Made by a program: the position numbers and the translations under genes | In this document: in pieces, positions 1 through 64,000 of the stretch | Numbering within the stretch: the first letter of the stretch is position 1 | How the letters are laid out: each line of letters starts with the position of its first letter | DNA from: an uncultured Bacteroidales bacterium | GTDB lineage: Bacteria; Bacteroidota; Bacteroidia; Bacteroidales; VadinHA17 | Assembly (NCBI GenBank): GCA_963829255.1 | Contig: CAWHIG010000016.1 | Location: 10,145-74,144, forward strand | Reading direction: 5' to 3' | DNA length: 64,000 nucleotides | The notes under the pieces: model-generated | Told to the model about the DNA's origin: nothing | What the model saw: only the letters and a program-made list of their open reading frames with translations | Databases searched by the model: none

Positions 1-223
1 TTCTTTTCATCTTGTAACATAAGATGAATCCGCTGTCATCACTTTCCATCATCAGGTCAAAGATAGCCAGGTCAGGTTTGAATCTTGCAATTACCGATTC
101 TGCCTCAGCCTGACTTTCCACAGCAATAGTTTTGTAACCTTCTTTCTCAAGATTGAAGACTGTCTGAAAAAGGTAATCCGGATCATCATCAGCAACAAGT
201 ATCGTTATATCACTCTTTTTCAT
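1..223 (-). CDS. Response regulator, receiver (REC) domain; only the first 74 codons are present, the gene runs off the window start
   Basis: Own translation from ATG at 223 on the minus strand: MKKSDITILVADDDPDYLFQTVFNLEKEGYKTIAVESQAEAESVIARFKPDLAIFDLMMESDDSGF... It has the acidic DDD pocket and a phospho-acceptor Asp in FDLMM, as in CheY-like receivers. It lies directly downstream of the kinase fusion on the same strand. Confidence 0.8.
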   Translation of the reverse strand, partial: MKKSDITILVADDDPDYLFQTVFNLEKEGYKTIAVESQAEAESVIARFKPDLAIFDLMMESDDSGFILCYKMKR

Positions 224-302
224 CTTTCCACAAATTTCTAAAAATTCTTTAAATCAAACAGTTAATATGATAAATATGATTGTTGTTAATTTAATAACAT
301 TG

Positions 303-420
303 GTGCTGGGTACTGGGTACTGGGTGCTGGTTGCTTAGTCTCTCAGTCTCTCAGTCTCTCAGTCTCTCAGTCTCTCAGTCCCTTAGTCTCCTCTTCTCCT
401 CTTCACCTCTTCACCCCTTC
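303..420. repeat. Three consecutive short tandem arrays: GT(G/A)CTGG x4, (T/C)(T/C)AGTCTC-type 8-mer x7, CTCTTCAC-type 8-mer x3-4
   Basis: Read directly: 303-330 gtgctgg gtactgg gtactgg gtgctgg; 335-390 ttagtctc tcagtctc (x4) tcagtccc ttagtctc; 391-420 ctcttctc ctcttcac ctcttcac cccttc. It sits between the kinase stop and the response-regulator start. Confidence 0.9.
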
Positions 421-2381
421 TATTCTTTCCTCCTTGGCAACACAATTTTAAAACTCGTTCCGGTTGCACCTTTGGCAGGATTATTATTCGAATCTGCAGT
501 GATCTGACCTTTATGCATTTTAACAATGCCATAGGCAGTTGCCAGTCCCAGTCCGGTTCCCTGTCCGATGCTTTTGGTCGTAAAGAATGGTTCGAAAATC
601 TTAGCCCGGTCTTCCTCCTTTATACCCGTACCTGTGTCACTTATAACAATTATTACGTCGCTGAGAGTGTCTTCCATCTTAATATTGACTGTTCCTCCTG
701 CCGGCATTGCATCAAAAGCATTCTTAATAAGATTTGTCAGTACCTGCATCATCTGTTCCTGATCGAGCATAGCTTCAGGATTTGTCGTCCTGTCATCGAT
801 ATTGATTTTAATCTTTGCAGGAATAATGAGGCTTTCAAGGCTGTGTTCTACCAGATCTTTAATACTGACTGTTTGATGGTTAACCTGATTCTTGCGGGCA
901 AAATTCAAAAGACCTGCAACAATTTTCTTGCATCTTCCGGCCTGGTCAACAATCAGTTTAAGATCTTCTCTGACAGGATCTCCGGCTTTCGATTCTTCCA
1001 GGAGAATGTTGCTGTACATTATTACGACTCCGAGAGGATTATTCAGCTCATGTGCTATACCTGCCGAAAGCTGGCCCATATGAGCCAGTTTTTCTGACTG
1101 TTTAAGAGCCTGTTTCATCGATGAGAGCTTCTCGTTTGATAATGCCAGATCCTTTACTGATTTGTGAAGTTTTTCGATAGTATAAGGCAGACACATCTCA
1201 ACTTCAGCCAGTCCCTTTTTGATTGCTATTGCATGCTCCACACAGCTTTCATAACCGCATGCACCACAATCGAGCTGATCCTTCTTTGTCTTCTTACCCA
1301 TCTTAATAAGAATCTCATTCACATCATTCTCATTAAGAGTCTCAATCCCATGATCTTGTGGTTTATGCCTGATCGACAGGTCCAACTCCGCGTATTCGTC
1401 AAACGATTTTTGCCAGCTCTCAGAATCGATATTTTGCATTTTACTGTTGGCATAGGAGCTTACCAGTGACCTTCTGTTGTATTGCTTACCGTTTTTTGAT
1501 AAACCGGGTCCCATAATACATCCCTCACAGCAAAGAAGTTCCATATGCTGGTTCTTAATCAGACCGGCTTCAAATTCCTTTAAGGCTCCCTGAAAGTCAA
1601 TTCTTCCTTCAGCAGCTATAATATTCCCTGTTATCGCATTGTCGCTTATCTTGGCTGTCTGAAGTAATCCACGGGCAACCGGGAAAATAGCACCTCTTCC
1701 GCCAAGAGGCTGATCAAATTCTACCGGGGTACCTGTCTCAGTGGTGATACCTCTCTCAGACAGCATATCTCTTAATTCGGTAAATGTTATAGCCTCATCA
1801 ACTTCACTGCTTTCAGCTTTCTTGGCAATACAGGGTCCGATAAATACAATTCTTGTATCCTTGCCATATTTTTCACGCATCACTCTGCTCATAGCCACCA
1901 TTGGAGAAACAACAGGAGCCAGGTTATCTACAAGAGCAGGGTGATAAAATTTGACATAGTTAACAATTGAGGGGCAATCAGATGAAATATAAAAATTTTT
2001 TCCCTCCGAAACAAGTTTTTTATATCTGTCTGCAACCAGGTCAGCACCGAAAGAAACTTCTGCAACGAATTCAAAGCCCAGCGCCTTAATCATACCTGTA
2101 AGAATATGATGATCAGGGATATCAGAGAATTCTGCGGGAAAACTGGGAGCAACAATAGCTGCAACTTTCGATTCACTTTCGAGAAGTTTTGCTACCCTGT
2201 CGGTTGTATTAAGAAAGACCTTTGCTCCCTGGCTGCACACTTTTGTACAATTGCCGCAGGCTATGCATCGCTCATCAATTACCTCGGCCTGTCCTCCCAC
2301 AATCCGGATAGCTTTGGCAGGACATTCCCTTACGCAGGTATAGCATGTACGGCAAAGCTCCTTTATTGTGTAAACCAACAT
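420..2381 (-). CDS. Putative sensory [FeFe]-hydrogenase-like protein (HydS-type H-cluster domain) fused to a histidine kinase (HisKA + HATPase_c)
   Basis: 653-aa ORF. It has two ferredoxin motifs ([23 protein letters not shown]). The H-cluster domain has variant motifs P1 SSDCPS, P2 GPCIAKKAE and P3 [13 protein letters not shown]. An extra Cx2Cx4Cx16C motif follows ([26 protein letters not shown]), then a coiled coil. Kinase motifs are the H-box [14 protein letters not shown]-box [10 protein letters not shown] and G-boxes DTGTGI and GTGLGL. Confidence 0.85.
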
Positions 2382-2399
2382 GTTAATTCAGTCTTATAA

Positions 2400-4121
2400 T
2401 CATAATAATACATTTCTTTTCTCAAAATGAGTAAAGAATATCTTTTTATCTGCAATATCAGCATTATCTTTTAACAGCTTTTCATATAAGTTGATAAGAG
2501 ACGGCGATTTGCATGGGAGATTAATCGCCTCTGTATCATCAGCCTGGTATACAAGTTTCGACCTGTTCCTGATCTCATCCTTTGAGGGACTGAAAGGTAA
2601 ACCTGCCCCATGTACGCATCCACCCTGACAAGTCATCACTTCAATCAGGTCATACTTTTTACCGGCTGCCATGGAAACTTTTAACTTTGCCAGACCTGTC
2701 AGACCATCGACAACTGCGACGTTAACCCCGTTGTCTCCTACCATAACTGAAATTTCCCTGAATGTTCCTCCCGATCGCAGCTTTTTAAAAATCTGTTTAT
2801 CAGGCTCTTTCTTCATTTTTTGATAATGATATGTCCTGATGACACCTTCAGCCATCCCTCCCGATACTTCAGCCATTATGGCGGCTGAGCTTCTTCCGGA
2901 CAGAGGTTCATCTGCCGGTTCATGTTCAATGTTTGAAGTGTCGATGCCGTATAACCTTATAAGCCTGGCCAGTTCTCTCACTGTCAAAACAGTATCCACA
3001 TCACTTATACCTTTTCTCATCATCCCGTCGCGACGGGCTTCAAATTTCATTGCCATGCAGGGAGTTGCAGATACAGAAAAGATCTCTTCAGGTTTAACCT
3101 GCAGCTGATCCGCTACCAGAGTCTTGATCAGTACGCCGGTGATCTGTTGCGGAGATTTTACGGTCGAGAGTTGAGGAATAAGCGAAGGAATAAATTGCTC
3201 AGCATATTTTACCCATGCAGGACAGGCAGAGATATACAAAGGGGTATCTGACTTATTCTCAATTCTGCCGGAGAGCTGATCTGCGATCTCGGATATACAA
3301 ACATCAGTACCTAATCCTGTTTTAAAGACCTTATCAAAACCAATTTTACGCAGGATGGCATTGAGAATCTTATCAAATTCCCTGGTATATCTCATCCCAA
3401 GTTCCTCGGCAATTCCGTAAACAACCATGGATGAATACTGAATGACCTTTACTATTTCAGGTTTATTAAGATATTCCTGTACTTCTGTAATATTGTGTTT
3501 TTCATGAAGAGCCCCGGTAGGGCAAACAAGTACACACTGGCCGCAATGAATACAGCTTGAAAAGTTAAAGTCCCTGTCCATGGCGGCGCCAACATGTGTT
3601 TCTCTTCCTTTATTAATAAAATCAAGTGATGTTGCAGTAATTACCTCCTCACAGACTCTGACGCATCGCCCACAGAGTATGCATTTGGACAATTCCCGTA
3701 TAATTGCCGGGCTGGATTGGTCGAGACGTGGTTTTATTTTTCTTCCGCGTATGCGCCTCTCTCGTATATTGAGCTCTTCAGCAAGCCTTTGAAGTTCACA
3801 ATTCAGGTTCCGGTCGCAGTACAGGCAATCGTCAGGATGGTTTGACAGCAGCAGTTCGACTATAGTTTTTCTTGCGGTAATTACCCTTGGGGAGTGTGTT
3901 TTAATTTTCATCCATTCCTCAACCGGCTGTGAGCAGGCTGTTACAAGACGGTCACGTCCTTCGACTTCAACAACACACATTCTACAGGCACCTGTAGGTG
4001 TAAACTCCTTCATTCTGCAAAGCGTCGGTATAATAATTCCGTTGCGATTAAGGGCGGAAAGGATTGTTTCACCCTTTTCGGCTTTGATCTTCTTATTATT
4101 TACCTGTAGTGTAAAAAGCAT
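2400..4121 (-). CDS. hydA: [FeFe]-hydrogenase large subunit, HydA-like (NuoEF-coupled architecture) with non-canonical H-cluster motifs
   Basis: 573-aa ORF. The N-terminus is 2Fe-2S ferredoxin-like, followed by HPDDCLYCDRNLNC and two 4Fe-4S motifs (CILCGRCVRVC, CIHCGQCVLVCP). The H-domain motifs are ISACPAW, TPCMAMKFE and EVMTCQGGCVHGAGLP, with a small-subunit-like C-terminal tail. It starts 5 nt after hydB ends and stops 18 nt before the next gene. Confidence 0.85.
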   Translation of the reverse strand: MLFTLQVNNKKIKAEKGETILSALNRNGIIIPTLCRMKEFTPTGACRMCVVEVEGRDRLVTACSQPVEEWMKIKTHSPRVITARKTIVELLLSNHPDDCLYCDRNLNCELQRLAEELNIRERRIRGRKIKPRLDQSSPAIIRELSKCILCGRCVRVCEEVITATSLDFINKGRETHVGAAMDRDFNFSSCIHCGQCVLVCPTGALHEKHNITEVQEYLNKPEIVKVIQYSSMVVYGIAEELGMRYTREFDKILNAILRKIGFDKVFKTGLGTDVCISEIADQLSGRIENKSDTPLYISACPAWVKYAEQFIPSLIPQLSTVKSPQQITGVLIKTLVADQLQVKPEEIFSVSATPCMAMKFEARRDGMMRKGISDVDTVLTVRELARLIRLYGIDTSNIEHEPADEPLSGRSSAAIMAEVSGGMAEGVIRTYHYQKMKKEPDKQIFKKLRSGGTFREISVMVGDNGVNVAVVDGLTGLAKLKVSMAAGKKYDLIEVMTCQGGCVHGAGLPFSPSKDEIRNRSKLVYQADDTEAINLPCKSPSLINLYEKLLKDNADIADKKIFFTHFEKRNVLL

Positions 4122-4126
4122 AAAGG

Positions 4127-6061
4127 TTATTTAACATTTACTGCACTGAACTTACAAATATCAAAACAGATACCACAACCGATACATTTTTCTTCGACAA
4201 TAAAGAAAGGCTGAAGTCGTGTTCCATAAATCGCGTTTACAGGGCATTTTGAAGCACAGGCTGTGCAACCGGTACATTTGTCCACATCAATTGAGAATGT
4301 TCTTAATCCCCTGCAGATATTTGCCCTGCATTTTCTGTCAAAAATATGCTCTTCAAACTCATCTCTGAAATTCTTCAGAGCGCTGATGAATGGGTTTGGA
4401 GCAGTCTGCCCAAGTCCGCAAAGTGAAGTGTCCTTCATTACTGATGCGATTGTTTCGAGTTGCATGACTCCTTTAAACCTTTCAAGAGTTGTACCTGATT
4501 CTTCATTTAAAGGTTTCCTGATCACACTTTCCAGTATCTCGAGCATCCTGCCGGTACCTTCACGGCATGGGATACATTTACCACAACTTTCGTTACGGAT
4601 AAATTCCATATAATATCTTACAAGATCAACCATACAGGTGTTCTCATCGATAATGACGAATCCTCCTGCTCCCATTCCAATCCCTTTTTCTTTAAGATCT
4701 TCGTAATCAACGGCAATATCGAGATTTTCACTTGTTATGAAAGAACCCGAAACGCCTCCGAGCTGTATTGCCTTAAACTCTTTTCCCCCCTTTATTCCAT
4801 CAGCAATATCTTCCAGAACTGTCCTGATAGTTGTGCCCATTTCGATCTCAACGACGCCCGACATACGACCTTTTCCTGCAACTGCAAATACTTTGGTACC
4901 CGGACTGTTTTCGGTTCCCAGCGTCCGGAACCATTCTGGTCCGTTCTGCATTATCAGGGGGACATTCATCAGAGTCTCCACATTGTTTATCACTGTCGGT
5001 TTTCCGAATAGTCCGGCGGTTGTAGGATAAGGAGGTTTTAGTTGAGGCATGCCCCGTTTTCCTTCAAGAGTATTTATCAGAGCAGTCTCTTCACCGCAAA
5101 CGAAAGCTCCGGGTTCAATACGGATCATAATATCAAGATTATAACCGCTTGAGAAAATATTATGTCCGAAAAGCCCGTAATCTCTGGCCATGTCGATTGC
5201 TTTCTGAAGCCTGTTCTTAGCATGGTCAGAACCCGATCTCATAAATATAATGGCATTTGAGGCCCCAATAGCATATGCAGCAATTGCAATACCTTCTATA
5301 AGGCGGTGCGGATCGCTTTCAAGAATGGTTCTGTCAGTAAAAGCTCCGGGATCGCTCTCTTTTGCATTACAGATAAGATACCGTGCATTTGAAGTAGTAT
5401 TCAGAGCATGCTTCCACTTTAGTCCTGTCAGATATCCTCCGCCGCTTCTGCCTCTCAATCCGCTTCTTTCAATTATGTCGCATACCTCTTCAAAAGTATA
5501 ATTTCTGATTGCTTTGATATATGCACGATAGCCTCCACGGGCTATATATTCATTAATGCTTTCAGGATCATAACATCCACAATTTCCAAGTATGATCCTT
5601 TTTTGTTTTTTGAAAAAAGGCAGCTCATCCATAAAAGGTATTCCGGACCACAGTTCAAAACCTTTAGTACCGATCTGACCGGCCAGATCATCCTCATTTA
5701 TATCATTATGAAAAACACCATTCAGAAGAGGCTCCACCTTCTCTTCTGTGATGTTTCTGAAGAACAGTTTATTCTTACCCGGGATCTGAACACATACCAG
5801 TGGTTCAAAAGTTGCAGGTCCGTTACACCCGACATTCACTAACGCTGCAGATGGTTCATTTTCCGTTAAATAGGTCTCGATTGCTGAACAGGTTTTTTCA
5901 GATCCTGCAATAATACTGCTTGTACCGGAAGAGATAAAGATTACCGGCTTGTCAGGCTTTTCCCTTCTCACCTGCTGCAATACCTTTTCTGTTTCCGGCA
6001 ATAATGTATCGGATTCAAACAAAAGTACTTTTTCAATCAGGAATGTTTTTAAATCTTCCAT
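4127..6061 (-). CDS. hydB: NuoF-like flavoprotein subunit of the hydrogenase complex (HydB-like)
   Basis: 644-aa ORF with NuoF/HydB signatures: GLRGRSGGGYLTGLKW, CNAKESDPGAFTDR and ESCGKCIPCREGT. The C-terminus has two 4Fe-4S motifs, CTGCTACASKCP and CIGCGICFDIC. Confidence 0.85.
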   Translation of the reverse strand: MEDLKTFLIEKVLLFESDTLLPETEKVLQQVRREKPDKPVIFISSGTSSIIAGSEKTCSAIETYLTENEPSAALVNVGCNGPATFEPLVCVQIPGKNKLFFRNITEEKVEPLLNGVFHNDINEDDLAGQIGTKGFELWSGIPFMDELPFFKKQKRIILGNCGCYDPESINEYIARGGYRAYIKAIRNYTFEEVCDIIERSGLRGRSGGGYLTGLKWKHALNTTSNARYLICNAKESDPGAFTDRTILESDPHRLIEGIAIAAYAIGASNAIIFMRSGSDHAKNRLQKAIDMARDYGLFGHNIFSSGYNLDIMIRIEPGAFVCGEETALINTLEGKRGMPQLKPPYPTTAGLFGKPTVINNVETLMNVPLIMQNGPEWFRTLGTENSPGTKVFAVAGKGRMSGVVEIEMGTTIRTVLEDIADGIKGGKEFKAIQLGGVSGSFITSENLDIAVDYEDLKEKGIGMGAGGFVIIDENTCMVDLVRYYMEFIRNESCGKCIPCREGTGRMLEILESVIRKPLNEESGTTLERFKGVMQLETIASVMKDTSLCGLGQTAPNPFISALKNFRDEFEEHIFDRKCRANICRGLRTFSIDVDKCTGCTACASKCPVNAIYGTRLQPFFIVEEKCIGCGICFDICKFSAVNVK

Positions 6062-6079
6062 CGGGGATTATTACAGGAG

Positions 6080-6574
6080 TTAGTCGTTTTCAATAATGTA
6101 CTTTAATTTTTTTATCAGTTCAGGAAGTTGCTCCGGTTTCACATGAGTATGATATTCGCCGTTCACATTGATAACCGGGCCATTACAACAGCCCCCCATG
6201 CATGAGACGATCTCATAGCTGAAATTGCCATCCCGTGTTGTCAGTCCTGGTAATACTCCAGTCTCTTCCCTTATTTTATTAATGATTGATTGTGATCCGT
6301 TAAGGAAGCATGAGGTGCCATTGCAGATCCTGATCTGAATTTTTCCTGAGGGAATGAACCTGAACCTGTCATAAAATGTAGCCAGGCCATAGATCTTTGT
6401 AGTGCTCAGACCTAAAAAGCTCCCTGTTTTAACAATAGCTTCCTCAGAGAGATAACCCAGATTGTCCTGTATTTCCTGAAGCAAAGGAATAAGATCTTCC
6501 CTTTTACCCTGTTTGTATTTTTTAAGAATTATTTCAAGATCAGTCGCCATCCAGATTATATTAAAGAATTTCAA
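6080..6574 (-). CDS. hydC: NuoE-like thioredoxin-fold [2Fe-2S] subunit (HydC-like)
   Basis: 164-aa ORF with a Cx4C...Cx3C pattern (ICNGTSCFLNG ... SCMGGCCNGP). An alternative start is the Met at 6550 (MATDLEIILKKY). Confidence 0.85.
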   Translation of the reverse strand: MKFFNIIWMATDLEIILKKYKQGKREDLIPLLQEIQDNLGYLSEEAIVKTGSFLGLSTTKIYGLATFYDRFRFIPSGKIQIRICNGTSCFLNGSQSIINKIREETGVLPGLTTRDGNFSYEIVSCMGGCCNGPVINVNGEYHTHVKPEQLPELIKKLKYIIEND

Positions 6575-6589
6575 TACAAAGATAATTGA

Positions 6590-6634
6590 TTTTATTGTTA
6601 ATAAATAAACATTGTTATTTTATTAACAATAAAA
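6590..6634. promoter_or_regulatory. Perfect 16-bp inverted repeat carrying three ATTGTTA/TAACAAT half-sites, immediately upstream of hydC; candidate repressor operator with Rex-like geometry
   Basis: TTTTATTGTTAATAAA (6590-6605) is the exact reverse complement of TTTATTAACAATAAAA (6619-6634). An inner ATTGTTA (6611-6617) and TAACAAT (6624-6630) are spaced by 6 nt. This is the same layout as TTGTGA-N6-TCACAA. Confidence 0.4.
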
Positions 6635-6855
6635 TAACTAACTATATTTATTATACTTTTTTAAATATATTATTGAATATTAACGTTTTACAAATTTTAA
6701 TAAAATCAGGTCGAGCATAAGTTACATCATCTGAAATGTAAGTCGGACCGGTTTTACATATTAATCATGTGAATCTAAGAAGAAAAGAGGTAGATAACAG
6801 CTCGGAAATAATTATTACTTTTGTTGCTGTTGTTTATTTATGAACAGAAAGAAAA

Positions 6856-7110
6856 ATGGCTCAAAGAATTGAGATGCAAATCTGTCTTGGAAGCTCCTGT
6901 TTTTCAAGAGGTAACAAAGACGTCGTAATGTTCATAAGAGAATATCTCAGGAAAAATCATCTTGATGACAAAGTTGTTTTTAAAGGTGCCCGATGTATGG
7001 GTCTTTGCAGTAATGGACCAAATCTGAGTATAAACGGCGTAACCCTTGAAGGGGTTACTCTTTCAAAAATAGAGAGTATACTTGAAAAAGAATTTGCCGG
7101 AATAGTATAA
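6856..7110 (+). CDS. Small thioredoxin-like [2Fe-2S] ferredoxin (NuoE-fold)
   Basis: 84-aa ORF with ICLGSSCFSRGN ... ARCMGLCSNGP, the same Cx4C/Cx3C spacing as hydC. It is the first gene of the plus-strand unit. Confidence 0.8.
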   Translation: MAQRIEMQICLGSSCFSRGNKDVVMFIREYLRKNHLDDKVVFKGARCMGLCSNGPNLSINGVTLEGVTLSKIESILEKEFAGIV

Positions 7111-7112
7111 GA

Positions 7113-7235
7113 AAAGTTTGAAGTGAGCTAAAGTTTGGAGTGACTAAAGTTGAAATGAAAGAATGAATAATGATAAAGTTGAATAATACTATAATACTTT
7201 AGCACTTTAGCACTCTAGGCACTTTAGGCACTAAT
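7113..7235. repeat. Inverted arrays of a CTAAAGT(G)/(C)ACTTTAG unit between the 2Fe-2S gene and the PAS sensor gene; potential long imperfect hairpin
   Basis: Left arm: aaagtttgaagtgagctaaagtttggagtgactaaagt. Right arm: actttagcactttagcactctaggcactttaggcact. The units are reverse complements of each other. Confidence 0.6.
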
Positions 7236-7245
7236 ATAAGTTAAT

Positions 7246-9132
7246 ATGGCAAACAGAAAGCCTGTTCTTTACATAAATGATGAAAAGTGCAGAAATTCAT
7301 ATTCCTGCGTACGAGTCTGCCCTGTAAACGCAATTGAGGTTAAACCCCAAAAGGCGCATCCGTTCATTCTTCCCGACAGATGCATCGGATGTGGTTTATG
7401 CTATGTTTCATGCACACCACACGCAATAGAATTCCGCGATTCAAAAGAATCAGTTAAGAAACTGTTATCATCCGGAAGAAAAACCGCAGCTCTTATTGAG
7501 CCAAGCATTGCATCGGAATTTGATGATATAACAGATTACCGGAAGTTCGTTGCTATGATAAGGTCGCTGGGTTTTGACTATGTTCACGAAGATTCGTTCG
7601 GAGTCGATCTGATAGCCGCTGCCTATGCAAAACTTTTCTTAAAAGCTGAAGGTAAATATCTGATCACGGCAAACTGCCCTTCAATTGTCAAACTTATTGA
7701 GAAGTTTCACCCCGAACTGGTTCCTAACCTTGCACCACTTGTCTCGCCTATTATAGCTACTGCAATGGTTGTAAAAAAGCTATACGGACCTGAGGTAGCT
7801 ACAGTTCAGATTGGCCCATGTATTGATGCAAAAGATGAATCGCTTATCTATGATTCAGATAAGCTTGTTGACGGAGTACTGACTTTTGTGGAACTGAGAG
7901 AGCTTTTTGATGAATTCAAGATCCAGGAAAGACTGGTAAAGATGTCCGATTTTGATCCGCCTCATGGAAATTGGGGGGCTCTCTACCCTCTGCCAGCAGG
8001 GATTATTCAGGCAGGAGGTATAAAGCGCGATATGGTTTCGAGCAGGGTAATTACAGCTTCCGGAAAAGAAGAAATCCTTGAAGCAATTAATGATTTCGAC
8101 AAATATATTGACACGATACAACACCATTTTAACTTATTCTTTTGCCATGGATGCCTGCTCGGTCCGGGAATGCAACATCATAATGAACGATTCAGGAGAA
8201 GAGCACTGGTGCGGAAGTATGCTGAAAAGAGAGTGGGCAAACTTGATAAAGCTCTCTGGCAAAAAAATATGGAAAAATGGTCAAAGCTGGATTTTTCAAG
8301 AGGTTTTACACCCGATGATCAGAGAATACCTGAACCGCCGGAAGAAGCTATTTTGGAGGTGCTTAAAATCATCGGCAAAAACAGCCCCGATGAGGAGATC
8401 AACTGTGGTGCCTGTGGCTATCTCTCTTGTCGTGAATTTGCTTCAACAGTTGCAAAAGGACTTGCGGTTCCGGAAATGTGCCATACCTTCAATCTTCGTA
8501 ATAAACAGGAATATATTGAGACTCTCCGGCAAACAAACAGGAAACTGGCTGAAACAAAAAAAGCCTTAAAAGAATCAGAAGAACTGGCACGCAGGGAAAA
8601 GGAGATTGCTCAAAGCACTTCAGATATGATGAACAACATGCTCGAAAAGCTTCCTTCCGGAGTGGTAATTGTTGATAATAATCTAAAAATACTTCATTCA
8701 AATCAAAGCTTTATTAACATAATCGGAGAGGATGCAAAAGCCATATCAGATGTAATTCCCGGTCTTGCCGGTGCAGATATCAAGACCCTCATCCCCTTCA
8801 ACATTTATAATATGTTCACATTTGTAATAAAGGAAGATGAACCTGTTGTAAGCAAAGATGTTCATTTTGAAGATAAAATGCTGAATATTTCCATCTTTCC
8901 GATAAGAAAGAACAAGATCTGCGGAGCAATAATCCGCGATCTGTATTCACCTGAAGTACAGGGGGAAGAGGTAACAAACAGAGTCAGTGAGGTGATTGAT
9001 AAAAACCTTGAAATGGTTCAAAAGATAGGATTCCTGCTTGGAGAAGGTGCATCTGAAACCGAGCAGATGCTGAACTCAATAATTGAATCGTACAAAACAA
9101 AAAAAGTGAATCTGAAAAACAACCTCAAATAA
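7246..9132 (+). CDS. Putative sensory [FeFe]-hydrogenase-like protein (HydS-type) with C-terminal PAS-like domain
   Basis: 628-aa ORF. Ferredoxin motifs are CRNSYSCVRVCP (3 Cys) and CIGCGLCYVSC. H-domain variants are P1 TANCPS, P2 GPCIDAKDE and P3 NLFFCHGCLLGPG. It has CGACGYLSCREFASTVAKGLAVPEMC, a coiled coil, then a PAS-like segment (LPSGVVIVDNNLKILHSNQSFINIIG...). Confidence 0.85.
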   Translation: MANRKPVLYINDEKCRNSYSCVRVCPVNAIEVKPQKAHPFILPDRCIGCGLCYVSCTPHAIEFRDSKESVKKLLSSGRKTAALIEPSIASEFDDITDYRKFVAMIRSLGFDYVHEDSFGVDLIAAAYAKLFLKAEGKYLITANCPSIVKLIEKFHPELVPNLAPLVSPIIATAMVVKKLYGPEVATVQIGPCIDAKDESLIYDSDKLVDGVLTFVELRELFDEFKIQERLVKMSDFDPPHGNWGALYPLPAGIIQAGGIKRDMVSSRVITASGKEEILEAINDFDKYIDTIQHHFNLFFCHGCLLGPGMQHHNERFRRRALVRKYAEKRVGKLDKALWQKNMEKWSKLDFSRGFTPDDQRIPEPPEEAILEVLKIIGKNSPDEEINCGACGYLSCREFASTVAKGLAVPEMCHTFNLRNKQEYIETLRQTNRKLAETKKALKESEELARREKEIAQSTSDMMNNMLEKLPSGVVIVDNNLKILHSNQSFINIIGEDAKAISDVIPGLAGADIKTLIPFNIYNMFTFVIKEDEPVVSKDVHFEDKMLNISIFPIRKNKICGAIIRDLYSPEVQGEEVTNRVSEVIDKNLEMVQKIGFLLGEGASETEQMLNSIIESYKTKKVNLKNNLK

Positions 9133-9138
9133 TCTTAA

Positions 9139-10284
9139 GTGAACAGGAACTTTTTTATAGAGGTTAACAGCCAGCAAAGGAACTTCGACGGGGAGAGGAT
9201 CAGCGGCGATGTATTTCTGTACAGGTATATTAAAGAAGAAGACAGGGTTGTTGCCGTATTATCCGATGGTATGGGACATGGGGTTAAGGCAAATATTCTT
9301 GCAACCCTTACGGCAACAATGGCCATAAATTTTACACGCGAACATAAGGAGGTTGACCGTATCGCTGAGATTATAATGAATACACTTCCGGTATGCAGCG
9401 AAAGAAAGATCAGTTATTCAACTTTTACAATTATAGATATTGAAAACAGCGGCAGGACAACAATACTGGAATATGATAATCCATCCTGTATTGTTTTAAG
9501 AGGGAGCCAGATATTTGATCCTTCATGGAAAAAAGTAGTGCTCGAGAAAGGTAAAAACTCAGGTAAGGTTCTGAAAACATGCACATTTTTGCCTGAGAAA
9601 GAAGACAGAATTATCTTCTGCTCTGATGGTGTTTCACAAAGCGGAATGGGAAGTGAACCATTTCCTTTTGGCTGGGAAAGGGACAGCATTGCCACTTATG
9701 CTGCATCGCTTGTTACAAGTGAAGCATCAATTTCTGCCAATATGCTTGCCGGAAAGATTGTTACGATGGCTCATAAAAACGACAACTATAAAGCCCGTGA
9801 TGATATAAGCTGTGCAACAATCTATTTCCGTGAACCCCGTAAATTAATTATCTGTACAGGTCCCCCATACGAGAAGGAAAAGGACAAAGATCTGGCCGCA
9901 AAAGTAGTTGCATATAAAGGAAAAGTGATCCTCTGCGGAGGTACAACAGCAGATATAGTTGCCCGGGAATTAAACAGGACTATTATTGATGAACTTATAT
10001 TCGAAGATCCGGAACTGCCGCCGGAAAGTTTCCTGGAAGGCATTGATCTGGTGACCGAAGGAATCCTGACACTTCAAAAGGTCAACGAAATATTGAAAAC
10101 TTATAATAACAGTGTAAAACTCGGAAAAGGACCGGCAGATAAGATCGTAAGGCTGATTATGGAGAGCGATGAGATTCACTTCGTTATCGGTACCAGGATC
10201 AATATCGCACATCAGGATCCTAATCTGCCTGTTGAACTTGAGATCAGGACGAACTGTAGTAAAGCGCATTGCGCGTCTGCTTGA
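9139..10284 (+). CDS. PP2C/SpoIIE-family serine phosphatase with an extra C-terminal domain
   Basis: 381-aa ORF with a GTG start 6 nt after the sensor stop. SpoIIE-type motifs are ISGDVFLY, VLSDGMGHGVKANILA and IFCSDGV. The 3' end may continue in the +1 frame to 10324 (see findings). Confidence 0.8.
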   Translation: MNRNFFIEVNSQQRNFDGERISGDVFLYRYIKEEDRVVAVLSDGMGHGVKANILATLTATMAINFTREHKEVDRIAEIIMNTLPVCSERKISYSTFTIIDIENSGRTTILEYDNPSCIVLRGSQIFDPSWKKVVLEKGKNSGKVLKTCTFLPEKEDRIIFCSDGVSQSGMGSEPFPFGWERDSIATYAASLVTSEASISANMLAGKIVTMAHKNDNYKARDDISCATIYFREPRKLIICTGPPYEKEKDKDLAAKVVAYKGKVILCGGTTADIVARELNRTIIDELIFEDPELPPESFLEGIDLVTEGILTLQKVNEILKTYNNSVKLGKGPADKIVRLIMESDEIHFVIGTRINIAHQDPNLPVELEIRTNCSKAHCASA

Positions 10285-10332
10285 GGAAAAATGGCTGAAG
10301 AAAGTGACTTTTGAATATATCTGAAAATTCAT

Positions 10333-10508
10333 TTAACCACAAAGTACACTAAGAAGGTGCCCCCTGGGGTTGTCTAAAAAGTCCTTTGTGAACCTTAGTG
10401 TTAACCTTAGTGTCCCTTTGCGGTAAAAAGTAAAAAATTGAACCACAAAGGATCACAAAGTACATCACAAAGGAACACAAAGGAGTGCACTTCACACTTT
10501 GTGGTTAA
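10333..10508. repeat. Palindromic CACAAAG-type intergenic element (terminal TTAACCACAAAG / CTTTGTGGTTAA)
   Basis: It starts ttaaccacaaagtacactaag and ends cacactttgtggttaa, with internal runs of cacaaagg / cctttgtg words. It lies between convergent genes, and the stop codon of the NUDIX gene lies in the terminal TTAA. Confidence 0.8.
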
Positions 10509-10944
10509 TGGATTTTTTTGATCTCTAAATACTCTATCGTCTTGTTGAACAAATGCGGCTGAATATCCGGATGAGTGAGATTTTCGGGAAGATGATCTGA
10601 CAAAACTATTTCAGCAATTTCCGAAATATCGGGTATCGGACCAATCTCAGAAACTTCAGCAAAGTAAAGCCTCCCCCAGCCTGTATCTCCGTCAATTGTC
10701 ACTGAATATGTTGCAACACATATTAGACTCAAATTTCAACAGCACCGGTTTCTTCCATTAATTCTCTTCCGGCTGCCTCAAATGAAGTTTCCCCCTCTTC
10801 AATATGACCTCCGGCAATCTCCCAGGTTGAACGCTTTTGATGCCGGACAAAAATCCATTTGCCTTTGAACCTGGCTGATATAACTGAATAGGTCAGTTTT
10901 GAATCAGGGACAAAAAGCGGGTCGAAAAATTTAACTTCGGTCAT
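10505..10944 (-). pseudogene. NUDIX hydrolase split by one frame shift (may be a consensus error)
   Basis: ORFs 10729..10944 and 10505..10732 are consecutive. The Nudix box GGHIEEGETSFEAAGRELMEETG is in the first part. The frames differ by 1, and the break is confined to aaattt at 10731-10736. Confidence 0.75.
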
Positions 10945-11028
10945 ATTACTCCGACATTGTAATTGCGAATGTAAGAATAATCGGGATAATTAATATTTGC
11001 TTACTTTTGATTATTAAAATTCATTCCA

Positions 11029-12231
11029 ATGGTATTATTGATTATTCTGATCATCACAGAGATTCTCACACCAGTTGTATTACGGCAGCATTTTTACAAC
11101 TATTCAAAGCCAAAATATTACATTTCAATTATTATTCACGTCATTCTTAGCATATGGGTCTGGATCCTTTATATTGAAACAACTTCCAATAAAACCTTTT
11201 TCGATAATCCCCGGCATGTCTGGTTGATGATGAATCTGACAGGAATGATTATTGCGGTGGTAATTCCAAGAATTATTCTGATTATTTTGCATTTCTCCGG
11301 AACATTAATAAAAATTAAGAGCAGAGGCCATGTAAGATCATTGACAAATTCAGGGCTTATTGTAATGAGTATTATACTAACAATAATAGCTCTGGGTTCA
11401 CTTTACGGAAGGTTTAATTTCAAGACAGAAGAAGTCACCATTAAAATCCAAGGGTTAAATAAGGATCTTGACGGTTTGAAAATCGTACAGCTATCTGATA
11501 TGCATCTCGCCACATTTTATCATCACAAAAAATTGTTGCAGAGGGTAATGGATGAAGTAAATACATATAAACCTGATCTGATTCTCAACACAGGTGACTT
11601 TGTCAGCTATGGATGGAGGGAGTTTGAAAGTGACGACACAATTCTCTCAAAAGCCCGGAGTAAATATGGCAATTTTGCTATTTTAGGTAACCACGATGTC
11701 GGAACTTATGACCCATATTTCACTGAAGCAGACAGAGAGAATAATATATTGATAATGAATAAATTGATCAAAGCTTCAGGATACCAGACACTTAATGATG
11801 AATTTAGAATAGTTAATATTGGAAAAGCAAAAATTGCACTTATAGGTGTTATCACCAAAGGACGGCATCCACATATGATTCATGGAGATCTGAACAAAGC
11901 AATTTCAGGACTTGACAGTGTTGACCTTAAGATACTTCTCACTCACGATCCAAATCATTGGGCTGAGGCAGTAACGGGGAAAACTGACATTGGGATCACT
12001 CTTTCAGGACATACTCATGGTATGCAGATGGGGATACTTACAAAAAAATTCAGATGGAGCCCGGCAAAATATTTCTATCCTCACTGGAATGGACTTTACA
12101 GAACCGGTAATCAATATCAATACGTCAACCGGGGACTTGGGGTTCTGGCAATTCCATTCAGAATATGGATGCCACCGGAAATAACAATACTAACAGTTAA
12201 AAGGAATAATCATACTGAATACAGATTTTGA
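11029..12231 (+). CDS. Membrane-anchored metallophosphoesterase (calcineurin-like)
   Basis: 400-aa ORF with an N-terminal multi-TM region. Phosphoesterase motifs are LSDMHL, TGDFV, GNHD and SGHTHG. Confidence 0.8.
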   Translation: MVLLIILIITEILTPVVLRQHFYNYSKPKYYISIIIHVILSIWVWILYIETTSNKTFFDNPRHVWLMMNLTGMIIAVVIPRIILIILHFSGTLIKIKSRGHVRSLTNSGLIVMSIILTIIALGSLYGRFNFKTEEVTIKIQGLNKDLDGLKIVQLSDMHLATFYHHKKLLQRVMDEVNTYKPDLILNTGDFVSYGWREFESDDTILSKARSKYGNFAILGNHDVGTYDPYFTEADRENNILIMNKLIKASGYQTLNDEFRIVNIGKAKIALIGVITKGRHPHMIHGDLNKAISGLDSVDLKILLTHDPNHWAEAVTGKTDIGITLSGHTHGMQMGILTKKFRWSPAKYFYPHWNGLYRTGNQYQYVNRGLGVLAIPFRIWMPPEITILTVKRNNHTEYRF

Positions 12232-12253
12232 TATTCACAATTATTTGAAAAGA

Positions 12254-12282
12254 AACGGGCAGCAGATAAACTGCCGCCCGTT
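12254..12282. terminator. GC-rich hairpin between convergent genes (bidirectional terminator candidate)
   Basis: aacgggcagcag ataaa ctgccgcccgtt forms a 12-bp stem with one mismatch, 20 nt after the phosphoesterase stop. Confidence 0.55.
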
Positions 12283-12290
12283 GTTATTAC

Positions 12291-12331
12291 CCTACCCTGA
12301 TCTTTTTACTAACCTACTAACCTACTAACCT
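12291..12331. repeat. Short tandem array TACTAACC x3
   Basis: tactaacc tactaacc tactaacc at 12307-12330, preceded by the related cctaccctga. Confidence 0.7.
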
Positions 12332-12401
12332 GTGAAGATATGGTCGAAAAAAATTATTTGGAATAATTTACTAACCATCTCAGTTCGGGTAACGTGGAAT
12401 T

Positions 12402-12806
12402 TTAATTTTGTCTTTGCTGCATCATGGCCTGCCTTCTTTCAGCCTCTTTGGTTTTAAAAAGTTCATAATTTTTATCTCCAAGTATAACTTTCAATTCTTT
12501 ATCTCTGGCAGCTGTAATTTCTGTCATCTTTGCTCTCATTGCATCACGGTCTCCTGCAGCCATAAGTTTTTGCCTCTCCTCTGATGATTGTTTGGCATAC
12601 TTCAAAACTACATCGTATACTTTCTTCTGTGTTGCCTCATCGAGCTTAAGGTCGGTTTTCATCCATTCAACCTGTGTTTTTGCCGTCTCTTCAGGAGTTC
12701 TTTGAACTCTCTGGCCTCCCTGACCTCCCTGACCCTGCTGTGCAGAAAGGGAACCCATGAAGAAAGAAAAAACAATTATTGATAAAATTCTGATTCCTGT
12801 TTTCAT
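12402..12806 (-). CDS. Secreted helical protein of unknown function (signal peptide, QG-rich linker)
   Basis: 134-aa ORF. It has the signal peptide MKTGIRILSIIVFSFFMGSLSAQ, then a QGQGGQGGQ linker and charged helical repeats. Confidence 0.6.
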   Translation of the reverse strand: MKTGIRILSIIVFSFFMGSLSAQQGQGGQGGQRVQRTPEETAKTQVEWMKTDLKLDEATQKKVYDVVLKYAKQSSEERQKLMAAGDRDAMRAKMTEITAARDKELKVILGDKNYELFKTKEAERRQAMMQQRQN

Positions 12807-13006
12807 AAAATGTCGGTTTAAAATATTATTTATGATTTATAGACAACATATAACGCAGTAATATTCCTGAAAATTTGATTTTTAGAAATTTTTAACTTAT
12901 CACTTAAAACAATTTAACAGGAGAAATGTTCAAACCGATATTCCCGATGAGCCTGTTCAGGTGTACTATTTTTAGTAAATTGCAACAATTCAGAGTATAA
13001 GAATTA

Positions 13007-13714
13007 ATGGCAGAAGATCCGAAAATCTACAAAATAGAGGATATAGAATTCCAGGTTATTTATTCAGGAAGAAGGAGTATAGGGATCAGCGTCCGACCCG
13101 ATTCATCAGTGATTGTGAGGGTCCCCTATCTTACTTCCTTTAAAACTATAAACAGGATTGTAAGGGAAAAGTACGGATGGCTTTTAAAACATCGTGACAA
13201 TTACAGGAGACTTGATAATAGTTCGCTGAACAAATCATATACAACAGGCGAAATTCATCTTTTCCACGGAGATAAAACTGTTCTTAAAATTGAAAAATCA
13301 GGACAATCCTATATCCGGTTTAACAACAACACATTCGAACTGGGATTGAAAAGAACAGATGATCCGCTGGCAATAAAAAGACTGCTTTATAAAGGTTACA
13401 AAAATGAAGCTTTGATAGTTTTTCCTGAACTGATGAATAAGGTTATCAGGGAACACGAAAATCAAATGTTCAAGCCGGCAGGATTGGTTATAAGAACTAT
13501 GAAAAGACGCTGGGGAAGCTGCTCCAGCAAAGGAATAATAACATTAAGCACTGAACTCATAAAACTTGCAGACCGGTATATTGAATATGTTATTATTCAT
13601 GAGTTATGCCATCTTAAACACCACAACCATGGCGCACGGTATTATAAACTTTTATCAGAAGTTTTCCCGGAATGGAAAACTGTAAGAAAAGAATTGAGAA
13701 AATACATACAGTAG
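13007..13714 (+). CDS. YgjP-like (DUF45/M48-related) zinc metallohydrolase
   Basis: 235-aa ORF with RRWGSCS and the HELCHLKHHNH motif near the C-terminus. Confidence 0.8.
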   Translation: MAEDPKIYKIEDIEFQVIYSGRRSIGISVRPDSSVIVRVPYLTSFKTINRIVREKYGWLLKHRDNYRRLDNSSLNKSYTTGEIHLFHGDKTVLKIEKSGQSYIRFNNNTFELGLKRTDDPLAIKRLLYKGYKNEALIVFPELMNKVIREHENQMFKPAGLVIRTMKRRWGSCSSKGIITLSTELIKLADRYIEYVIIHELCHLKHHNHGARYYKLLSEVFPEWKTVRKELRKYIQ

Positions 13715-13768
13715 GAGGTTTCTCTTGCCTCTGGATATTTCCTTCCCCGATCCCTTCTCCATTATTTT

Positions 13769-13900
13769 TACCTCATCCCCCTGCCCCCTTCTCCTGAAAG
13801 AGAAGGGGGCAAAAGAAAGATAATCAGACACATAGGCCCCTCTCCTTCAGGAGAGGGGTTGGGGTGAGGTAAACTCAATGAGATGGGTTAGGGTGAGGTA
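13769..13900. repeat. Compound palindromic element (two GC-rich hairpins enclosed by ACCTCATCCCC / GGGGTGAGGT arms)
   Basis: Hairpin 1 is gcccccttctc ctgaaa gagaagggggc (13783-13810). Hairpin 2 is cccctctcc ttca ggagagggg (13837-13858). The outer arms are at 13770-13780 and 13861-13870. It lies between convergent genes. Confidence 0.75.
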
Positions 13901-13907
13901 CAGGCAA

Positions 13908-15309
13908 TCAAAGTTCATATTCCTGACCTTTGGCAGGTATTTCAATGTTTTTAAACCCTTCATCTGAAAGAGTCGAAACATACTTTTTCTGTGTCTCGTA
14001 CTCACCATGAACTATAAAAATCTTCGAGAGGCCGCTTTTATTCTGGCAACTTAAAAAGTTGACCATCTCCTTATAATCGCCGTGTCCGCTGAATGATTCG
14101 ATTTTTCTCACTTCAGCTTTTACTTCATAAACTGTTCCAAATATAGAGACTTCTCTATCACCTCTTCCTATCCTTGCTCCTAGTGTTGTTGGAGCACAAT
14201 ATCCTACAATAAGGATCGTATTGCGCGGATCAGAGATATTATTTGCCAGATGATGTTTTACCCGGCCGGCTTCCATCATACCTGAAGCGGAAATAATAAC
14301 ACACGGTTTTTTATGATCGTTGAGTTTTTTTGAATCCTCAACTTTAGTAATATAAAATAGATTTTCAAATCCAAAAGGATCGGGATCGTTTTGCAATACA
14401 TTAAGGAAATTCTGATTATAACACTCCGGATGCATTCTGAAAACAGTAGTTGCATTAACAGCAAGGGGACTATCTACAAAAATATCAATCCTGGGCAATT
14501 TGCCCTGATTAAAAAAGTTATTGAGTGAAAAAACGATTTCCTGTGTGCGGCCAACACTGAAAGCAGGGATTATAAGCTTCCCACCTTTATTTACACATGT
14601 ATTCACTACTACGTTCAGAAGCTCTTCTTCTGCCATCACTGTATCGTTATGTAGCCTGTCTCCATAAGTTGATTCAGTAATAAGGATTTCTGCCTGGGGG
14701 AAAGGCTTTGGAGGAGCAAGTATCTGATCAACCAGTCTGCCTATATCACCTGTATAAGCTATCTTTTTGATCTGCCCGTTTTCGGTGATCTGAAGATTTG
14801 CCACACCGCTGCCAAGCATATGGCCGGTATTTGTGAACTTAACTTTTACGTTTTCATCAACCCTGAAATTCATTTCATATGGTACACCGATAAAGAGTTT
14901 CATACAGGCTGTTGCATCAGCCTGTGTATAAATAGGTTCCACCGGTCGCAAGTCCCTTTTTAACTCTGCGTTTATTGAAAGTCAATGTATCATGCTCCTG
15001 AATAAAAGCAGAATCAGCCAGCATTATAGCACAAAGGTCACGGGTTGCATTAGAACAGATCACCGATCCCCTGAAACCAAGCTTATAAACATAAGGTATC
15101 AGTCCTGAATGATCTATATGGGCATGGGTAAGAATAATATGATCAATCTGAGACGGATCAAACATAAGGTCTCTGTTCATACCATCTGTTTCCAGGCCTT
15201 TTCCCTGGAACATGCCGCAATCAAGAAGTATTTTTTTCCCTGAATCTGTGGTAATAAGATGTTTGCTTCCTGTTACTTCTCTTGCAGCACCTATAAATTT
15301 TATTATCAT
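13908..15309 (-). pseudogene. MBL-fold beta-CASP family hydrolase (RNA-metabolising type), split by one frame shift
   Basis: ORF 14917..15309 carries HAHIDHSG. ORF 13908..14951 continues the family. The frames overlap at 14917-14983, and ...RVKKGL then PVEPIYTQADA reads through if one base near 14946 is removed. Confidence 0.8.
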
Positions 15310-15396
15310 TTTTGTTTCAATTTAATGTTTAAAGATAGCGAATATATTCCAGAAAAGAGAAGGGCGTTGGGCAACGTGCGTCGCAAAAGAGGCAAT

Positions 15397-18300
15397 TTAT
15401 ATCCTCACACCCAGAATTGTAACATCGTCAATCTGATCTGCAGAGCCTTTCCATGTTTCGAACTCACTCTCCAGTATTCTATGTTGTTCAGCCATAGGCC
15501 TGTAGTAGATCTCCGTAATAAGTTTCTTCAGGTTATATTTCATGTATTTGGACATATATGGTCCGCCAAACTGATCAGCGAATCCATCTGTAAATATGTA
15601 GATTGTATCTCCTTTTTGTACATTGATCTCGTAATTAGTGAAAGTATCCTTTTCACCATAGTAAATACCTATTGGCATCCTGTCGCCTCTGTATTCCTTG
15701 AACTCTCCTCCCTGGAAAATGAAGAGCGTATTATAAGCTCCGGAAAATTCAAGTATTTTCCTGTCCTTATGCAGGATGCAAAAGGCTACATCCATACCAT
15801 CATTGGCTTCTCCCTCTTTGCCGGTCTGGTGCATAGACGTTTTAATCTTTTCACGCAACAGATTTAATACAGTATTTGCTTTAAGGTTTTCATTATTGGT
15901 GATTACCTCATCTAATGTTGATATCCCAAGCGTACTCATAAAGGCACCCGGAACGCCATGACCGGTACAATCGGCAACCGTAAAGTAAATATGTTTTTCA
16001 TCTTCACCGATCCAGTAGAAATCACCGCTTACAATATCACGGGGTTTAAATATTATAAAATATTCCGAAAATGAATCCCTGAAATGTTCAGACTCCGGAA
16101 GCATCGCCATCTGTATCCTGCTTGCATATTCAATACTTGAAGTAATCTCCTGTTTTTGAGCCTCAATTTCGGTAGTGCGCTCTTTTACCCTGGTCTCCAA
16201 TATCCGTTTGTCTTTTTTAAGCTGCCTTTCCCTGAATCTGATAACTCCTATTATTACAACCAGTATGGCACACACAACAACTATGTAAAAAAAGGTCGTT
16301 TGTGTAAAAGGCGCTTCAATAGCAAATCCAACCCTTTTGGGTTCACTTATGTTCCCCCATATATCTTTCGCCCTTACCTGAAGTATATATTTACCAGGCT
16401 TTATCATCAGGGTTATCGTATTGTCGTATGACCACTTTGACCATTCCGTCATAACCTTGTCAACAATATATTGATATTGAGTCGAATTCTTCTTAAGATA
16501 TCCAGGAGCTACCAGATCAAAATATACAGTATTATCTCCGCTTCCGAATACTATATCGGAAAAGCTGAAATTAATCCCTTTTGCATTGGAGATACTTCTG
16601 ATGAACAGGTTTATGTCTGTTTTTACGGAAGGAATTTTGTTGCGGACAATTCTGTAAAGCAGATTGTCTCCGCTGATAACCCAGATATTGTCTTTATCGG
16701 TATATATTGAATTAAGATTATCAAAAATTTTAAGAAGTGCCTTATCATTATAGTCAATTCTGCCTGCAGAACTGATATTGATCCATTCGTCTTCGGTCTT
16801 AACCCATGGAATTTCCTGCTGCGATAACACATATTTTATCCTTGCACTGTTATTTGAAAATTCCTTTCTGTATTCTTTAAAGGAATCAAGATTACTGTCA
16901 TAATAACTGACACCTGATAATGTAAAAGCAAATATCGTATCGTTAACATATTCAACTATATACCTCTGTGGCAAATTACTAATACTATACACTTTGGTAT
17001 TCCCGGAAAAGATTCCGTTTTCAAGACTTATTCTGAACAGGATATCATCGCTCCCTGCCCAGATAGTATTCTCATCCGTTGATACTATTGAATAGAGTGG
17101 ATGTGTAAATGTTTTATCGGGATAAACTGCCACCCAACCATTCTTATTATCATGTGTGATATAAAAGTAACCGTCTGTCGTGGCCACATAGTACTTGTTA
17201 TCCCTTGATTTTGAACTAATGTTATTAATATACCTGTTACTTACAACAGCTTTGGCAACGTGGCCTGAAATAATATAAAGGCCTCTGTTTGTTGAAGCAA
17301 GAATATCATTTCCGGCAGAGATCATCTGCTTACATTTTTCATTCAGTCCATCAATTTTGGTATATACATAATTAATTGATTTGAGTCTGCCGGCTACCTT
17401 TTTGAAATATTTTGGTTCCGGTAACCTGATTGCCGGAGGAGTAATTATTTGCACTGGTTGTTCCTGAACAACCGGTGCCACCGGCTTCTTTCCAAATATT
17501 CTGGATAAAATACCTTTCCTTGTTTTCTGTGGCTCCGGAGTTACCTGTTGAACTGGCTTGTTCTGGATTACCGGCTGGATTGGCTTTTCAACTACTTCTT
17601 CATTTTTTACAAGTACCTCTACCTGAGCATATTTTTTAACTTCTTTCAGATAAAACACTCCCTCACTCGTTGCTACATATAATTCATTATTATGCCAGAG
17701 TGAGGCAATGAGGTTGCCCTTCAGTCCCGGATAAATGCTGAAATTGCCGACCGGTAATCGCAAATCTGCACGCGTAAGCCCATACTGATGGGAAAACCAC
17801 AGACCATAATTGTTATCACATCCCCAGTGCAAAAATTTCATCATCGGGTAATCCATTTATATAATTGATCGCATATTTTAGTTTCCCGTTCTGCTTTTCA
17901 ACAACCAGAGCTCCTCCATCAAGAGTTGAAAATGCATATAGACTGTCAGATATTAATAACCCGTCCGACAGAATATTTTGCCGGAGATAACCTTCATCCT
18001 TTATAGGGTAATCATAGAATTTTATCCCGTCAAAAAGAGAAAGTTCTCCATTGCTTTTTCCTAAAAGTACAAGATTCTTGTTATAGGGAAGACTGAAAAG
18101 GATCTCCTCATTTTCAAGCATATAACCAGTAACAATAGGGAACAAGGTATCACTTTCAAGCCTGTAGAGTCCTTTTGACAGAGACATTTATGAAGGTATT
18201 TTTAGGAGTAATAAACATCCCCGTGAAAGGTCTGTTTCCTTTCGGTCTGAGTCGTAATTCAAACTTTTCTGACTTTAAATTATGCCTGCTGATACTTTGT

Positions 18301-18707
18301 TCCCCGTAAAAATAAACAGTTGAATCAGTAAGAATTATTCTGGATATCAGTCCTACTGAGGATGAATCGCCTGAAATAGAATAGTATCTGTAAATACCCA
18401 TCTCATCCCTGGCCAGATATCCGTAATTGTTATCACCACCGACATATACTTTTCTATCCAGAGGGCTGTATTTAAGTGAATAAGGAATTGTAGGCATCGG
18501 AATAAAATTCCAGCCCTGGCCGTCAAAAGTGAGAATACCACGCCGGTTGGCAAACAGCATTACATTGTTATCATCCTGACAGATAGCCCAGCTCGGATTT
18601 TCTATCTCAATGCTTTCCTTAAAATTAGTTAGCAAAGGTGCGCCTTGCTGAGCCCCAAGAGCATAAACAATAAGTAAAAAAGAAACCAGTAAAAGTGCCT
18701 TTTTCAT
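15397..18707 (-). pseudogene. Periplasmic beta-propeller/Y_Y_Y sensor fused to a cytoplasmic SpoIIE (PP2C) phosphatase; split by two frame shifts
   Basis: Three consecutive ORFs: 18156..18707 (signal peptide), 17816..18187 and 15397..17856. They contain propeller-like repeats, a Y_Y_Y-like segment (KPGKYILQVRAKDIWGNIS), one TM helix, a coiled coil and SpoIIE motifs (SGDFYW, ADCTGHGVPGAFMS). The breaks sit in a T4 run (18183-18186) and a C4 run (17823-17826). Confidence 0.8.
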
Positions 18708-18802
18708 GCGTATCGATTCTCAGATTGATCAGCCTCTTTTCTGAAGTTAAAAGTATAAGAAAAAATTCAGAAACTAACAAGTCCGAAGCAGGAATTCTGA
18801 AG

Positions 18803-18967
18803 AAGGTTAAGGTAAAGGGTAAGGTTAAGGTTAAGGTTAAGGTTAAGGTTAAGGTTAAGGTTAAGGTTAAGGTTGATTGTTACCATGCTTGTAGCTCATA
18901 GGTTTCTGATTTCTATACGATACTGATTACTGATTACTGATTACTGATTACTGATTACTGATTACTG
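18803..18967. repeat. Two tandem arrays: AAGGTT hexamer x about 11 (18803-18875) and TACTGAT/CTGATTA heptamer x about 6 (18921-18967)
   Basis: Read directly. The heptamer array overlaps the stop codon of the oxidoreductase gene at 18962. Confidence 0.9.
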
Positions 18968-20077
18968 TCTGCCATCAAAGCCTGGTTCCGGTTTCAATGG
19001 AAATTTAACAGGCAAGTTATCACGGGTGGAACGGTAGATCGCAGAGAAAAGTTCTACCGTTCTGCGACCATCTTCTCCTGTTACTGCAGGGTCAGTCCCA
19101 TTCCCGATTGAACCGAGAAAGTCTTCAATCTGGAATTGCATATACCTGACAGAAGGATCGCAATTATTAAAAGTCTCAGTATCCTGCATTATCCATTGCT
19201 GTAAAAGATTTTCCTCGCCCGGGATTGTCCACAGATCATTTACCGGAGGTTCAGCAACACCTGTCCTTCCTGCAATGAACATTGCCCCGCCATCGGTTTG
19301 CACTCCAACAGATGCACCATTTTCACCATGCACATGTACCTTTCCGTAAAGACCAGGTTTCTGAGAGTTACTTACAAGTATATTTCCTAGAGCACCACTT
19401 TTAAATTTCACAATAGCTAAAGCCGTATCATCCACCTCTATGTAAGGGTGATTCAGGTTCCTCCAGATACCGTACACTTCATCAATTTCCCCCATATACC
19501 ATAAAAGTATATCCAGCTGGTGGGGTGACTGGTTTACAAGAACCCCGCCTCCTTCTGTTTTCCATTTTCCCCTCCACTCATCAGAGTCATAGTAAGCCTT
19601 ATCGCGCCAGCCAAGCAAGGTAACAATTGCAAGAACCGGTTTCCCGATCTTTCCTTGTTCAATGGCCTGTTTAACCCGGATTACTGGCTCGTACCATCTG
19701 CGTTGACTTATTACGCCTAACCTGACATTTTTTTCTCTGCAGGTTTTTATGATTTCATCGCACTCCTGAAGTTTCGAGGCAAGTGGTTTTTCAACAAGTA
19801 CATTAGCACCTGCTATAGCAGCTTCAGTTGCAGGTTGCATATGGTAGGGATGAGCAGTACAGACAATTACAAGGTCAGATTTATTGTCTTTTACCATCTC
19901 TGATATATCCGAGTACGCCTTTGTATTGTAGGCAGCGGCAAAATCTTTTGCCTTCCGGAAAGTTCGGTTCCAAACCCCTGCCAGCCTGGCATTTGTAATA
20001 CCCTGAATTGCTTTTGCATGCAGATGGGCTACCTTACTGCATCCTGCAATCGAAATGCTATAAATCTTTTCAGCCAT
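18962..20077 (-). CDS. Gfo/Idh/MocA family oxidoreductase
   Basis: 371-aa ORF with an N-terminal Rossmann segment (ISIAGCSKVAHLHAKAI) and EKPLA motif, followed by the C-terminal alpha/beta domain typical of the family. Confidence 0.85.
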   Translation of the reverse strand: MAEKIYSISIAGCSKVAHLHAKAIQGITNARLAGVWNRTFRKAKDFAAAYNTKAYSDISEMVKDNKSDLVIVCTAHPYHMQPATEAAIAGANVLVEKPLASKLQECDEIIKTCREKNVRLGVISQRRWYEPVIRVKQAIEQGKIGKPVLAIVTLLGWRDKAYYDSDEWRGKWKTEGGGVLVNQSPHQLDILLWYMGEIDEVYGIWRNLNHPYIEVDDTALAIVKFKSGALGNILVSNSQKPGLYGKVHVHGENGASVGVQTDGGAMFIAGRTGVAEPPVNDLWTIPGEENLLQQWIMQDTETFNNCDPSVRYMQFQIEDFLGSIGNGTDPAVTGEDGRRTVELFSAIYRSTRDNLPVKFPLKPEPGFDGRQ

Positions 20078-20187
20078 TTATCAAAACTATGGTGCAAGTA
20101 TAATGTTATTCAGAATTTCTTCACACGCCATGGCGGTGCCTGATCAGGAATTAATTACCTATAGACGACGATCTGGAGATATACAAT

Positions 20188-20484
20188 CTATTTAACCTCC
20201 TCTTTCGCTACACTGATTATTTTGATTTTAGCCGGTTCTGCAACCAGATCACTGATTTTAGGTCCAAAAGCCTTAAAATAATCGCTGGCAAAATGGGCAT
20301 CAACTGCAGCCTGATTCTTATATTCTTCAACAAAAACAAACTTTGTGTTGTCATAGGGATCCTGATAAAGCTGATAAGATTTGCAGCCAGCTTCTTTATT
20401 TGACTTTTCTATTATCTCCTTAGCAGCGTCAGTAAAAGCTTTAACCTTGTCTGGTTTCACGGTTAACTTCGCTACAATCATCAT
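20188..20484 (-). CDS. ABM (antibiotic biosynthesis monooxygenase-like) domain protein; probably longer, with a signal peptide starting at 20614
   Basis: 98-aa ORF with ferredoxin-like ABM fold sequence (VAKLTVKPDK...YKNQAAVDAHFASDYFK). The upstream frame stays open and an ATG at 20614 encodes MKAKLLI... in a neighbouring frame (see findings). Confidence 0.7.
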   Translation of the reverse strand: MMIVAKLTVKPDKVKAFTDAAKEIIEKSNKEAGCKSYQLYQDPYDNTKFVFVEEYKNQAAVDAHFASDYFKAFGPKISDLVAEPAKIKIISVAKEEVK

Positions 20485-20625
20485 TCCATAAACTGAAGCA
20501 GTAGTTTGTGTTAAATTAGAAGTACTCTTTGAGTTTTCTCCTGCTTTTTTACTCCCATAGGTACTTGAGAATAATGCAAGGACTGAATAAAAGAATTAAT
20601 AATTTTGCTTTCATGATTTTACTTT

Positions 20626-21699
20626 TTATTTATTAATATCAAGGTGTATTTCGCTTACTGATTTAATTGCCCTGTCGGAGAAAAAATCTGATGCAGCAAA
20701 AATTCTGAAGTGACCTCCGTCTTCATCAGCCTTTGTTTTGATAAGCATAAATTCCTGCTGATCATTCCGGTTGAATAGTTCAGAATACGAAACCGCACTC
20801 CTGTAACCATCTATACCAGCGATACAGATCATACCCGATTTCAGATTCTCCGTTGTGACAGGATAATACTTCAGAAGGAGTTCTTTAAGCAGGATCCCGG
20901 CAAACGGCGTAGTACTGTGAATGCCTTTCCCCCTGCCATAAAAAACTGTGTTAAAAGTAACATTGGCGAGATTTTCCGGAAGAGTCTCTATTTGCTCAAC
21001 CTTTTTTGAAGAACTGAAAATATCTATCCGTGATGAATACATCGGCGACATTCCCTGCTGAACAGTAAATGAGTGTGGGTATGACTTAACCGTAATTTTT
21101 GCAGGCGAAGAGATATTTCTTTCAGTTACAAGATCACTTGCTGCCACAATTTTGCTTTCAACAGGCAGCGGCCACAGCTCCTTTGTCTTTGATGGCACTA
21201 TTCGTGACACACTGCTGGCAATCAATATCTTATGCAGATCATTCGGATAATATATTTCACCCCAGCTAAAGACTACTTTTTCCCCTTTATCATTTTCGAT
21301 TTCTACATACAAGTCTATAATGGGTTTGAATTCACTGATGTTTGCCTTTTTAAGTATCCTGTTATCAAGAATATCGAATAATGAATACCCATCATATCTG
21401 TAAGCACCAATAAACCTGTCACCACCGGCACTGTCGAGTAATGTCTCCTTGACAATGACTGAACGAACAGGCAGATTTGTAAAATCGACCTTGCCCGGAT
21501 TAGCTATTTCACCATCAATGAACAATTCTTTTACCGGAAGCGGATAGACTTCAGTGTTATCATAAAAATTATTGGTCATATCAGAGGTATCAATAGATTG
21601 ATTTAAAGGATTTTTTTCATTGCCCACGAGTTGTTTTGGTCGATTTGTACAGGAAATCAAACTTAGTAAAAATAAGAGCAGATAGGAAAGTTTTTTCAT
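20626..21699 (-). CDS. Lipoprotein of unknown function with two internally similar domains
   Basis: 357-aa ORF with a lipobox (LLSLISC). The two halves resemble each other, and loosely resemble molybdopterin-oxidoreductase-fold domains. That similarity is a memory-based impression only. Confidence 0.55.
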   Translation of the reverse strand: MKKLSYLLLFLLSLISCTNRPKQLVGNEKNPLNQSIDTSDMTNNFYDNTEVYPLPVKELFIDGEIANPGKVDFTNLPVRSVIVKETLLDSAGGDRFIGAYRYDGYSLFDILDNRILKKANISEFKPIIDLYVEIENDKGEKVVFSWGEIYYPNDLHKILIASSVSRIVPSKTKELWPLPVESKIVAASDLVTERNISSPAKITVKSYPHSFTVQQGMSPMYSSRIDIFSSSKKVEQIETLPENLANVTFNTVFYGRGKGIHSTTPFAGILLKELLLKYYPVTTENLKSGMICIAGIDGYRSAVSYSELFNRNDQQEFMLIKTKADEDGGHFRIFAASDFFSDRAIKSVSEIHLDINK

Positions 21700-22071
21700 G
21701 ACGATTCGGTTATTTTTATATACTATAAGTTAATGATCTTCTATGTTATTGAGTTATGCCTTTACACTATGGAGCCCTGCTACATCAATATACAATACAA
21801 TGTATGCCGATTACAAAAGTAATTCTTCCGGACAATTCTATAGTGATTTTTATCAGGGTTCGGTAAGTTACTTATTTGATTTTGAGTATTCCATGGTCAC
21901 TGTAATTTTTGGTTTTGTGATTATTTTTCAGTATTTTTAGACTGTATTTTACAGGGAAGTCATTATTGAAAAATATTTTACGATTTCGATACATCCGAAA
22001 GTTTAATTTTTGTAAATGAATTATCTAATTTCTTATTTTAAGAAACAGATGCATCAATATTGCTTTAAAAT

Positions 22072-23340
22072 ATGATTATTAAATTAGCTTATGGCAAAAC
22101 AGGATATGAAATCGAATTATCCGATAATTATAATATAGACATTATTGAACCTCGTTGGGTTGAAAGTGTAAATGATCAGAGCTCGTCAATAACAAAAGCT
22201 CTCAGAAATCCGCATAAAAGTAAACCATTAAAAGATGTACTGGTATCCGATGATAAAGTTGCCATAATATTCAGCGATATTACCAGGGCAACACCATATA
22301 AGATTATTATACCCGCCTTATTAAATGAATTACGAAATATATCAGATGAGAATATTTGTTTTTTTTGTGCAAATGGAACTCATAGACCAGCAACTAATGA
22401 AGAATTGGTTAAGATTCTTGGGAAAACTATCGTAAATAGTTACAAAATTGTTCAAAACAATGCGAACGATGCAGATTTGCATCAATATGTTGGCACCACT
22501 ACTTCAGGAAACAAGATTTTTTTAAATAAGGAAATTCTTAAGTGCAATATAAAAATTCTTACCGGTTTTATTGAACCGCATTTTTTTGCGGGTTTTTCGG
22601 GTGGAGGAAAAGCATTAATTCCTGGAATGGCATATGTGAATACGATTAAATATAACCATTCTATCTCACATTTGTCACATGAAAATGTAAACTGGGGTAT
22701 TACTTACGGAAATCCTCTATGGGAAGAAATTATGGAAGCCGCAGAGTTTGTTCCTGGATTGTTTTTATTAAATATTGCCTTAAATAGAAATAAAGATATC
22801 ACCAATGTATTCGCAGGCGAATTACGAACAGCTCATATGGCTGGATGTCAATTTGTAAAAGAATCTGCAATGGCCGCTGTAGATAATCTTTATGATATAG
22901 TGATAACAAGTAATTCGGGTTATCCGTTGGATCTGAATATCTATCAAACCGTAAAGGGAATGAGCGCAGCTGCTCAGATTGTAAAAGAAGGGGGACATAT
23001 CATTATGGCAGCAGAATGCTGGGATGGAATTCCAAATAACAGTGACTATGAAACGATTTTAACCTCAGTAAATAGTGTAAATGATCTGATGAAGTTTATT
23101 AAAGAGAATGAAAGTACATTAAAAGATACATGGCAGATCTATTTTCAGGCGCTGATTCAACTGAAAGCAAGTGTGTATTTATTTAGTGATAAGATTGATA
23201 ATGAAACTATTAAAAGAGCCCTCTTCAAACCTGTAAATAATATCGGCCATCTTATTAACGACCTGGTTGGAAAGATAGGACCACAGGCTAAAATTTGTGT
23301 TTTACCAGAAGGCCCTCAGACAATTCCCTATATAAAGTAA
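22072..23340 (+). CDS. LarA-family (nickel-pincer dependent) 2-hydroxyacid racemase/epimerase homolog
   Basis: 422-aa ORF. LarA signature positions are present: SDITRATP, NGTHRPAT, EPHFFAGFSGGGKALIPG and a following NH. Confidence 0.8.
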   Translation: MIIKLAYGKTGYEIELSDNYNIDIIEPRWVESVNDQSSSITKALRNPHKSKPLKDVLVSDDKVAIIFSDITRATPYKIIIPALLNELRNISDENICFFCANGTHRPATNEELVKILGKTIVNSYKIVQNNANDADLHQYVGTTTSGNKIFLNKEILKCNIKILTGFIEPHFFAGFSGGGKALIPGMAYVNTIKYNHSISHLSHENVNWGITYGNPLWEEIMEAAEFVPGLFLLNIALNRNKDITNVFAGELRTAHMAGCQFVKESAMAAVDNLYDIVITSNSGYPLDLNIYQTVKGMSAAAQIVKEGGHIIMAAECWDGIPNNSDYETILTSVNSVNDLMKFIKENESTLKDTWQIYFQALIQLKASVYLFSDKIDNETIKRALFKPVNNIGHLINDLVGKIGPQAKICVLPEGPQTIPYIK

Positions 23341-23353
23341 AAGCAAACATCGC

Positions 23354-24670
23354 TCAATTATCGATTAGAGCAACCATTAAATCCATTACATTGGTTTGTG
23401 TTGGTCCTGTTATGATTAATCCACCGGTCTTTTTAAAATAGTTGTAACTGTCACAATTATTGATGTATTGTTCAATATCCAAATGGAGATTTGATGAGTT
23501 CCCCGCGGTTAAGGAATCAACAACAGCGCCAGTTGCATCAGTAGGTCCATCGCTCCCGTCAGTTCCTCCGGCTAAGAAAGTGATCCCGGGTAAATCTTTT
23601 AATAAACTGGCAATAATTAGTGCCAGATGCTGATTTCTTCCACCCAGCCCATTTCCTTTTACCTTAACTGTAGGTTCTCCTGCAAATAATAGACAAATCT
23701 TTTTGCAGGATATTTCTTTTTTGGCTTTGACGGCAGTTTCAACAATGTATCTGGCCACATCACCGACATCACCATCAAGCTTGTTTGTTATAACACGAGA
23801 TTCAAAACCTAATGACTCTGCCTTCTTTTTTGCTGTTTTGAGTGCTAAACTATTATTCCCGATTATTAAATTATTTGTACGAAGTAATATTTCATCCGAT
23901 TCCTTAAGTGTTTCCTGCCGTCTATTTTCAAATCCTTCCTGTAATACCCGATAGATCTTTTCAGGTATTTCTTTTTCAATTTTGTAGTTTCTGAGGATTG
24001 AGATGGCATCTGCAAAAGTTGTCGGATCTGCTGTTGTAGGTCCTGATGCAATTACATCAAGAGGATCGCCGATAACATCAGAAAGGATTAAACTTATAAC
24101 TGTTGCCGGAGATGCGGCTTTGGCTAAAAGTCCTCCTTTCACTTTGGATAAATGCTTCCTGATACAATTCATTTCGGTAATATTTGCACCCGTTCTTAAC
24201 AAAATACTACTTACTGTTTTCAGATCATCAAGAGTACATCCATCGGGAACATCTGCCAGAAGAGCAGAACCTCCTCCTGAGATCAGACAAATCACAAGAT
24301 CGTCTATTTCTGCTTTATGAACAATTGACATTATCTGTTCCGTTCCTTTAGTTCCATTTTCATCTGGCACGGGATGCCCTGCTTCGGTTATAGTAATAAA
24401 TTCTAAAGGCACCGAATGATTATATTTTGTAATTATATGTCCTGAAGTAATTCGGGTCTTCAGAATGGATTCTATAGCCTGAGCCATTGCAGCACTAGCT
24501 TTTCCAGCTCCAACAACATAAATATTCTTAACGGCAGAAAGATCGAACCCGATTTTTTCAATCTGAAGTTTATTTTGATTAATTGAAACAAATCGTTTAA
24601 TCAGACTATAGGGTTTTACACTTTCTACACCTGCTAAAAAAATTTCGATGGCAATCTCTCTGCGATCCAT
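23354..24670 (-). CDS. Glycerate 2-kinase (DUF4147 + MOFRL family)
   Basis: The ORF runs 23354..24721. The likely start is the Met at 24670 (MDRREIAIEIFLAG). Family motifs include VVGAGKAS, SGGGSALL and GGTDGSDGPTDA. Confidence 0.8.
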   Translation of the reverse strand: MDRREIAIEIFLAGVESVKPYSLIKRFVSINQNKLQIEKIGFDLSAVKNIYVVGAGKASAAMAQAIESILKTRITSGHIITKYNHSVPLEFITITEAGHPVPDENGTKGTEQIMSIVHKAEIDDLVICLISGGGSALLADVPDGCTLDDLKTVSSILLRTGANITEMNCIRKHLSKVKGGLLAKAASPATVISLILSDVIGDPLDVIASGPTTADPTTFADAISILRNYKIEKEIPEKIYRVLQEGFENRRQETLKESDEILLRTNNLIIGNNSLALKTAKKKAESLGFESRVITNKLDGDVGDVARYIVETAVKAKKEISCKKICLLFAGEPTVKVKGNGLGGRNQHLALIIASLLKDLPGITFLAGGTDGSDGPTDATGAVVDSLTAGNSSNLHLDIEQYINNCDSYNYFKKTGGLIITGPTQTNVMDLMVALIDN

Positions 24671-24739
24671 TTTTAAAATATCAATAATTAATAACCCCTT
24701 AAGTATCGGGCTATAGCACATGAACGTGAGCGAAAAAAT

Positions 24740-25972
24740 TTAAGTAAAAAAGAGATAAGCGACAAATATTGCTGTTGTAAATCCCGCAAGATCAGCAAGC
24801 AAGCCGCATCCTATCGAGTATCTCGTATTTTTAATACCCACCGAACCAAAATAAACAGCTACAATATAAAAAGTTGTATCGGTGGTTCCCTGCATCGTGC
24901 ATGACAATTTTCCAATGAATGAATCGGCTCCGAAAGTCTGCATAGCATCGATCATAAGACCCCGGGCGCCACTTCCTGATAGTGGTTTCATAAATGCAAC
25001 AGGCAGAGCTCCTGTGAACTGAGTATCTACCCCCATCCATGCAAAGAACTTTGCTATACCGGCGATAATGAAATCCATCGCACCGGAGGCTCTGAAAATT
25101 CCGATTGCAACAAGAATAGCTACAAGAAAAGGTATAATCCTGATAGCAGTGTTAAAACCTTCTTTGGCTCCCTCAATAAATGCATCATAAACATTCACCT
25201 TTTTACTGAATGCAAGAACGATAAAAAGAATAATAATCGACATGAGGATAAAATTTGCCGCAAAAGTCGAAATAGTTGATATTTGTTCTTTGGGTAGCCT
25301 GCTGAAATAAAATATTATACCGATGATTATTGCAGTCAGTCCGCCCAGGTAAGCGAGAATTACTTTATCGAAAAGATTGATTTTCTGAATTATAGCGACA
25401 CTGATCATGCCTGTAAGCGACGCAGCAAAAGTTGAAATCAGTATTGGAATAAATATATCAGCCGGGTTTACCGCTCCCAGCTGAGTCCTGTAAACAATAA
25501 TGCTTACCGGAATTATAGTGAGACCTGCTGCATTTATGACAAGAAACATAATCTGAGCATTGGAAGCAGTCTCCTTAATGGGATTGACTTCCTGCATCTC
25601 TTTCATTGCCTTAAGGCCTAATGGTGTAGCTGCATTATCAAGTCCAAGCATATTTGCTGAAATATTAAGCATTATGGATCCATAAGCCGGATGACCTTTT
25701 GGCAGCCCGGGAAAAAGTTTTTCAAAAAGTGGACCCATGAATCTGCCAAGGATTGCAACCACCCCACCTTTCTCTCCCACCTTTAAAAGCCCCATCCAAA
25801 GCGTAAGAGCACCGGTCAATCCAAGTGATATCTCAAAGCCGGTTTTTGCATTTGAAAAAACCGAGTTAACCAAATCATTGAATATCTGCGTATTACCTGC
25901 AAAGATCAACTGACCCAGAGCAACGAGGAACCCTATAATAAAAAATGCAATCCATATGTAATTTAATGCCAT
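24740..25972 (-). CDS. Nucleoside-recognition (Gate) domain membrane protein, SpmA/SpmB-like fusion
   Basis: Polytopic membrane ORF. The likely start is the Met at 25972 (MALNYIWIAFF). The 46 codons upstream in the ORF track are a translation of the tandem repeat at 26074-26136. Confidence 0.75.
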   Translation of the reverse strand: MALNYIWIAFFIIGFLVALGQLIFAGNTQIFNDLVNSVFSNAKTGFEISLGLTGALTLWMGLLKVGEKGGVVAILGRFMGPLFEKLFPGLPKGHPAYGSIMLNISANMLGLDNAATPLGLKAMKEMQEVNPIKETASNAQIMFLVINAAGLTIIPVSIIVYRTQLGAVNPADIFIPILISTFAASLTGMISVAIIQKINLFDKVILAYLGGLTAIIIGIIFYFSRLPKEQISTISTFAANFILMSIIILFIVLAFSKKVNVYDAFIEGAKEGFNTAIRIIPFLVAILVAIGIFRASGAMDFIIAGIAKFFAWMGVDTQFTGALPVAFMKPLSGSGARGLMIDAMQTFGADSFIGKLSCTMQGTTDTTFYIVAVYFGSVGIKNTRYSIGCGLLADLAGFTTAIFVAYLFFT

Positions 25973-26073
25973 ACCAATAGTTTGGGATGCTAAGATAATT
26001 ATTAGGAAAGACAAAAGGTGAGCCTGGGAGTTAAATCTTTCACGGTTGAAAGGATCTCTGGACATAATAGAGT

Positions 26074-26167
26074 GAGGTGCGAGGTGCAAGGTGCTAGGTG
26101 CTAGGTGCAAGGTGCTAGGTGCTAGGTGCTAGGTACTATCCTGCAACCTGCAACCTGCACCCTGCAC
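26074..26167. repeat. Tandem heptamer arrays (G/A/T)AGGTGC x9 followed by CCTGCA(A/C) x4 in roughly inverted orientation
   Basis: gaggtgc gaggtgc aaggtgc taggtgc ... taggtac (26074-26136), then cctgcaa cctgcaa cctgcac cctgcac (26140-26167). Confidence 0.9.
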
Positions 26168-26238
26168 CATTCTTTAAAGCCGAAACAATAGATTTTTCAA
26201 ATTTTTTGGTACATTTGTCTATACAAACCCTAAAAACT

Positions 26239-26913
26239 ATGGCACGGTTTACCAGAATAGATGTCATCATTAAGATGCGGGAAGCAGGTATCGTACCTGT
26301 ATTTTATCATAAGGATCCTGAAGTATGCAGGAATGTAATTAAAGCTTGCTATGATGGCGGTATTAAAGTTTTTGAATTTACCAATCGCGGCGATTTTGCA
26401 CATGAATTATTCTCTGAGCTTAATAAATGGGCCGAAAAAGAAGTTCCCGGGTTAGTAATGGGAGCCGGATCAATAGTTGACGCCGGGACTGCTTCATTAT
26501 ACATTCAGCTGGGTGCGAATTTCATTGTTTCGCCTGTACTTAATCCTGAGATGGCAAAAGTATGCAACCGGAGAAAAATTCTATGGTCGCCGGGTTGTGG
26601 AACACTCTCAGAAATAAATTATGCCGAAGAACTTGGTGCCGAGATAGTTAAAATATTCCCCGGCTCTTCAGTAGGCGGACCTGATTTTGTCAGAGCAATT
26701 AAAGGACCCTGCCCATGGACAAGCATAATGCCTACAGGTGGAGTTGAACCGACCCTTGAAAACTTGACAGAATGGTTTAATGCAGGTGTAACCTGTGTAG
26801 GCATTGGATCAAATCTTATAACTAAAGAACATATCCTCAAAAAAAACTGGGCCGGTCTTACAAAGAGAGTTTCAGCAGCAGTTAAAGTAGCAAGAATGTT
26901 TCATGTGGATTAA
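26239..26913 (+). CDS. eda: 2-dehydro-3-deoxyphosphogluconate (KDPG)/4-hydroxy-2-oxoglutarate aldolase
   Basis: The ORF runs 26119..26913. The likely start is the ATG at 26239 (MARFTRIDVIIKMREAGIVPVFYH). Eda family sequence continues throughout (VFEFTNRG, EIVKIFPG, PTGGV). Confidence 0.85.
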   Translation: MARFTRIDVIIKMREAGIVPVFYHKDPEVCRNVIKACYDGGIKVFEFTNRGDFAHELFSELNKWAEKEVPGLVMGAGSIVDAGTASLYIQLGANFIVSPVLNPEMAKVCNRRKILWSPGCGTLSEINYAEELGAEIVKIFPGSSVGGPDFVRAIKGPCPWTSIMPTGGVEPTLENLTEWFNAGVTCVGIGSNLITKEHILKKNWAGLTKRVSAAVKVARMFHVD

Positions 26914-27055
26914 TCCTTTTCATTCCCGGCGAGCCTCAGTGCCCCTCTTAGGTCCACTCAGTAAATTGAAAAGCACAAACTTACACTGTATGAATCAGGT
27001 TGTCTGGCTTCATTATTAAAACACTATAACAAAATCATTAAATTTTATTAGAACT

Positions 27056-27709
27056 ATGAAAAAGTGGAAATTGTTTTTTTTGACATTTTTCTGCGGGAAT
27101 GCAATTCTCATGACTATTTCTGCACAGGATATTTCTCTTCCGGCGCCGGATAAAACCGGTGGTAAACCATTGATGCAGGCTTTGAATGAAAGGCAATCAA
27201 CCAGGACATTTACAAAAGATAACCTGACCCGGCAGCAACTTTCAGATCTGTTATGGGCAGGCTGGGGTATAAACAGAGCTGATGAGAAGAAAAGAACTGC
27301 TCCCTCAGCGAGGAATGTTCAGGAGATTGATGTATATGTAGCTCTGCCAGAAGGTCTTTATCTTTATGTTGCTGAAACAAATCTATTAAAGAATATCAAC
27401 AACAAAGACCTCAGGAAATTATGCGGAAGTCAGGATTTTGTTGCGGATGCTGCTTTGAACATCGTTTACGTTGCCGATATGAGCAAACTCGGCAAAAAAG
27501 AAGGCGATGAGATAAAAGATTCTGATTTGCTCTCCTCATATGCCAATACTGCATTTATCGCACAGAATGTATATCTCTATTGTGCGTCTGCAAATCTTGG
27601 ATGCGTAATAAGAGGTATGGTTCCAAAAGAGCAGCTCGCTCCTGAGATGGGTTTAAGAACAAATCAGAAAATAATACTCTCCCAGACTGTTGGAGTACCA
27701 AAAAAATAA
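27056..27709 (+). CDS. Nitroreductase-fold (SagB-type) protein with signal peptide
   Basis: 217-aa ORF with an N-terminal signal peptide and RQSTRTF ... LSDLLWAGWGINR, typical of the nitroreductase superfamily. Confidence 0.75.
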   Translation: MKKWKLFFLTFFCGNAILMTISAQDISLPAPDKTGGKPLMQALNERQSTRTFTKDNLTRQQLSDLLWAGWGINRADEKKRTAPSARNVQEIDVYVALPEGLYLYVAETNLLKNINNKDLRKLCGSQDFVADAALNIVYVADMSKLGKKEGDEIKDSDLLSSYANTAFIAQNVYLYCASANLGCVIRGMVPKEQLAPEMGLRTNQKIILSQTVGVPKK

Positions 27710-27720
27710 AACGAATTCTG

Positions 27721-27815
27721 GTGGGTGAAAGAGGCACAAAGAACACAAAGGTAAAAACCTATATTTAAGCACTTTGTGACCTTTGTGTTTCTTCCTTTGT
27801 GTACTTAGTGGTTAA
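27721..27815. repeat. Palindromic CACAAAG-type intergenic element
   Basis: ggcacaaagaacacaaaggtaaaaacctatattt ... cactttgtgacctttgtg ... cttagtggttaa. It shares the loop core ggtaaaaacctatattt with the copy at 35461. It lies between convergent genes. Confidence 0.8.
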
Positions 27816-27823
27816 ATAAAAAA

Positions 27824-30800
27824 TTATTCTGAAAGATCTTTAATTCGTATGTTTCTGAATTTTACCAGTGAACCATGGCCCAGAAACCCGATATGACCAG
27901 TCTTGTTTTTTAATCCGGGGTGGGCATTGTGATCCATTGTTCCGTTGTCTCTTGGACCAGCAATATCGCCATCAACAATTGTAGTTCCGTTAAGAACAAT
28001 TGTAATCCGGGTTCCTCTGGCAGTGACCTCTTCATAATTCCATTCACCGAGCGGCTTTAGAAATCCTCTTCTCGCAGGAATTACACCATATACCGATCCG
28101 TGATACTGGTAAGGTTGCAGATTTGCATAAACAGGAGCAGTGTCATCAAGTATCTGAAGCTCCATTCCCACATAAGCTGCATCTCCGGTGAGAGGAGCTC
28201 TGATTCCCAGACCATTATTTGCAGCTGGTGTAAGCTGAAATTCAAAACGGAATATAAAATCAGCATACTCATTGGCAGTATACAGGTTTCCACCCGAATC
28301 ATCGACAGGCTTGATAACAATCATACCATCTTCCGCCACATATGACTGTTTGTTCCCAACCCAGTTATCAAGATTTCTTCCATTGAATAGAGAAACATAT
28401 CCTTCAGCTCTCTCTTCAGGAGTAAGATTAAATTCCTTATCACTTATTTCTCTTACATATATATCTCTGAAAGCCAGATCAGTACCATGTGCCTGAAGCT
28501 CAATAGCCCCTTTTGGGAAAATAGGAATTTTTCGGTCCCAATAATTTTCCATAGTTACATTATCTACAACTGGTTCTCCATTCAGCCAGACTGAAACCTT
28601 TTCACCGATCATTACAATTCTGAAACTATTCCAGTCTCCAACAGGATTATCAGCTACTTTGAGAGGTTTGGAAGGATTTACCTGGTTATTGTATAGTCCT
28701 CCCGAACCAACCTGTGCTCCTACCTCCACTCTGGAAGTATCCCATATCTGAACCTGCGGAGAACCTCTGAGATAGATACCGCTGTCGCCTTTCTTTGTGA
28801 TTTTCCAGTCAATCAACATTTCAAAATCACCGTATTCCTTTATTGAGCAAAGATTATCCCCGGCACCGTTGAACCATATACATCCATCTTTTACACTCCA
28901 GTTTGCTGCTACTTTTTTATTTGCTTCGATCTGCTTTTTTGCCAGTTCTGCAGGTTTCATCTTTGCCCGTGTAACCGGGTTTTCAACAAGTCCCTGCCAC
29001 CCGGAAAGATCCTTACCGTTAAACATCGGTTTAAAACCCTCGTCAGCTGGCATCGCAGCTAAATATTTATTTACCATCTCTTTATCATACTCACTTTCCT
29101 GACCTTTAAGTTTACCGGCTGCTCTGGCAAGAATATCCTTTACAAGGTCTCCATACAGGCCTGCCTTTGAATTTACTGAAGGAAGGGCGATATACATAGC
29201 GGCTTTGGCGGCGATGGCCGAAGTTGAAGAATCTTCGAGATAGTTTGCAACAAAATAGAGAGACTGATAGGTTTTGAGTTTCCCTATTGCGGCAAGGAGT
29301 TCGTTTTTACGGTCAGGGCTAAGTGCAAAGGGCATGATCTTTCTGTAAAAGAGCAGCTTCTGCTCATCTTTTAGATCAGTGGAGTTAATTTGTTTTACAT
29401 ATCCCTCAAAAGCCGGTCCCTCATAAGTTTTATTTCCGGAAGCGCATATCTCATATAACGCTGAAGAAGCAGAATAATCCTTCCAGTTTGTAAGAGCCTT
29501 GAAACACGCCTCACGAATATCAGGATTTCCATTTTCAAATTCCTTCAGGACTGTTTTCAGAGCTTCGCGTCCTCCGGTTATTGCCAGGACAGGTATAAGC
29601 TTTTCCTTTTTAATTTTGCCGTCCATAGCTTTAAGAATAGCTTCAGATCTTTTTTCAGGATCAGATATTTTACCGGCAGCGACGGCAATTGCTGTCTGGA
29701 TATCTGCGGTATAATTCTGGTTATCAGGAACTGAAAGAAGCTCAATCAGTTTTGTCTGATCAGCTGGTCCGGCGAGATTTGCCAGGGCTTTAATCGCTGC
29801 TTTTTTTACAGGTTCTTCAGTTGATGAGGTTAAAGGAAAAACTTCTGAAAAATACTCATTACCCTTATTCCAGGCCAGCAACTCAATTGTACTTTTTCTG
29901 GCTGCTGCCGAACCACTTTTGAGAACAGGTATCAGCATTGACATATTATCGCTGCCACAAACAGTCATCAAAGCCGATTTTGCAGCTTCCTGATCAGCAT
30001 CGCTGCTGAATTTCATCATATAATCTATCAATGCCGGTATTGACTCACTTCCACTTATCTTAACAATAGCCTCAGAAGCCTCGATCCTGACACGCAAATC
30101 CTTATCCGATAACGAAGCTGTGATAAGAGGTAATGCCAACTTATCAGCTCTGATACCCAGCATGTTTATTAATTCAGGCCGTGCATCAGGAATAGCTTTT
30201 GGAAAATATTCAATCCACTTCTTTACTGCTTCTTTTTCCGGAATTGAGAGTGACATTTGCATAGCAGCGTTTCTGTATTTGCTATTTGCATGAGCCGCCG
30301 CTTTGATAATGTTATCCATTGCACTGAAACCATGAAATCTGACATAGATATCAAGTGCAACAGTTTTATTTTGAATTGTAATATTATCGTCGCATTTTGA
30401 GATGATAAGCTTACAGATCTTATCCATAGTTTTAATATCCCCATTCTGACCGACAACACTGGCGAAGTTAAGCAGTGAAGCCGTTGCACCGGTAACTTCC
30501 CACATGTATGAAACCTCTTTAGCAGCTTTTAATAGAACAGGATAAGCTGATTGGCTGCCGCTCCAGGCCAATGCATTGTATGCAGAAGATTTAATGTTTA
30601 TATCTCCAACTGAAGCCCATTTAATATACTCATTTACACCTGACTGTGATTTCATTAATGCCAGTGTATTCATTACTGACGCTGCACAGGGAAGGTCTTC
30701 GTTCTTCAGCGATTCAGCTAAAATTTTCTCAGCAGTTTTTCCACCAACGGCTGTTATAACTCCTAATGCCGGGCCACTTATTTCCTTACTTGAGAGGTAA

Positions 30801-31231
30801 ATTTTCATGGCTTCTGCTGATTGTTCTCCTCCAAATTGCTGAAGTTGTTTCATGAAAAAGTCTTTTACTCCAAAGTCCTTTTGTCCGGTAGCATAGCTGA
30901 TACATACTTTTTCCCACATTGCTCTTCCATTTTCATTATTATTCCCTGAAAGAAAACGTGAAAGGCCTTCAACAGCGAATCTGGCACGGGTGTCATCGCC
31001 AGTTCCAGAGGGAATGACCTGATCGCATATTTGTTTTATTCCGTCTTCCCCAAGAATAAGCATATCCGCCATAAGTCTTTCGGTCAATTTCTGGTCGTTT
31101 GCAGGAAGACGGGCAAGAAGGTCAGCTACTTTCGTTTCGGTGGTCCTTTGATCTTGTGGAAAAGATGCTAAAGAAAAAAGGAAGAGAAAAAAACTTAAGA
31201 GAAATATTTTCATGTCAGTAAATTTATACAT
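27824..31231 (-). CDS. Secreted HEAT-repeat protein with two C-terminal DUF1080 (3-keto-disaccharide hydrolase-like) domains
   Basis: 1135-aa ORF with a signal peptide and long HEAT/ARM-like helical repeats. Two DUF1080 openings are present: FNGKDLSGWQG and FNGRNLDNWVG. Confidence 0.75.
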   Translation of the reverse strand: MYKFTDMKIFLLSFFLFLFSLASFPQDQRTTETKVADLLARLPANDQKLTERLMADMLILGEDGIKQICDQVIPSGTGDDTRARFAVEGLSRFLSGNNNENGRAMWEKVCISYATGQKDFGVKDFFMKQLQQFGGEQSAEAMKIYLSSKEISGPALGVITAVGGKTAEKILAESLKNEDLPCAASVMNTLALMKSQSGVNEYIKWASVGDINIKSSAYNALAWSGSQSAYPVLLKAAKEVSYMWEVTGATASLLNFASVVGQNGDIKTMDKICKLIISKCDDNITIQNKTVALDIYVRFHGFSAMDNIIKAAAHANSKYRNAAMQMSLSIPEKEAVKKWIEYFPKAIPDARPELINMLGIRADKLALPLITASLSDKDLRVRIEASEAIVKISGSESIPALIDYMMKFSSDADQEAAKSALMTVCGSDNMSMLIPVLKSGSAAARKSTIELLAWNKGNEYFSEVFPLTSSTEEPVKKAAIKALANLAGPADQTKLIELLSVPDNQNYTADIQTAIAVAAGKISDPEKRSEAILKAMDGKIKKEKLIPVLAITGGREALKTVLKEFENGNPDIREACFKALTNWKDYSASSALYEICASGNKTYEGPAFEGYVKQINSTDLKDEQKLLFYRKIMPFALSPDRKNELLAAIGKLKTYQSLYFVANYLEDSSTSAIAAKAAMYIALPSVNSKAGLYGDLVKDILARAAGKLKGQESEYDKEMVNKYLAAMPADEGFKPMFNGKDLSGWQGLVENPVTRAKMKPAELAKKQIEANKKVAANWSVKDGCIWFNGAGDNLCSIKEYGDFEMLIDWKITKKGDSGIYLRGSPQVQIWDTSRVEVGAQVGSGGLYNNQVNPSKPLKVADNPVGDWNSFRIVMIGEKVSVWLNGEPVVDNVTMENYWDRKIPIFPKGAIELQAHGTDLAFRDIYVREISDKEFNLTPEERAEGYVSLFNGRNLDNWVGNKQSYVAEDGMIVIKPVDDSGGNLYTANEYADFIFRFEFQLTPAANNGLGIRAPLTGDAAYVGMELQILDDTAPVYANLQPYQYHGSVYGVIPARRGFLKPLGEWNYEEVTARGTRITIVLNGTTIVDGDIAGPRDNGTMDHNAHPGLKNKTGHIGFLGHGSLVKFRNIRIKDLSE

Positions 31232-31250
31232 TCAAATCATATATCATTTA

Positions 31251-32519
31251 TCATATTTTCCAGGGCCCGCGCATAGGTGGATTTATCAGTCTGTTGGCAC
31301 CATCATCATTGATAAACTGCTGTTTCACAGGATCATAATTGAGGTTTCTACCCAATCTAAGTGCAATTATTCCAAGGTTTACAATCGAACACGATCTGTG
31401 CCCATTGACCTCATTAAGTGCAAATTTTTTCCTGGAAAGAACTGATTCGGTGAACGTTCCAATTTGTGGGGAGGGATCGGGAAGAGAATCTATCAGTTTT
31501 TGAAAATCAGGAATATCAGATCTGAAACCTTTATATACTTTCCCGTTTGGACCTTCGATATAAGCAGCATCTTTATCGCGGTTTTCACCATCAAGAACTA
31601 TCTGGCACCCGTCACTATAAGTAAAAGTTATTCTCCGCCATGAGCCAACTGCATCATAATGTTGCTGAGGCGCATCAATTTCAACAGTTACCGGTCCGGT
31701 ATCATCTTTACCAAGAAAGTACTGAACAGGATCGAGATAATGCTGACCCATGTCTCCCAGGCCACCACCGTCATAATCCCAATATCCGCGAAATTTTGCA
31801 TGCACCCTTTCAGGATTATATGGCTTATACGGAGCGGGACCAAGCCAGAAATCGTAGTCAAGCTCAGCGGGGACAGGCATTGATTGCAGATTTTGAAGTC
31901 CACTCCAATAAAACTTCCAGTCGTAACCGGTTATTCCGCTGACTGTCACTTTAAGCGGCCAGCCAAGAGCTCCGCTATCGACGAGTTTCTTCAACGGTTT
32001 TACGGTCGTTCCAAGACCATAGAACTGATCTTTAAACCTGAACCATGTATTAAGACGGAACATCCGGCCATTTTTCTGAACTGCTTCAACCACTTTTATT
32101 CCTTCTCCGATTGTCCGAGTCATTGGTTTTTCACACCAGATATCTTTGCCAGCCTCAGCAGCAATTCTGGCTATAATACCATGCCAGTGAGGCGGAGTGG
32201 CAATGTGAACAATATCAATATCTTGTCTGGCAATCAGTTCACGAAAGTCGTGGTAACCTTTGATATTTCCTCCGGCCAATGCGATAGCCTGATCAAGGTG
32301 AGATCTATCTACATCACAAACCGCCAACAAGCGCGTACCTTCATATTCAAAGTGGTTCCGCCCCATCCCGCCAACTCCAATAATTCCTTTAGTAAGCTGA
32401 TCACTTGGAGCCGTATATCCCTGTCCTCCAAATATATGCCGGGGCACAATTGTCAAGGCAAGGGTAGTGATAACTGTTTTTTTCAGAAAATCACGTCTGT
32501 CTGATCTGACTTTTTTCAT
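31251..32519 (-). CDS. Gfo/Idh/MocA oxidoreductase with twin-arginine (Tat) signal
   Basis: 422-aa ORF with SDRRDFLKKTV at the N-terminus, a Rossmann segment (GIIGVGGMG) and an EKPM motif. Confidence 0.85.
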   Translation of the reverse strand: MKKVRSDRRDFLKKTVITTLALTIVPRHIFGGQGYTAPSDQLTKGIIGVGGMGRNHFEYEGTRLLAVCDVDRSHLDQAIALAGGNIKGYHDFRELIARQDIDIVHIATPPHWHGIIARIAAEAGKDIWCEKPMTRTIGEGIKVVEAVQKNGRMFRLNTWFRFKDQFYGLGTTVKPLKKLVDSGALGWPLKVTVSGITGYDWKFYWSGLQNLQSMPVPAELDYDFWLGPAPYKPYNPERVHAKFRGYWDYDGGGLGDMGQHYLDPVQYFLGKDDTGPVTVEIDAPQQHYDAVGSWRRITFTYSDGCQIVLDGENRDKDAAYIEGPNGKVYKGFRSDIPDFQKLIDSLPDPSPQIGTFTESVLSRKKFALNEVNGHRSCSIVNLGIIALRLGRNLNYDPVKQQFINDDGANRLINPPMRGPWKI

Positions 32520-32723
32520 GTTCGCAGGGTTTGCATTTAAGCAAAAAAAATTTAGAAATACGAATTGTAAATCAGGGTATTTAACTTATCCTAATTACTC
32601 TGCAATTTGCATGTTTTATAACCAATTAACAAGTAGGAAAGGTCTATTTTTTTTTAAAACCTGAATCATGTATTTGAGCAGCGTGAGAAGAAATCTGTAC
32701 CAGGACAGGCTTTAAAACCAGAA

Positions 32724-32834
32724 CCCCTTCAGTAACTGTAGCTTTCTGTAAGGAGAACTACAACACTGAAGGGGATAGTTCATCCCGGAGAAAGAAGGGA
32801 AATAGGGAAAATGGGGAACACAGACTCCGGGATG
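32724..32834. other. Two adjacent 10-bp-stem hairpins in a 500-nt non-coding gap
   Basis: ccccttcagt (32724-32733) pairs with actgaagggg (32765-32774). catcccggag (32781-32790) pairs with ctccgggatg (32825-32834). Confidence 0.6.
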
Positions 32835-33020
32835 GAAGTGAATTAACCTAAACTTTTTATAAATTATTACATTTCAACAATAAATTTCATTTGAGGTAAC
32901 CTGATTTAAATCCGTACTAAGATATCCCGATATTCTGTTTGATTATTAGAATTACTAAAGGATTGTATGAAATTCAGCCCCTAATGTATGAATAGCCTGC
33001 TCCGGAGTATGATCGATCTA

Positions 33021-33956
33021 TTACATCAATGGAAGTGCATGTTGAACTGAATTCCAAAAATTATCATTAAGAAGGTATGCGCTTCCCAGAAGAGCTGCAT
33101 CTTCTTTCAGTTCTGAAATAGTTACCTCGCATGTACAATTTTCCTTTTTCAATCTCTCTTCAAATACGTCGCCAAAAAGGTTATATGCATGAGATATATT
33201 TCCCCCGATAACTAATATTTCAGCTCTGAACTTTTTAAGCCAGGGTGCAAGGAATAATCCGGCGTTATCTCCAAAATCTGCAAATAGATCGGCAACTACC
33301 TTGCTGGTTGCAGCAATGGCAGCGAGCTCCCTTACCCCGCTCAACTTTTTGCCGCTTATCTTCTTATATCTGGAAAGTAATCCCCGGGTTGAAAAATAAT
33401 CATCAGCAATTCCGTCTTTATAAGGAAGGTGATAAATACATCCTGATTCAGGTACTTCCGGTCCGTCAACGATCGGTATGCCTTTACTGATAAATGCAGA
33501 TCCGAAGCCTGTGCCAAGAGTAATTGAGAGTGAACGGTCGAACCCTGATGCACTTCCTGCCCACGCTTCTCCAACTGCGAAAGATGATGCATCATTCATA
33601 AATCGGATGAGGAAATCATCATGAAAACCGAGACCATGTGAAATTGCTTCAGAAACATTTAATCCGTAAAGATTTTCATATTTTGCCACACCGCGGATAT
33701 AGGAAATGCCTTTCACATAGTCAAATGGACCGGGCATAGCAAAACCAATCCCCTTAACATTTTCAAAAGTAACTTTTGATAAAGCAGCCGATAAAACCTG
33801 TGTCCAGATAGCGATTATTGTGCTTGCCTGTGCTTGATTATCAACTGATCTTTCTGTTAAAGTTTCCCTGATAATCTTTCCCGAAACCAGATCAACAGCG
33901 GCACAACTGATATGACTTCCTCCTATATCAGTTCCTATTGCGATGTTTTTATTCAT
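33021..33956 (-). CDS. ROK family sugar kinase
   Basis: 311-aa ORF with IGTDIGGSHISCAAVD at the N-terminus and ROK-type sequence throughout. Confidence 0.85.
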   Translation of the reverse strand: MNKNIAIGTDIGGSHISCAAVDLVSGKIIRETLTERSVDNQAQASTIIAIWTQVLSAALSKVTFENVKGIGFAMPGPFDYVKGISYIRGVAKYENLYGLNVSEAISHGLGFHDDFLIRFMNDASSFAVGEAWAGSASGFDRSLSITLGTGFGSAFISKGIPIVDGPEVPESGCIYHLPYKDGIADDYFSTRGLLSRYKKISGKKLSGVRELAAIAATSKVVADLFADFGDNAGLFLAPWLKKFRAEILVIGGNISHAYNLFGDVFEERLKKENCTCEVTISELKEDAALLGSAYLLNDNFWNSVQHALPLM

Positions 33957-34123
33957 ACAAAAAGGAAAATTATAATCTGTACAAAATTGATATCAAATCA
34001 ACCGTTGAAAATATCTAATTTTGTCATCAATGCAAAATATATCACTGCAGGGGTAAAACCATAATTTAGACAGGTTGAACAATAATTCTAAGAATTCGAT
34101 ACATTTACTAAAAATACAGCAGC

Positions 34124-35431
34124 ATGCCAAAAGTAACAAAAGAAGATGCGCTTCTCTACCATAGCAGAGGACGCCATGGTAAGATAGAAGTAATACCCAC
34201 AAAACCATATAGTACCCAGTTTGATCTCAGTATGGCATATACGCCCGGGGTTGCTTATCCATGTCTGGAAATTGAAAAGACACCTGAGGCTGTTTATAAT
34301 TATACTGCGAAAGGGAATCTTGTGGCTGTAATTTCAAATGGGACTGCGGTACTTGGGCTCGGGGATATCGGTACCATGGCCGGCAAACCCGTCATGGAAG
34401 GTAAAGGACTTCTGTTTAAGGTATTTGCCGATGTTGACGTATTCGATATTGAAGTTGATGAAAAAGATCCCATAAAATTGATTGAGTTTTGCAGGCAAAT
34501 AGCTCCTACTTTCGGCGGAATAAACCTCGAAGATATTAAAGCTCCAGAATGCTTCGAGGTTGAAACAGCGCTAAAAAAGATTCTTGATATTCCGGTTTTT
34601 CATGATGATCAGCACGGAACCGCAATAATCTCTGCAGCAGGTTTGCTAAACTCTCTTGAAATAATAGGGAAAAAAATAGAGGATATAAAAGTAGTTGTAT
34701 GTGGCGCAGGTGCAGCTGCGATTTCTTGTTCCAGATTATATGTTTCTCTTGGTGTGAGCAAATCGAATATCGTAATGGCCGATTCGAAAGGTATTATTAA
34801 TACGAAAAGGAAAGATCTGAACAAATATAAGCAGGAATTCATCACCAGCAGAAACCTTGATACTCTGCAACAGGCAGTAAAGGGAGCAGACCTTTTTCTC
34901 GGTCTGTCCGCCGCATGCACGATGACAAAAGAAATGCTGGCATCAATGGCAGATAACCCGATTGTTTTTGCTATGGCAAATCCTAATCCCGAAATCTCGT
35001 TCGAAGATGCGATGGCAACCAGGGATGACATGATTTTTGCCACCGGAAGATCAGATTATCCCAACCAGATCAATAATGTTCTGGGATTCCCATTCATTTT
35101 CCGTGGTGCACTTGATGTGAGAGCCTCAACTATTAATGAAGAGATGAAACTGGCTGCCTCAAAGGCGCTTGCTGCACTTGCCAAAGAGCCTGTTCCCGAA
35201 TCTGTATTAAAAGCATATAATGTTGAAAAACTTAAATTCGGAAAAGAATATATTATTCCGAAGCCGGTTGATCCAAGGTTAATATCACGTGTGGCTCCGG
35301 CAGTTGCCAAAGCCGCAATGGACAGTGGTGTGGCTAAATACCCGATAACTGATTGGGATGCCTACAAGAAAAGTCTGGACAGAAGACTAAGTGAGCACAT
35401 AAAAAAAATAGCTGACTGCAGCAGTATGTAA
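34124..35431 (+). CDS. NAD(P)-dependent malic enzyme (short form, no PTA domain)
   Basis: 435-aa ORF with SMAYTPGVA, LGLGDIG, FGGINLEDI and GAGAAA motifs of malic enzymes. Confidence 0.9.
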   Translation: MPKVTKEDALLYHSRGRHGKIEVIPTKPYSTQFDLSMAYTPGVAYPCLEIEKTPEAVYNYTAKGNLVAVISNGTAVLGLGDIGTMAGKPVMEGKGLLFKVFADVDVFDIEVDEKDPIKLIEFCRQIAPTFGGINLEDIKAPECFEVETALKKILDIPVFHDDQHGTAIISAAGLLNSLEIIGKKIEDIKVVVCGAGAAAISCSRLYVSLGVSKSNIVMADSKGIINTKRKDLNKYKQEFITSRNLDTLQQAVKGADLFLGLSAACTMTKEMLASMADNPIVFAMANPNPEISFEDAMATRDDMIFATGRSDYPNQINNVLGFPFIFRGALDVRASTINEEMKLAASKALAALAKEPVPESVLKAYNVEKLKFGKEYIIPKPVDPRLISRVAPAVAKAAMDSGVAKYPITDWDAYKKSLDRRLSEHIKKIADCSSM

Positions 35432-35460
35432 AATAAAATAAGGACAGTTAAAAAAATCTT

Positions 35461-35580
35461 TTAACCACAAAGTACACAAAGAAGGCGCAAAGCACACAAA
35501 GGTAAAAACCTATATTTCATCCCTATAGGTATCAGGACTTTGTGATCTTTGTGTAAATACTTAGTGATCTTTGTGGTTAA
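35461..35580. repeat. Palindromic CACAAAG-type intergenic element, complete copy
   Basis: The terminal 12-nt inverted repeat is perfect: TTAACCACAAAG / CTTTGTGGTTAA. The internal arms are cacaaag / ctttgtg around ggtaaaaacctatattt. It lies between convergent genes. Confidence 0.85.
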
Positions 35581-35598
35581 TGGATTTAAATTTTGTAT

Positions 35599-36321
35599 TC
35601 AGCAAATCCTGCCAATCTTTTTCCTGTCGGCAATCTGTCTGCAGACTTTCTTTTCATACATTAATAGAATCGTATCTGCAATTTCCTGAATTGAGAAGGA
35701 GCTCCGGTTAATTGTTGCATCGAACAGGTAATCAATGTTCAGAGGCTTCTTTTCCATAAAAGCATGTATAAGATTAAACCGTTTTTCATCCGTATCCAGA
35801 ACAAATTTTTCGGCAGTCTCCAGGTTCATTCCCTTCTTTTTCATCACATTTTCCACCCTCCAGTAGAATGGAGCAATGAGCCTGATATGAAGAGCATCAG
35901 AAATCTCATGCGCAATTGAGACTCCACCTCTTCCAACCAATATAATAAAACCCTCTTTACAAATTGAAAGCACAACATCTTTTATGGCTTTTTTTACCCT
36001 CAGATCGCTCACAAAACCGCCAGAGAAAGCCATTATCATTTCCGAAAGATTTGATAATTCAATTCCTTTATAGAAATTTTCAACGCGTTGAGTATCCGTA
36101 TTCAGCTCCCTTGCAATAGCATATATTATGTCCTTATCGACCCATTTCCATTTAGTAGTTCCAAATTTATGGTTAAGATCATCTGTCAGTATAGCAGCGA
36201 CCTGGCGGGCATCACATCCTGTCAACCGGGAAAGAGTGATTACAGGACCATCTTCAGCAGGAGCCTTTTTAAGTATTGACTCTCTGTACCGACCGTCGAA
36301 ATAATCAAAAAATTTTTCCAT
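35599..36321 (-). CDS. Cytidylate-kinase-like family protein
   Basis: 240-aa ORF. An N-terminal PVITLSRLTGCDARQVA segment replaces a classical P-loop, as in that family (recognition from memory). Confidence 0.6.
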   Translation of the reverse strand: MEKFFDYFDGRYRESILKKAPAEDGPVITLSRLTGCDARQVAAILTDDLNHKFGTTKWKWVDKDIIYAIARELNTDTQRVENFYKGIELSNLSEMIMAFSGGFVSDLRVKKAIKDVVLSICKEGFIILVGRGGVSIAHEISDALHIRLIAPFYWRVENVMKKKGMNLETAEKFVLDTDEKRFNLIHAFMEKKPLNIDYLFDATINRSSFSIQEIADTILLMYEKKVCRQIADRKKIGRIC

Positions 36322-36614
36322 CTGACTTGTCTCCTTTATATTGGTAACTTATTTAAGATGCTTAAACACATAGCGTGTATTATCTTGAATAATAATTACT
36401 TATCCCGTATAACCAACGGATGAGATTTGTCGAAACTCAGAACAGTTTCAAATGAAATATTAACCATATAATTTACGAAAAATAAATGAATCGCTAAAAT
36501 TTTTTTATAACACTACTCTCTGTAACCCTTATATTAATAAATTTGTCAACTAATGATAAAATTACTGTTCTGGCTGGTCCGATTTTTGAGGAATAATAGT
36601 TTAACAGACTATAA

Positions 36615-37157
36615 ATGAAAAACTTTCCCGTAAATACTTTTTTCATTCTCCTTACAGCCTTGTCAATTACCGGATGTAAAAAAAATAGTGCTATCAATGA
36701 AAAACAGGCAATATTATTTCAAGTTGAATATATCAATTATGCCTGGGGTTACACGCATTCCGGATTTATAATAGATGGTGAAGGAAATGTCCTGAAATAT
36801 AAGAATCCTCAAAATTGGAATTACGCTGATAAAGATTCTAACCTCACCCAAAGCCAGGTCAGAGAGAACATCAGTAATTGCATATCTGCGGGCAAAAAAA
36901 TTCCAAAAGAAGAATTACAAAAATATGCCAATTATATTAAAAACATCTCTTCAAGCAAAGTTACTGCCTTAAAGAATGTTGCGGCTGATGCCGGATCATT
37001 GGAGTATGTCTGTTATCAATTCATTGCAAACTCCGGAACTTATAAAAGCTGCCTGATAAAAATGGAAGGTGATTTTACCTGTGAAAATCTGAATTTCTAT
37101 TCCAAAAAGGTTTTTATGTGGTTGAAAAACATTTACGATGACCTCAGTAAGAAATAA
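36615..37157 (+). CDS. Lipoprotein of unknown function
   Basis: 180-aa ORF with a lipobox (LSITGC). Confidence 0.55.
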   Translation: MKNFPVNTFFILLTALSITGCKKNSAINEKQAILFQVEYINYAWGYTHSGFIIDGEGNVLKYKNPQNWNYADKDSNLTQSQVRENISNCISAGKKIPKEELQKYANYIKNISSSKVTALKNVAADAGSLEYVCYQFIANSGTYKSCLIKMEGDFTCENLNFYSKKVFMWLKNIYDDLSKK

Positions 37158-37284
37158 TCGGTTGATCATCATCTGCCTTTAAAATAGTAATAACCACTAC
37201 TATTTTTTGAGTTTTCTGTGGTTTTTATTATATCTTTACTTCATACAAAACTATTATCTCGCTAACAACTTTAAATTATTCGTT

Positions 37285-37737
37285 ATGATCACAAACATTT
37301 TTGCCAAACCCGAAATATTCTGGTTCATATTGGGTCTGGGTCTGTTTCTTCTTGAATTGGTCGTTCCAGGATTCTTTATTTTTTTCTTTGGTCTGGGTGC
37401 CTGGGTCACTGCTCTGGTTTGCCTTATAGCTAATCCGGGTACCAACGTTCAAATAGTGATTTTTGCAGTAATATCCGTTATCTCTCTCATAGCACTCAGA
37501 AGAATAATTCAGAAAAAATTCTTTTACAGCAGAGGAACTCAGTCTGAAGATGTTGAAGATGAATTTACAGGGAAAGAAGCAATTGCCACATCCGATTTCG
37601 GTGGTATAAAAAATGGGAAAGTTGAGTTCAAAGGAACTACATGGACAGCTGAATCTAAATCAGATATCAGAGAAGGACAAAGAGTTATAATCAAAGAAAA
37701 AGATAGTTTTAAATTAATAGTTGAACTTAAAAAATAA
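37285..37737 (+). CDS. NfeD-family membrane protein
   Basis: The ORF runs 37207..37737. The likely start is the Met at 37285 (MITNIFAKPEIFWFILGL). It has TM helices plus a C-terminal OB-like segment (GKVEFKGTTWTAES), and it precedes an SPFH gene by 5 nt. Confidence 0.8.
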   Translation: MITNIFAKPEIFWFILGLGLFLLELVVPGFFIFFFGLGAWVTALVCLIANPGTNVQIVIFAVISVISLIALRRIIQKKFFYSRGTQSEDVEDEFTGKEAIATSDFGGIKNGKVEFKGTTWTAESKSDIREGQRVIIKEKDSFKLIVELKK

Positions 37738-37742
37738 TTAAA

Positions 37743-38681
37743 ATGGAAGGATCTAGTACGACTTTTATTCTCATTGGTGTAATCTTTTTAGGATTTATTC
37801 TTATTGCATCAATGATTAAGATTGTTCCCCAGAGAACAGCAATTATTGTGGAAAGGCTTGGAAAATACAGGGCAACTTTTACAGCCGGTTTCCAGTTACT
37901 CATCCCTTTTTTCGACAAAGTCAGGTACAGGCATACTCTTAAAGAACAGGCAATCGATGTGGCTCCACAGATATGTATAACCCGGGATAATATCGCTGTA
38001 GAAGTTGACGGTATACTTTACCTCCAGGTTCTGGATCCTCAAAAGGCTTCGTATGGGATTGATAACTACAGATTTGCATCTATCCAGATAGCCCAGACGA
38101 CCATGAGGAGTGTTATAGGGAAACTGGAACTTGACAGGACTTTTGAAGAACGTGAAACTATAAATGTTACTATCGTTGAAGCTGTTGATAAAGCCAGTGA
38201 ACCATGGGGTGTTAAAGTAACCCGATATGAGGTTAAAAATATTTCGCCGCCTCAGAGCATAAAAGATGCCATGGAAAAACAGATGAGGGCTGAAAGAGAG
38301 AAAAGAGCTGTAATTGCTGAATCGGAAGGAACAAAACAGGCTAAGATCAATAATGCAGAGGGCGACAAGCAGGAGTTAATTAAAAAATCCGAGGGCGAGA
38401 TGCAGAAACGTATCAACGAAGCTGCAGGCCGTGCCTCGGAGATCGAACAGCTTGCCAAAGCAACCGCTAATGGATTAAGAGCTATATCATCAGCAATATC
38501 TGAAGAAAATGGATTAAACGCTGTTAACCTGAGGATCGCCGAGCAATACCTTTTGGAGTTCGGAAAACTTGCCAAGACTAATAACACAATAATAATTCCT
38601 TCGAATCTTAGCGATATCGCAAGTGTTATTGCATCAGCAACAGCGGTGTTTAATGAGACAAAGGATAAGAAGGTAAAATAG
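37743..38681 (+). CDS. SPFH/band-7 (stomatin-like) protein
   Basis: 312-aa ORF with an N-terminal TM helix, SPFH core (IVPQRTAIIVERLGKY ... RSVIGKLELDRTFEERE) and a coiled-coil tail. Confidence 0.9.
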   Translation: MEGSSTTFILIGVIFLGFILIASMIKIVPQRTAIIVERLGKYRATFTAGFQLLIPFFDKVRYRHTLKEQAIDVAPQICITRDNIAVEVDGILYLQVLDPQKASYGIDNYRFASIQIAQTTMRSVIGKLELDRTFEERETINVTIVEAVDKASEPWGVKVTRYEVKNISPPQSIKDAMEKQMRAEREKRAVIAESEGTKQAKINNAEGDKQELIKKSEGEMQKRINEAAGRASEIEQLAKATANGLRAISSAISEENGLNAVNLRIAEQYLLEFGKLAKTNNTIIIPSNLSDIASVIASATAVFNETKDKKVK

Positions 38682-38768
38682 AAATGGATAGAAATGAAAA
38701 ATAGAAAATGAATAGAAATGAATAGAAATGAATAGAAATGAATAGAAATGAATAGAAATAAGTAGAAG
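38677..38768. repeat. Tandem decamer array AATAGAAATG x about 9
   Basis: Read directly. It overlaps the SPFH stop codon (38679-38681). The same decamer recurs at 42271-42340. Confidence 0.9.
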
Positions 38769-38780
38769 TATTTTGAGTCT

Positions 38781-38820
38781 AAAAACCAGGCCTGGAAGTA
38801 ATCTAAGTCTGGTTTTTTTC
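38781..38820 (+). terminator. Hairpin plus T-run after the NfeD-SPFH operon
   Basis: aaaaaccag ... ctggttttt stem followed by a T7 run. Confidence 0.5.
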
Positions 38821-38850
38821 TCTTTGAGTTAGTATCTAACAATATATTAC

Positions 38851-38923
38851 AATCAATTTCAACCTATTTCAATTCATTTCAACACATTTCAACACATTTC
38901 AACACATTTCAACACATTTCATC
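38851..38923. repeat. Tandem decamer array (A)ACACATTTC-type x about 7, opposite orientation to the GAAATG arrays
   Basis: aatcaatttc aacctatttc aattcatttc aacacatttc x4. It ends at the stop codon of the glycyl-radical enzyme gene. Confidence 0.9.
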
Positions 38924-41296
38924 TTATACTTCTTCATGCTCAGTCCTCCTGATTATCTCATTCTGCAGATCCTCTCCAAGATCGTTGAAATAATCACTGT
39001 AACCTGCCACACGAACAATAAGGTCCCTGTATCGCTCCGGATGTAATTGCGCATCCTTCAGAGTTTGCACATTAACTACATTAAACTGAATATGATGACC
39101 ATCCAGACTGAAATAGCTGCGGATCAACGCCGTAAGCTTTTCATAACTCTCCTCATCTTCAAAAAAGGATGGAGAAAACTTTTGATTTAACAGGGTGCCT
39201 CCTGTTCTGAAGATGGTCAATCTTTGAGGCTGATTTAATGACAGATGTCGGGCCTTCATGATCAACACCCTGAAAAGGTGAAATACCTTCTGAAAGAGGC
39301 AGATAAGCATTCCGGCCATCAGCAGTGGCACCGATAACACTTCCAAAATAGACATGAGAAGTTGTAGGCAGCATATTTATACGGTGGACTCCCCCTCTCG
39401 AATTTGGCTGGCCATTAACCGCATCATAATAGATCTCAAAGACTGTAACTGCCTGTTGATCTGCATAATCATCATCATTGCCGAACTTGGGTGTTTCATA
39501 TACTATCTGGTACTGAATCTGTTCGTACCCTTTGAAATCTGCATCAAGAGCTTTGTTAAACTCTTCCCAGCTAAATGTTTTGTTATCATAAATATTATAA
39601 CGGATTGATGTAAGCATGTCGGTGATACTTCCCAGACCAACACCCTGAATATATGAAGTATTGTAACGTGGCTCCGCCACTATTGTAATCCCTGCCGTTG
39701 GAAATACAATCTTCTACCAGTAAAGATAAAAATGGTACTGGCAACCAATCGGCAAACGTCTTTTCAATAACATTGTTACCCTTTATCTTAATCGCAGCGA
39801 GGTAATTTACCTGCAGTTTAAATGCTTCAATGACATCTTCAAAAGTCTTGTAGTCGTTAGAGTTACCAGTCTTCAGCCCGACAAGTTGATTAGTCCTCCT
39901 GTCATATCCGTTGTTAAGAGTCAGCTCCAGAACTTTCGGAAGATTGAAGTACCCTGTCAGCCAGTATGCCTCCGTACCGAAAGCTCCGGTTTCAACACAG
40001 CCCGATGCACCACCGTTCCGGGCATCAATTATATTTTTCCCCTGCCTGAGCAGTTCCTCGATTATTGCATCTGTATTGAAGCATGAAGGTTGGCCGAATC
40101 CGGTTTTTATTATATCAAGTGCCTTATGAATAAATCTGTCAGGACTGCCTTTGGAGATCTGTATCATCGAACTGGGCTGAAGTATCCGCATCTCCTTTAT
40201 GACATCAAGAAGAATATAGGACATCTCATTAACTGCATCGGTACCATCAGGTTTCACTCCACCAAGATTAATAAGACAAAAGTCGGTGTAGGTATTGCTT
40301 TCACTTGCTGTTACACCCATTTTTGGTGGTGAGGGATGATTATTGAATTTTACCCAGAAACAGCCAAGAAGATCATCGAGTTCACACTCGGAAAGCGTAC
40401 CGGACTGCTGTTTCCCTTTTATAAACCGGATAAAGATGCTGATCGAGTCTGCCCGGATTAAAAGAGTCCCAGGGATTTAGTTCAGTTATAACCCCCAGAT
40501 GTATGAACCAGTAATGCTGAAGCATTTCATGAACAGTCTCGGGAGCATAGGCAGGAACTTTGCGACATACGGCTGCCATCTTTATCAACTCCTCTTTTCT
40601 TTCCGAATCTTTCTCCTCTGCGGTAAGCTTATCCAGCTCATCGGCATGACGATTCGCGTACATTATTATTGCATTGCACGTAATATTCATTGCTCTGAGC
40701 TCCTCCATCTTTTCGTATGCCTGGCTGTCAGTAAAAAAATTAAGAGCCTCAATAGCCTCGCTTATCTCCTCTTTTACAGCCAGAAACCCTGTTTTAAACA
40801 TTCTGTAACCCAATACTGTATGTCCGGGGGCGCGCTGTTCCTGGAATTCAGTAAACACGCCTGCATTATAGGCATTCAGCCATTCAGTTGTCATCAGTGA
40901 CATTATCCTGTCGCGGTTGCTGTTCCCTTTCCAGAAGGGAATAATTTCCTTTTCATAAATGTTCTTCACCTCATCATCTACTCTGAAGAAGACTTTTTCC
41001 CTTGAATCAAGGATCGCAAGATCCTTCAGGGAATGAAGGCTTATTTCAGGATAGGTTGGAGTTTCCTTTGGCGCCGGCCCTCTCTCCCCTACTATCAGTT
41101 CGCCTTCGTTGATGCAAATTTTCTTATTCTTCAGAAGATATTCAAAAGCCTTTGCCCTTTTAACAGGGGCTGACAATTCACCTGCTTCATCACTCTTATA
41201 AAACTCTGTGATAAGCAATGCTCTCTCTGCGCTTATCTTTTCGACTGCATTCAGGCTCTGATCTCTTAATTTTTTAACTCTTTCTGATAAAATCAT
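38924..41296 (-). pseudogene. Glycyl-radical enzyme (PFL superfamily, GCVE eliminase-type active site), split by three frame shifts
   Basis: Four consecutive ORFs (40382..41395, 39595..40320, 39159..39680, 38924..39355) together give about 790 aa. The catalytic loop is GGASGCVETGA and the glycyl-radical motif is VRVAGYSDYF. Breaks are near 40417-40420 (T4), about 39670 and about 39205. The likely start is the Met at 41296. Confidence 0.85.
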
Positions 41297-41328
41297 AACT
41301 ATACAATTACTGATTTCAAATATTATGT

Positions 41329-41456
41329 TTTCTTCCTTTGTGTTCCTTTGTGACATCCTTGTGTTCCTTCGTGGTAAGAAAAAATTTAACCACAAAGGAC
41401 ACGAAGGGATTCACAAAGGAATTATTATAAGAACGTTGCATGCAACGTCCCTACAC
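41329..41456. repeat. Composite intergenic element: CACAAAG-type palindrome plus ACGTTGCATGCAACGT palindrome
   Basis: cttcctttgtgttcctttgtga ... tttaaccacaaaggacacgaaggg, then gaacgttgcatgcaacgtccctac (41431-41454). Confidence 0.8.
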
Positions 41457-41462
41457 ATTTTC

Positions 41463-42264
41463 TCATCCCCCGATTTTTACCTTAATTCCTGTCTCCTCGA
41501 AAAATATCTTTATTTTCTGCATTTTCCCCTTGTCAGGCGGCTCAACTCCCTCCATCCTGTAAGGAATATTGAATCTTTTATATTTAGAAGACCCTATCTT
41601 ATGAAATGGCAAGAGATTGATCTTTTTAACCGAACTGGTTTTTGTCTCTGTAATGAACTGTTTCAGTTTCTCAAGATGATCCTGATCGTCATTAAATCCC
41701 GGAACAACAGGTATCCGTACCATAACGTCCTTTCCGCTATTTATTAAAAGCCGGTAATTATCCAGTATTCCTAGAATTAGAAACTCCTGTGGATTCCAAA
41801 TGCTTCGCTTCATCAAGATGCTTTATATCGAAGAGGAAAAGGTCAGTGAACGGAATGATTGATTTAAAATTCTCAGCTGAGGAATATCCCGAAGTATCAA
41901 CAGCTGTATGATATCCATTTGACTTACAGGTCATTAAAGCTTCACGAAGGAATTCAATCTGTACCATCGGTTCTCCTCCTGAAAATGTAATTCCACCTCC
42001 TGATTGATTAATGAAAACTTTCTCTTTATCAAGGATCTCAATAATGCTTTCAGTTGAATAATATTTCCCAACCTCCTCGCTCTTACTGAATTCCTTGTCA
42101 CCGATTCTGTTCGTCCGGATCACAGTTTCCTGTGAAGAAGATATCCCTTCCGGATTATGGCACCACATGCAGCTCAGAGGGCATCCCTTCATGAAAAATG
42201 TCACCCTTATCCCCGGACCATCATGGATGGAATATTTTTTAACGCTGAAAATGAGTCCTTTCAT
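41463..42264 (-). pseudogene. Glycyl-radical enzyme activating protein (radical SAM), split by one frame shift
   Basis: ORF 41758..42264 has GCPLSCMWCHNPE (CxxxCxxC). ORF 41463..41816 continues the family. The break is near 41776 (...TGVSN then LGILDNYRLL). Confidence 0.8.
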
Positions 42265-42270
42265 TCTTTG

Positions 42271-42340
42271 GAAATAAATAGAAATAAATAGAAATGAATA
42301 GAAATGAATAGAAATGAATAGAAATGAATAGAAATGAATG
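42271..42340. repeat. Tandem decamer array GAAAT(A/G)AATA x7 (same unit and orientation as 38677-38768)
   Basis: gaaataaata x2, gaaatgaata x4, gaaatgaatg. It starts 7 nt beyond the activase start codon. Confidence 0.9.
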
Positions 42341-42711
42341 GGAAAAATCGTTTAAGGAATATTCTGTTCCGTTGAGCCGGATCAGACATATTGATCAGAA
42401 ATTGTAAAACATAAGGCAGCAATAGAGCCGTCTGCCAAGGCGCTGCATCATAAAACGGTATTTCAGTTTTGCAATCATCTGATACTTCAAGTTGGGTGCA
42501 AGTTAAAGCTTTTTAAGGAATATCAGAAATTTTATACTCAGGATAAAGCTCCATACAAATGCAGGCTAAGCTATGATCAGCTATTTTAGCCCCGTATATA
42601 AGCATTGATTATTAGATGATTAGTGCTTATATTTTAAATATTATTTAACATATAAAATACTAAAAGTCTGGAAGTTTAGTTCTAGATTTGTTACAGTCTA
42701 TACCTGCTAAC

Positions 42712-45115
42712 ATGAAACAACTTAATCTTCTTGCAGCGCTATTGCTGTTTCAATTGCCTCTTATTGGACAAAATCCAAACCATTACACTATAAGCGGTTA
42801 CATAAAAGAGGCCATAAGCGGTGAATCTCTTATTGGTGTAAATATCTATCTGTCAGACCATAAGACAGGAACAGTAACAAATACTTACGGATTCTATTCT
42901 TTAACTCTGCCTGAAAATGATACCATAGAACTTGTGGCATCCTATATTGGTTATTCACCGGGGATTGTCAGAGTATCTCTTCACAAAGATGTAGAACTGA
43001 ATATTGAGTTAAAAGCTAATCTTGTTCTTGACGAAGTAACAATTATCGCTGACCGGCAGGAAAAGCAGAGTGAATCTGTAAAAATGAGTACAATAAAACT
43101 TCCGGTGGCACAGATAAAGAATATACCCTCGCTCCTGGGAGAAAAGGATGTACTGAAAGTTCTTCAGCTTTTGCCCGGTGTTCAGAAAGGATCAGAGGGA
43201 AGCAGCGGTCTCTATGTACGGGGAGGAGGACCAGATCAGAATCTCATTATTCTTGATGATGCAATTGTATATAATGCCAGTCACCTTTTTGGATTCTTCT
43301 CTTTATTTAACGGTGATGCTCTGAAAAGTGTCGAACTCACGAAAGGCGGTTTTCCGGCCCGTTATGGTGGCAGGCTATCTTCAGTGCTTGAAATGAATAT
43401 GAAGGAAGGCAACAAGGAACAATGGCACAGCGAAGGCGGAATTGGACTTGTTTCTTCACGGGTTACTATTGAAGGCCCACTGGTAAAAGGCAAATCTTCT
43501 ATCCTTCTTTCTGGCAGACGTACATATGCAGATCTGATTATATATCCTTTTATGAAGAAAGGAAAAGCCGGGTATTATTTCTACGACTTTAATGCCAAGA
43601 TTAATTACGACTTTGGCAGGAATGACAAACTTTATCTGAGCGGATACTTCGGGAAGGACAAATATTATCTGAAAAATAACACAGAGGCTTATAATGAAAA
43701 TACTGGTTTTCTGTGGGGTAATGCCACAGGGACGCTCCGCTGGAATCACCTGTTTACAAATAAGTTATTCTCAAATGCCTCAGCCATCTTCAGTAATTAC
43801 ACATTTGGATTATATGATAAGTACAAAGATCTTGCGGTGAATAAGGATTATTATGCAGAATACTATTCAGGAATCAGGGATTTCTCTCTTAAATATGATC
43901 TGGACTGGCTTCCAAACCCAAACCACTGGATTAAAGCCGGAGCAATAAGTATCTTCCACAGGTTCAATCCACATGCTTTTGTTGAGGAAGATGTCCCGAA
44001 TAATACACACACTAAAAATGTCAAATATACGAACGGGATTGAATCGGGTCTGTATATAGAAGATACGTGGCAGCCGGTTCAGACAATAAAAATCAACGGA
44101 GGTTTACGTTTCAGCCATTTTATTGCCACGAAAAGACAGTACCACTTTTTTGAACCAAGACTATCTGTTGCATGGAGATTAAATAATGACCTGGCATTAA
44201 AAGGATCATATGCCTCTATGAATCAATACATTCATCTTATATCTAATACAGGTATAAGTCTGCCCACCGATCTCTGGGTTCCGACAACCGACAGGATCAA
44301 ACCTCAGCAATCACGTCAGGTTGCACTGGGTCTGGTAAAAGATATAAGCAGGCAGAATCTGTCAATTTCACTCGAAGGGTATTACAAAACTATGAACAAC
44401 ACACTTGCATATAAGGAAGGTGCGACTTTTCTTACGTTTGATGACCCTGGTGCTGCCTCATATATTAATTGGGAAAATAATGTTACGGCAGGTCATTCCT
44501 GGTCTTATGGAGTTGAATTATTGCTTCAGAAAAAAGAGGGCAGGTTAACAGGCTGGATAGGCTATACTCTTTCCTGGACACAGATGCAGTTTGATTCGAT
44601 CAATTTCGGAAGAAAATATTTTGCGAAATATGACCGGCGACATGATATTTCAGTCGTTGCAACATATAAGCTCAATAATCACATAACCCTCTCGGGAACA
44701 TGGGTTTATGGAACAGGAAATGCGGTAACTCTGCCGAGTGCGCAATTCTATACAATGGAACGGTTCCCTGATTCATATCTCCCATCTACACGTAATTACC
44801 ATTTCGGAGGTATCCTTCAGAGTTATTATTATGGAGGTACTTATAATGATCTGAGTGAGAAAAATAATTTCAGAATGGCTCCCTATCACCGGCTTGACCT
44901 GGGAATTCAATTTCATAAGATGAAAAAGTGGGGGGAACGTACCTGGGAAATCTCTGTCTATAATGTTTACAACCGTAAAAATCCTTTTTTGTACTACAGT
45001 GATACCAAAACCGTGGGTAATACTCAAACCATGCAGCTCACTGACGATCGGCATACTTAAGCAGGTCAGTATTTTCCCTATAATACCGTCTGTTACATAT
45101 TCTTTTAAATTTTGA
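42712..45115 (+). pseudogene. TonB-dependent outer-membrane receptor (CarboxypepD_reg-like N-domain + plug + barrel), copy 1; one frame shift close to the 3' end
   Basis: The ORF runs 42688..45060. The likely start is the ATG at 42712 (MKQLNLLAALLLF). The canonical barrel C-terminus ...LKQVSIFPIIPSVTYSFKF-stop is encoded in the +1 frame up to 45115, so a 1-nt correction is needed near 45035. Confidence 0.8.
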
Positions 45116-45117
45116 CT

Positions 45118-45975
45118 ATGAAAAGAACAATTACATATTTTGTGATCTCCGCTTTCATATTGATTTTCTTTTCCTGCGAAAAGGAAGCTGACAATATTAA
45201 ATATCCTGCTTTCAGACAAAAACTTGTGGTATTCGGTGTCCTTGCTCCAGGTTATAAAAACAATTATATCTCGGTTAGTTCAACGGTTAATATTTATGGC
45301 CCGAAATTTTCAATCCCCAAATGGGGTAACATAACTGCTACAATCTCAAATGGCACTGATGAAGTATCTCTTGACACAACCAGTGGAGGATTTGTTTTCA
45401 GATCATCGGATTTCCCGGTCGAAGAAGGAAAAACTTATACTCTCAGAATAACAAGCGACTTTGGATTATCGGCAGAAGCTTCATGCACAGTACCATTCAG
45501 AAGAAACTTCAATCTTGAGATCGATACAACATTGCAGCAGTATAACGACCCTCAAAACATAGCAATCTCGCATACATGGGTGAATTCAGATTTATACTTC
45601 AATGATTATAAGGGGGAAACCAATTACTATCGCTTACTAAATATAACCAGCAGCTATCGTTCAACAGGACCGATATATTCTTCTCCATCAACCGGAAACG
45701 AATTCAGCGTTATAAGTGATAAGGGTCGCGACGGCGAAAGATTCAGGATAACCCTTCCCGGTCACGGGACCGGCGGCTCACAGGATTCAATTTTTTTGAA
45801 AGCATACCTTTTAAATACCGACAAAGTCTACTATGATTATCAAAAGTCGCTTGAGAATTATAGCAGCGGCGAGGATCCATTTACTGAGCCATCTCCACTT
45901 TATTCAAACATTACAGGAGGATTAGGAATTTTTGCAGCATATACAGTTGATTCAATAATATTCAGATTGAAATAA
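45118..45975 (+). CDS. DUF4249-type lipoprotein partner of the receptor, copy 1
   Basis: ATG at 45118 (MKRTITYFVISAFILIFFSC lipobox). It starts 2 nt after the corrected receptor stop. Confidence 0.75.
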   Translation: MKRTITYFVISAFILIFFSCEKEADNIKYPAFRQKLVVFGVLAPGYKNNYISVSSTVNIYGPKFSIPKWGNITATISNGTDEVSLDTTSGGFVFRSSDFPVEEGKTYTLRITSDFGLSAEASCTVPFRRNFNLEIDTTLQQYNDPQNIAISHTWVNSDLYFNDYKGETNYYRLLNITSSYRSTGPIYSSPSTGNEFSVISDKGRDGERFRITLPGHGTGGSQDSIFLKAYLLNTDKVYYDYQKSLENYSSGEDPFTEPSPLYSNITGGLGIFAAYTVDSIIFRLK

Positions 45976-46091
45976 GCGGGGAATTGAAACTAACTAACTG
46001 ATGATGAATACTTGATGGAAGCAGATGTAGTTTTTATATAACAAAGAAATAAAATTCTCTGTTTAACGTTTAATCAAACAAACTACCCTGC

Positions 46092-48515
46092 GTGACCTTG
46101 AAATTTTTTAGACTCTATTTCCTTTTTTCTTTGGTAACTACCGGAATCAGCGGACAGCTAGCTGAACGTTACACTATTAGCGGTTATATCAAAGAGGCCA
46201 TAAGCGGTGAATCTCTTATAGGAGTAAATATCTATCTGTCAGACCATAAAACAGGAACAGTAACAAATACTTACGGCTTCTATTCAATAACATTACCGGC
46301 TGCTGATTCCATTGAACTTATTGCTTCATACATCGGATTTACTCCTGAAGATACGTAAAGTATCTTTTCACAAAAATATTGAGCTCAATATTGATCTGAA
46401 ACCCAATATTTTACTAGATGAAGTTACTATTACTGCCGATCGCAAAGAGAAGCAGAGCGAATCTGTAAAAATGAGCACAGTTAAACTGCAGGTTGCGCAA
46501 ATTAAAAATGTACCCTCGCTGCTTGGCGAAAAAGATGTGCTTAAAGTTCTCCAGCTTATGCCGGGGGTGCAGAAAGGGTCGGAAGGAAACAGTGGTTTAT
46601 ATGTCCGGGGAGGAGGACCTGATCAAAACCTGATCATTCTCGACGATGCCATAGTATATAATGCCAGCCACCTTTTCGGATTCTTCTCGTTATTTAACGG
46701 TGATGCCCTGAAAAGCGTTGAGCTTACAAAAGGTGGATTCCCGGCCCGGTATGGCGGACGACTATCTTCAGTGCTGGAGATGAACATGAAGGAAGGTAAT
46801 AAAGAAGAATGGCATGGAGAAGGTGGCATAGGGATTATTTCCTCGCGTATGACTGTTGAGGGACCTTTAAAAAAGGGGAAGTCCTCAATACTTCTGTCAG
46901 GAAGGAGAACATATGTTGACTTACTTCTCAGACCGGTGTTAGCTGCAGCGAAGACAGAAAATAGCGGGTACTACTTTTACGACTTTAATGCCAAAATCAA
47001 CTATGACTTTGGCAGAAATAACAAACTTTACCTGAGCGGGTATTTCGGGAAGGATAAATTCTATCTGAAAAATAACTCCGGTGGTGTAATAGAAAATGTT
47101 GGTTTCCTTTGGGGAAATGCAACAGGTACACTGCGGTGGAATCATCTCTTCAGTAATAAACTCTTTGCAAATGCTTCTGCTATTTACAGTAGCTACAAAT
47201 TTGGTGTTTATGACAAGTACAAGGTCATTAAGGAGAATAAAAATTATTATGCAGAATACTATTCAGGTATCCGCGATCTGTCGGTCAAGTATGACATTGA
47301 CTATATTCCAAATCCAAACCATTGGATCAAAATCGGGGCAATTTCGATTTTCCACAGATTCAAACCGCATGCTTTTGTTGAACTTGATGTGCCGAATAAT
47401 ATTAATATCAGGGAGATCAGTTATACAGATGGTGTCGAATCAGGCATCTATGCTGAAGATACCTGGCAACCTTTTCAGTCGTTAAAGGTAAACGGGGGAG
47501 TACGCTTCAGTCATTTCCTTGCCTCAAAGAATCAATATCATTTTTTTGAACCCAGACTTGCCCTGGCCTGGAGGCTAAAAAATGATTTCGCTCTGAAAGG
47601 ATCATATGCTTCCATGAACCAATATATTCATATGATTTCAGGAACTGGTATCAGTCTGCCCACCGATTTATGGGTACCTACAACAGACAGAGTCAGACCT
47701 CAGCAGTCGCGACAGCTGGCTCTCGGGACTGGTGAAAGACCTGCAAGGAGTCCGAATGCTTGCGCTTTCCCTTGAAGGGTTATTATAAAACTATGGATCA
47801 TGTAATCGGATATAAAGAAGGAGCCTCTTTTATCGACATTGATGAAGCAACCTCTGCAGTTGGTATAGAACTGGGAAGATAATGTTACTGCAGGCAGAGC
47901 CTGGTCGTACGGAGATTGAATTCCTTCTTCAGAAAAAAGAGGGCAGATTGACAGGATGGATCGGGTATACTTTATCGTGGACCCAGATGCAATTTGACTC
48001 CCTCAATTTCGGAAAAAAATATTATGCCCGGTACGATAGAAGGATATGATATATCAGTTGTAGCAATATATAAGCTAAACCAACCGGATAACCTTGTCTG
48101 GAACCTGGGTCTACGGAACCGGAAATGCAGTTACTCTGCCACTCTCAGAGATATAAAGTATCTGAGCATCCGGCTGATCTTCAGAGAACCAATCTTAAAT
48201 TTTTTATTCCGGCGAAGACGAGGTACGCTTTTGGCAGGAACGTAAATGACTATGAGTGAGAAGAACAATTTCCGGATGAGAGCCTATCACCGGCTGGACA
48301 TTGGTATTCAGTTTCATAAAGAGAAAAAAATGGGGAGAGAGGATCTGGGAAATATCATTTTACAACATGTATAACCGAAAAGAATCCTTTCTTCTACTTT
48401 GCTGAGAGAATAAATTATGACGAAAACTAAGACAGGCAAGTCCTATGAAAGACTTCTGAAACAGGTAAGTTTGTTTCCTATAATCCCATCATTCTCCTGG
48501 TCATTTAAATTTTAA
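46092..48515 (+). pseudogene. TonB-dependent receptor, copy 2 (tandem paralog), many frame shifts
   Basis: ORFs 46092..46358 and 46312..47775 plus short pieces align along the whole length of copy 1. There are long identical stretches such as GLYVRGGGPDQNLIILDDAIVYNASHLFGFFSLFNGDALKSVELTKGGFPARYGGRLSSVLEMNMKEGNKE. After 47730 the frame changes every few dozen codons. The C-terminus ...LKQVSLFPIIPSFSWSFKF ends at 48515. Confidence 0.85.
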
Positions 48516-48518
48516 GAG

Positions 48519-49415
48519 ATGAAAACATTCCGGATTAAATATTATATCCCTTTTTTAATATTGATTTTTACATTTGCCTGTGAATCCGATGCAGATCATG
48601 GTAAAAGCTCCTGCATTTGAAACAGGAGCTCGTGATAACGGCATTTATATCGCCTGCGGGAAATAAAAACATCCTATTTCCGTGTAACTACAAATAAGAA
48701 AAATATATGGAAAGAACTGGATACGGAAGAGCCACTTGGATTAGTGTCTGGATTCGATCTCAGATGGTACAGATGAAGTGGCACTCGACACCTGCAGTAT
48801 TGGTCTGAAACTGAATCATAGAAAAAATGCAGATCCAATATGGCAAGACGTATAAACTAAGAGTTTATAGCGAAAATGGATTGAGTGCTGAGGCAGAATG
48901 TACTGTCCCGGCCAGGAAGAAACTTTTCTATTGAGAGTGGACACATTTTCAATACTGACAGAGGAATCCATGTACAGTCCCTATCCTGGAATATACCGGA
49001 GTTTAAATGTCAGAGTTAAATTTTCATAGATCTATCCGGGAGAAGAAAACTTCTACAGGATTTTTGAGTACTTTCAGAGCTTATTCGCCACGCGTTCAAG
49101 GGTCAGGCCACATTTCATTTGATGAAAGGAGTTCATTAAAAGTGATAAAGGTATGAGATGGCGAAAGATTTTGTTGATCAATATGGACAAGAATAACAGT
49201 TACCTCATTTCATATGCAAAGGATTCATTCGTTCCTTAACGTTTATCTATTCAACACGGAAAAATCTTACTATCAGTTTCATAAATCATTTGCAAAATTA
49301 TATTGATGGTGAGGATCCTTTTACTGAAGCTACCCCACTGTATACAAATATAATTGGTGGATTTGGTGTTTTTACCTCATATACCGTCGATTCGTTGCTA
49401 TTAAGACTTAAATGA
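48519..49415 (+). pseudogene. DUF4249-type lipoprotein, copy 2, many frame shifts
   Basis: It starts MKTFRIKYYIPFLILIFTFAC and ends ...GEDPFTEATPLYTNIIGGFGVFTSYTVDSLLLRLK, parallel to copy 1 (GEDPFTEPSPLYSNITGGLGIFAAYTVDSIIFRLK). In between the frame is broken repeatedly. Confidence 0.8.
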
Positions 49416-49817
49416 TCATAAGTTTACCCACAAAGGGGCACAAGCGTTAAGAAATCGCCATCAACGAATCCGCCAGCTGGCGGTTAACGAAGCTTTGACT
49501 CTGTAAGTATAACATCTAAGAAAATAGTCAAAATTTATGTCTCGTAATTAACAAAGTATTATTTAATATTACTCATTATATGTCAATTACAAATTTTAAC
49601 ATATGATTAACAAATCATTAACAAAAAAACATGCAACAATTTGATTTCCCAAACGTCTATACATTGAATGAGAGACAAAAAGACAATTAACAATAAGTTG
49701 GACAGTTCTTTTTTTATTGATTCACTTTTAATGAAATAATAAGTTTTTTCTTACGATAGTTTAAATTTCTCTATAATCGCCATTCGGCAGATTCTACGAT
49801 CAGGTTTAGGTAAATCA

Positions 49818-49857
49818 AGGAAAGACGCCTCCCGGTGTCTTTCCTTTCTTTTTTTTT
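49818..49857 (+). terminator. Strong intrinsic-terminator-like hairpin with T-run, 38 nt upstream of the dcp start codon
   Basis: aggaaagacgcc tccc ggtgtctttcct forms a 12-bp stem with one G-T pair. It is followed by ttcttttttttt. Confidence 0.6.
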
Positions 49858-49894
49858 GTATTTTCGCCAGATAACCGAAACCAAATTGATCGAT

Positions 49895-52003
49895 ATGAAA
49901 AAGACCCTGATTCTAATGTTTTTGACAGCTATGGCATTAGTCACCAGTTGTAAAGAGGAGGTAAAGAGCGATAATCCTTTCTTCAGCACCTATAAGACTC
50001 CATTCGAGGTACCACCGTTTGAACAGATAAAAGCGGCTCATTTTATGCCTGCTTATATTAAGGGATTTGCAGAACAACGAACTGAAATAAAAGCTATTAT
50101 AAAAAATCCCAAAGTTCCTGATTTTGAAAATACAATTAAACCACTTGAATACAGCGGACAGCTTCTTACTAAAGTCAGCAGGGTATTCGGGGCACTAAAT
50201 TCTGCAAACACAAATGACACATTGCAGAAAATCAATAAGGAACTTGCCCCTCTCTTATCAAAGAACAGAGACGATATTAACCTCAATGACAGCCTTTTTC
50301 AGCGGGTCAAATCAGTTTATGAAAATCGTGATAAATTTAAATTAACTGAAGAGGAGAAAAAGGTTCTTGATGATACCTACAAAAGCTTTGTAAGAAGCGG
50401 GGCTGCGTTAACTGCAGAAGATAAACTTAAACTTCGCAAAATTAATGAAGAACTCTCTCTCCTTTCTGTTCAGTTTGGCCAAAACCTGCTTGCTGAAACA
50501 AACGGATTCCAGCTTGTGGTTGACAGAAAGGAAGATCTGACAGGATTGCCGGATGGAGCTATTGCCCAGGCAGCAGCTACGGCAAAAAACCTGAAAATGG
50601 ATGGCAAATGGGTGTTCACAATACAGTATCCGATAATGGAACAATTTCTGAAATATTCCCAGAAGCGCGATCTGAGGCAAAAGCTTTTCACTGCCTATTT
50701 CATGAAAGGTGACAATGATAACGATCATGATAACAAACAGATAATATCCAGAATTGCAAAACTCAGGCTTGAAAGATCAAACCTTCTGGGTTATAAGAGC
50801 TATGCAGATTATGCACTTGAAAGGAATATGGCCAAAACACCTGAAAAAGTCTTCGGGTTCCTGGGTCAGGTCTGGAATGCAGCTCTCCCCTTTGCTAAGG
50901 CTGAGGCAACTGCGCAGCAGGAATTAATCGACCGTGAAGGTGGTAAGTTTAAACTTGAACCATGGGACTGGTGGTACTATACCGAAAAGATAAAGAAGGA
51001 AAAATATGATCTCAGCGATGAAGTTACCAGACCCTATTTTAAGATTGACAACGTAATGGAGGGCATGTTTTACGTTGCCAATCGGTTATACGGACTTGAA
51101 TTCAATAAAAGAAATGATATCCCTAAATATCATCCCGACGTAAATACATTTGAAGTGAAAAGGGCTGGGAAACATGTTGGTATCTTAATGATTGATAACT
51201 ATCCCCGCTCCTCAAAGAGAGCCGGTGCCTGGTGTGGAGCATTCAGGGGACAAAGCCGTGATATAAACGGGAAAATGATCTATCCGATAGTGACAATGGT
51301 TACAAATTCGACTCCCCCTTCTGCTGATAAACCATCATTGCTTACTGCTGATGAAGCTTCTACACTGTTCCATGAGTTTGGTCATGCACTCCATCAACTG
51401 CTTTCAAACTCAACTTATCCGGGCGTTTCAGGTACTTCGGTACCCCGCGACTTTGTGGAATTGCCATCACAGATTATGGAACACTGGGCCCTGGAGCCGG
51501 AAGTACTTAAGGTGTATGCAAAGCATTATCAGACCGGTGAAATAATCCCCGCTGAGATTGTTGAAAAGCTTGATAAGGCAAGTAAATTCAATACAGGTTT
51601 TATAACTGTGGAATACCTTGCTGCTGCACTCCTTGATATGGAATATCATACAATTAAAGATTCGGTGAATCTTGATATCCGTTCATTCGAAAAAACTGCA
51701 ATGGACAAATATGGTCTCATACCGGAAATCAAACCAAGGTACCGGTCGACATATTTTAATCATATCTGGTCGGGTGGATACGCTGCTGGCTACTACAGTT
51801 ATATCTGGTGCGAAATTCTTGATGCTGATGCATTCCAGGCATTCAAGGAAACCGGGGACATATTCAACAAAGAGGTGGCGGCAAGGTTTGAAAAAGAGAT
51901 CCTTTCAAAAGGCGGAACAAGAGATGCGCATGATATGTATATTGCATTCCGGGGGAAAGAGCCAAGTATTGATGCTCTTCTCATAAACAGAGGACTAAAA
52001 TAG
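49895..52003 (+). CDS. dcp: M3-family peptidyl-dipeptidase (Dcp-like), lipoprotein
   Basis: The ORF runs 49835..52003. The likely start is the ATG at 49895 (MKKTLILMFLTAMALVTSC). The zinc motif HEFGHALH is present, with M3 family sequence throughout. Confidence 0.85.
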   Translation: MKKTLILMFLTAMALVTSCKEEVKSDNPFFSTYKTPFEVPPFEQIKAAHFMPAYIKGFAEQRTEIKAIIKNPKVPDFENTIKPLEYSGQLLTKVSRVFGALNSANTNDTLQKINKELAPLLSKNRDDINLNDSLFQRVKSVYENRDKFKLTEEEKKVLDDTYKSFVRSGAALTAEDKLKLRKINEELSLLSVQFGQNLLAETNGFQLVVDRKEDLTGLPDGAIAQAAATAKNLKMDGKWVFTIQYPIMEQFLKYSQKRDLRQKLFTAYFMKGDNDNDHDNKQIISRIAKLRLERSNLLGYKSYADYALERNMAKTPEKVFGFLGQVWNAALPFAKAEATAQQELIDREGGKFKLEPWDWWYYTEKIKKEKYDLSDEVTRPYFKIDNVMEGMFYVANRLYGLEFNKRNDIPKYHPDVNTFEVKRAGKHVGILMIDNYPRSSKRAGAWCGAFRGQSRDINGKMIYPIVTMVTNSTPPSADKPSLLTADEASTLFHEFGHALHQLLSNSTYPGVSGTSVPRDFVELPSQIMEHWALEPEVLKVYAKHYQTGEIIPAEIVEKLDKASKFNTGFITVEYLAAALLDMEYHTIKDSVNLDIRSFEKTAMDKYGLIPEIKPRYRSTYFNHIWSGGYAAGYYSYIWCEILDADAFQAFKETGDIFNKEVAARFEKEILSKGGTRDAHDMYIAFRGKEPSIDALLINRGLK

Positions 52004-52013
52004 CCAGACAGAT

Positions 52014-54101
52014 ATGCAAATCAGGCTGTTATTCACATACATTCTATTGACCTCTTGTACATTTACATGGGCTGCAAAAGATCATGCGCCGACAGCCATA
52101 AAAGGTATACTGGATCTTCGTGGGATCAGGAATGCCGATCATTTCATTGTAAAACTTAACGGGGAGTGGGAATTTTATTGGAATAAAATGTTGCGCCCCT
52201 TCGATTTCGAAGGAAGGAATCTTAAACCCGATTACTATGGAAAGGTCCCTTCATACTGGACAGATTATCCGCAGGATTCGGTTAAGACTGAAAATTTTGG
52301 TTATGCCACTTACAGGTTAACTGTCTTATTTCCAACAGGATTTAATAAGCCGTTGGGAATTGATCTTCCTGTATTTGATTCCTCATATGATATTTATCTG
52401 AACGGGAAATATCTTGGCGGTAACGGAACACCCGGAAAATCATCCGCTGAAACAAAACCTGAGTACAAAAGAAATTTTTACAGGATTACACCGGAGTCAG
52501 ATTCTCTGAAAATAATCATAAACGTTTCAAACTATGATCACCGCCGGGGTGGATTCTGGTTACCTGTAAAGTTGGGAACTTTCGGTGAGGTGCAGAAGCA
52601 AATGGCCAACAGCTGGGCTGCGGAATGGTCTGTTATCAGCCTTCTTTTAGGATTCTCACTGTTTTTCCTGTTCTTTTTTATCATTTCCCCTAAGGAAAAG
52701 ATCATGGTTTTCTTCAGCATGACAACCATTGGTCTTGCCTTGAGACCACTTTTTACCTCCCATTATCTCATTCTTAATCTGTTCAATATGGATTGGGTCT
52801 GGATCGTCAGATTTGAATACCTGGGACTTTTTCTGATTCTGATCGGCTGGGTCTGGTATGTTTTAAATCTATATCCTTCGAAGTTTTTCAAAGTTATCGC
52901 CTGGCTTGTTACTGTACTTTTTTCCCTGGCGTTTATTTCAGCACTATATCTGCCGGTAAAAATCTTTAGTTACTCAGCATTAGCGTACTATCCCTTGATG
53001 ATAGTGATTATATTATATCTTTTAGTCATGAGTTTTATCGGCTCATTGAAAAAAAATTCTATCGATATAATATATTTTTTGGCATTTGTCTTATTGCTGG
53101 TAGGTGGGATTCATGATATGATGGTATCGCTGGGAAGATCGGATAGCACCATTGGATATTCACTTACTTATATCATTGTACTTTTTGTATTCATTCAGGC
53201 ATTTATTTTACTTTATAGATGGGTACGGTCGTATCGTGAGAAGGAAAGACTCCAAAATGAACTTGAATTCATGAACAGGAACCTCGAACACCTTATTAAT
53301 GAAAGAACCCTGGAACTAAAAACCAGGAATGAAGAGATTGGGAAACAGAACGATAAAATTGCACTTCAAAACAAACAGCTGTCTGATACAATACAGTTGA
53401 AGAACAGGATCTTTTCTGTCATTGCACATGATTTAAGAAGCCCGGTAGTGAACATCCTTTACATGCTTAATCTTCTTAAAGAGAAAGAGTATAAAGAGAA
53501 ATATGATATTTTTGCAAATTCAAGTATTCAATATGCACAGCTTGTAATCAGTCTCCTTGAGAACATGCTGGTATGGGGCAGGGATCAGGAGGACAAAATA
53601 AAGTATTCTCCTGAACAACGCGATCTTGCTGATATAATACTTACAAACCTGAGTATATTCAAAGAGACTTCTGACAAAAAAGAAATATCAGTTAATTTCA
53701 CCCAGGTTGGAAATTCAATTGCTTATTTTGATAAAGACCTGCTGGATATTATAATCAGAAATCTTCTGTCTAATGCCGTAAAATACACCCCACGGGGAGG
53801 CAGGATAAGCATACTTCTTAAGGATAAAACAATGAATGGTGAAGTAATGATGCTGAAGGTTTGCGATAATGGCATCGGAATTCCGATGACAAAGCAAAAA
53901 TATCTCTTTACATCCAGGGAAATCGAAAGCACTCCCGGAACAGAAAATGAAAAGGGAACCGGTTTGGGTTTAAAACTTTGCCATGAGTTAGCAGAAATAA
54001 ACAATGGCAGCATCGCTGTTGAAAGTAAACCGGGTGAAGGAACATGTTTCATAATCACTCTCCCGAGGGAAAAAGGATCCGTACCCGCAGGGAAGCAATG
54101 A
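52014..54101 (+). CDS. 7TMR-DISM sensor histidine kinase
   Basis: 695-aa ORF with an extracellular DISMED2-like domain, seven TM helices and a coiled coil. Kinase motifs are the H-box FSVIAHDLRSPV and N/G boxes NLLSNAVKYT, DNGIGI and GTGLGL. No adjacent response regulator is present. Confidence 0.85.
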   Translation: MQIRLLFTYILLTSCTFTWAAKDHAPTAIKGILDLRGIRNADHFIVKLNGEWEFYWNKMLRPFDFEGRNLKPDYYGKVPSYWTDYPQDSVKTENFGYATYRLTVLFPTGFNKPLGIDLPVFDSSYDIYLNGKYLGGNGTPGKSSAETKPEYKRNFYRITPESDSLKIIINVSNYDHRRGGFWLPVKLGTFGEVQKQMANSWAAEWSVISLLLGFSLFFLFFFIISPKEKIMVFFSMTTIGLALRPLFTSHYLILNLFNMDWVWIVRFEYLGLFLILIGWVWYVLNLYPSKFFKVIAWLVTVLFSLAFISALYLPVKIFSYSALAYYPLMIVIILYLLVMSFIGSLKKNSIDIIYFLAFVLLLVGGIHDMMVSLGRSDSTIGYSLTYIIVLFVFIQAFILLYRWVRSYREKERLQNELEFMNRNLEHLINERTLELKTRNEEIGKQNDKIALQNKQLSDTIQLKNRIFSVIAHDLRSPVVNILYMLNLLKEKEYKEKYDIFANSSIQYAQLVISLLENMLVWGRDQEDKIKYSPEQRDLADIILTNLSIFKETSDKKEISVNFTQVGNSIAYFDKDLLDIIIRNLLSNAVKYTPRGGRISILLKDKTMNGEVMMLKVCDNGIGIPMTKQKYLFTSREIESTPGTENEKGTGLGLKLCHELAEINNGSIAVESKPGEGTCFIITLPREKGSVPAGKQ

Positions 54102-54105
54102 TCAA

Positions 54106-54777
54106 TCAATCTATTGTAAGATCAGCAAGTCCTTCTTTATCAAATATATGTATGTTTTTCCCCTTTGCTTCAATATATCCGTCTGCTTCCATAACACTAA
54201 GTGCTCTAGCAACAGAAGGCCGTGCAACGCCAAAAAACTCAGCAAGATCGCTCTGTGTCATATTCAGGTTGACTGAGCTTAATTCCTGTCCTGCTTTTTG
54301 AAGGATGTAATGCGCCAGTTTCCCCTTTATCGTTTTAAAATTCAGGAATTTTATTTTCTCGGAAAGGAACTGGGAACGGTTTGAAATCATATCCAGGTAA
54401 TTTACCAGGATAATGTCATTCTTCATTAATAATTTAAGAAAATAGGGCTTTTCAATCAGAAGCATTTCAATATCGGTAATCGCAACCACATTCACAGGAA
54501 ATTTGTTCCTGCTTCCAAAGATGAACGCAGGAGCAATAGCGCCGGGTGCAGGAATATCCTCAATTTTTATTACCCTGCCGGTATAATCGACCATTTCGCC
54601 CTTCACTGCTCCTTTTGTTACAACCATCAGTGAATTAACCGGTTCTCCGCTTTGAGATATTATTGAACCTGCTTGAAATTTTTTAATCCTGTTGGGTACA
54701 CTCTTAAGAATTATTTCAATTTCATCAGGGGAAATTCCCTTGAATAAAGGAGCATTTGAGAGAAGTGAATAATCCAT
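54106..54777 (-). CDS. Crp/Fnr-family transcriptional regulator
   Basis: 223-aa ORF with a cNMP-binding-like beta-roll and a C-terminal HTH (TQSDLAEFFGVARPSVARALSVMEADGYI). Confidence 0.85.
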   Translation of the reverse strand: MDYSLLSNAPLFKGISPDEIEIILKSVPNRIKKFQAGSIISQSGEPVNSLMVVTKGAVKGEMVDYTGRVIKIEDIPAPGAIAPAFIFGSRNKFPVNVVAITDIEMLLIEKPYFLKLLMKNDIILVNYLDMISNRSQFLSEKIKFLNFKTIKGKLAHYILQKAGQELSSVNLNMTQSDLAEFFGVARPSVARALSVMEADGYIEAKGKNIHIFDKEGLADLTID

Positions 54778-55000
54778 TTTTTTATTTCAAAAGTAGTAAA
54801 TAACTCCAGTAACTATAGGTTTTCCGAAGTTTATAACCTCATCCCCCTCGCCTCCTTCTCCCGAGACTAATCTTTATACACATCTTTTTTTATTTAGCTC
54901 CAAAGAGCTGAATGTGAATAATCCCCGGCTTCTGTGAGGGGCTAATCATATTATAATCTGCAGCTATGAAGGAGCTGAATATAGGAATTATTAATAAGAT

Positions 55001-55176
55001 TGGAGATTCCTCGCTCCGCTCGGAATGACACGTCATTTCCTGGTCAAAGGGTGGAAGAAGCGGCGAGTCGGTTGCAGATTATTGATATAGAATTGATTCA
55101 TAAACCGAATCGCCGCTTCTTCCACCCATACATGCTACATGTCAATTGTCATTCCGAGCGGAGCGAGGAATCTCCA
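55001..55176. repeat. 176-nt nested perfect inverted repeat (MITE-like / long hairpin)
   Basis: The outer arms are 30 nt and perfect: tggagattcctcgctccgctcggaatgaca (55001-55030) / tgtcattccgagcggagcgaggaatctcca (55147-55176). The inner arms are 18 nt and perfect: gggtggaagaagcggcga (55049-55066) / tcgccgcttcttccaccc (55110-55127). The inner arms extend to 25 nt with one mismatch. Confidence 0.9.
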
Positions 55177-55404
55177 AGGGATAAGACTATGCTAATAAAA
55201 AAAGATCCCTTCAAACAAACGATCTTATAATCAGCTACCAACTCATGGAGATGTGTATAAAGATTAGCTTCAAAAGGAGAGCCTGCCCCGCTTTTGGCGG
55301 GGGGGAACTTTTTTATGCAGTATCTCCCTCTTCTCCAATGCTTATATTGACAGCGATGGAGTTTGAGGACAAACATCAAAAAGGGAAGAGAAATTGCTCT
55401 ATTT

Positions 55405-55420
55405 TGTAACATATGTTACA
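55405..55420. promoter_or_regulatory. Perfect 16-bp palindrome TGTAACATATGTTACA, candidate Crp/Fnr-family operator upstream of the Fe-S protein gene
   Basis: The sequence is self-complementary, 56 nt upstream of the ATG at 55476. It has TGTNA-N6-TNACA geometry, like CRP-family sites, and lies in the divergent region next to a Crp/Fnr gene. Confidence 0.5.
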
Positions 55421-55475
55421 CTTCACCTTATTCTATTTCTTCATTTTTGCTGAATATACTAATAAAACTACAATT

Positions 55476-56255
55476 ATGACGAGAGATATTTTAAAGATTG
55501 ATGAAGATCTTTGTAACGGATGCGGTCAGTGTGTACCTAACTGTCATGAAGGAGCATTACAGGTAATTGATGGCAAAGTAAGACTGGTAAGTGAACTTAT
55601 GTGTGACGGACTTGGCGCCTGTATAGGACACTGTCCTGAAGGAGCTATTACTATTGAGACCAGAGAGGCTGAACCTTACAGTGAAACAAAAGTAATGGAA
55701 CAAATGATAGTTAAGGGAAAGAATACGATCACAGCGCATCTCAGGCATCTTAAAGACCATGGTGAAACAGGATCTCCTGCAATTCATGATCATGAAGGAG
55801 GTTGTCCTGGTTCAAGGGCTATCACTATTGAAAAACCAGGCAGAAATGAAAATGTTCCTCTTCCTGAACAACCCTCAGAACTCAGACAATGGCCAGTACA
55901 AATGCATCTTGTTAATTCGAATGCGCCATATTTCAGGAGCGCCGATCTCCTTTTGGCCGCCGATTGTGTGGCATTCTCTATGGGAGGCTTTCATAGTAAT
56001 CATTTGAAAGGTAAATCTCTGGCGATCGCTTGTCCTAAACTAGACCAGGGAACAGATTCGTATATTGAAAAACTGACTGCTATGATTGACATTGCAAAAG
56101 TGAATACAATAACTGTTATGATGATGGAGGTTCCCTGCTGCGGTGGCTTATTGCAGATGGTAAGAACAGCCCAGGGAAATGCTTCCAGAAAAGTACCGGT
56201 AAAGAAAATGATTGTTGGTATCACCGGAGAAGTGCTCCAGGAAGAGTGGGTGTGA
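55476..56255 (+). CDS. 4Fe-4S dicluster ferredoxin-domain protein with Cys-rich C-terminal domain
   Basis: The ORF runs 55413..56255. The likely start is the ATG at 55476 (MTRDILKIDEDLCNGCGQCVPNCHEGA ... CDGLGACIGHCPEGA). The C-terminal domain carries AADCVAF, ACPKLD and EVPCCGG. Confidence 0.75.
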   Translation: MTRDILKIDEDLCNGCGQCVPNCHEGALQVIDGKVRLVSELMCDGLGACIGHCPEGAITIETREAEPYSETKVMEQMIVKGKNTITAHLRHLKDHGETGSPAIHDHEGGCPGSRAITIEKPGRNENVPLPEQPSELRQWPVQMHLVNSNAPYFRSADLLLAADCVAFSMGGFHSNHLKGKSLAIACPKLDQGTDSYIEKLTAMIDIAKVNTITVMMMEVPCCGGLLQMVRTAQGNASRKVPVKKMIVGITGEVLQEEWV

Positions 56256-56296
56256 TGTAGTAATTTGAGTATGTGCATGTTATATCGTTCAAAAAA

Positions 56297-56310
56297 ATGA
56301 TAAATATCAT
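56297..56310. promoter_or_regulatory. Palindrome ATGATAAATATCAT (FNR-box-like TGAT-N4-ATCA core) upstream of the activase-like gene
   Basis: The sequence is self-complementary and lies 105 nt upstream of the ATG at 56416. The context is AT-rich, so a chance occurrence is plausible. Confidence 0.3.
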
Positions 56311-56415
56311 AAAAAGTATTATTTAGATTGATTCTTAAAATGGGAATTAATATATTTGAACGCATTAGATTCCACCCTAAAAGATTTGCTGTATACCTGA
56401 TCAATTCATCTTTTT

Positions 56416-59400
56416 ATGGTACCTGAATATTCTCTCTCCGGATTACCTGATTCCAAATATTTTCTTGGTATTGACATTGGCTCAGTCTCTATTAACACAG
56501 CTGTAATCGACGAGAACAATAATATCCTGGAAGAATATTATGATTATGTGCATGGAAGGCCTTTTAATGTTTTGAAAGATAGATTATCTTCTGTCCTTGA
56601 AAAACATCCTGCTGAAACGATCAGGGGAATTGCAATTACCGGTTCAGGCGGAAAGCTTGCCACAGAGTTGATAGGAGGGGTTTTTGTAAATGAGATTATT
56701 GCACAGGCGACTTCAACCGGAATACTATATCCCGAAGCCAGGACAGTAATCGAAATAGGTGGAGAAGATTCTAAACTTATTATTCTGGAGAAGGACCCTG
56801 AAAACGGACACTCCAGACTGGTTGATTTTGAAATGAACAGTATTTGTGCCGCAGGAACTGGTTCATTTCTCGACCAACAGGCAAGAAGGATTGGCGTACC
56901 AATTGAGAACGAATTTGGTATCATGGCGCTCAGATCGGTTGATCCTCCAAGGATAGCTGGTCGTTGCAGTGTTTTTGCAAAAAGCGATATGATCCATCAT
57001 CAACAGATAGCAACACCCCTGCATGATATAGTAGCCGGATTATGCTTTGCATTAGCCAGAAATTTTCGGAGCAATGTTGCAAGAAGTAAAGAGATCATAA
57101 AACCAGTCGTTTTTTCAGGAGGAGTTGCAGCAAATATAGGAATGGTAAGGGCTTTCAGGGAGACATTAAACCTCGCTGAAGGTGAACTTATTATACCGGC
57201 TCATCATGCTGCCATGGGGGCAATCGGCGCTGTATATTATGCCTGTGCAAATAAACTGGATATGAACCATTTCTCCGGTATTATCCAAACTTGAGGAATA
57301 TCTTGCGGGAACTACAACCGAATTTGTCAGCCTTCCTCCCCTTAAGGAATCTCTGGCAGAATATAGAAAAAAGGTTCATTTCATCAGAAACGGCGAAGAG
57401 AAAGTACGTGTCTACCTGGGACTGGATATCGGTTCTCTCAGTACAAATGTGGTATTGATTGATGAAAAGCATCGTGTAGTGGCAAGACGCTACCTGCCCA
57501 CGGCAGGGAAACCCCTGGAAGCAATCCAGAAAGGAATGACAGAAATATTCGACGAAGTTGGTGAAGAGGTCATCGTACTGGGAGCTGGTACTACAGGCTC
57601 GGGACGTTACCTTACCGGTGATTTTATTGGTGCCGACAATATCGTTAATGAAATTACAGCTCAGGCAACCGCTGCGATTGACTTCGATCCGACAGTTGAC
57701 ACAATTTTTGAAATCGGCGGACAGGATTCCAAATATATTAGCATAGAAAATGGTGTAGTAGTAGATTTTGAAATGAACAAAGTATGCGCTGCCGGTACAG
57801 GTTCATTTCTTGAAGAGCAGGCAGAAAAGCTGAATATCAATATTGTTGAGGAATTCGGATGCATGGCGCTGAATTCTGAATCACCGGTAAAACTGGGTGA
57901 CAGATGCACTGTATTTATGGAATCTGATCTGAACTCATTCATGCAAAAAGGGGCCAGAAACGAAAATCTGGTCGGTGGCCTCGCTTATTCAATCGTTTAT
58001 AATTACCTTCAAAAGGTAGTCGGTGACAGGCGGATAGGCAATAAGATTTTCTTTCAGGGTGGAGTTACAAACAATAAAGCAGTAGTTGCCGCATTCGAGC
58101 AGGTAGTAGGTAAGAGTATTATTATACCTCCTCATTTTGACGTCACCGGAGCTATAGGAGCTGCTATCCTGGCCAAAAGATCAATGGTTGAAGGTCAAAA
58201 AACCCGATTCAAAGGCTTTGATGTACGAAATGCTACTTACAAGGTCAGCAGATTTGTATGTCAGGGTTGTACTAACCATTGTGAGATCAGACGTGTAAAA
58301 ATAGCCGGAGAAAAGAAATCTCTTTATTATGGTGGCCGTTGCGAAAAGTATGAAACCGACGATAGAAAAAACATAATAAATAATATCCCAAATCTTTTCA
58401 CAAAAAGAACCGAAATGTTGATGGAAGGCTTTGTGGAAAAAGAATCATGGAAATCAACTTCGATTGGAATTCCAAGAGCTCTTATGGTGTTCTACCAGCA
58501 ATTTCCCTTCTGGAGGACATTTTTTGAACAACTTGGATTTACGGTGGTAATTTCAAAAGAATCGGATAAATCTCTGATGACAAAGTCCATTGAGACAATA
58601 ACAGCTGAGACTTGTCTTCCGGTAGAAATGATGCATGGTCATGTAATAGATCTTATAGAGAAGGGTGTCGACTTTATTTTTCTTCCTTTCATAGTTAATG
58701 GTAAACAAAAGGAAGGAAACAATACATTTAACTGTAACTGTCCCTGGGTGCAGACCTATCCTTTTATGATAAAAGCTGCCCTTCGGGGAAAAGTTGATGA
58801 ATCAAAACTCCTTATACCCACACTTCATTTCAGGTTCTTCGAAAGAGCTCTCATAAAGGAGATGACTGAATATTTCAATGAGAAATTCGGAATTGATAAA
58901 TCAGAAATCAGAAGAGCGGTAATCTTTGCTGATAAGGTACAGGTGTCATTCGAAAAACGACTTATTGATTACGGTAAAGAAGTCCTGAGTTCTATTCCTG
59001 AAAACTGCCGTCCGGTTGTGCTTTTGGGAAGACCTTATAACAGCACGGATCAGCATCTTAACCTGGGACTCATAGAAAAGCTAATAAACCAGAATGTTAT
59101 GCCGATACCTCTGGATATGCTTGATCTGTCGCCATATAATATTTTTACAAACTACCGCAATATGTACTGGCCTAACGGACAAAAACTTATTGCAGCAGCA
59201 CAGTTTGTTGCAAAAAATGAAAAGTTCCATGCAGTATATATCAGCAACTTCCGATGCGGACCCGACTCTTTTATCTGGCATTATGTTACAGAAGAGCTTA
59301 AAGGCAAGCCTTTTCTTCATCTCGAGATTGATGAGCATTCCGCCGATGCCGGAATGGTAACACGTATCGAAGCTTTTCTTGATAGTCTGAAAGGATCGGA

Positions 59401-60673
59401 GAAAAACGAAAAGAAGGAAGTGACAGTATTCCGCCCACGTCCAAGTCCCGCCTCACCCCAAAAAGACAGGGTTATGTATTTTCCGTATATGCATGATGGT
59501 GCCTATCTGATTGCTGCTGCTGCCCGAAGTTGCGGAATAGCCTCCGAAGTACTTCCAAAACAGACCGAAGAAGACCTTGCTATCGGAAGAAAATACACCT
59601 CATCAAAAGAGTGTTTTCCAATGATCTGTACAACCGGAAGTTTTCTCAGAAAACTTATGGAGCCAGGGGCCGATCCTTCAAAAATGAGTTTTTTTATGCC
59701 CGATCATAATGGTCCGTGCCGGTTTGGTCAGTATAACCAGTTTCAAAGGATTCTTTTTGACAGACTTGGGTTTCATAAGGCAGAACTTATAACCCCATCA
59801 AATGATACATCATACGAAGATGTTGCCGGGGAACATGGACAAAAATTCAGGATCAACGCGTGGAAAGGATTCGTAGTTGCCGATTACCTGCATAAAATTC
59901 ACAGGGAAACCCGGCCCTACGAATTAAACAAGGGAGATTCAGACAAACTCTATCAGGATTCATTATCCCGACTTGAAAGATGCATCGAAAATGGTTCAAG
60001 TGGCCTGCATAAAACTCTGGTAGGAATTGCTTTTGATTTTATGGCTATAAAGGTTGATAAAAGTGAAAGAAAACCAGTGGTTTCACTGGTGGGTGAAATA
60101 TTCATGCGCGACAATGCAGCCTGCAACGGTAATATCTCAAACCGGCTGGAAGATCTTGGCGTTGAAGTGGTTGTTGCTCCATTTTCTGAATGGATTTCAT
60201 ACTCTACTTATCGTTTCACCCGTGACAGCAGGTGGAAGAATGATAAAACAGGAATATTGAAATCAAGAATTCAGGCAATTGGGCAGGATGCAATTGCTGC
60301 CTCACTTCTCCGGGGTATTGAAAAATTTACAGATCACGAAAAAGATGTATCTCTTCACGATATGCTGAGTTTGTGCAATAAGTATGTGAATGAATTTTAT
60401 GACGGGGATCCGCCTGTGGCAATAGGTACATCTATGGCACTCACAAAGAGAGGGGTATCAGGTATTGCTGCCATTCTGCCATTTACATGCATGCCGGGAA
60501 CAGTTGTTGCTGCCGTCAGCGATACATTCAGAAAAGACCATAATAATATTCCATTTATTAATGTTGCTTATGATGGTCAGGATTCTGTATCACTCGATAC
60601 CAGGCTTCAGGCTTTTGTTTTCCAGGTTAAGGAGTTTACTTTGGCAAGGGCTAAAACACCGGTAGTCATTTAA
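56416..60673 (+). pseudogene. Large CoA-substrate-specific enzyme activase-like protein: two BcrAD/BadFG ATPase domains + dehydratase-like/DUF2229 region; split by one frame shift
   Basis: ORFs 56416..57294 and 57449..60673. The second frame is open back to 57266 and reads ...KLEEYLAGTTTEFVSLPPLKESLAEYRKKVHFIRNGEEKVRVYLGLDIGSLSTNVVLID, so one indel at 57266-57294 fuses them into about 1419 aa. The duplicated motifs are GIDIGSVS / GLDIGSLS, ICAAGTGSFL / VCAAGTGSFL and GRCSVFAKSD / DRCTVFMESD. Confidence 0.8.
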
Positions 60674-60712
60674 TGTTTTTGGCTAAACAAAGTTTGCATA
60701 GTGTTAAGATAT

Positions 60713-61843
60713 TCAACTTTTAAGTCTGAATCCAATATTCTCCAACATCTGTTTAACTTCTTTAGTCCCTCCTTTCAGGTCAACTGTATATGAGGAAAAC
60801 TCTCTCCTGATCCGATAATCGCCCCGAAGTTTTTCAAATTCGGTTGGAGAATGGATGAGATTTGCTTTATCTTCCTCAATATTATAAGTATGTAACACAG
60901 CTTCCCTTACTATTTCTTCTTCAGATTTACCCTTGCAATCAATTGATATATAAGGAGAAAAAGGAAGGGGAACATTCTCCGGATACCAGTTTTTTGGAGG
61001 AAGATTGAAAAATCTGCTTACTGCACTTACCACCATCGCGGTAGAATTGGCTTTACCATCCGTGGAGTATCCGGCAATATGAGGAGTTGCAATAAAAGCC
61101 ATTTGCATAAGTTCCACATCTATATCCGGTTCATTTTCCCATACATCCAATACTGCTCCGCCCACTTTACCTGAATAAAGTACTTTCTTAAGCGCAAACG
61201 TATCCGTCACCTCACCACGTGAAGTATTAACAAACCATGCTCCCCTTTTAATCTTTTTAAAACTTTCGTCATTAAAAAGATGATAGGTATAATCTTCCCC
61301 AACAACATTCAGAGGTACATGAACTGTGACTATATCAGATTGAGAGAGCACTGTCCTTAGGCTATGAAAGTTTTTTTTGCCCTCCAGCCTGGCCCTGGGA
61401 GGGTCGTTCAGAAGAATATTCATTCCTAATGCGCGGGCAAACTTCTCTACCTTTGAACCTACATTGCCAACACCAACGATTCCCAATGTTTTGTCCTTTA
61501 GTTTAAAGTTGTGTTCAGATGATATCCTTACCAGCGCTGCTGCTATATATTGCTGAACTGATGACGAGTTAGAACCCGGTGCATTTGTCCACAGGATATT
61601 CTTCCTATTGCAGTAATGTGTATCGATATGATCAAATCCTATTGTAGCCGTACCTATAAACCTGACGCTTGTCCCTTCCAGGAGATTTTCAGTACATTTT
61701 GTTCTTGTGCGTATCAGCAGGGCATCAGAATCCTTAAGTATTTCTTTGTCGATCTGTTTTCCAGGAATATAGACAACTTCTGCATGAGGTTCGAGTGCTC
61801 CCTTCAGAAAAGGAATTTTATCATCGGCAACAATCTTCATCAC
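60713..61843 (-). CDS. pdxB: 4-phosphoerythronate dehydrogenase
   Basis: 376-aa ORF. It has a D-2-hydroxyacid dehydrogenase fold (GIVGVGNVG) with the PdxB-type N-terminus MKIVADDKIPFLKGALEP and an extra C-terminal dimerisation domain. Confidence 0.8.
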   Translation of the reverse strand: MMKIVADDKIPFLKGALEPHAEVVYIPGKQIDKEILKDSDALLIRTRTKCTENLLEGTSVRFIGTATIGFDHIDTHYCNRKNILWTNAPGSNSSSVQQYIAAALVRISSEHNFKLKDKTLGIVGVGNVGSKVEKFARALGMNILLNDPPRARLEGKKNFHSLRTVLSQSDIVTVHVPLNVVGEDYTYHLFNDESFKKIKRGAWFVNTSRGEVTDTFALKKVLYSGKVGGAVLDVWENEPDIDVELMQMAFIATPHIAGYSTDGKANSTAMVVSAVSRFFNLPPKNWYPENVPLPFSPYISIDCKGKSEEEIVREAVLHTYNIEEDKANLIHSPTEFEKLRGDYRIRREFSSYTVDLKGGTKEVKQMLENIGFRLKS

Positions 61844-62090
61844 AACTGAATTTTTCTGAAAGTTAATACTTTTTAATGGAAGTCCTGAGTTCTGATTCCG
61901 AAGAAAGATTCACTGTAGTACCACGGAGTGATTAAAAAAAATCTTTAAACAATTTACTGTTTATACTTGTTAATACAAAAAACAGGATTGTTTAATCAAT
62001 TTACTTATTAACCTATCCGTAATAAACTCTTTATTCATTGATTAGTACTAATATGAGTTAACAGTCATTTATAATAAAAAACAACTACTT

Positions 62091-62988
62091 ATGAAATCAA
62101 TTCGCTACTCTCGTATTTCTGATTTTCGTTTCCAGCATTGGAATTAAAGCTCAAAAACCAATTCTGGTCTCGGAAGATAGTTTAAAAATTGGAAAGGATC
62201 GTCTGCCGGGACTTTCAGTTATTATTCCCGAAGTTGACTATGAAAAGACGCTGAAAATATGGATAAGGGAATTAGAATCAGGTACCAAATCGAAAATCGT
62301 TACGGAAAATAACGAAATGTCGATATTTGGAGCAAAAATAAAGGAAATCAGCCCTAATCCGGTAAATGTGTACAGTAAACTGACGAATCTTGACTCTGCG
62401 CTTCAGCTTAATGTGTCATTTGAAGTTAAGAAGGATCAGTATATAGAAAGAGCCTCAGGTGAGACGGATCTTATTAAGGCAAAGAACTATTTAAAGGAAT
62501 TTGCCAAAAATCAGTACATCGATCTTGCTAAAGATCAGGCAGATGCTGAAGACAAGAAGCTCCGGGATCTTCAAAAAGAACTTTCTTCTCTCGAAAAAGA
62601 AAAGTCCCGTCTTCAAAAGTCAATCCAATCTGAGAACACTTCTATCGTTACAGAAAAAGATAACATAGCAATACAGAACAATGAGCTGGCATCAGTATCA
62701 GCTGAACTAATTGAGCAGAATAAGCAGCTTGGTTCGATGGAAGAAGGTACGACGAAGAAGGAGAAAACTGATTATATTAATGGCCTTGAAAAAAGGAGGA
62801 AGAAAGTTCAGAGTTCTATCGAATCATCTGAAAACAGGATTAATAAAGCCAACAACGAAATTGACAAAGCCAACGCAGAAATACCCAGAAACGATAAAAT
62901 GCAGGAACAGGTAAATGAAAAAATCGAGAAACAACAGACTGTATATCAGATATTTGAAGATAAGATCAAGACGATAAAATCATATTGA
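62091..62988 (+). pseudogene. Secreted coiled-coil protein of unknown function; frame shift right after the start codon
   Basis: The frame of ORF 62317..62988 is open back to 62095 and encodes a signal-peptide-like NQFATLVFLIFVSSIGIKAQKP, but it has no start codon. The ATG at 62091 is one base out of frame (atgAAAtca). Removing one A gives MNQFATLVFLIF... Confidence 0.65.
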
Positions 62989-62991
62989 TTC

Positions 62992-63040
62992 GTAGGGACG
63001 TTGCATGTTATTGTAGGGACGTTGCATGCAACGTCCTTAC
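62992..63040. repeat. GTAGGGACGTTGCATGCAACGTCC palindromic element (one partial plus one full copy)
   Basis: gtagggacgttgcatg (62992-63007) and gtagggacgttgcatgcaacgtccttac (63013-63040). It lies between convergent genes. A related copy is at 41431-41454. Confidence 0.85.
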
Positions 63041-63051
63041 AAGACCCCATT

Positions 63052-63639
63052 CTATATTATAAATTTCTGCAGTTCTTTATAAAGTTTTTGTACCGGTAAT
63101 CCTACAACATTAAAATACGATCCGTCAATATGACTGCAGGCAATCAGACCAATCCACTCCTGGATTCCGTATGCTCCCGCTTTATCATATGGCTTAAACT
63201 TATCAATATAGTAAACGATTTCCTCCTCTGACAGCGTTTCAAAAGTGACTTTCGTTGAATCAGAAAATGTAATCTCTTTAGACATGGAAAATAGTGATAC
63301 CCCGGTAATTACTTCATGAGTGTTACCGGATATCTCAATAAGAATACGTTTTGCGTCTTCAAAATCAAGAGGTTTTCCAAGCACTTTATTGTTACACCAG
63401 ACAATTGTATCAGCTGCAATAACTATCTCATTATATGATATCTGGTTTTTAAAGGAGTTTGCCTTTTCATGCGCTACATAAGTTGCAATCTCTTCTCCGC
63501 TAAGGCCTTCCGGATAAGTTTCCTGGTATTCCTTAATTACTACATCAAATTTCAGACCCAGTTCCCTGAGCAGTTGCTGTCTCCGCGGTGAACGTGAAGC
63601 AAGAATTATCTTAAAGTTGTTGAGATTATCAATTCTCAT
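63052..63639 (-). CDS. maf: Maf-family nucleoside triphosphate pyrophosphatase
   Basis: 195-aa ORF with ILASRSPRRQQLL and AGAYGIQ motifs. Confidence 0.9.
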   Translation of the reverse strand: MRIDNLNNFKIILASRSPRRQQLLRELGLKFDVVIKEYQETYPEGLSGEEIATYVAHEKANSFKNQISYNEIVIAADTIVWCNNKVLGKPLDFEDAKRILIEISGNTHEVITGVSLFSMSKEITFSDSTKVTFETLSEEEIVYYIDKFKPYDKAGAYGIQEWIGLIACSHIDGSYFNVVGLPVQKLYKELQKFII

Positions 63640-64000
63640 CAGATGAGGTTCCAGGTGAGTATTACTTTTACTACAACAGAGTAAAGTATACCGGTTAACA
63701 TTACTATTTTCATTATGCTGCTGGCACTGTGAAGTTGTACTCTGTCACTGCTGATGACCAGTTTATAAATGACGTACAATAGAGGCAATACTACTGCAAC
63801 AGATATGTAACTAAGTGTAATTATATCATTAATAAAAAAGTACCATGCAAGATAAAGCAAAGCAATAGTAAATATTATGAGACAAACCGAGACAATTTTT
63901 GCTGAAAGGACTCCAATAACGACAGGAACTGTATTCCTTCCATAGGCTTTATCTCCCTCAAAGTCTTCGATGTCTTTAATTATTTCACGTGTAAGATTAG
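63639..64000 (-). CDS. UbiA-family prenyltransferase, 3' part (gene continues past the window end)
   Basis: Own translation upstream of ORF 63639..63860 stays open to the window edge: NLTREIIKDIEDFEGDKAYGRNTVPVVIGVLSAKIV... This is the second Asp-rich motif of UbiA enzymes, followed by TM helices. Confidence 0.75.
   Translation of the reverse strand, partial: NLTREIIKDIEDFEGDKAYGRNTVPVVIGVLSAKIVSVCLIIFTIALLYLAWYFFINDIITLSYISVAVVLPLLYVIYKLVISSDRVQLHSASSIMKIVMLTGILYSVVVKVILTWNLI

Follow-up and report, generated by a model that had tools for sequence, protein, structure and literature searches.

The window, a stretch of 64,000 nucleotides, carries what is probably the core of a conserved island for hydrogenase regulation in an uncultured Bacteroidales lineage, in which three sensing inputs surround one HydABC-type enzyme. 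The island is described by its gene content, the domain make-up of its products and the conservation of its cluster ligands, synteny and Rex boxes. On the minus strand, hydC, hydB, hydA and a gene for a HydS-type sensor fused to a histidine kinase follow one another with spacings of 18, 5 and 18 nt (an earlier note on this DNA had read gaps of 5-18 nt). A divergent plus-strand unit codes for three products: a small protein of the [2Fe-2S] type, a HydS whose C-terminal domain is PAS-like and a PP2C phosphatase. The AT-rich spacer between both units, previously given as about 280 nt, lies at 6575..6855 and measures 281 nt; the 500-base bin containing it (6501..7000) has a GC content of 27%. Every gene of this set was found in the order and at the coordinates given earlier, and the view that two paralogous HydS-type proteins with a common core and differing output ends stand beside a NuoEF-coupled HydA was also borne out. 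The two sensors share 37% identity over about 497 residues (E = 4e-110), in an alignment running from residue 2 to slightly beyond the coiled linker, and each shows about 27% identity with HydA over part of the H-domain only. Rex control, the relay past the window edge and the non-canonical HydA and HydB had been overlooked in the earlier note.

A search for co-occurrence of this gene order had been proposed, and both arms were present in 58 of the 62 species-level Bacteroidales genomes with enough flanking sequence, the phosphatase arm being missing from 4/62 loci. In most loci, HydG, a TM1266-like gene and HydE are located in the same island, after the REC, hybrid kinase, Rex and FAD-synthetase-like genes described below. 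The Fe-S and H-cluster cysteines were all 96-100% conserved among orthologues and, because of this conservation and of the recurrence in 58/62 genomes, chance was excluded as the origin of the arrangement.

HydC (6080..6574, minus strand) is the NuoE-like [2Fe-2S] subunit (PF01257, E = 6.5e-44). Its true start is likely the ATG at 6550; the gene was called as 156 aa in the orthologous locus L001, and the TTG at 6574 is only 2 bases downstream of the promoter box. HydB (4127..6061, minus strand) was recognised by Pfam and NCBIfam matches as a NuoF-like flavoprotein whose C-terminus carries a 2x[4Fe-4S] domain. The thioredoxin-like domain at its N-terminus is devoid of cluster ligands, the B5 positions being S44, S49, C79 and A83 versus four Cys in 7T2R_B, and 66 orthologues share this loss. 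The predicted loss of the N-terminal [2Fe-2S] cluster (B5) from HydB is a new observation. HydA (2400..4121, minus strand), an M3-type [FeFe] hydrogenase subunit, contains Fer2_4, NADH-G_4Fe-4S_3, two Fer4 and Fe_hyd_lg_C domains. The best solved relative was T. kivui HydA1 (8a6t, E = 1.7e-123), and the score with the NCBIfam A6 model was 570 bits (cut-off 765). HydA retains the four Cys ligands and carries the substitutions E279I, E282Q, C299A, M353T and K358M (CpI numbering), a pattern also found in 71 orthologues. As judged from these residues, the canonical proton path and Lys358 are lost, which is likewise a new observation.

Both sensor classes are already known from HydDB group C. As the earlier note had supposed, the sensors fell outside the catalytic groups, with 88 bits for group A (NCBIfam cut-off 406) and 145-168 bits for group B (NCBIfam B1 cut-off 450). 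They carry a HydS signature (Asp or Asn at position 299, Met353 replaced by Gly and Met497 by Leu or Phe) and the C-terminal Cx2Cx4Cx16C cluster motif. The kinase-fused sensor (420..2381, minus strand) is ordered as 2x[4Fe-4S] domain, H-domain, Cx2Cx4Cx16C cluster, coiled linker, HisKA and HATPase_c, with Pfam matches to Fer4, Fe_hyd_lg_C, PF04060 FeS, HisKA and HATPase_c. Its sequence shows a legible H-box (AHELNNPL) together with N, G1, F and G2 boxes. All 17 of its ligand Cys were 96-100% conserved among 80 orthologues, and conservation peaked in the ferredoxin domain and in the FeS-coil-DHp stretch (column identity 0.94-0.99; H-domain, 0.82).

The response regulator that had been placed after the kinase is present. 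However, it lies 196 nt from the kinase gene, and in orthologues it consists of a receiver alone (131 aa, without output domain). The window edge cuts this stand-alone receiver (REC) gene, leaving its first 74 codons (1..223, minus strand; PF00072, E = 1.4e-8). The fragment shares 93% identity with the REC of locus L001 (131 aa) and shows both the acidic pocket DDD and, within AIFDLMM, the phospho-acceptor Asp. REC, a REC-histidine kinase hybrid, Rex and a FAD-synthetase-like gene were found downstream in all 63 loci with downstream flank. In L001, rex overlaps the end of the hybrid kinase gene by 4 nt, and the GIGNLG of the NADH-binding Rossmann domain is visible in Rex. A search for output domains, DNA-binding or other, was negative for the receiver, for the hybrid kinase and for the phosphatase.

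The position of the kinase-fused sensor gene, 18 nt from hydA, would imply an enzyme-like and not a regulator-like expression, which counts against the island model. In one alternative, this protein, and perhaps the PAS one too, is a fourth HydABC subunit (the BfuT of Zheng & Huang), that is, a catalytic or electron-entry module whose kinase acts locally on the enzyme and not on gene expression. The location in one operon with hydA agrees with this, as do the 99% conservation of the N-terminal ferredoxin domain and the retention of Lys358 and the presence of Asp at position 299, Asp being the only substitution of the proton-transfer Cys tolerated by prototypical enzymes (PMC10055695). HydA also lacks the canonical proton path, so the better-equipped H-domain of the operon would be that of the sensor. 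However, HisKA and HATPase are intact with all catalytic boxes, two receiver genes are directly downstream in 63/63 loci, and the H-domain shows a sensory-enzyme pattern, with E279, E282 and S319 all replaced and Met353 changed to Gly. Solved structures of purified HydABC complexes (PDB entries) do not contain such a subunit, and in the A. mobile operon the hisK gene product is outside the holoenzyme (PMC9304861). We consider a fourth subunit quite improbable and retain the sensor-kinase assignment.

The divergent unit starts with a small thioredoxin-like [2Fe-2S] ferredoxin of 84 aa (6856..7110, plus strand; PF01257, E = 6e-11). It resembles the C-terminal half of NuoE, and its C10, C15, C47 and C51 were invariant in 59 orthologues. 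The second HydS-type sensor (7246..9132, plus strand) matches Pfam Fer4, Fe_hyd_lg_C and PF04060, and its Cys were 98-100% conserved (57 orthologues). The H-domain attributed to it earlier stands, whereas the PAS part is a candidate assignment: six PAS families match the same place, all of them below threshold (E between 0.002 and 0.06). Residues 406-544 also match NCBIfam MASE3_PAS_HK (E = 1.2e-6). Similarly, the two ferredoxin motifs ascribed to both sensors need a correction, as the first motif of the PAS type has three Cys (CX5CX3CP) and not four. Its H-domain has Asn at 299, Gly at 353, Ala at 358 and Phe at 497. Prototypical enzymes use Lys358 to hold a CN ligand at their [2Fe] subcluster. 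The PAS-type sensor lacks this Lys and, therefore, its capacity for a normal H-cluster is uncertain. The last gene encodes a SpoIIE/PP2C phosphatase (9139..10324, plus strand; PF07228, 45 bits against a cut-off of 25) whose metal-binding Asp (D24, D43, D163, D221 and D222) are invariant among orthologues. The end at 10324 given previously is where the frame read in orthologues would stop; an additional base near 10247 puts the window copy out of this frame, and consequently the ORF as read stops at 10284. The C-terminal part of the phosphatase, some 160 residues, is a conserved alpha/beta domain for which no Pfam match was obtained. The AF2 model of this domain (pLDDT 65.6) gave only generic Rossmann/flavodoxin-like fold matches.

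The changes in the H-domains could mean that neither sensor still senses H2 and that both respond, as Fe-S sensors, to the ferredoxin/NADH redox poise or to oxygen, with a degenerate H-domain as scaffold. The strongly changed second-sphere residues, including the replacement of Lys358 by Ala in the PAS type, a loop between the last two Cys ligands that is one residue shorter and the three accessory clusters of each sensor protein are consistent with this reading, and Zheng & Huang found P1-P3 motifs hard to identify in the proteins that they assign to group C1 (PMC11406978). However, the four H-cluster Cys were 100% conserved in both sensor families (57-80 species), the maturase genes hydG and hydE are within the same island, and the H-cluster bound by T. 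maritima HydS is functional although the substitutions of this protein are comparable (PMC10055695). A loss of H2 sensing in both proteins is considered unlikely, and H2 is kept as the presumed signal.

A tandem pair of Rex-like operators (6595-6612 and 6612-6629, no strand) is predicted directly upstream of the hydC -7 box. Four Rex-type matches were observed in the window versus 0.85 expected, and none of 100 shuffles reached four. A Rex-like site by hydC, mostly paired, was present in 59/59 loci with the phosphatase arm, at about -27 to -64 from the hydC TTG at the usual spacer length. In locus L040 it is a perfect canonical TTGTGAAAATATTCACAA, a switch to the canonical half-site. The Rex-like boxes were the most conserved columns in an alignment of 53 spacers. 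This predicted operator pair on the hydC promoter of nearly every locus is a new observation. The -7 box of the hydC operon (TATCTTTG, 6577..6584, minus strand), whose columns were conserved in the same alignment, matches TAnnTTTG, which we take from Bacteroides promoters to be the Bacteroidetes-type -7 consensus. A second conserved spacer block contains a putative -7 box for the fdx/HydS-PAS/PP2C operon (TACTTTTG, 6816..6823, plus strand). Another Rex-like operator, TTGTTAATTTAATAACAT (283..300, no strand), with 2 mismatches to TTGTTAAnnnnTTAACAA, is located upstream of the REC gene. A site at this place occurs in the 28/80 loci that have long spacers. Its distance from the REC start is nearly constant (about -78; -76 to -79 except in one locus), and it is probably the sign of an internal promoter that serves REC, the REC-kinase hybrid and rex. 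The rex gene itself would lie downstream, just outside the window, its presence being deduced from its occurrence in 63/63 orthologous loci.

The promoter arrangement bears on whether the two arms work together. They could be functionally separate, the phosphatase arm being an hfsABC-like module for fermentation genes elsewhere that merely shares the intergenic region, with no integrated two-branch circuit. In agreement with this, each operon has its own promoter box and the Rex boxes are on the hydC side only. The 4/62 loci without the phosphatase arm retain the hydC Rex-like site and the kinase branch, and the HydS-PAS/PP2C module of Firmicutes occurs without a kinase-type sensor. However, the divergent adjacency is maintained in 58/62 species-level genomes and in three cultured Bacteroidota, and the product of the enzyme encoded between the sensors would be a signal for both. 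Separate arms are considered rather unlikely.

For the two-branch circuit we infer H2 as the ligand, the directions of the responses, every phosphotransfer step and both outputs. Rex would bind the tandem operator at the hydC promoter, and a rise in NADH/NAD+ would release it and switch on hydC-hydB-hydA and the kinase-fused sensor. In the latter, H2 may react at a slow, sensory-type H-cluster, from which electrons would pass to the C-terminal [4Fe-4S] cluster at the base of the coiled helix entering the phospho-acceptor helix. The redox state of this cluster would set autophosphorylation, and the phosphoryl group would be transferred to the stand-alone receiver, to the receiver of the REC-kinase hybrid or to both. 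The PAS-type HydS, probably serviced by the small [2Fe-2S] ferredoxin, may control the adjacent PP2C, by analogy with what has been proposed for hfsB/hfsC and R. albus HydS, and the PP2C would set the phosphorylation state of some Ser/Thr phosphoprotein.

Several known systems resemble parts of this island. The slow hydrogenase HoxBC of Cupriavidus necator also reports H2 to a histidine kinase, HoxJ, acting on a response regulator of hydrogenase genes, HoxA (PMC5707799). However, HoxBC is a [NiFe] enzyme with a metal centre and protein family unrelated to the present [FeFe]-type sensors, its sensor and kinase are separate proteins and not fused, and HoxA has a DNA-binding output that was not seen in the receivers of the island. 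Sensory enzymes of the TmHydS type resemble our sensors in having [4Fe-4S] clusters at the N-terminus, an H-domain devoid of the proton-transfer Cys, replacements of Met353 and Met497 and a four-Cys cluster at the C-terminus; a PAS domain is present in TmHydS as well. Compared by description, TmHydS has Ala131 where the present sensors have Asp or Asn. To our knowledge, TmHydS and one other are the only sensory enzymes studied biochemically, and both are without a kinase output. Despite its Ala at 299, T. maritima HydS does bind an H-cluster, with slow turnover (PMC10055695).

The HydS-PAS and PP2C pair matches hfsB/hfsC of Thermoanaerobacterium and hydS of Ruminococcus albus, in which HydS-PAS likewise adjoins a Ser/Thr phosphatase with a small gene ahead. 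Genetics in Thermoanaerobacterium indicated that this module is regulatory (PMC5707799, PMC11837493), and deletion phenotypes of hfsABCD and R. albus hydS point to fermentation (adhE) regulation. In contrast to the present locus, these systems lack a kinase-fused second sensor, and the ferredoxin-linked hydrogenase hfsD is in the same operon, whereas the enzyme of this locus, HydABC, is transcribed divergently. HfsA was described as matching no known proteins, while the small protein here, compared by description, is a clear thioredoxin-like [2Fe-2S] ferredoxin. For T. saccharolyticum, Rex sites of the same TTGTTAA type have been predicted ahead of hfsABCD, adhE and hydG (PMC5886521), and Caldithrix has a Rex site in front of rex-hydCBA (PMC5317091). 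The 18-bp palindromic operator type (TTGTGAAnnnnTTCACAA or TTGTTAAnnnnTTAACAA) before hydrogenase genes is common to the Rex regulons of anaerobes and this locus, which differs in its tandem pair sharing one base on a Bacteroidetes-type promoter.

The closest arrangement is sub-type V, bfuC-bfuB-bfuA-bfuT, of Caldithrix abyssi and Hydrogenedentota, with the same order and a kinase-fused H-domain protein after hydA (PMC11406978). In BfuA of this sub-type the Cys at the fifth P1 position is commonly missing, as in our HydA, although position 299 is Ser and not Ala. A kinase-fused sensor beside HydABC with Rex nearby has also been described for Elusimicrobia, Ignavibacterium and Caldithrix; in the latter rex is upstream of hydC (PMC5317091), whereas here it is downstream of the relay. 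The earlier note did not recognise the locus as described, but Zheng & Huang (2024) had noted that bfuCBA lies between two sensor genes in Perlabentimonas gracilis, Tenuifilum thalassicum and Williamwhitmania taraxaci, all three of them Bacteroidota, with the second sensor gene upstream of bfuC as at the present locus (PMC11406978). That work is a gene-cluster survey and does not include the PP2C, the small ferredoxin, the REC/REC-kinase relay or the Rex operators, nor does it describe the absence of Lys358, E279 and E282 from HydA or that of B5 from HydB. The earlier note had named a common, already characterised regulon as the finding that would speak against it; as the arrangement is common and previously noted but not characterised, this objection half applies. 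The locus belongs to a known, uncharacterised kind of two-sensor hydrogenase arrangement.

The ORF listing, together with Pfam and NCBIfam scans, bore out the gene anatomy proposed in the earlier note. On the minus strand, hydC (6080..6574, NuoE-like), hydB (4127..6061, NuoF-like with a C-terminal 2x[4Fe-4S] domain) and hydA (2400..4121, M3 architecture) are followed by the HydS-kinase gene (420..2381), with intergenic gaps of 18, 5 and 18 nt. HydS-kinase is a 653-aa protein comprising 2x[4Fe-4S], an [FeFe]-hydrogenase H-domain, a PF04060 four-Cys motif, HisKA and HATPase_c. Next on the same strand, 196 nt further on, comes a receiver gene that begins at 223 and is truncated at the edge of the window. 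The divergent spacer is 281 nt long, and G+C content is 27% in the 500-base bin 6501..7000. On its other side, the plus strand encodes an 84-aa, thioredoxin-like [2Fe-2S] protein (6856..7110), the 628-aa HydS-PAS (7246..9132), with ferredoxin, H-domain and four-Cys core as in HydS-kinase, and a SpoIIE/PP2C protein starting at 9139, 6 nt past HydS-PAS. The TTG start of hydC at 6574, taken from a mechanical ORF list, lies 2 bases downstream of the conserved promoter box TATCTTTG; the true start is probably the ATG at 6550, which would yield the 156-aa protein annotated in a related genome. HydS-kinase and HydS-PAS (hereafter the sensors) can be aligned over 497 residues that extend from the N terminus to the end of the coiled linker, with 37% identity (E = 4e-110), in agreement with the previous proposal of a common core with differing output ends. 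The two ferredoxin motifs attributed to each held in part: both sensors have the ferredoxin domain, but the first motif of HydS-PAS has three Cys. To HydA each sensor has only about 27% identity, confined to part of the H-domain, and no further H-domain was found within the window besides those of HydA and the two sensors.

The active sites were compared by aligning the three H-domain proteins of the window with 109 representatives of HydA relatives, the positions being known from CpI, whose numbering is used here. The four H-cluster Cys ligands (C300, C355, C499 and C503 equivalents) are present in HydA, HydS-kinase and HydS-PAS alike; in the sensors they are 100% conserved among 57–80 orthologues, and the last Cys pair is spaced one residue closer. 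Positions C299, M353 and M497 are occupied by D, G and L in HydS-kinase and by N, G and F in HydS-PAS. In addition, E279, E282 and S319 are replaced by Y, L and A in both sensors, while K358 is K in HydS-kinase and A in HydS-PAS. Putative sensory [FeFe] hydrogenases (HydS, HydDB group C / M2f) have been described as having C299, M353 and M497 replaced and no canonical proton path (PMC10055695), and therefore both sensors carry the sensory-enzyme signature in the alignment. Both also scored far under the NCBIfam cut-offs for groups A and B1, which, together with that signature, argues against their placement inside catalytic groups A or B. HydDB files PAS-type and kinase-type BfuT, the extra sensor-like proteins of HydABC (BfuABC) clusters, both under C3 (Zheng & Huang 2024, PMC11406978).

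The C-terminal atypical [4Fe-4S] motif was recognized as PF04060 in both sensors (E = 2.5e-7 and 1.1e-8), with its four Cys invariant. Downstream of this cluster HydS-kinase has HisKA/HATPase_c instead of PAS. In the C-terminal region of HydS-PAS, six PAS families matched one place below their cut-offs (E 0.002–0.06), and a PAS-kinase NCBIfam model also matched. Column conservation in HydS-kinase was 0.99 for the ferredoxin domain, 0.94–0.96 for the stretch from the FeS cluster through the coil to DHp, and 0.82 for the H-domain. The H-cluster and Fe-S Cys of both sensors, HydA and the small ferredoxin are conserved at 96–100%. We consider it unlikely that the sensors read redox or oxygen via their Fe-S clusters only.

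The three subunits expected of a group A3 (HydABC/BfuABC) operon were all recognized, i.e., an M3-type HydA, a NuoF-like HydB with FMN and a NuoE-like HydC. Nevertheless, the canonical motifs P1 (TSCCP), P2 (MPCxxKK) and P3 (ExMxCxGGCxxGxGQP) are not found in HydA, which reads ISACPAW, ATPCMAMK and EVMTCQGGCVHGAGLP, all kept in 71 orthologues. The fifth P1 residue of BfuA has been noted as often not Cys (Zheng & Huang 2024, PMC11406978). In HydA the proton-transfer Cys (C299A) and both Glu of the proton path (E279I, E282Q) are also replaced, as are M353 (by T) and K358 (by M), a pattern found again in 71 orthologues; S319 and M497 are canonical. Its score against the NCBIfam A6 model was 570 bits (cut-off 765) and it forms a 50% cluster of its own. 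The nearest clusters (at most 45% identity) are diverse M3 proteins with the same correlated losses and varying residues, and more distant representatives have the canonical residues. In HydB (4127–6061), only one of the four B5 cluster ligands remains in the N-terminal thioredoxin-like domain (residues 44–83), the other three positions being S44, S49 and A83; this holds for all 66 orthologues. Among the other clusters, B1 and B3/B4 were mapped, and their Cys are 100% conserved. B5 was listed as conserved in all Bfu enzymes (Schut 2022) and has been regarded as a possible remnant (Feng et al.). These losses in HydA and HydB indicate an enzyme of HydABC-like architecture but departing from the canonical bifurcating family in two sequence features. 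They could be taken to mean that none of the three H-domains is a bulk catalyst and that HydABC is a slow comparator of H2 vs. NADH/ferredoxin, cooperating with or docked to HydS-kinase, so that the island would compute redox poise vs. ambient H2 and report it via His-Asp and Ser/Thr branches; we give this reading very little credence. Two related loci from long-read assemblies, L001 (6320–8255) and L040, show hydB as a pair of ORFs, probably owing to frameshift errors.

Conservation of the island was studied in related genomes. Over 120 database clusters, at an identity of 90% or higher, represent HydS-kinase, and the closest-homologue lists contained only orthologues with at least 86% identity. 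A species-level scan (one genome per species) gave 333 HydS-kinase relatives, the best 80 of which (78–94% identity) were surveyed by tblastn; all 80 are uncultured Bacteroidales metagenome-assembled genomes, from fen, peat, lake sediment, soil and digesters. This survey and L001, on a 2.75-Mb contig, supplied the full gene order, which continues past the window edge: hydC, hydB, hydA, HydS-kinase, a receiver of 131 aa without output domain (REC), a REC-HisKA-HATPase hybrid of 393 aa, Rex and a FAD-synthetase-like gene, with hydG, a TM1266-like gene and hydE next in most loci. REC, the hybrid kinase, Rex and the FAD-synthetase-like gene occur in all 63 loci having enough downstream flank, and in L001 (13742–15210) the hybrid-kinase gene and rex share 4 nt where one ends and the other begins. 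The gene after rex (63/63 loci) encodes a 276-aa protein with only a FAD-synthetase (nucleotidyltransferase) domain. Opposite hydC lies the divergent arm of ferredoxin, HydS-PAS and PP2C, found in 58 of the 62 loci whose sequence reaches 4.5 kb or more beyond hydC on that side. Both arms thus co-occur among these Bacteroidales loci, answering a check suggested in the earlier note. We hold it to be somewhat unlikely that the two arms are functionally unrelated neighbours; this frequency of co-occurrence speaks against it, and four loci (L046, L054, L073 and L078) which are without the ferredoxin/HydS-PAS/PP2C arm and keep the Rex box speak for it.

In HydS-kinase the HisKA (49.8 bits) and HATPase_c (85 bits) domains have readable H-box, N, G1, F and G2 boxes. 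Response_reg matched the receiver fragment of the window and both L001 receivers, with a readable acidic pocket and phospho-acceptor Asp, and kinase and receiver are adjacent in 63/63 loci. These domains are to be weighed against the alternative that the sensors are extra enzyme subunits ("BfuT"), which appears distinctly unlikely to us in spite of the short gap between hydA and the HydS-kinase gene. As signaling proteins, the sensors would feed a phosphorelay and a phosphatase. The PP2C protein matched PF07228 with 45 bits (cut-off 25); the metal-binding Asp motifs (GD, DGxGHG, DG, DD) were found, and D24, D43, D163, D221 and D222 are invariant. A PDB profile search gave only a marginal match to RsbX. 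No STAS substrate or Ser kinase, as expected in a partner-switching context, was found near PP2C among 27 scanned window ORFs (420–36321, 42688–45060) or in the L001 flanks. The C-terminal alpha/beta domain of PP2C, of about 160 residues, is highly conserved and without Pfam match. The structure prediction of the full-length protein was too poor for use (pLDDT 43); that of the C-terminal domain alone (pLDDT 65.6) retrieved by Foldseek only generic Rossmann/flavodoxin-like folds (TM at most 0.43). The idea that this domain is receiver-like and links both branches was discarded, since an acidic pocket is absent and none of the fold matches was specific. No recognizable output domain was found in either the kinase or the phosphatase branch. 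In the window, the PP2C gene has one extra base near 10247, due either to an assembly error or to a real frameshift: read without correction, the ORF stops at 10284 after the foreign tail TNCSKAHCASA, while the +1 frame reads RTVVKRIARLLEEKWLKKVTFEYI*, like every 394-aa orthologue, and ends at 10324, the end previously assigned. On the minus strand, 15397–17856 encodes another SpoIIE/PP2C-domain protein (819 aa), whose long N-terminal region has no Pfam matches.

Two overlapping candidate Rex operators were identified in the hydC-proximal part of the divergent spacer, at 6595–6612 and 6612–6629, with 2 mismatches and 1 mismatch, respectively, to TTGTTAAnnnnTTAACAA. The window holds four Rex-type 18-bp matches vs. 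0.85 expected; the 5' leader of fdx has a third Rex-like stretch, which differs at 3 positions in the window and was excluded from the count. In all 59 loci with the phosphatase arm a Rex-type site, mostly paired, lies at one and the same place, about −27 to −64 from the hydC TTG at the usual spacer length; a site is also present in the 4 loci without the arm. L040 has a perfect canonical box, TTGTGAAAATATTCACAA, upstream of hydC, and the other loci have TTGTTAA-type boxes. These boxes are the most conserved columns of the divergent spacer, followed by TATCTTTG, which matches the Bacteroidetes −7 box. The Bacteroidetes-type promoter boxes were taken from conserved columns of the spacer alignment, scans of the sequence for sigma-70 promoters and terminators having stayed at chance level. 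Another candidate site, at 283–300 before the REC gene, keeps a nearly constant position of about −78 in 28 of 80 loci. A rex gene (PF06971 plus Rossmann domain) lies outside the window and is present in 63/63 orthologous loci, so that the conserved 18-bp promoter palindrome and the rex gene expected of a Rex-controlled operon are both evident from sequence. TTGTTAA-type Rex sites were predicted in T. saccharolyticum upstream of hfsABCD, adhE and hydG (PMC5886521), and a Rex site preceding rex-hydCBA was described in Caldithrix (PMC5317091). Given these precedents and the conservation of the predicted operators, Rex repression, which would be released by NADH, is the best-supported regulatory step. 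A GFO/IDH/MocA oxidoreductase gene on the minus strand (31251..32519) is likewise preceded, at a distance of about 100 nt, by a weak Rex-like site (32615–32632, 2 mismatches). No Rfam RNA family was detected in 1..12000 at E up to 0.1. Tandem repeat arrays of 6–29 nt period occur at 302–432, 7113–7232 and 18 other places, many of them intergenic (e.g., AGTCTCTC x6.8, AAGGTT x12 and GAAATGAATA x6.9). The tandem 8-mers at 302–432 and 7113–7232 were discarded as regulatory elements because twenty such arrays in the window point to a genome habit.

From the parts observed, their conservation and the predicted operators, a working of the island can be proposed following what is known of each protein family. 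At high NADH, Rex would leave the hydC promoter. HydS-kinase would then oxidise H2 slowly, and the redox state of its C-terminal cluster, which would sit at the foot of a helix running on into the phospho-acceptor helix, would set autophosphorylation. The phosphoryl group would pass to the stand-alone receiver, to the receiver of the hybrid kinase or to both, the target of the hybrid presumably lying elsewhere. Finally, HydS-PAS, which probably exchanges electrons with the small ferredoxin, may control PP2C, as proposed for hfsB/hfsC, the HydS-PAS/phosphatase pair of Thermoanaerobacterium, and for R. albus HydS.

The arrangement had not been recognized as described when first noted; however, it already appears in genome surveys. 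HydDB (2016) defined putative sensors as histidine-kinase-linked (C1), chemotactic (C2) and phosphatase-linked (C3). In Elusimicrobia, a group C hydrogenase-HATPase fusion immediately precedes trimeric group A genes, and Rex is close by, an arrangement likened to those of Ignavibacterium and Caldithrix (Meheust et al.). Zheng & Huang (2024, PMC11406978) described "sub-type V" bfuCBA-T clusters, whose BfuT is kinase-fused and assigned to HydDB group C3, and an additional bfuT upstream of bfuC in three Bacteroidota, with "implications unclear." The phosphatase arm is the counterpart of hfsB/hfsC, for which deletion phenotypes exist. In view of these precedents the arrangement is known from genome surveys, yet uncharacterised. 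The original observation is confirmed as a whole and its interpretation is supported in part. What is added here is the extent and conservation of the island across a large environmental Bacteroidales lineage, the predicted Rex operator pair, the relay past the kinase, and the non-canonical HydA and HydB, which bear on the question of which residues a HydABC enzyme really needs.

The locus is a good experimental entry to H2 sensing and not a new kind of system. H2 sets the thermodynamic limit of fermenter metabolism and couples fermenters to methanogens; to our knowledge, the molecular basis of its sensing in fermenting bacteria is still unknown, and we know of only two putative [FeFe] sensors that have been studied, as isolated redox proteins without measurable output. 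The fusion of a sensor to a histidine kinase offers a simple biochemical read-out, namely autophosphorylation with and without H2, and a single 20-kb island brings together two receivers as candidate partners, another sensor whose output would be a phosphatase, and a repressor expected to respond to NADH, for which clear operators are predicted. Metagenomes from peat, fen, lake sediment, soil and digesters contain this lineage in abundance, so that the circuit probably has an effect on the release of H2 in habitats where methane is produced.

Follow-up and report, generated by a model that had tools for sequence, protein, structure and literature searches.

The gene hydS-HK encodes a sensory-type [FeFe]-hydrogenase fused directly to a histidine kinase. 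Its product is probably an H2- or redox-responsive cytoplasmic kinase with a hydrogenase as its input module, co-transcribed with a bifurcating-type hydrogenase. Domain anatomy, the conservation of ligands and kinase boxes, heptad phasing and synteny are directly established, and helix continuity is established in the structure model. The window is the whole stretch of DNA analyzed, 64,000 nt from an uncultured Bacteroidales bacterium (VadinHA17; GCA_963829255.1, contig CAWHIG010000016.1, positions 10,145-74,144, forward). The source organism is a wetland Bacteroidales. The hydS-HK gene and its domains are located in the window as follows.

420..2381, minus strand: hydS-HK, sensory-type [FeFe]-hydrogenase fused to a histidine kinase, 653 aa (ORF, Pfam, AlphaFold2)
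2223..2372, minus strand: two ferredoxin-type [4Fe-4S] motifs, residues 4-53 (Pfam Fer4_10/Fer4_9/Fer4)
1506..2168, minus strand: H-cluster domain, residues 72-292 (Pfam Fe_hyd_lg_C PF02906, E 1.5e-42)
1185..1277, minus strand: C-terminal [4Fe-4S] motif Cx2Cx4Cx16C, Cys372/375/380/397 (Pfam PF04060 FeS, residues 369-399)
1053..1190, minus strand: linker helix (residues 398-443) leading from the last cluster Cys to the H-box (AlphaFold2 model)
888..1079, minus strand: HisKA/DHp domain with phospho-acceptor His444 (AHELNNPL), residues 435-498 (Pfam, E 3.5e-13)
429..764, minus strand: HATPase_c domain with N, G1 (DTGTGI), F and G2 (GTGLGL) boxes, residues 540-651 (Pfam, E 6.4e-24)

The hydS-HK reading frame is intact. 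Seventy-eight orthologues align over 649-653 aa, have no internal stops and conserve all catalytic boxes, which excludes the frame errors that the first-pass annotation had raised as a possible cause of an inactive kinase half. That annotation had also made its H-domain call depend on a PF02906-type profile, and the profile matches. The H-domain contains the motifs SSDCP (Cys136), GPCIAKK (Cys184, Lys187) and ELLCCEGC (Cys285, Cys288), and alignment to the CpI and HydA structures equates Cys136, 184, 285 and 288 with CpI Cys300, 355, 499 and 503. The four H-cluster cysteines, Asp135 and Lys187 are invariant in 79 orthologue sequences, and the ligand cysteines remain invariant or nearly so in 35 relatives with identities down to 29%. 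In the same diverse set, the ferredoxin-type cysteines (10, 13, 16, 20, 39, 42, 45 and 49) are invariant or nearly so and Cys372, 375, 380 and 397 are invariant. The Cx2Cx4Cx16C motif has been described for the sensory enzymes TmHydS and TamHydS (PMC8163306). Two Fer4 motifs, four ligand cysteines, loss of Cys299 and the proton path, and the Cx2Cx4Cx16C cluster place HydS-HK among the putative sensory group C/D HydS-type enzymes, the group definitions being those of HydDB and later papers. Group C as usually defined has a PAS domain after the C-terminal cluster, and HydS-HK does not. Similarity to group A structures is weaker.

The kinase half is a predicted HisKA-class histidine kinase transmitter. 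Its H, N, G1, F and G2 boxes are complete in a residue alignment to the ZraS, CckA and KinB structures and are strongly conserved among orthologues. Linker length in kinases of the FixL/YF1 type is constrained to the heptad phase. The first-pass annotation had proposed that the H-domain and the extra four-Cys motif run through a coiled coil straight into the H-box with no PAS domain between them, and Pfam and AlphaFold2 agree with it on both points. The coiled-coil sequence that it quoted corresponds to residues 404-438, within a single continuous helix (398-463) that passes His444 in the AlphaFold2 model (mean pLDDT 88; a monomer model, with pLDDT 65-73 around residues 420-450). A Pfam scan of residues 290-462 returned no PAS match at E<=1, and neither this relaxed threshold nor the structure model revealed a hidden PAS domain between the cluster and the H-box. 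Leu or Ala recurs at 7-residue spacing along the linker (405, 412, 419, 426, 433 and 440). Cys397 and His444 are 47 residues apart, all helical in the model. Indels in the linker alignment are multiples of 7, and the Cys-to-His distance is 5 mod 7 (33, 40, 47, 54 or 68) in 41 of 45 direct-fusion representatives. Relatives with 40 and 33 residues are one or two heptads shorter, so "shortest possible wiring" does not describe this linker. The same architecture recurs in over 120 clusters of the database (>=90% identity).

The hydrogenase genes lie immediately upstream of hydS-HK in the order hydC-hydB-hydA-hydS.

2400..4121, minus strand: hydA, [FeFe]-hydrogenase catalytic subunit of a HydABC-type complex (Pfam and NCBIfam)
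4127..6061, minus strand: hydB, NuoF-like flavoprotein subunit (Pfam Complex1_51K, NADH_4Fe-4S, Fer4)
6080..6574, minus strand: hydC, NuoE-like [2Fe-2S] subunit (Pfam 2Fe-2S_thioredx, E 6.5e-44), with the ATG probably at 6550

The window HydA matches the bifurcating HydA1 (PDB 8a6t) with E 1.7e-123. Because hydS-HK is the fourth cistron, the sensor is made together with the bifurcating-type hydrogenase, on which it presumably reports. The close linkage also fits a reading in which HydS-HK docks on HydABC as a fourth subunit ("BfuT"). Its N-terminal clusters would then draw electrons from the complex or from ferredoxin, and the kinase would report electron pressure or flux (the ferredoxin/NADH state) and not free H2. 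The hydS-HK start lies 18 nt after hydA, as it does in essentially all relatives, and conservation within the protein is highest in the N-terminal ferredoxin-type clusters (mean majority-residue frequency 0.99, 78% of columns invariant). The N-terminal clusters are the electron route in TamHydS (PMC13104023), and such proteins are handled as a T subunit in PMC11406978. A plain Fe-S redox sensor, however, would not need all of the H-cluster ligands and Lys187 kept, and the Chloroflexota orthologue is located away from hydABC; the subunit reading is unlikely. In that Chloroflexota relative a gene for an NtrC-type REC-AAA+-HTH regulator overlaps the hydS-HK orthologue, a classic pairing.

The Bacteroidales arrangement on the other side of the kinase gene is different.

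1..223 (ORF 2..223), minus strand: 5' part of a stand-alone receiver gene, the first 74 of ~131 residues, cut by the window edge (Pfam Response_reg, E 1.4e-8)

The Response_reg match confirms the receiver-domain gene that had been reported downstream of the kinase. Its output domain had been placed beyond the window, but the orthologous receivers in 75 loci are complete 131-aa REC domains alone with no output domain; sequence beyond window coordinate 1 is represented by relatives at 91-97% identity. Residues D12, D13, D56 and T85 are invariant among the receiver orthologues. The gene that follows in orthologous loci encodes a REC-HisKA-HATPase hybrid kinase, and rex comes after it. The earlier description of a kinase with "its own response regulator" therefore holds for the adjoining receiver gene and fails for a simple kinase/regulator pair, there being no adjacent regulator with a DNA-binding effector as in a classical two-component pair. 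The order hydC-hydB-hydA-hydS-HK-REC-(REC-HK)-rex is found in every sufficiently long locus among 80 species genomes, and the REC/REC-HK part is still present at 49% and 43% identity. A scan of ten further ORFs at 11-27 kb of the window found no DNA-binding regulator, and the Bacteroidales locus encodes no DNA-binding output other than Rex. Among the HydS-HK relatives examined, only the Chloroflexota relative has an NtrC-type partner.

A second sensor operon diverges from the first.

6856..7110, plus strand: small thioredoxin-like [2Fe-2S] ferredoxin gene, first in the divergent sensor operon (ORF)
7246..9132, plus strand: second sensory hydrogenase, HydS with a PAS-like C-terminus, 628 aa (Pfam Fe_hyd_lg_C, FeS)
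9139..10284, plus strand: PP2C/SpoIIE-type phosphatase, partner of the PAS-type sensor (Pfam SpoIIE)

The orthologue of the ferredoxin gene in locus L001 has a PF01257 match, and five PAS families match weakly in the C-terminal part of the 7246..9132 product. HydS-HK and this PAS-type sensor are paralogues with 37% identity over 497 aa, including the coiled coil. Synteny of the SpoIIE-type phosphatase gene is kept in the species genomes.

In the proposed mechanism for HydS-HK, the H-cluster (ligands Cys136, 184, 285 and 288) would react with H2, and a redox or conformational change would then be passed to the Cx2Cx4Cx16C cluster domain. A dimeric coiled coil whose heptad phase is fixed would act as a rigid joint from the cluster domain to the DHp helix with His444, and because of this rigid connection the state of the hydrogenase module would set the balance of kinase and phosphatase activities. 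Phosphate would go to the 131-aa stand-alone receiver, to the receiver of the REC-HisKA-HATPase hybrid or to both. The PAS-type HydS and the PP2C phosphatase are encoded in the same locus. We infer H2 as the signal, as we do the direction of regulation, the phosphotransfer partners and the final output. [quoted passage not shown]

Several characterized systems share parts of this design. Thermotoga maritima HydS (group C, M2f) has the two N-terminal [4Fe-4S] motifs, the H-domain, the Cx2Cx4Cx16C cluster, a replaced Cys299, the Met353-to-Gly change and a gene near a bifurcating hydrogenase; it differs in having a PAS domain after the cluster, no kinase, and Ala at the Cys299 position where HydS-HK has Asp. 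Thermoanaerobacter mathranii HydS (group D, M2e) also lacks PAS, has the C-terminal cluster and the Met497-to-Leu change, and lies beside hydABC with a flanking gene for a kinase-like ATPase. Unlike HydS-HK, it ends after the cluster domain, so that any kinase is a separate protein, and it has a Glu252/Glu289 proton path of its own. The [NiFe] HoxBC/HoxJ/HoxA system (Ralstonia/Cupriavidus) follows the same logic, a slow hydrogenase acting as an H2 sensor that controls a histidine kinase regulating hydrogenase genes. Its metal site and fold are unrelated, however, its sensor and kinase are separate proteins joined via the PAS-like region of HoxJ, and its output HoxA is of the NtrC type, for which the Chloroflexota regulator is the one counterpart among the HydS-HK relatives examined. 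FixL and the YF1 LOV-FixL fusions (PDB 4gcz/8a3u, chains of which are among the PDB matches to the kinase half) share a continuous coiled coil from sensor to DHp, but their input is a PAS or LOV domain and not a hydrogenase with an Fe-S cluster domain.

The closest precedents are kinase-linked hydrogenases. One of them, HydDB entry WP_006928132.1, is presumably from Caldithrix abyssi. HydDB lists [FeFe] group C "histidine kinase-linked" enzymes (PMC5037454), and PMC11406978 describes, computationally in 2024, kinase-fused sensory hydrogenases next to hydABC. The novelty implied by the first-pass annotation accordingly falls away: the hydrogenase-kinase fusion design is real, widespread and already catalogued. 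The "BfuT" of sub-type V BfuABC (PMC11406978; WP_006928132.1) likewise combines a sensory-type H-domain with a histidine kinase domain. Its gene lies directly downstream of bfuA/hydA, and Bacteroidota isolates have two bfuT per cluster, the second upstream of bfuC, a layout identical to that of the window. The window and the 80 species genomes match sub-type V in gene order. In the parts of these sources available, BfuT and the HydDB kinase-linked enzymes are known from genome surveys only, and the accounts do not include the PAS-less coiled-coil junction, the heptad phasing, the Asp at the Cys299 position or the REC/REC-HK/Rex module. For TamHydS, clarifying the signaling mechanism first requires identification of the interaction partner (PMC13104023). 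In the HydS-HK family, by contrast, the signaling partner is covalently attached. Autophosphorylation would provide a direct read-out of the H-cluster state, and because this output is built in, HydS-HK is a good system for tests of H2 sensing, with the heptad-phased linker as a clear handle for mutagenesis.

Candidate control sites occur at two positions in the locus.

224..300, minus strand: conserved 77-nt AT-rich module directly upstream of the receiver gene (spacer comparison)
6595..6629, unstranded: two adjacent Rex-box-like palindromes upstream of hydC, with 1 and 2 mismatches to TTGTTAANNNNTTAACAA

Of 124 unique spacers, 65 contain a 28-nt core of the 77-nt module. The module likely includes an internal promoter or translation-initiation region. 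We take it to resemble the Bacteroidetes -33/-7 promoter, a suggestion only, as the spacing fits poorly; sigma-70 promoter scans are uninformative for Bacteroidota. The module also contains a Rex-box-like palindrome (283-300, 2 mismatches), and matches with <=2 mismatches lie 76-79 nt upstream of the receiver start in ~26 of 80 species. Upstream of hydC, at least one Rex-box-like site is found in 68 of 68 species. These two promoter-proximal positions account for 140 of the 162 Rex-box-like sites in 1.46 Mb (consensus TTGTTAANNNNTTAACAA from PMC5367854). Rex, with candidate operators at hydC and the receiver gene, is proposed to add an NADH/NAD+ input. A bolder and decidedly improbable extension is a three-input controller that itself has no transcription factor as output. 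Rex and the two paralogous hydrogenase sensors, of which one is coupled to a kinase and the other to a PP2C phosphatase, would feed the REC/REC-HK relay, which would act post-translationally on HydABC; Asp135 would permit turnover, so that flux and not H2 binding would set the kinase. Were this true, the co-operonic HydA (Ala299, Met358) would be an unusually tuned catalyst.

The favored reading of HydS-HK as a hydrogenase-based sensor kinase requires that its H-domain still carry the H-cluster. It is very unlikely that the domain has lost the [2Fe] subcluster and serves as an Fe-S-based O2 or redox sensor with cubane clusters only. Features consistent with such a loss are the L3 motif, which is Cx2C and not the Cx3C of group A, and the Cys299-position residue, which differs greatly among members of the wider family (N, T, A, P, S or D); in PMC11406978, H-cluster motifs are barely findable in kinase-bearing group C1 proteins of Hydrogenedentota. 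HydS-HK nevertheless keeps all four ligand cysteines together with Pro137, Lys187 and Glu190, the maturase genes hydG, hydE and hydF are found near the locus in relatives, and characterized HydS enzymes with comparably altered pockets bind the H-cluster (PMC8163306).

The spacer between the kinase and receiver genes had been described as a 118-nt triple tandem repeat. The 118 nt correspond to 302..419 and the length stands, but Tandem Repeats Finder resolves three different arrays with unrelated unit sequences and not one unit three times.

302..335, unstranded: tandem array 1, unit GGTGCTG, period 7, 4.9 copies (TRF)
337..390, unstranded: tandem array 2, unit AGTCTCTC, period 8, 6.8 copies (TRF)
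387..432, unstranded: tandem array 3, unit TCTCCTCT, period 8, 5.9 copies (TRF), running 13 nt into the end of the kinase ORF

Arrays resembling array 2 (GACTGAGA/GACTAAGG) with other copy numbers are present in other species. The arrays could be functional, for example by setting, through their variable length, how much read-through from hydS-HK reaches the receiver operon. They occur in 72 of 119 unique spacers of >=25 nt, with periods mostly of 7-10 nt, and the suggested check for length variation between strains showed that copy number differs between near-identical spacers (one unit between loci L086 and L088). A function is nonetheless highly improbable. The closest relative (L082, 97% identical kinase) has no arrays, its spacer being the conserved 77-nt module alone, and spacers range from 0 to 373 nt among relatives, with just 0-25 nt in several species. 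Unit sequences are unrelated from species to species, and the window has similar arrays in at least 11 further intergenic regions. These findings do not bear out the claim that the repeat is unusual for this gene pair. A terminator or structured RNA in the repeat region was rejected: no terminator was detected in the window spacer, and the whole-spacer RNA has less structure than its shuffled controls (z +1.6). The arrays are non-conserved, slippage-prone filler and not part of the signaling device.

The residues around the H-cluster bear on catalysis. CpI variants with Cys299 replaced by serine or aspartate retain activity. HydS-HK has Asp135 at this position, and alignment to the CpI and HydA structures shows that Met353 is replaced by Gly and Met497 by Leu. 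Ala is usual at the Cys299 position in sensory enzymes, and because Asp is protonatable (PMC10407848) HydS-HK may be capable of true turnover. That HydS-HK is mainly a working hydrogenase with Asp135 as its proton relay, a secondary kinase and a HydA (no Cys299/Lys358) that is the poorer catalyst is barely credible: Asp135 is invariant in the clade, the Cys299-to-serine or -aspartate change shifts catalytic bias in CpI (PMC10407848; C299D structure 6GLZ) and HydA keeps each of Ala299, Thr353 and Met358 in 63-67 of 70 orthologues, but the other elements of the group A proton path are missing (CpI Glu279 is Arg119, Glu282 is Lys122), the Met353 and Met497 replacements are those of slow sensory enzymes (PMC8163306) and the kinase boxes are strongly conserved. 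HydA Met358 is not pressed as the loss of a CN-binding Lys, since the Lys of the PAS-type sensor is also shifted, to +4.

The hydS-HK family is abundant in Bacteroidales of fen, peat and lake sediment. In these habitats, carbon flow to methane is governed by fermentative H2 partial pressure.

The hydS-HK reading frame (420..2381, minus strand) is unbroken over 653 codons. Pfam assigns its product the following domains.

Residues 4-53: ferredoxin-type 4Fe-4S dicluster motifs
Residues 72-292: [FeFe]-hydrogenase large-subunit domain PF02906 (E 1.5e-42)
Residues 369-399: small Fe-S domain PF04060
Residues 435-498: HisKA
Residues 540-651: HATPase_c

The first-pass annotation had named a missing PF02906-type match as grounds for refuting its fusion model, and the PF02906 hit removes those grounds. 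Undetected frame errors, which it had raised as a concern, are ruled out by 78 orthologues from species-level genomes that align across 649-653 aa without stops. The kinase half aligns full length to the ZraS, CckA and KinB structures, and every catalytic box is present. hydS-HK is a real, well-conserved H-cluster-to-kinase fusion.

The last cluster Cys and His444 are only 47 residues apart, and a relaxed Pfam scan detected no PAS domain between them. In the AlphaFold2 model (35 relatives as input; mean pLDDT 88.3), one helix spanning residues 398 to 463 runs from directly after Cys397 through the H-box. Leu or Ala occupies each seventh linker residue (405, 412, 419, 426, 433 and 440). Of 150 sequences representing 50%-identity clusters, 45 are direct fusions. 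The Cys-to-His distance is 33, 40, 47, 54 or 68 in 41 of these 45, a single phase modulo 7, and linker indels in the family alignment are whole heptads. This comparative phasing is the strongest evidence on the hydrogenase-kinase junction. Some representatives carry 141-199 or 396 residues where the linker stands, presumably inserted PAS domains. The lack of a PAS domain, the continuous modelled helix and the heptad phasing together bear out the proposal of a coiled coil leading straight into the H-box. The wiring is not the "shortest possible", as had been claimed, because direct-fusion relatives reach 40 and 33 residues.

Alignment to solved hydrogenases identifies the H-cluster ligands as Cys136 (SSDCP), Cys184 (GPCIAKK), and Cys285 and Cys288 (ELLCCEGC). 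Asp135 occupies the position of the proton-relay Cys299 of CpI. Gly and Leu replace CpI Met353 and Met497, and in the group A proton path Arg and Lys stand in place of Glu279 and Glu282. Lys358 is retained as Lys187. The four ligand Cys, Asp135 and Lys187 are invariant in 79/79 orthologues. The extra four-Cys motif is exactly Cx2Cx4Cx16C (Cys372, 375, 380 and 397), the signature of putatively sensory M2e/M2f enzymes (PMC8163306). hydS-HK is best read as a putative H2- or redox-responsive sensor kinase.

HydDB describes group C1 as "histidine kinase-linked (putative)" (PMC5037454), which in practice often denotes an adjacent kinase gene (PMC8542988, PMC6163223), and reviews and biochemical papers define group C by a PAS domain (PMC11216029, PMC13104023). 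PMC11406978 reports group C1 proteins with HATPase_c domains, and a sensory hydrogenase, "BfuT", that carries a histidine kinase domain and is also in HydDB (WP_006928132.1). Kinase-fused sensory hydrogenases are thus an already catalogued kind, and hydS-HK is a further putative case. Full-text searches of the literature collection used found no report of kinase activity for any hydrogenase-kinase fusion. The value of hydS-HK lies in its use as an experimental system and in three details that this analysis adds: a linker phased in heptads, the Asp that never varies at the proton-relay position and the REC/REC-HK/Rex context.

The receiver gene is cut by the window edge after 74 residues, and the remainder was read from relatives. 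The kinase is followed by a 131-aa output-less receiver, a 393-aa REC-HisKA-HATPase hybrid and then Rex, which places rex three genes downstream of the kinase. This order was seen in a genome with a 91%-identical kinase and in every sufficiently long locus from 80 species-level genomes, all uncultured Bacteroidales MAGs (fen, peat, lake sediment). The first-pass annotation expected a simple kinase/regulator pair with the receiver's output domain beyond the window; neither expectation holds in the Bacteroidales loci. The receiver and hybrid genes thus embed the Bacteroidales kinase in a multi-kinase relay. The REC and REC-HK pair still adjoins orthologues at 49% and 43% identity. In L001, the one orthologous locus with called genes read that far, ribF and the maturase genes hydG and hydE lie further downstream.

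In L165 (JGI Ga0497321_000281, 1706..14004; a relative at 43% identity), HydS-HK, REC, REC-PAS-HK and REC lie between two complete hydCBA sets, which suggests that the relay may select between two hydrogenases. In L162 (Chloroflexota JAMCWD010000001.1, 6001..9286), the orthologue overlaps the gene for an NtrC-type (sigma54-type) REC-AAA+-HTH_8 regulator by 32 nt, a textbook pairing. Its linker is shorter by two heptads, and hydABC is not adjacent.

In the window, hydA lies 18 nt upstream of hydS-HK on the same strand, preceded by hydC (NuoE-like) and hydB (NuoF-like) in a bifurcating-type HydABC operon. A second operon diverges from hydCBA.

6856..7110, plus strand: [2Fe-2S] ferredoxin, 84 aa
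7246..9132, plus strand: second sensory hydrogenase, 628 aa, PAS-like end
9139..10284, plus strand: PP2C/SpoIIE phosphatase

The 628-aa sensor shares the N-terminal clusters, H-domain, C-terminal cluster and coiled coil of hydS-HK, with 37% identity across 497 residues, and by sequence the two are paralogues. Their divergence point is exact: hydS-HK enters the H-box and the 628-aa sensor enters PAS. The hydABC operon thus has two different putative H2 sensors, one on either side. PMC11406978 describes the same two-bfuT layout in Bacteroidota isolates, where one bfuT gene lies upstream of bfuC and a second one lies downstream of bfuA. A second partner-switching-type phosphatase is encoded near the locus (15397..17856, minus strand; 819 aa, C-terminal SpoIIE/PP2C).

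The active-site shell of HydA itself (2400..4121, minus strand) is non-canonical. Compared with CpI, Cys299 is Ala (ISACPAW), Met353 is Thr, Lys358 is Met, and the Lys has moved one position (TPCMAMKFE). These exchanges are kept in 63-67 of 70 orthologues. Several BfuA sub-types have Ser at this P1 position (PMC11406978).

The clostridial Rex box consensus TTGTTAANNNNTTAACAA (PMC5367854), with ≤2 mismatches allowed, has only four matches in the 64 kb, three of them within the hydS-HK locus.

6595-6629: two adjacent Rex-box-like palindromes upstream of hydC
283-300: Rex-box-like palindrome upstream of the receiver gene

Related loci totalling 1.46 Mb hold 162 such sites, and 140 of these fall at the hydC-upstream or receiver-upstream position. 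Predicted Rex control of the operon is well supported because the sites concentrate at these two positions and at least one lies upstream of hydC in 68/68 related species loci that include hydC.

The 118 nt between kinase and receiver (302-419), described earlier as a triple tandem repeat, hold three different tandem arrays with periods of 7, 8 and 8. In the closest relative found, whose kinase is 97% identical, the spacer is 77 nt long and free of arrays; these 77 nt correspond to the conserved 3' module of the spacer in the window. Spacer length ranges from 0 to 373 nt among 124 unique spacers. Arrays occur in 72 of 119 unique spacers ≥25 nt, with unrelated units and periods mostly of 7-10. 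Repeat length does vary, the check the first-pass annotation had proposed: spacers that are nearly identical are set apart by single units or by one 47-nt duplication. The RNA of the window's spacer has less structure than shuffled sequences, and no terminator was found in this spacer. The first-pass annotation had called the repeat unusual inside a two-component pair. At least 11 further intergenic regions of the window also carry short-period arrays. Such arrays look like a habit of the whole genome, and the kinase-receiver spacer can do without them.

Other intergenic short-period arrays (6-17 nt) lie at 7113-7232, 12307-12331, 12703-12734, 18803-18967, 26075-26166, 38677-38921, 42271-42339 and 49596-49625; units include AAGGTT x12, TACTGAT x6.7 and AGGTGCT x9, and the pattern looks like a microsatellite habit throughout the genome. 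An element of CTTTGTG-type repeats followed by the complement CACAAAG is present at 10387..10484 and 41333..41373. In other species it is inserted in the kinase-receiver spacer (loci L009, L018, L027, L092 and L111), and it looks like a small mobile hairpin element.

Follow-up and report, generated by a model that had tools for sequence, protein, structure and literature searches.

The [FeFe]-hydrogenases closest in sequence and fold to the protein described here are the HydA subunits of the group A3 HydABC complexes (T. kivui, 8a6t; A. woodii, 7q4v; T. maritima, 7p5h), in which a [2Fe-2S] cluster, a His-ligated [4Fe-4S] cluster, 2x[4Fe-4S] and the H-domain follow one another, and which share with the present locus the domain order of HydA, the types of the HydB and HydC partners and the gene order. 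Group A3 enzymes carry the signatures TSC[CS]PxW (L1), MPCxxKxxE (L2) and ExMxCxxGCxxGGGQP (L3), and their canonical proton pathway runs along C299-E279-S319-E282-R286, with S320, H569 and E278 at the entrance (CpI numbering). CpI variants C299A and those at E279 and E282 are severely impaired. Lys228 of CrHydA1, the counterpart of Lys358 of CpI, is described as very highly conserved, and proteins in which it is exchanged fail in H-cluster assembly (PMC9516953); the residue at the Phe417 position adjoins the adt amine (PMC10055695). CpII of Clostridium pasteurianum has a natural Thr353 and is active with an altered bias, and the low-activity 'A3 M3' HydA of Bacteroides thetaiotaomicron reaches 0.22% of the CrHydA1 activity (about 4 TPM). 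The sensory groups C and D are recognized by the replacement of Cys299 together with that of Met353 by Gly, Ser or Thr; in group D, where Ala299 with Thr/Ser353 is typical, the H-cluster is bound and activity is of low rate. Replacement of Cys299 was found in the searchable literature only for these two sensory groups and for no HydABC subunit, in agreement with the first-pass annotation of the locus, which had been made from its letters alone.

The window, a 64,000-nucleotide stretch of DNA from an uncultured Bacteroidales bacterium, carries such a subunit gene, here designated hydA*, with hydB and hydC directly upstream on the same strand in the operon order hydC-hydB-hydA (Table 1). As had been claimed from the open reading frame, the 573-aa product has the full domain order of a NuoEF-coupled HydA: Pfam analysis revealed Fer2_4, NADH-G_4Fe-4S_3, 2x[4Fe-4S] and Fe_hyd_lg_C domains, that is, the M3 architecture of group A3 HydA, with all accessory Fe-S ligands invariant, and alignment showed that the four H-cluster cysteines are kept (C300, C355, C499 and C503 of CpI, corresponding to C300, C355, C498 and C502 of HydA*). 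The best PDB match was T. kivui HydA1 (E 1.7e-123), and the engineered CpI variants 6gly (C299A) and 6gm8 (E282Q) each reproduce one of the exchanges of HydA*. A structure prediction, proposed earlier as a check, gave an intact fold: the AlphaFold2 model reached a pLDDT of 91.9 with a diverse alignment as input, as against 57.8 when the input was shallow and restricted to close relatives, and a TM score of 0.94 to T. kivui HydA (8a6t_A). HydA* nevertheless scored below the NCBIfam cut-offs for NF040763 (group A6; 570.5 versus 765 bits) and TIGR02512 (group A; 345.8 versus 405.95 bits), unlike what is expected of group A3. Its relatives are named at the domain level only by NCBI and are labelled 'iron-only hydrogenase group A' by JGI.

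Table 1. Positions in the window of the hyd genes, the altered codons of hydA* and the neighbouring features.
Feature	Position	Strand	Description and basis
hydA*	2400..4121	minus	573 aa, ATG start; M3-type HydA-like subunit, H-cluster pocket remodelled
Ala299 codon GCC	3225..3227	minus	proton-relay Cys299 in CpI; ungapped HMMER alignment and codon read-out
Met358 codon ATG	3048..3050	minus	distal-cyanide-anchoring Lys358 in CpI, Lys228 in CrHydA1; HMMER alignment
Thr353 codon ACT	3063..3065	minus	Met353 in CpI; alignment and codon read-out
Ile279 to Gln282 codons	3276..3287	minus	proton-pathway Glu279 and Glu282 in CpI; alignment and codons
Ala417-Glu418 codons	2868..2873	minus	Phe417-Gly418 in CpI; candidate replacement proton relay; alignment
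L3 segment M496-T-C498-Q-G-G-C502	2616..2636	minus	M497, C499 and C503 in CpI; alignment
hydS-HK	420..2381	minus	group-C-type sensory H-domain, Fe-S linker, HisKA and HATPase; Pfam; 18 nt downstream of hydA*
hydB	4127..6061	minus	NuoF-like flavoprotein, C-terminal 2x[4Fe-4S], degenerate N-terminal thioredoxin-like domain; Pfam
hydC	6080..6574	minus	NuoE-like [2Fe-2S] subunit; PF01257, E 6.5e-44
Rex-box-like palindrome TTGTTATTTTATTAACAA	6612..6629		about 40 bp upstream of hydC
Thioredoxin-like [2Fe-2S] protein	6856..7110	plus	84 aa; PF01257; first gene of the divergent sensor unit
hydS-PAS-type sensory hydrogenase	7246..9132	plus	group C3-like; Fe_hyd_lg_C and FeS domain
SpoIIE/PP2C phosphatase	9139..10284	plus	partner of the PAS-type sensor; PF07228; synteny conserved

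The phmmer alignment of HydA* with CpI (for the L1 region also with T. kivui HydA1) was free of gaps between residue 206 and approximately residue 470, so that HydA* and CpI numbering coincide in this range. The register that had been set by eye was right, as the ungapped HMMER alignment placed Ala299, Ile279 and Gln282, rather than a Cys or the Glu pair, at the CpI positions. In place of the group A3 signatures HydA* reads ISACPAW, TPCMAMKFE and EVMTCQGGCVHGAGLP. The first contains C299A with the codon GCC, as annotated before, and in the second the M353T exchange had been recognized whereas the loss of Lys358 had been missed, the sixth residue being Met with only K359 remaining; T356M lies in the same segment. 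The reported departure of L3 was borne out by the change of GGGQP to GAGLP, that of the APSVR strand by S-S-M-V-V in place of A230-P231-S232-V233-R234 (including S232M), and that of ISEIADQ by E279I and E282Q. Beyond these, we detected K358M, F417A, G418E and probably H569F, the last, like the change of H565 to Asp, coming from a MAFFT alignment of the C-terminal tail that is less certain than the region aligned with HMMER. R286, S319 and M497 of CpI are retained. Judged from the residues present, the canonical proton wire is abolished in HydA* by C299A, E279I, E282Q and probably H569F, and Ala299 combined with Thr353 is the pattern by which groups C and D are recognized.

At least 197 Bacteroidales species genomes yielded 192 distinct sequences, throughout which the same pocket states were fixed. 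Position 299 was Ala in 175 of the 192 sequences (V 8, S 6, I 2, T 1), position 353 was Thr in 183 and Ser in nine, Met358 was found in 190, Gln282 in 178, Ala417 in 183 and Glu418 in 191; position 279 was occupied by I, L, V, T or M and position 286 by R or K, and in L3 the cysteines were invariant with the Met present in 187 sequences. K359 and E361 were invariant, and T268, T272, T353, M358, E418 and Q325 essentially so. Codons varied synonymously across the clade (GCC, GCA, GCT and GCG at position 299; GAA and GAG at 418), mean entropy was 0.32 at the pocket positions versus 0.68 over the whole H-domain, and a dN of 0.17 against a dS of about 2 indicated purifying selection, although the ratio is only a rough one because dS is saturated near this value. 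A pseudogene, an assembly error or a misalignment was rejected on the basis of the intact 573-codon frame, the 192 like orthologues, a dN far below dS, the two base changes that separate Ala (GCC) from Cys and the ungapped HMMER alignment, and its probability is practically negligible. The earlier suggestion of an undescribed subgroup fits this large Bacteroidales clade and the scores of HydA* below the NCBI group A cut-offs; no characterized member of it was found in the searchable literature. In a neighbour-joining tree, which is crude and prone to long-branch attraction, the clade fell in a long-branched grade between the HydS outgroups from the window and canonical group A. While the departures noted in the first-pass annotation are real, they are not singular, since Cys299 is absent from 35 of 113 full-length HydA representatives at 50% identity. 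HydB is changed as well; M353T by itself is not exotic, Thr353 being shared with CpII.

These substitutions bear on whether HydA* could be an ordinary, fast bifurcating or confurcating group A3 hydrogenase in which they are neutral. Such a view would account for the architecture, the partners, the HydABC fold and the JGI label, yet C299, M353, K358, E279 and F417-G418-V423 were retained by all 52 canonical representatives, the laboratory variants of CpI (C299A, E279 and E282) and CrHydA1 (K228) at positions exchanged in HydA* are severely impaired, and the protein scored 570 bits against a cut-off of 765; we regard this possibility as very remote. Unlike the crippled laboratory variants, HydA* carries the whole set in a fixed and conserved form together with the new invariant residues E418, T268 and T272.

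With the pocket residues that deliver protons and anchor the di-iron site replaced, HydA* probably works slowly or with a different wiring, and to the more specific reading of a retuned, slow H-cluster enzyme with its protons rerouted through Glu418 we assign a probability of about 0.45. In uncultured Bacteroidales, HydA* would then supply a HydABC-type (Bfu) complex with its hydrogenase subunit; it would derive from a canonical group A3 HydA in a hydC-hydB-hydA-hydS(kinase) cassette and still receive the [2Fe] subcluster, with cyanide anchoring possibly taken over by K359 or by the new hydroxyls of T268, T272 and T353. H2 turnover would be slow, as in the enzymes of groups C and D with Ala299 and Thr/Ser353, and protons may reach the adt amine via Glu418 and then Ser420 and Glu494, the geometry of Glu418 being deduced from its position in the sequence only. 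The resemblance of Ala299 with Thr/Ser353 to the combination of group D, which is active at a low rate, argues for this reading, as may the other acidic replacements around adt in sister cassettes, namely D299 in four (L112, L120, L128 and L167) and E423 in four (L110, L111, L120 and L167). The activity of CpII with its Thr353, the confidently predicted fold, the purifying selection and the low entropy at the pocket positions count in its favour too. Across all non-canonical representatives, the excess of acidic residues at positions 299, 418 and 423 was not clearly above the expectation from composition, and the argument for Glu418 is therefore drawn from its within-clade invariance only.

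The putative route would lie on the side of the cluster where a Glu252-Ser249-Glu289 route has been proposed in TamHydS, the putative sensory group D enzyme of Thermoanaerobacter mathranii, which shares with HydA* Ala299, Ser/Thr353 and the missing canonical pathway. When TamHydS was mapped on CpI (E252 = V423, S249 = T420, E289 = E495), its proposed route followed the 420-423 loop and Glu495; both Ser420 and Glu494 are retained in HydA*, and this loop also bears an acidic residue, but whereas the TamHydS relay Glu252 occupies the V423 position, which is L, M, I or F in the clade, the Glu of HydA* is found five residues upstream at 418. The two proteins differ further in M497, which is Leu in TamHydS and retained in HydA*, and in architecture, TamHydS being an M2e enzyme with a C-terminal Cx2Cx4Cx16C, without the [2Fe-2S]/NuoG-like N-terminus and without a HydBC partner; no report of TamHydS lacking K358 was found. 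The group C enzyme TmHydS of Thermotoga maritima likewise has Ala299, a small residue at 353, no canonical proton pathway and low activity, and an alternative relay at the F417 position has been considered. However, TmHydS is reported to retain the residues that hydrogen-bond the [2Fe] ligands whereas HydA* lacks K358, and the M2-type N-terminus, Fe-S linker and PAS/kinase output of group C are all missing from HydA*.

K358M, the most radical of the exchanges, speaks against a retuned enzyme, since the corresponding K228 variants fail to assemble the H-cluster, and K358M with G418E would remove a positive charge and add a negative one beside the anionic cofactor. As the first-pass annotation had not considered, this exchange makes a protein devoid of [2Fe] a serious alternative, in which HydA* would be a pseudo-hydrogenase with only the [4Fe-4S] part, acting as a NuoG-like electron-transfer or scaffold subunit of HydBC while the H2 chemistry of the locus is left to the HydS proteins or other hydrogenases; we consider this less likely, though well worth weighing. 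The cavity is also altered by F417A, S232M, T356M and the GAGLP motif, and the scores below the NCBIfam hydrogenase cut-offs are in keeping with it. Loss of the cofactor has a precedent in the Nar1/NARF-type proteins, eukaryotic cytosolic Fe-S assembly factors that keep the H-domain fold and the cluster cysteines and lack the L1-L3 signatures. Any likeness of HydA* to them would lie in cysteines kept without the signatures, and they differ from HydA* in having neither a NuoG-like N-terminus nor HydBC partners. Such hydrogenase-like proteins have served as an outgroup (PMC6085437).

Rates of change within the protein point the same way. Opposite to the canonical pattern, the H-domain of HydA* evolved about four times faster within the clade than the N-terminal Fe-S domain (dN 0.168 versus 0.043), and in 99% of non-canonical pairs conservation was lower in the H-domain than in the Fe-S domain, whereas in 89% of canonical pairs it was higher. 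Between deep cassette orthologues, identity was 34-36% for the HydA H-domain, 51-62% for the HydA N-terminus and 58-63% for the sensor H-domain. Over this distance L1 and L2 were scrambled with the four cysteines kept (STLCPSW/QTCTSGKYL, ISSCPAV/TPCTAAKAE) and even P354, E361 and P324 varied, while the sensor motifs stayed invariant; of the [2Fe]-anchoring residues, K358 is lost in HydA*, and E361, Q325, P324, M497 and K359 are kept in the clade and lost piecemeal deeper. Against a protein devoid of [2Fe] stand the similarity of the Ala299/Thr353 pattern to cofactor-binding sensory enzymes, the invariant K359, which lies on a predicted helix one residue past the K358 position, the same C-x3-K pattern in the neighbouring PAS-type sensor, and a Rex control that suggests a metabolic role. 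Within the clade the pocket also surpasses the remainder of the H-domain in conservation (Q325, M496, E361 and the invariant Glu418), an argument that is weak because buried residues are conserved anyway.

HydB, whose best PDB matches were bifurcating HydB/Bfu subunits, and HydC conform to the core of the Bfu family, with FMN/NADH and [4Fe-4S] sites and a C-terminal 2x[4Fe-4S] in HydB and [2Fe-2S] in HydC, albeit with altered flavin-site motifs. In contrast to group A3, the HydB motif NADE[GS] reads NAKES (K in 68 and R in 4 of 72 sequences), further flavin/NAD-site motifs have changed from GRGGGGF to GRSGGGY and from GAGAF to EPGAF, and the N-terminal [2Fe-2S] cysteines are gone, while the eight C-terminal cysteines are invariant. 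StnB and HndC also lack the N-terminal [2Fe-2S], yet are bifurcating. The change of NADE to NA[KR]E hints at a retuning of the HydB flavin site along with the H-cluster, and a retuned HydA* with this co-adapted HydB could act as a redox valve of low rate that is linked to NAD(H) and ferredoxin, possibly biased towards H2 uptake and expressed under the control of Rex and an H2 sensor. Translation of hydC probably begins at the ATG at 6550, which yields a 156-aa protein in accordance with its relatives (156 aa in the orthologue of locus L008).

A sensor kinase downstream is common among A3 operons. Conserved members of the cassette beside HydCBA are a hydrogenase-kinase sensor, two response regulators, Rex, RibF and often HydG. 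The order HydC-HydB-HydA*-HydS_HK-RR-RR/HK-Rex was observed in all 52 full clade loci and the same HydC-to-Rex order in four of five deep non-canonical lineages, the fifth contig (P0124) ending right after hydA* and showing the upstream half only. HydS-HK has the M2-type N-terminus, C-terminal Cx2Cx4Cx16C and output domain that are absent from HydA*, and its motifs SSDCP[SA]I and GPC[VI]AKKxE together with a 13-residue motif were invariant in orthologues of only 55-59% identity. In the divergent sensor unit, the arrangement of which was kept in 54 of 80 loci, the PAS-type sensor carries TANCPSI and GPC[IL]D[ANS]KDE.

This arrangement could be taken to mean that HydA*BC is a signalling complex that docks the HydS-kinase and connects the sensory H-cluster of this kinase with the pools of NAD(H) and ferredoxin, the kinase output thereby integrating H2 pressure with the cellular redox state; HydA* would then not be the H2-reactive site. 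The close spacing of hydS-HK and hydA*, which overlap by 4 nt in two loci (L083 and L088), the conserved order and the sensor H-domain, which among the hydrogenase domains of the cassette is conserved best and combines an Asp at the relay position with K358, E361 and F417, would agree with such a complex. On the other hand, the same gene order occurs with a fully canonical HydA in about 32 of 57 loci, and the HydAs adjoining sensor kinases range from canonical through D299 or E423 forms to the HydA* type; adjacency is thus the ordinary 'A3 enzyme plus C1 sensor' design and requires no complex. A constant association of non-canonical HydA with HydS-HK was rejected as proof, most HydS-HK cassettes having a canonical HydA, and the canonical controls without a sensor were two, a very small sample. 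We hold a signalling complex to be improbable, and equally so its fuller form, a four-subunit redox-integrating H2 sensor in which a degenerate HydA* would neither make nor split H2 but couple the HydS-HK H-cluster to the HydBC flavin module, with the RR and RR-HK phosphorelay reporting how H2 pressure stands against the NADH/NAD+ and ferredoxin pools.

Returning to a retuned HydA*, the nearby HydG, the Rex-box-like operator and the Rex of the cassette speak in its favour. In 34 of 52 loci the maturase HydG was encoded downstream at a distance of no more than 8 kb; hydE, hydF and hydG were not found in the window, the edge of which lies 419 nt beyond hydS-HK. HydG may, on the other hand, be present for the two sensors alone. 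Rex was encoded in the cassette in all 52 loci, and 51 of 52 related loci had TTGT[TG]A-N6-T[AC]ACAA in the corresponding location; of the 67 such sites in 1.25 Mb, 51 fell in that 500-bp bin. The classical Rex consensus TTGTGAAN4TTCACAA with three mismatches allowed gave a chance-level count in the window, and the TTGTTA-N6-TAACAA palindrome is meaningful solely by virtue of its conserved position. The putative operator together with Rex in the cassette fits a role in NADH re-oxidation.

Two residues regarded as near-essential in the literature, Cys299 and Lys358, have both been dispensed with in a HydABC scaffold by a natural clade under selection, and the canonical, D299/E423 and HydA* forms offer a ready-made series on second-sphere control of assembly, proton delivery and bias, just as the NADE to NA[KR]E change in HydB bears on the balance of the two branches in Bfu enzymes. 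Homology pipelines call HydA* 'group A', by which surveys count an ordinary H2 producer; should it be slow, uptake-biased or non-catalytic, the H2-production potential assigned to the host organisms would be overstated. A four-subunit sensor, if true, would provide the first identified electron partner of an [FeFe] sensory hydrogenase. Among the Bacteroidales of fen, peat, sediment and digester, these genes are abundant.

The hydA* gene, so designated for the altered H-cluster pocket of its HydA-like product, encodes a protein in which Pfam models identified a [2Fe-2S] ferredoxin domain, a His-ligated NuoG-type [4Fe-4S] motif, a 2x[4Fe-4S] domain and the iron-hydrogenase large-subunit domain. 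Two genes located 5' of it on the same strand encode, according to Pfam, a NuoF-like HydB (644 aa) and a NuoE-like HydC. The listed hydC ORF begins with TTG and comprises 164 aa (start region 6550-6574); the true start is probably at 6550, and relatives use an ATG giving 156 aa.

Features of the hydrogenase locus and their positions in the window
Feature	Position	Strand	Remarks
hydS-HK	420-2381	-	18 nt 3' of hydA*; 653-aa fusion
hydA*	2400-4121	-	ORF, 573 aa
hydB	4127-6061		flavin/NAD-site motifs at residues ~201-330; N-terminal cysteine region at residues 43-90
near-perfect palindrome TTGTTATTTTATTAACAA	6612-6629		~40 bp 5' of hydC
second HydS	7246-9132	+	PAS-type sensor

A phmmer search of all PDB sequences returned HydA1 of T. 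kivui as the top match of HydA* (E 1.7e-123), followed in order by A. woodii HydA1, T. maritima HydA and the C. pasteurianum hydrogenase CpI. As the alignment to CpI was gapless from residue 206 to ~470, the two numberings coincide in this region, and the register that the first-pass annotation had set by eye proved correct; the alignment to T. kivui HydA1 was also gapless around L1, the first H-cluster signature motif. The AlphaFold2 model built with a diverse alignment (pLDDT 91.9, pTM 0.91) matched 8a6t_A (TM 0.94) and CpI (TM 0.92) in Foldseek. The scaffold of HydA* is intact, with all Fe-S sites present.

The phmmer alignment to CpI bore out the replacements previously noted by eye, namely C299 by Ala (codon GCC), E279 by Ile, E282 by Gln, M353 by Thr and A230-P231-S232-V233-R234 by S-S-M-V-V, as well as GAGLP in place of GGGQP and the retention of the four H-cluster cysteines C300, C355, C499 and C503. 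R286, S319 and M497 are likewise retained. Further changes had been overlooked: K358 is replaced by Met in L2 (T353-P-C355-M-A-M358-K359-F-E361), leaving the adjoining K359 as the sole lysine there, and F417-G418 by A417-E418. In a MAFFT alignment, less secure in the C-terminal tail, E278 was retained and Thr was found at the S320 position, Phe at H569 and Asp at H565. [quoted passage not shown] Judged by the alignment, neither the canonical proton wire nor the anchor provided by K358 survives. An ordinary fast enzyme appears most improbable.

A word-indexed search with HydA* yielded more than 120 clusters sharing 85-95% identity, every one of metagenomic or Bacteroidia MAG origin, and when each species was represented by a single genome, 197 genomes with relatives were found. 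The best 80 of these 197, from fens, peat, lake sediment and digesters, were nearly all labelled as Bacteroidales/Bacteroidota MAGs, one being labelled Chloroflexota. Among 192 distinct clade sequences (at least 70% identity), position 299 was occupied by A (175), V (8), S (6), I (2) or T (1), position 353 by T (183) or S (9), position 358 by M in 190, and position 418 by E in 191 and D in one. The four cysteines, K359, E361, Q325/Q326, G421/G422, T268 and T272 were invariant or nearly so, and former pathway positions drifted (I/L/V/T/M at 279, K/R/N at 286). Mean entropy was 0.32 at pocket positions versus 0.68 over the H-domain, and several synonymous codons are used for Ala299 and likewise for Glu418; an artefact has a negligible probability. 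Pairwise dN was 0.043 in the N-terminal Fe-S domain and 0.168 in the H-domain, which thus evolves about four times faster, and the H-domain of the adjacent sensor gave 0.12; with dS saturated near 2, these low values indicate purifying selection in all three domains. At the level of these alignments, a new pocket comprising T268, T272, T353, M358, A417 and E418 is conserved.

As a rule, groups C and D have Ala in place of Cys299, and their enzymes bind the H-cluster and work slowly; Thr353 of HydA* corresponds to the Ser/Thr characteristic of group D and to the Thr of CpII, which is active with altered bias. For TamHydS, the group D sensory enzyme of Thermoanaerobacter mathranii, the published pairs A137=C299, S191=M353, L291=M497 and E122=E282 (PMC11803613, PMC10407848) imply E289=E495, S249=T420 and E252=V423. 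Compared with the TamHydS route, HydA* keeps S420 and E494 but has no acid at 423, the site of the proposed group D relay E252, and instead carries the invariant Glu at 418. In our preferred reading, to which we assign a probability of roughly 0.45, HydA* is a slow, retuned H-cluster enzyme. Its site would still hold the [2Fe] subcluster, tuned as in sensory enzymes; protons would be delivered via Glu418, whose side chain would fill the space freed by F417A, and onward through Ser420 and Glu494; cyanide anchoring would pass to K359, one residue further on the predicted helix, or to the new hydroxyls. The HydA*BC complex would act as a low-rate redox valve controlled by Rex and H2, and might favour H2 uptake. 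The observations of the first-pass annotation held, and its proposal of a slow or mechanistically different flavin-coupled enzyme was supported only in part. In the searchable literature, replacement of Cys299 was found described only for sensory groups C and D, and no description of a HydABC-embedded HydA lacking Cys299 or Lys358 was found. Surveys filtering on motifs L1-L3 would drop such sequences, and HydA* falls below the cut-offs of NCBI curated models (570 bits versus 765; 346 versus 406). This lineage inside HydABC is conserved, widespread and uncharacterised.

In an HMMER scan of 1.84 billion representatives, the clade formed one cluster at 77% identity, the next being at 45% or less. 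Among the best 150, 113 were full-length HydAs, 52 of them fully canonical and 35 lacking Cys299 with C300 present; K358, E279/E282 and F417-G418-V423 are likewise missing from these 35, with the pattern varying between them, and K359 and the cysteines persist. In 89% of canonical pairs the H-domain was better conserved (43% identity versus 35.5% for the N-terminal Fe-S domain), whereas the Fe-S domain was the more conserved in 99% of non-canonical pairs (41.3% versus 25.6%); both sets were chosen by similarity to HydA*, so that the contrast counts and not the absolute values. Five deep non-canonical representatives were examined (P0124, P0125, P0129, P0132 and P0133). Four lie in HydC-HydB-HydA*-HydS_HK-RR-RR/HK-Rex cassettes, followed by RibF in three; the P0124 contig stops right after hydA*, with only HydC-HydB-HydA* and a divergent thioredoxin-like gene visible. 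Identity between these cassettes and the window was 34-36% for the HydA* H-domain, 51-62% for its Fe-S domain and 58-63% for the sensor H-domain, in which SSDCP[SA]I, GPC[VI]AKKxE and the third motif are unchanged. The pocket scrambled between orthologous cassettes, the reversed domain conservation and the K358M change all speak for the main rival explanation, that HydA* holds no [2Fe] subcluster and serves as an electron-transfer scaffold, which we consider less likely than the preferred reading.

A metagenome search baited with the sensor kinase gave 80 loci (42-93% identity), 57 with a HydA upstream on the same strand. By manual reading of the table, ~32 of the 57 were fully canonical (TSC[CS]PxW, MPCTAKKFE, E279/E282, F-G-V), ~9 kept C299 and had lost E279 or E282 (two with Glu423), four had Asp299 (two with Glu423), one had Ser299/Asn358, and 11, down to 62% identity, were of the HydA* type (A299, M/G358, A-[E/D] at 417-418). 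As Asp299 and/or Glu423 stand beside otherwise canonical L2 and L3 motifs in metagenome loci L110, L111, L112, L120, L128 and L167, these HydAs are natural intermediates. Judged by the counts, an A3 enzyme combined with a C1 sensor kinase is the common and presumably ancestral cassette design, also reported for Hydrogenedentota. Some lineages remodelled their HydA step by step, and the clade of the window went furthest.

Changes in HydB occur together with those of the HydA* pocket, and the two subunits appear co-adapted. Canonical cassettes have GRGGGGFPT, CNADEGDPGAF, YIRAEYPLA and GAGAFVCGEETAL, with four cysteines in the N-terminal thioredoxin-like domain; the clade has GRSGGGY[LP]T, CNA[K/R]ESDPGAF (K in 68 and R in four of 72 sequences), F[MI]RSGSDHA and EPGAFVCGEETAL. 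The flavin/NAD-site motifs of the clade, in which GAGAF has become EPGAF and the AEYPL stretch reads SGSDH, differ from every canonical cassette examined. We know of no precedent for the Asp-to-Lys change beside the flavin. Three of the four [2Fe-2S] cysteines are missing in the clade, SSGTSSIIAG and GCNGPATFEP replacing GTCGxxAG and GCxGxCxxEP; StnB and HndC also lack this site, yet still bifurcate. In the deep cassette L087 (5957-7920), the HydB call comprises 593 aa, a 60-aa ORF stands apart from it and no ferredoxin-domain match is recorded; the C-terminal 2x[4Fe-4S] domain may have been lost or frameshifted.

HydS-HK combines a group-C-type H-domain, an Fe-S linker (Cx2Cx4Cx16C), HisKA and HATPase. 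In its H-domain, Asp takes the place of Cys299 (SSDCPSI) and K358, E361 and F417 are retained, and the three motifs of this domain are invariant even in orthologues only 55-59% identical; for these reasons the cassette may have its more competent H2 site here. A variant of the scaffold explanation, a signalling complex of HydA* with HydS-HK, seems improbable. The divergent unit encodes an 84-aa thioredoxin-like [2Fe-2S] protein, the second HydS and a SpoIIE/PP2C phosphatase. The second HydS lacks lysine at the 358 position (GPC[IL]D[A/N/S]KDE) and has an invariant K359, sharing the C-x3-K spacing of HydA*. A second large SpoIIE/PP2C-domain protein (819 aa, 15397-17856, minus strand), with no Pfam match in its N-terminal 600 residues, is encoded ~5 kb from the sensor unit.

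Of 80 related genomes, 54 share the seven-gene layout, and contig ends account for most of the others. Since the window stops just past HydS-HK, downstream genes were counted in the 52 relatives whose sequence extends 8 kb beyond it. Every one of these encodes a response regulator together with an RR-histidine kinase hybrid and Rex; RibF is present in 51, HydG in 34 (TIGR03955, 485 bits versus a cut-off of 312) and a TM1266-like protein in 33. The locus is thus linked to a maturase, Rex and two H2-sensor systems. The palindrome resembles the Rex consensus. In 51 of 52 related loci, TTGT[TG]A-N6-T[AC]ACAA is found at this very place; the pattern occurs 67 times in 1.25 Mb, 51 times in that bin upstream of hydC. 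The palindrome is a candidate operator for the cassette-encoded Rex. Elsewhere in the window, the pyruvate formate-lyase gene (39159-41395, minus strand) looks split into at least two ORFs, 40382-41395 matching PF02901 positions 2-294 and 39595-40320 positions 328-543, and is either a pseudogene or affected by assembly frameshift errors; its activating enzyme is encoded at 41758-42264.

Follow-up and report, generated by a model that had tools for sequence, protein, structure and literature searches.

The locus described here is an ordinary one, a widely conserved three-gene unit of an already known type, in which genes for a small [2Fe-2S] protein, a hydrogenase-type sensor (hydS) and a PP2C phosphatase follow one another. 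It belongs to an uncultured Bacteroidales bacterium and lies in a stretch of 64,000 nucleotides that is called the window in the following. We regard it as fairly probable that the trio is one operon whose products sense H2 or the redox state and signal through a phosphatase, and that this device is of the type known for group C sensory [FeFe] hydrogenases. The phosphatase gene has no linked kinase gene, and such a kinase-free neighbourhood is the rule for the HydS-PP2C family and not a peculiarity of the window.

Organization of the locus

The three plus-strand ORFs were found where a preliminary description of this DNA had placed them (Table 1), including the gap of 6 nt between the stop codon of hydS and the GTG start of the phosphatase gene. 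Its assignment of the genes to a 2Fe-2S protein, an H-domain sensor and a PP2C phosphatase is supported by Pfam matches to PF01257, PF02906 and PF07228. The downstream features, an inverted repeat followed by a convergent NUDIX gene, are likewise as described.

Table 1. Features of the trio and of the adjoining divergent block (positions in the window)
Feature	Position	Strand	Remarks
Second sensor, H-domain-FeS-HisKA-HATPase	420-2381	-	653 aa; Pfam / NCBIfam
hydA	2400-4121	-	Pfam / NCBIfam
hydB	4127-6061	-	Pfam / NCBIfam
hydC	6080-6574	-	Pfam / NCBIfam
Candidate Bacteroidota-type -7 promoter box TACTTTTG	6816..6823	+	fits TAnnTTTG, 33 nt ahead of first start codon
Small [2Fe-2S] protein gene	6856-7110	+	84 aa, PF01257, first gene of trio
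hydS	7246-9132	+	628 aa, PF02906 + PF04060
PP2C gene	from 9139	+	GTG start, PF07228
PP2C (SpoIIE/RsbU/RsbX-type) domain	9139..9834	+	PF07228, residues 34-226
Conserved C-terminal α/β domain	9841..10324	+	160 aa, found with this PP2C family
Single extra C	10250	+	DNA alignment with four orthologues (L024, L011, L087, L012)
Inverted-repeat element	10324-10517		CACAAAG/CTTTGTG units, between PP2C gene and convergent NUDIX gene
NUDIX gene	10505-10944	convergent to trio	split into two ORFs

The candidate promoter box is the sole TAnnTTTG match on the plus strand within 6575-7260; with a background of 0.33 matches per kb, it is weak evidence. No such box was found by this motif search in the spacer of 135 nt between the ferredoxin gene and hydS (7111-7245), and none precedes the PP2C gene. 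As read from the sequence, the spacer is built of short inverted oligomer units of the CACTTTAG type. The repeat behind the trio comprises seven inverted pairs, among them arms of 43 nt with 74% complementarity, and probably marks the end of the operon or is a REP-like element. Its CACAAAG/CTTTGTG unit also occurs at 41336-41373 (7 matches versus 0.32 expected).

Divergent from the trio lies hydCBA, which encodes a trimeric hydrogenase of the group A3 type, and on its far side a second sensor, a HydS paralogue of 37% identity. Genes for REC, REC-HK hybrid, Rex and HydG proteins are found on the contig just upstream. The whole block from 420 to 6574 is found in synteny with the trio at most of 80 related Bacteroidales loci. 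The histidine-kinase branch, that is the second sensor together with the upstream REC proteins, had been overlooked in the preliminary description.

The putative sensor HydS and the small [2Fe-2S] protein

The H-domain of HydS matches PF02906 over residues 79-307 (Pfam scan, E 7e-36) and keeps all four cysteine ligands of the H-cluster, namely Cys144 (TANCP), Cys192 (GPC) and the pair Cys300 and Cys303 (FFCHGC). In an alignment with the HydA structures of T. maritima and T. kivui (7p5h, 7qv7), the motif TSCCP is changed to TANCP, with Asn in place of the proton-relay cysteine, and MPC is changed to GPC, by which Met353 is replaced. The proton-transfer cysteine, at the position of C299 in CpI, is lost, and the orthologues most often have Asn there. 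The N-terminus carries two ferredoxin-like motifs with 7 Cys; the second Cys of the first motif is Ser in the HydS lineage of the window. Between the H-domain and a PAS-like region lies a Cx2Cx4Cx16C cluster of exact spacing (Cys387, 390, 395 and 412), which coincides with a PF04060 FeS match at residues 385-412 (E 1e-8).

Behind the cluster come a helical linker and, at about 462-566, a PAS-like domain, where six Pfam PAS models match below their cut-offs (E 0.003-0.04). A single-sequence search gave no match. The top of the list for a profile of 18 HydS orthologues against the PDB consists of PAS domains only, Aer2 being the best (E 0.002). An invariant tail motif, VQKIGFLLGEGASETE, follows at about 591-606. 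At the distant locus L121, a stand-alone PAS-plus-tail protein of 167 aa (hhalign probability 96%) replaces HydS between the ferredoxin and PP2C genes. Since the sensor is reduced there to PAS plus tail in the same gene position, these parts are the likely coupling element. Judged by its sequence, HydS of the window is a putative sensory [FeFe] hydrogenase of group C (M2f, PAS-type).

The product of the first gene is of the NuoE/HydC C-terminal type, with a match to the thioredoxin-like [2Fe-2S] family PF01257 (E 6e-11), further NuoE-family matches, and Cys10, Cys15, Cys47 and Cys51. A ferredoxin-like ORF precedes the pair in most of the 80 Bacteroidales loci and is also present in the distant loci L121 and L124. 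We suggest that this small protein may be a redox partner of HydS.

The phosphatase and its C-terminal domain

The PF07228 match of the phosphatase scores 45 bits, compared to a cut-off of 25. The preliminary description had allowed for a PP2C domain that lacks its metal-binding aspartates on proper alignment. All of them are present in the window (Asp24, Asp43, Asp163, Asp221 and Asp222), and among 56 diverse family members, which share 31-54% identity with the reference sequence, at least 90% retain them. The AlphaFold model (pLDDT 92.8) finds 3pu9 (E 4.6e-14), SpoIIE (5mqh, 3e-13) and RsbX (3w40, 6e-11) in a Foldseek search, as well as the RsbU domain of Rv1364c and SiaA; all these matches range from E 5e-14 to 2e-8.

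The phosphatase is a member of a large family of two-domain proteins (about 394 aa), in which the C-terminal domain is conserved over 361 clusters (50% identity) of proteins of about 390 aa. Its loops carry the motifs CG(G/A)TTA, LVTEG and GT.IN.AHQDP, and its model has a pLDDT of 91.5. A structure search against the PDB gave no fold match at E <= 0.001, the best match among PDB sequences was GmhA SIS with an E-value of only 0.046, no Pfam family is common to more than 2 of 33 members, and the domain was not found as a separate stand-alone protein family. Neither fold nor profile comparison gave a STAS or GHKL match. This domain may have a regulatory or docking function and bind a ligand.

Due to the extra C at 10250, the PP2C ORF of the window stops at 10284 instead of 10324, and the last 24 residues of the C-terminal domain are replaced. 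The homologues have 394 aa and end in ...RRTVVKRIARLLEEKWLKKVTFEYI. The gene end at 10324 given earlier is the stop of the frame used by these homologues, whereas the open frame of the window itself ends 40 nt before it. The extra C is probably an assembly error. A real extra C, which would make the phosphatase gene a true pseudogene of this population and the sensing branch a decaying one, appears very doubtful, even though the frameshift lies outside a homopolymer and the lost residues 371-394 form a core helix and the last β-strand of the model. Within about 30 kb, no fewer than three further genes, encoding the REC-HK hybrid, the NUDIX protein and an MBL-fold hydrolase, are split alike and intact in the closest relatives, and a different contig, C14, carries a hydB copy that seems to be split as well. 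At such a rate of splitting, assembly indels fit better than decay. Moreover, the remaining PP2C gene shares 91% identity with intact orthologues, without any further lesion. In its frameshifted form the phosphatase of the window could be inactive, which counts against the reading as a sensing device.

Related loci and the absence of a linked kinase

The set of 80 Bacteroidales loci was retrieved using the phosphatase as query. The arrangement recurs too often to be a matter of chance. The sensor gene directly precedes the phosphatase gene in 56 pairs, with tight or overlapping spacing (commonest gaps -4 and -1 nt). The pair recurs in distant lineages, of which 4 neighbourhoods were sampled, with variable downstream genes. 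A kinase is absent from 75 of the 80 Bacteroidales loci and from all four distant neighbourhoods, and a STAS protein or an RsbW of the type found in the own genome occurs in none of the 80 and none of the four.

The statement that no Ser/Thr kinase, RsbW-like or STAS gene accompanies the trio is borne out by whole-genome searches, in which all STAS, HATPase_c_2 and Pkinase matches were off-contig or missing altogether; profile search gave no STAS protein and no RsbW-like kinase on contig C16. Nor is such a partner hidden by fusion, a possibility raised beforehand: Pfam and NCBIfam scans, together with the fold search of the C-terminal domain, gave no kinase or STAS domain inside any of the three ORFs.

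PP2C homologues of about 50% identity also occur without an adjoining hydrogenase-type sensor (L067, L069, L072, L073, L075-L078). These sensor-less homologues count against the reading of the unit as a sensing device, and so does the PAS assignment of HydS, being below threshold.

The phosphatase might do without any dedicated Ser/Thr kinase. It would then have its targets within the locus, for example the hydrogenase, the REC-HK hybrid or the single-domain REC protein; alternatively, its activity would be set by a phosphorylated metabolite bound to the C-terminal domain. In both versions, a common circuit would receive the signals of the two H-domain sensors. In most Bacteroidales loci, the REC-HK hybrid, REC, HydS-HK and hydABC genes are indeed conserved together with the trio, and no DNA-binding output is visible in either branch; however, the distant HydS-PP2C loci are devoid of any two-component genes. 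Two features of the C-terminal domain would suit the metabolite version, a Gly/Thr-rich strand-to-helix loop and weak best matches to folds that bind phosphosugars (GmhA SIS as above and methylglyoxal synthase, TM 0.42-0.52), but these structural matches lack significance, and an hhalign comparison with an alignment of MGS domains gave a probability of 0.2%. Phospho-Asp is not known as a target of PP2C enzymes of this clade, which also counts against this explanation. We give it very little credence.

Partner-switch proteins elsewhere in the genomes

A genome-wide search for STAS and RsbW-like genes, as proposed in the preliminary description, gave two STAS genes and one RsbW-like gene in the genome of the window, all unlinked to the trio. 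The same genome holds 8 SiaC-family genes, a DUF6272/SiaC pair and 7 SpoIIE-type phosphatase genes; none of the latter has a STAS, RsbW-like or SiaC gene nearby.

Five of 50 genomes that carry the phosphatase family are without any STAS gene, and two of these five (G320 and G352) are complete chromosomes. Both are related genomes with the HydS-PP2C pair, and they contain no STAS, SiaC or Hanks kinase (Pkinase) gene, so a STAS or SiaC substrate cannot be family-wide. A small RsbW-like kinase is encoded in them only within a second hydrogenase-sensor cassette, in the order DRTGG / RsbW-like / M2e-HydS / DRTGG / PHP / HATPase, which accompanies a second HydABC.

This location points to another candidate for the opposing kinase. 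Throughout the family, the phosphatase could act in a push-pull manner against the small kinase of the cassette on a shared substrate, e.g., a DRTGG protein; the lineage of the window would have lost the cassette, leaving the phosphatase rewired or without a dedicated kinase. In L059 and L068 the cassette directly follows the PP2C gene, in L054 a single ORF lies in between, and in the two complete genomes no other source of a small RsbW-like kinase exists. A cassette-type kinase is found in 30 of the 50 carrier genomes versus 5 of 300 others in a class-wide sample. This enrichment is confounded, as both modules accompany [FeFe] hydrogenases, and the kinase is absent from the other 20 carriers, the genome of the window included. 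Furthermore, the PHP phosphoesterase of the cassette could already be the opposing phosphatase. We consider a push-pull pair with the cassette kinase unlikely.

Proposed signalling

The signal-transduction mechanism of group C HydS proteins has been stated to be unknown in the field (PMC11376134). For the favoured sensing device, we infer the following course. With a complete H-cluster site and no proton-relay cysteine, HydS probably reports the H2 partial pressure and does not itself turn over. The C-terminal Cx2Cx4Cx16C cluster would relay the redox state to the PAS-like domain with its invariant tail. The tail would contact the translationally coupled phosphatase and switch its activity. 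The phosphatase, predicted to be catalytically competent, would dephosphorylate a Ser/Thr regulatory phosphoprotein encoded elsewhere. In the genome of the window, the likeliest substrate would be an unlinked partner-switch protein of the STAS or SiaC type that RsbW- or SiaB-like kinases would phosphorylate. A common hub would then receive H2 as one of several inputs, each through a phosphatase, and the PP2C branch would work in parallel with the H-domain histidine-kinase branch across hydCBA.

Comparison with known systems

HydS of the window shares with TmHydS (Thermotoga maritima) and R. albus HydS the two N-terminal ferredoxin-like motifs, the retained cluster cysteines of the H-domain, the loss of the proton-relay cysteine, the exchange of Met353 to Gly, the Cx2Cx4Cx16C cluster, behind which the window has a PAS-like region with matches below threshold, and the adjacent bifurcating HydABC. 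The relay position is Ala in TmHydS; it is Asn in the window. The Met-to-Gly change in the pocket was reported for TmHydS (PMC8163306, PMC10055695).

The pairing of a sensor with a Ser phosphatase was described for HfsB and HfsC of the hfs operon (PMC11837493) and for hydS loci of Kiritimatiellia (bioRxiv 10.64898/2026.10.06.756941). The supposed resemblance to the hfs arrangement agrees with the published gene order and domains, in which a sensor of the HydS/HfsB type precedes a Ser phosphatase of the HfsC type (PMC11837493). By description, hfsABCD of Thermoanaerobacterium saccharolyticum and T. thermosaccharolyticum also shares the small first gene, the PAS-bearing HfsB and an operon without a kinase (PMC5707799, PMC11837493). 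In Thermoanaerobacterium, the phenotype of the sensor deletion depends on the adjacent genes hfsC (phosphatase) and hfsD (hydrogenase), which indicates a regulatory role (PMC5707799). The earlier statement that both the hfs and the R. albus systems carry a kinase or RsbW holds for the latter only: R. albus hydS is reported beside a Ser/Thr kinase, by a citation in PMC5707799, while the last hfs gene product, HfsD, is a ferredoxin-linked hydrogenase (PMC11837493). The locus of the window has no such kinase; its operon ends after the phosphatase, and its hydrogenase is the divergent trimeric HydCBA. HfsA was described as unlike known proteins (PMC11837493), whereas the first gene of the window encodes a clear thioredoxin-like [2Fe-2S] protein.

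Its fold and its catalytic residues place the phosphatase in one PP2C subfamily with RsbU, RsbP, RsbX and SpoIIE of Bacillus and SiaA of Pseudomonas. If it works like RsbU and RsbP, it would be gated by a sensor module and would in turn act on a common phosphoprotein hub. Unlike the classical partner-switching enzymes, the phosphatase of the window has no linked STAS, SiaC or kinase gene, and its extra C-terminal domain is without counterpart in any of these proteins.

A description of BfuABC (HydABC) clusters in Perlabentimonas, Tenuifilum and Williamwhitmania makes no mention of a PP2C or small [2Fe-2S] gene completing the operon (PMC11406978). In these clusters, two bfuT genes, one of the PAS type and one of the His-kinase type, flank the bifurcating hydrogenase, as two such sensor genes do at 420-9132 of the window.

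The sensor-phosphatase locus

The genes for the small [2Fe-2S] protein, the H-domain protein HydS and the PP2C phosphatase form a bona fide member of the phosphatase-linked kind of sensory hydrogenase. ORF calling returned the three plus-strand frames at the coordinates of the preliminary description, with 6 nt between the HydS stop and the GTG of the phosphatase gene, and a spacer of 135 nt between the ferredoxin gene and hydS. The genes hydC, hydB and hydA diverge from this trio on the opposite strand. Between hydC and hydS the plus strand carries a single -7 box of the Bacteroidota style (TAnnTTTG), at 6816 and 33 nt 5' of the first ATG, and the same motif search found none ahead of the PP2C gene. 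The placement fits, if only weakly, a single operon of all three genes.

The genome bin comprises 18 contigs with 3.26 Mb (90.7% complete), and the window is part of contig C16. The closest relatives are uncultured Bacteroidales. In the window the PP2C ORF has 381 aa vs 394 aa in homologues. A DNA alignment with four orthologues exposes one extra C at 10250, by which the last 24 residues are replaced; taking it out restores ...RRTVVKRIARLLEEKWLKKVTFEYI and moves the end of the gene to 10324, the end coordinate of the preliminary description. An assembly indel would be more likely here than gene decay, because neighbouring genes are split likewise and are intact in the closest relatives. At least three others within ~30 kb, i.e., the REC-HK hybrid, NUDIX and MBL-fold hydrolase genes, are single ORFs there. 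Together with the PP2C frameshift, the split genes point to frequent single-base indels in the assembly.

Features of the locus, of the rest of the genome (contigs C14, C16) and of four distant PP2C neighbourhoods (L121, L122, L124, L126); positions refer to the window unless a contig or locus is named
Feature	Position	Strand	Remarks
HydS paralogue, 653 aa	420-2381	-	directly 3' of hydA
TTGTTA-N6-TAACAA palindrome	6612-6629		divergent control region near hydC
Thioredoxin-like [2Fe-2S] protein, 84 aa	6856-7110	+	PF01257, E 6e-11; C-x4-C...C-x3-C set, Cys10/15/47/51
Spacer with nested inverted repeats	7111-7245		CACTTTAG-type units
HydS, 628 aa	7246-9132	+	H-domain PF02906 at residues 79-307, E 7e-36; PF04060 Fe-S motif
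SpoIIE-type PP2C gene	9139 onwards	+	GTG start; PF07228, 45 bits vs cut-off 25
Dense inverted-repeat element	10324-10517		downstream of PP2C gene
NUDIX gene, convergent	10505-10944	-	downstream of PP2C gene; two overlapping ORFs
MBL-fold hydrolase gene	13908-15309	-	two overlapping ORFs
Intergenic repeat element	41336-41373		
Rex gene	C16:8138-8764		
REC-HK hybrid gene	C16:8833-9970	-	two overlapping ORFs
hydB copy	C14:860850-862320	-	appears split in the same manner as the NUDIX, MBL-fold and REC-HK genes
SiaC-family genes	C14:958191-959152 and seven other genome sites		eight genes, one paired with a DUF6272 protein
Locus L121	L121:3999-5912 (module)		2Fe-2S / 167-aa PAS protein / PP2C, adjoins fused 1144-aa hydrogenase
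Locus L122			HydS / PP2C / 88-aa ORF / hydrogenase
Locus L124			stand-alone trio 2Fe-2S / HydS / PP2C
Locus L126			Rex / HydCBA / 76-aa ORF / HydS / PP2C

The putative sensor HydS

Alignment with solved bifurcating HydA subunits shows that HydS keeps all four H-cluster cysteines (Cys144, 192, 300 and 303), while it reads TANCP for the TSCCP of the catalytic enzymes, which exchanges the proton-relay Cys for Asn, and GPC for their MPC. Two ferredoxin-like motifs are located at the N-terminus. The PF04060 motif has the exact Cx2Cx4Cx16C spacing (Cys387/390/395/412) and is followed by a helical linker and a C-terminal region of ~170 residues. Pocket pattern and Cx2Cx4Cx16C cluster are as described for the PAS-type (M2f, group C) putative sensors, e.g., TmHydS (PMC8163306, PMC10055695). 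In genome surveys, HydS and its PP2C should be scored as regulators and not as H2-producing enzymes.

The PAS domain is weakly detectable: six Pfam PAS models match one stretch, all below threshold, and a single-sequence PDB search gave no match. With a profile of 18 HydS orthologues the top PDB matches are PAS domains only, Aer2 being the best (E 0.002). A nearly invariant tail, VQKIGFLLGEGASETE, follows the PAS region.

The first ferredoxin-like motif (residues 15-25, window 7288-7320) reads C-x2-S-x2-C-x3-CP instead of C-x2-C-x2-C-x3-CP, which gives 7 Cys for two clusters. About 25 of 56 HydS orthologues have this Ser and the remainder Cys; the variant suggests a [3Fe-4S] or Ser-ligated cluster.

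The phosphatase and its C-terminal domain

An exhaustive search with an intact orthologue as query collected 361 PP2C-family clusters at 50% identity (E < 1e-30); among the matches listed, most are ~390 aa long and matched over the full length. Asp24, Asp43, Asp163, Asp221 and Asp222 each recur in at least 90% of 56 diverse members. The AlphaFold model (pLDDT 92.8, pTM 0.89) relates residues 1-232 by fold to a Sphaerobacter Ser/Thr phosphatase, SpoIIE, the RsbU domain of Rv1364c, RsbX and SiaA, with E-values from 5e-14 to 2e-8. The preliminary description had seen no kinase or anti-sigma partner near the trio, and its view withstands two tests: the window protein has all five metal-binding Asp residues, and neither a kinase nor a STAS domain is fused within the three ORFs. 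Pfam, NCBIfam and fold searches for such a hidden domain returned ferredoxin, H-domain, FeS, PAS-like, PP2C and one orphan domain only.

This orphan domain, residues 235-394 of PP2C, is a conserved α/β domain with the conserved loops CG(G/A)TTA, LVTEG and GT.IN.AHQDP, and was modelled alone with a pLDDT of 91.5. It is neither STAS nor kinase. No Pfam family is common to more than two of 33 PP2C members in this region. The best meaningful fold resemblance is to methylglyoxal synthase (TM 0.42-0.52) and the best PDB profile match is the SIS protein GmhA (E 0.046). Neither assignment is supported at such values, and Foldseek found no PDB match at E <= 0.001. Against an MGS-domain alignment, hhalign gave a probability of 0.2%, a weak test with its small alignment of 5 PurH sequences. 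A profile search among shorter proteins found no independent protein family of this domain; each of the 577 short matches resembles a fragment, or a truncated call, of the phosphatase itself. We treat the domain as undescribed and, as far as the searches reach, apparently confined to this PP2C family. It occurs in 2 of 301 genomes of a class-wide sample, which is too sparse for a phylogenetic profile, and therefore the genomes behind the compared loci were used instead.

Conservation of the unit

The related loci are the best 80 from a search with a 15-sequence alignment; they stem from species-representative genomes, nearly all labelled Bacteroidota. Among these 80 the trio is conserved, with the phosphatase directly preceded by a sensor gene in 56 pairs. 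The whole divergent block is present in most of them, and the genes 3' of PP2C are variable. Gaps between hydS and the PP2C gene mostly fall between -4 and +12 nt, an indication of translational coupling. Four distant neighbourhoods, where PP2C is 31-38% identical, hold no kinase gene.

The pairing of sensor and phosphatase has already been described (PMC11837493; bioRxiv 10.64898/2026.10.06.756941). The preliminary description had taken its interest from the missing kinase. This is the normal state of the family, as the hfs operon likewise has no kinase, HfsD being a hydrogenase (PMC11837493); the absence in our trio is therefore not special. Novelty is modest and concerns the conserved orphan C-terminal domain, a minimal ferredoxin/PAS/PP2C variant, complete carrier genomes without any classical partner, and an occasional junction with an M2e sensor cassette. 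The comparison narrows, and does not answer, the open question of signal output from sensory [FeFe] hydrogenases (PMC11376134): across phyla the phosphatase is a fixed partner of the sensor and probably coupled to it in translation, its second domain is conserved and undescribed, and the conserved unit does not include a linked kinase.

The minimal variant is found in L121, where an 83-aa 2Fe-2S protein, a 167-aa PAS-plus-tail protein without H-domain and PP2C form one module; the divergent hydrogenase (1144 aa) combines Fer2_4, Pyr_redox_2, H-domain and small-subunit domain. Ferredoxin, PAS tail and PP2C emerge as the minimal core, in which coupling probably falls to the PAS tail, because the 167-aa protein shows homology to the stretch of HydS that comprises PAS region and tail (hhalign probability 96%, E 3e-9), and the ferredoxin to the 84-aa protein of the window.

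Three loci from Marinifilum and Labilibaculum (L061, L062, L071) show a tandem duplication, HydS-PP2C followed directly by 2Fe-2S-HydS-PP2C. In eight others (L067, L069, L072, L073, L075-L078), two-domain PP2C homologues of ~50% identity occur where our comparison detected neither a sensor hydrogenase nor any hydrogenase homologue, so the family reaches beyond hydrogenase sensing. In L075 the homologue is preceded by a gene likely to encode guanylate kinase and by one for a 208-aa protein without Pfam match, and genes resembling Sel1-repeat proteins and a phosphoglucomutase-like enzyme lie 3' of it.

Search for a kinase and a substrate

That no kinase lies near the trio holds for the Ser/Thr type; a histidine-type branch at 420-2381 had gone unmentioned. 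There, the HydS paralogue carries H-domain and FeS motif fused to HisKA and HATPase_c. Beyond it, just outside the window, we find a REC protein, the REC-HK hybrid, Rex, RibF and a HydG-like gene. A two-sensor arrangement is known for three cultured Bacteroidota (PMC11406978). The histidine-kinase branch, i.e., the paralogue plus the REC-only protein and the REC-HK hybrid (C16:8833-10367, minus strand), has no DNA-binding output domain, and a route to transcription is visible in neither sensor branch of the locus.

Profile searches for STAS, RsbW-like, Hanks kinase, SpoIIE-type and SiaC proteins covered all contigs of the genome. There are two small STAS proteins, both on contig C14, and one RsbW-like kinase, whose gene adjoins a likely ybeY on contig C12, all unlinked to the trio; no Hanks kinase was found. 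The same searches gave seven SpoIIE-type phosphatases and eight SiaC-family (PF09345) phosphoproteins, one of them adjoining a DUF6272 protein. For a genome of 3.3 Mb, eight SiaC genes are a large partner-switch repertoire, and an unlinked one. The ~25 kb on either side of each of the seven phosphatase genes hold no STAS, RsbW-like or SiaC gene; unlinked phosphatase genes are therefore the rule in this organism. This fits several sensor-phosphatases feeding shared hubs. In Bacillus, RsbU and RsbP are sensor-phosphatases that converge on a shared hub.

Among the best 80 related loci, no STAS gene and no RsbW gene of the type in the window's own genome was found. Five carry a cassette of DRTGG, a 136-aa RsbW-like kinase, a PAS-less H-domain protein, DRTGG, PHP and HATPase ahead of a second HydABC. 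In two loci (L059, L068) the PP2C gene is followed directly by this cassette, and in a third (L054) after one intervening ORF. The PAS-less sensor matches the M2e type known from TamHydS (PMC8163306).

A STAS domain is wholly absent from 5 of 50 genomes carrying the PP2C family. Among the five are the complete chromosomes G320 and G352, which hold neither Pkinase nor SiaC, and whose sole small RsbW-like kinase is in each case that of the cassette. The cassette kinase occurs in 30 of the 50 carriers, not including the window's genome, and in 5 of 300 other genomes of the class-wide sample. The contrast (60% vs ~2%) is suggestive; it is confounded, because PP2C module and cassette both travel with [FeFe] hydrogenases.

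Possible signalling routes

The transduction mechanism of sensory [FeFe] hydrogenases is regarded as unknown in the field (PMC11376134). In the mechanism best supported by our data, HydS, poised by the small [2Fe-2S] protein, would sense H2 or redox state; the signal would run via its C-terminal cluster and the PAS tail and gate the coupled PP2C, which would then remove phosphate from a Ser/Thr phosphoprotein encoded elsewhere. The sole genetic support comes from Thermoanaerobacterium, where the effect of sensor deletion on adhE expression and ethanol yield needs the phosphatase gene hfsC and the hydrogenase gene hfsD next to it (PMC5707799).

In the window's genome, PP2C most plausibly targets a hub of STAS or SiaC type. 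Across the family such substrates cannot be universal, because complete carrier genomes have neither. Here the best lead other than these is the cassette kinase. It is conceivable, and in our judgement rather unlikely, that the two kinds of putative sensory [FeFe] hydrogenase form a single phospho-switch with two arms: PP2C would be gated by the PAS-type HydS and the small RsbW-like cassette kinase by the M2e-type HydS, and both would act on a shared non-STAS phosphoprotein, with the C-terminal domain of PP2C as docking or ligand module. The basis is circumstantial, namely adjacency in 2 of 80 loci and a distance of one ORF in a third, the two complete genomes in which the cassette supplies the sole small RsbW-like kinase, and the confounded contrast in co-occurrence. 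The window's own genome has no cassette. If true, the two-arm switch would for the first time give sensory hydrogenases of groups C/D a concrete route of signalling. Interaction of HydS with PP2C, as well as the substrate, is directly testable in cultured carriers, i.e., Marinifilum flexuosum DSM 21950, Marinifilum caeruleilacunae and Plebeiibacterium marinum.

Intergenic elements

Short CACAAAG/CTTTGTG units, arranged as nested inverted repeats, make up the two intergenic repeat elements listed in the table, and CACTTTAG-type units likewise build up the spacer ahead of hydS. These are likely REP-like or terminator elements. A 17-nt repeat unit has 7 matches within the window vs 0.32 expected. 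The palindrome near hydC has the geometry of a Rex box, and the Rex gene lies ~8 kb from it on the same contig.
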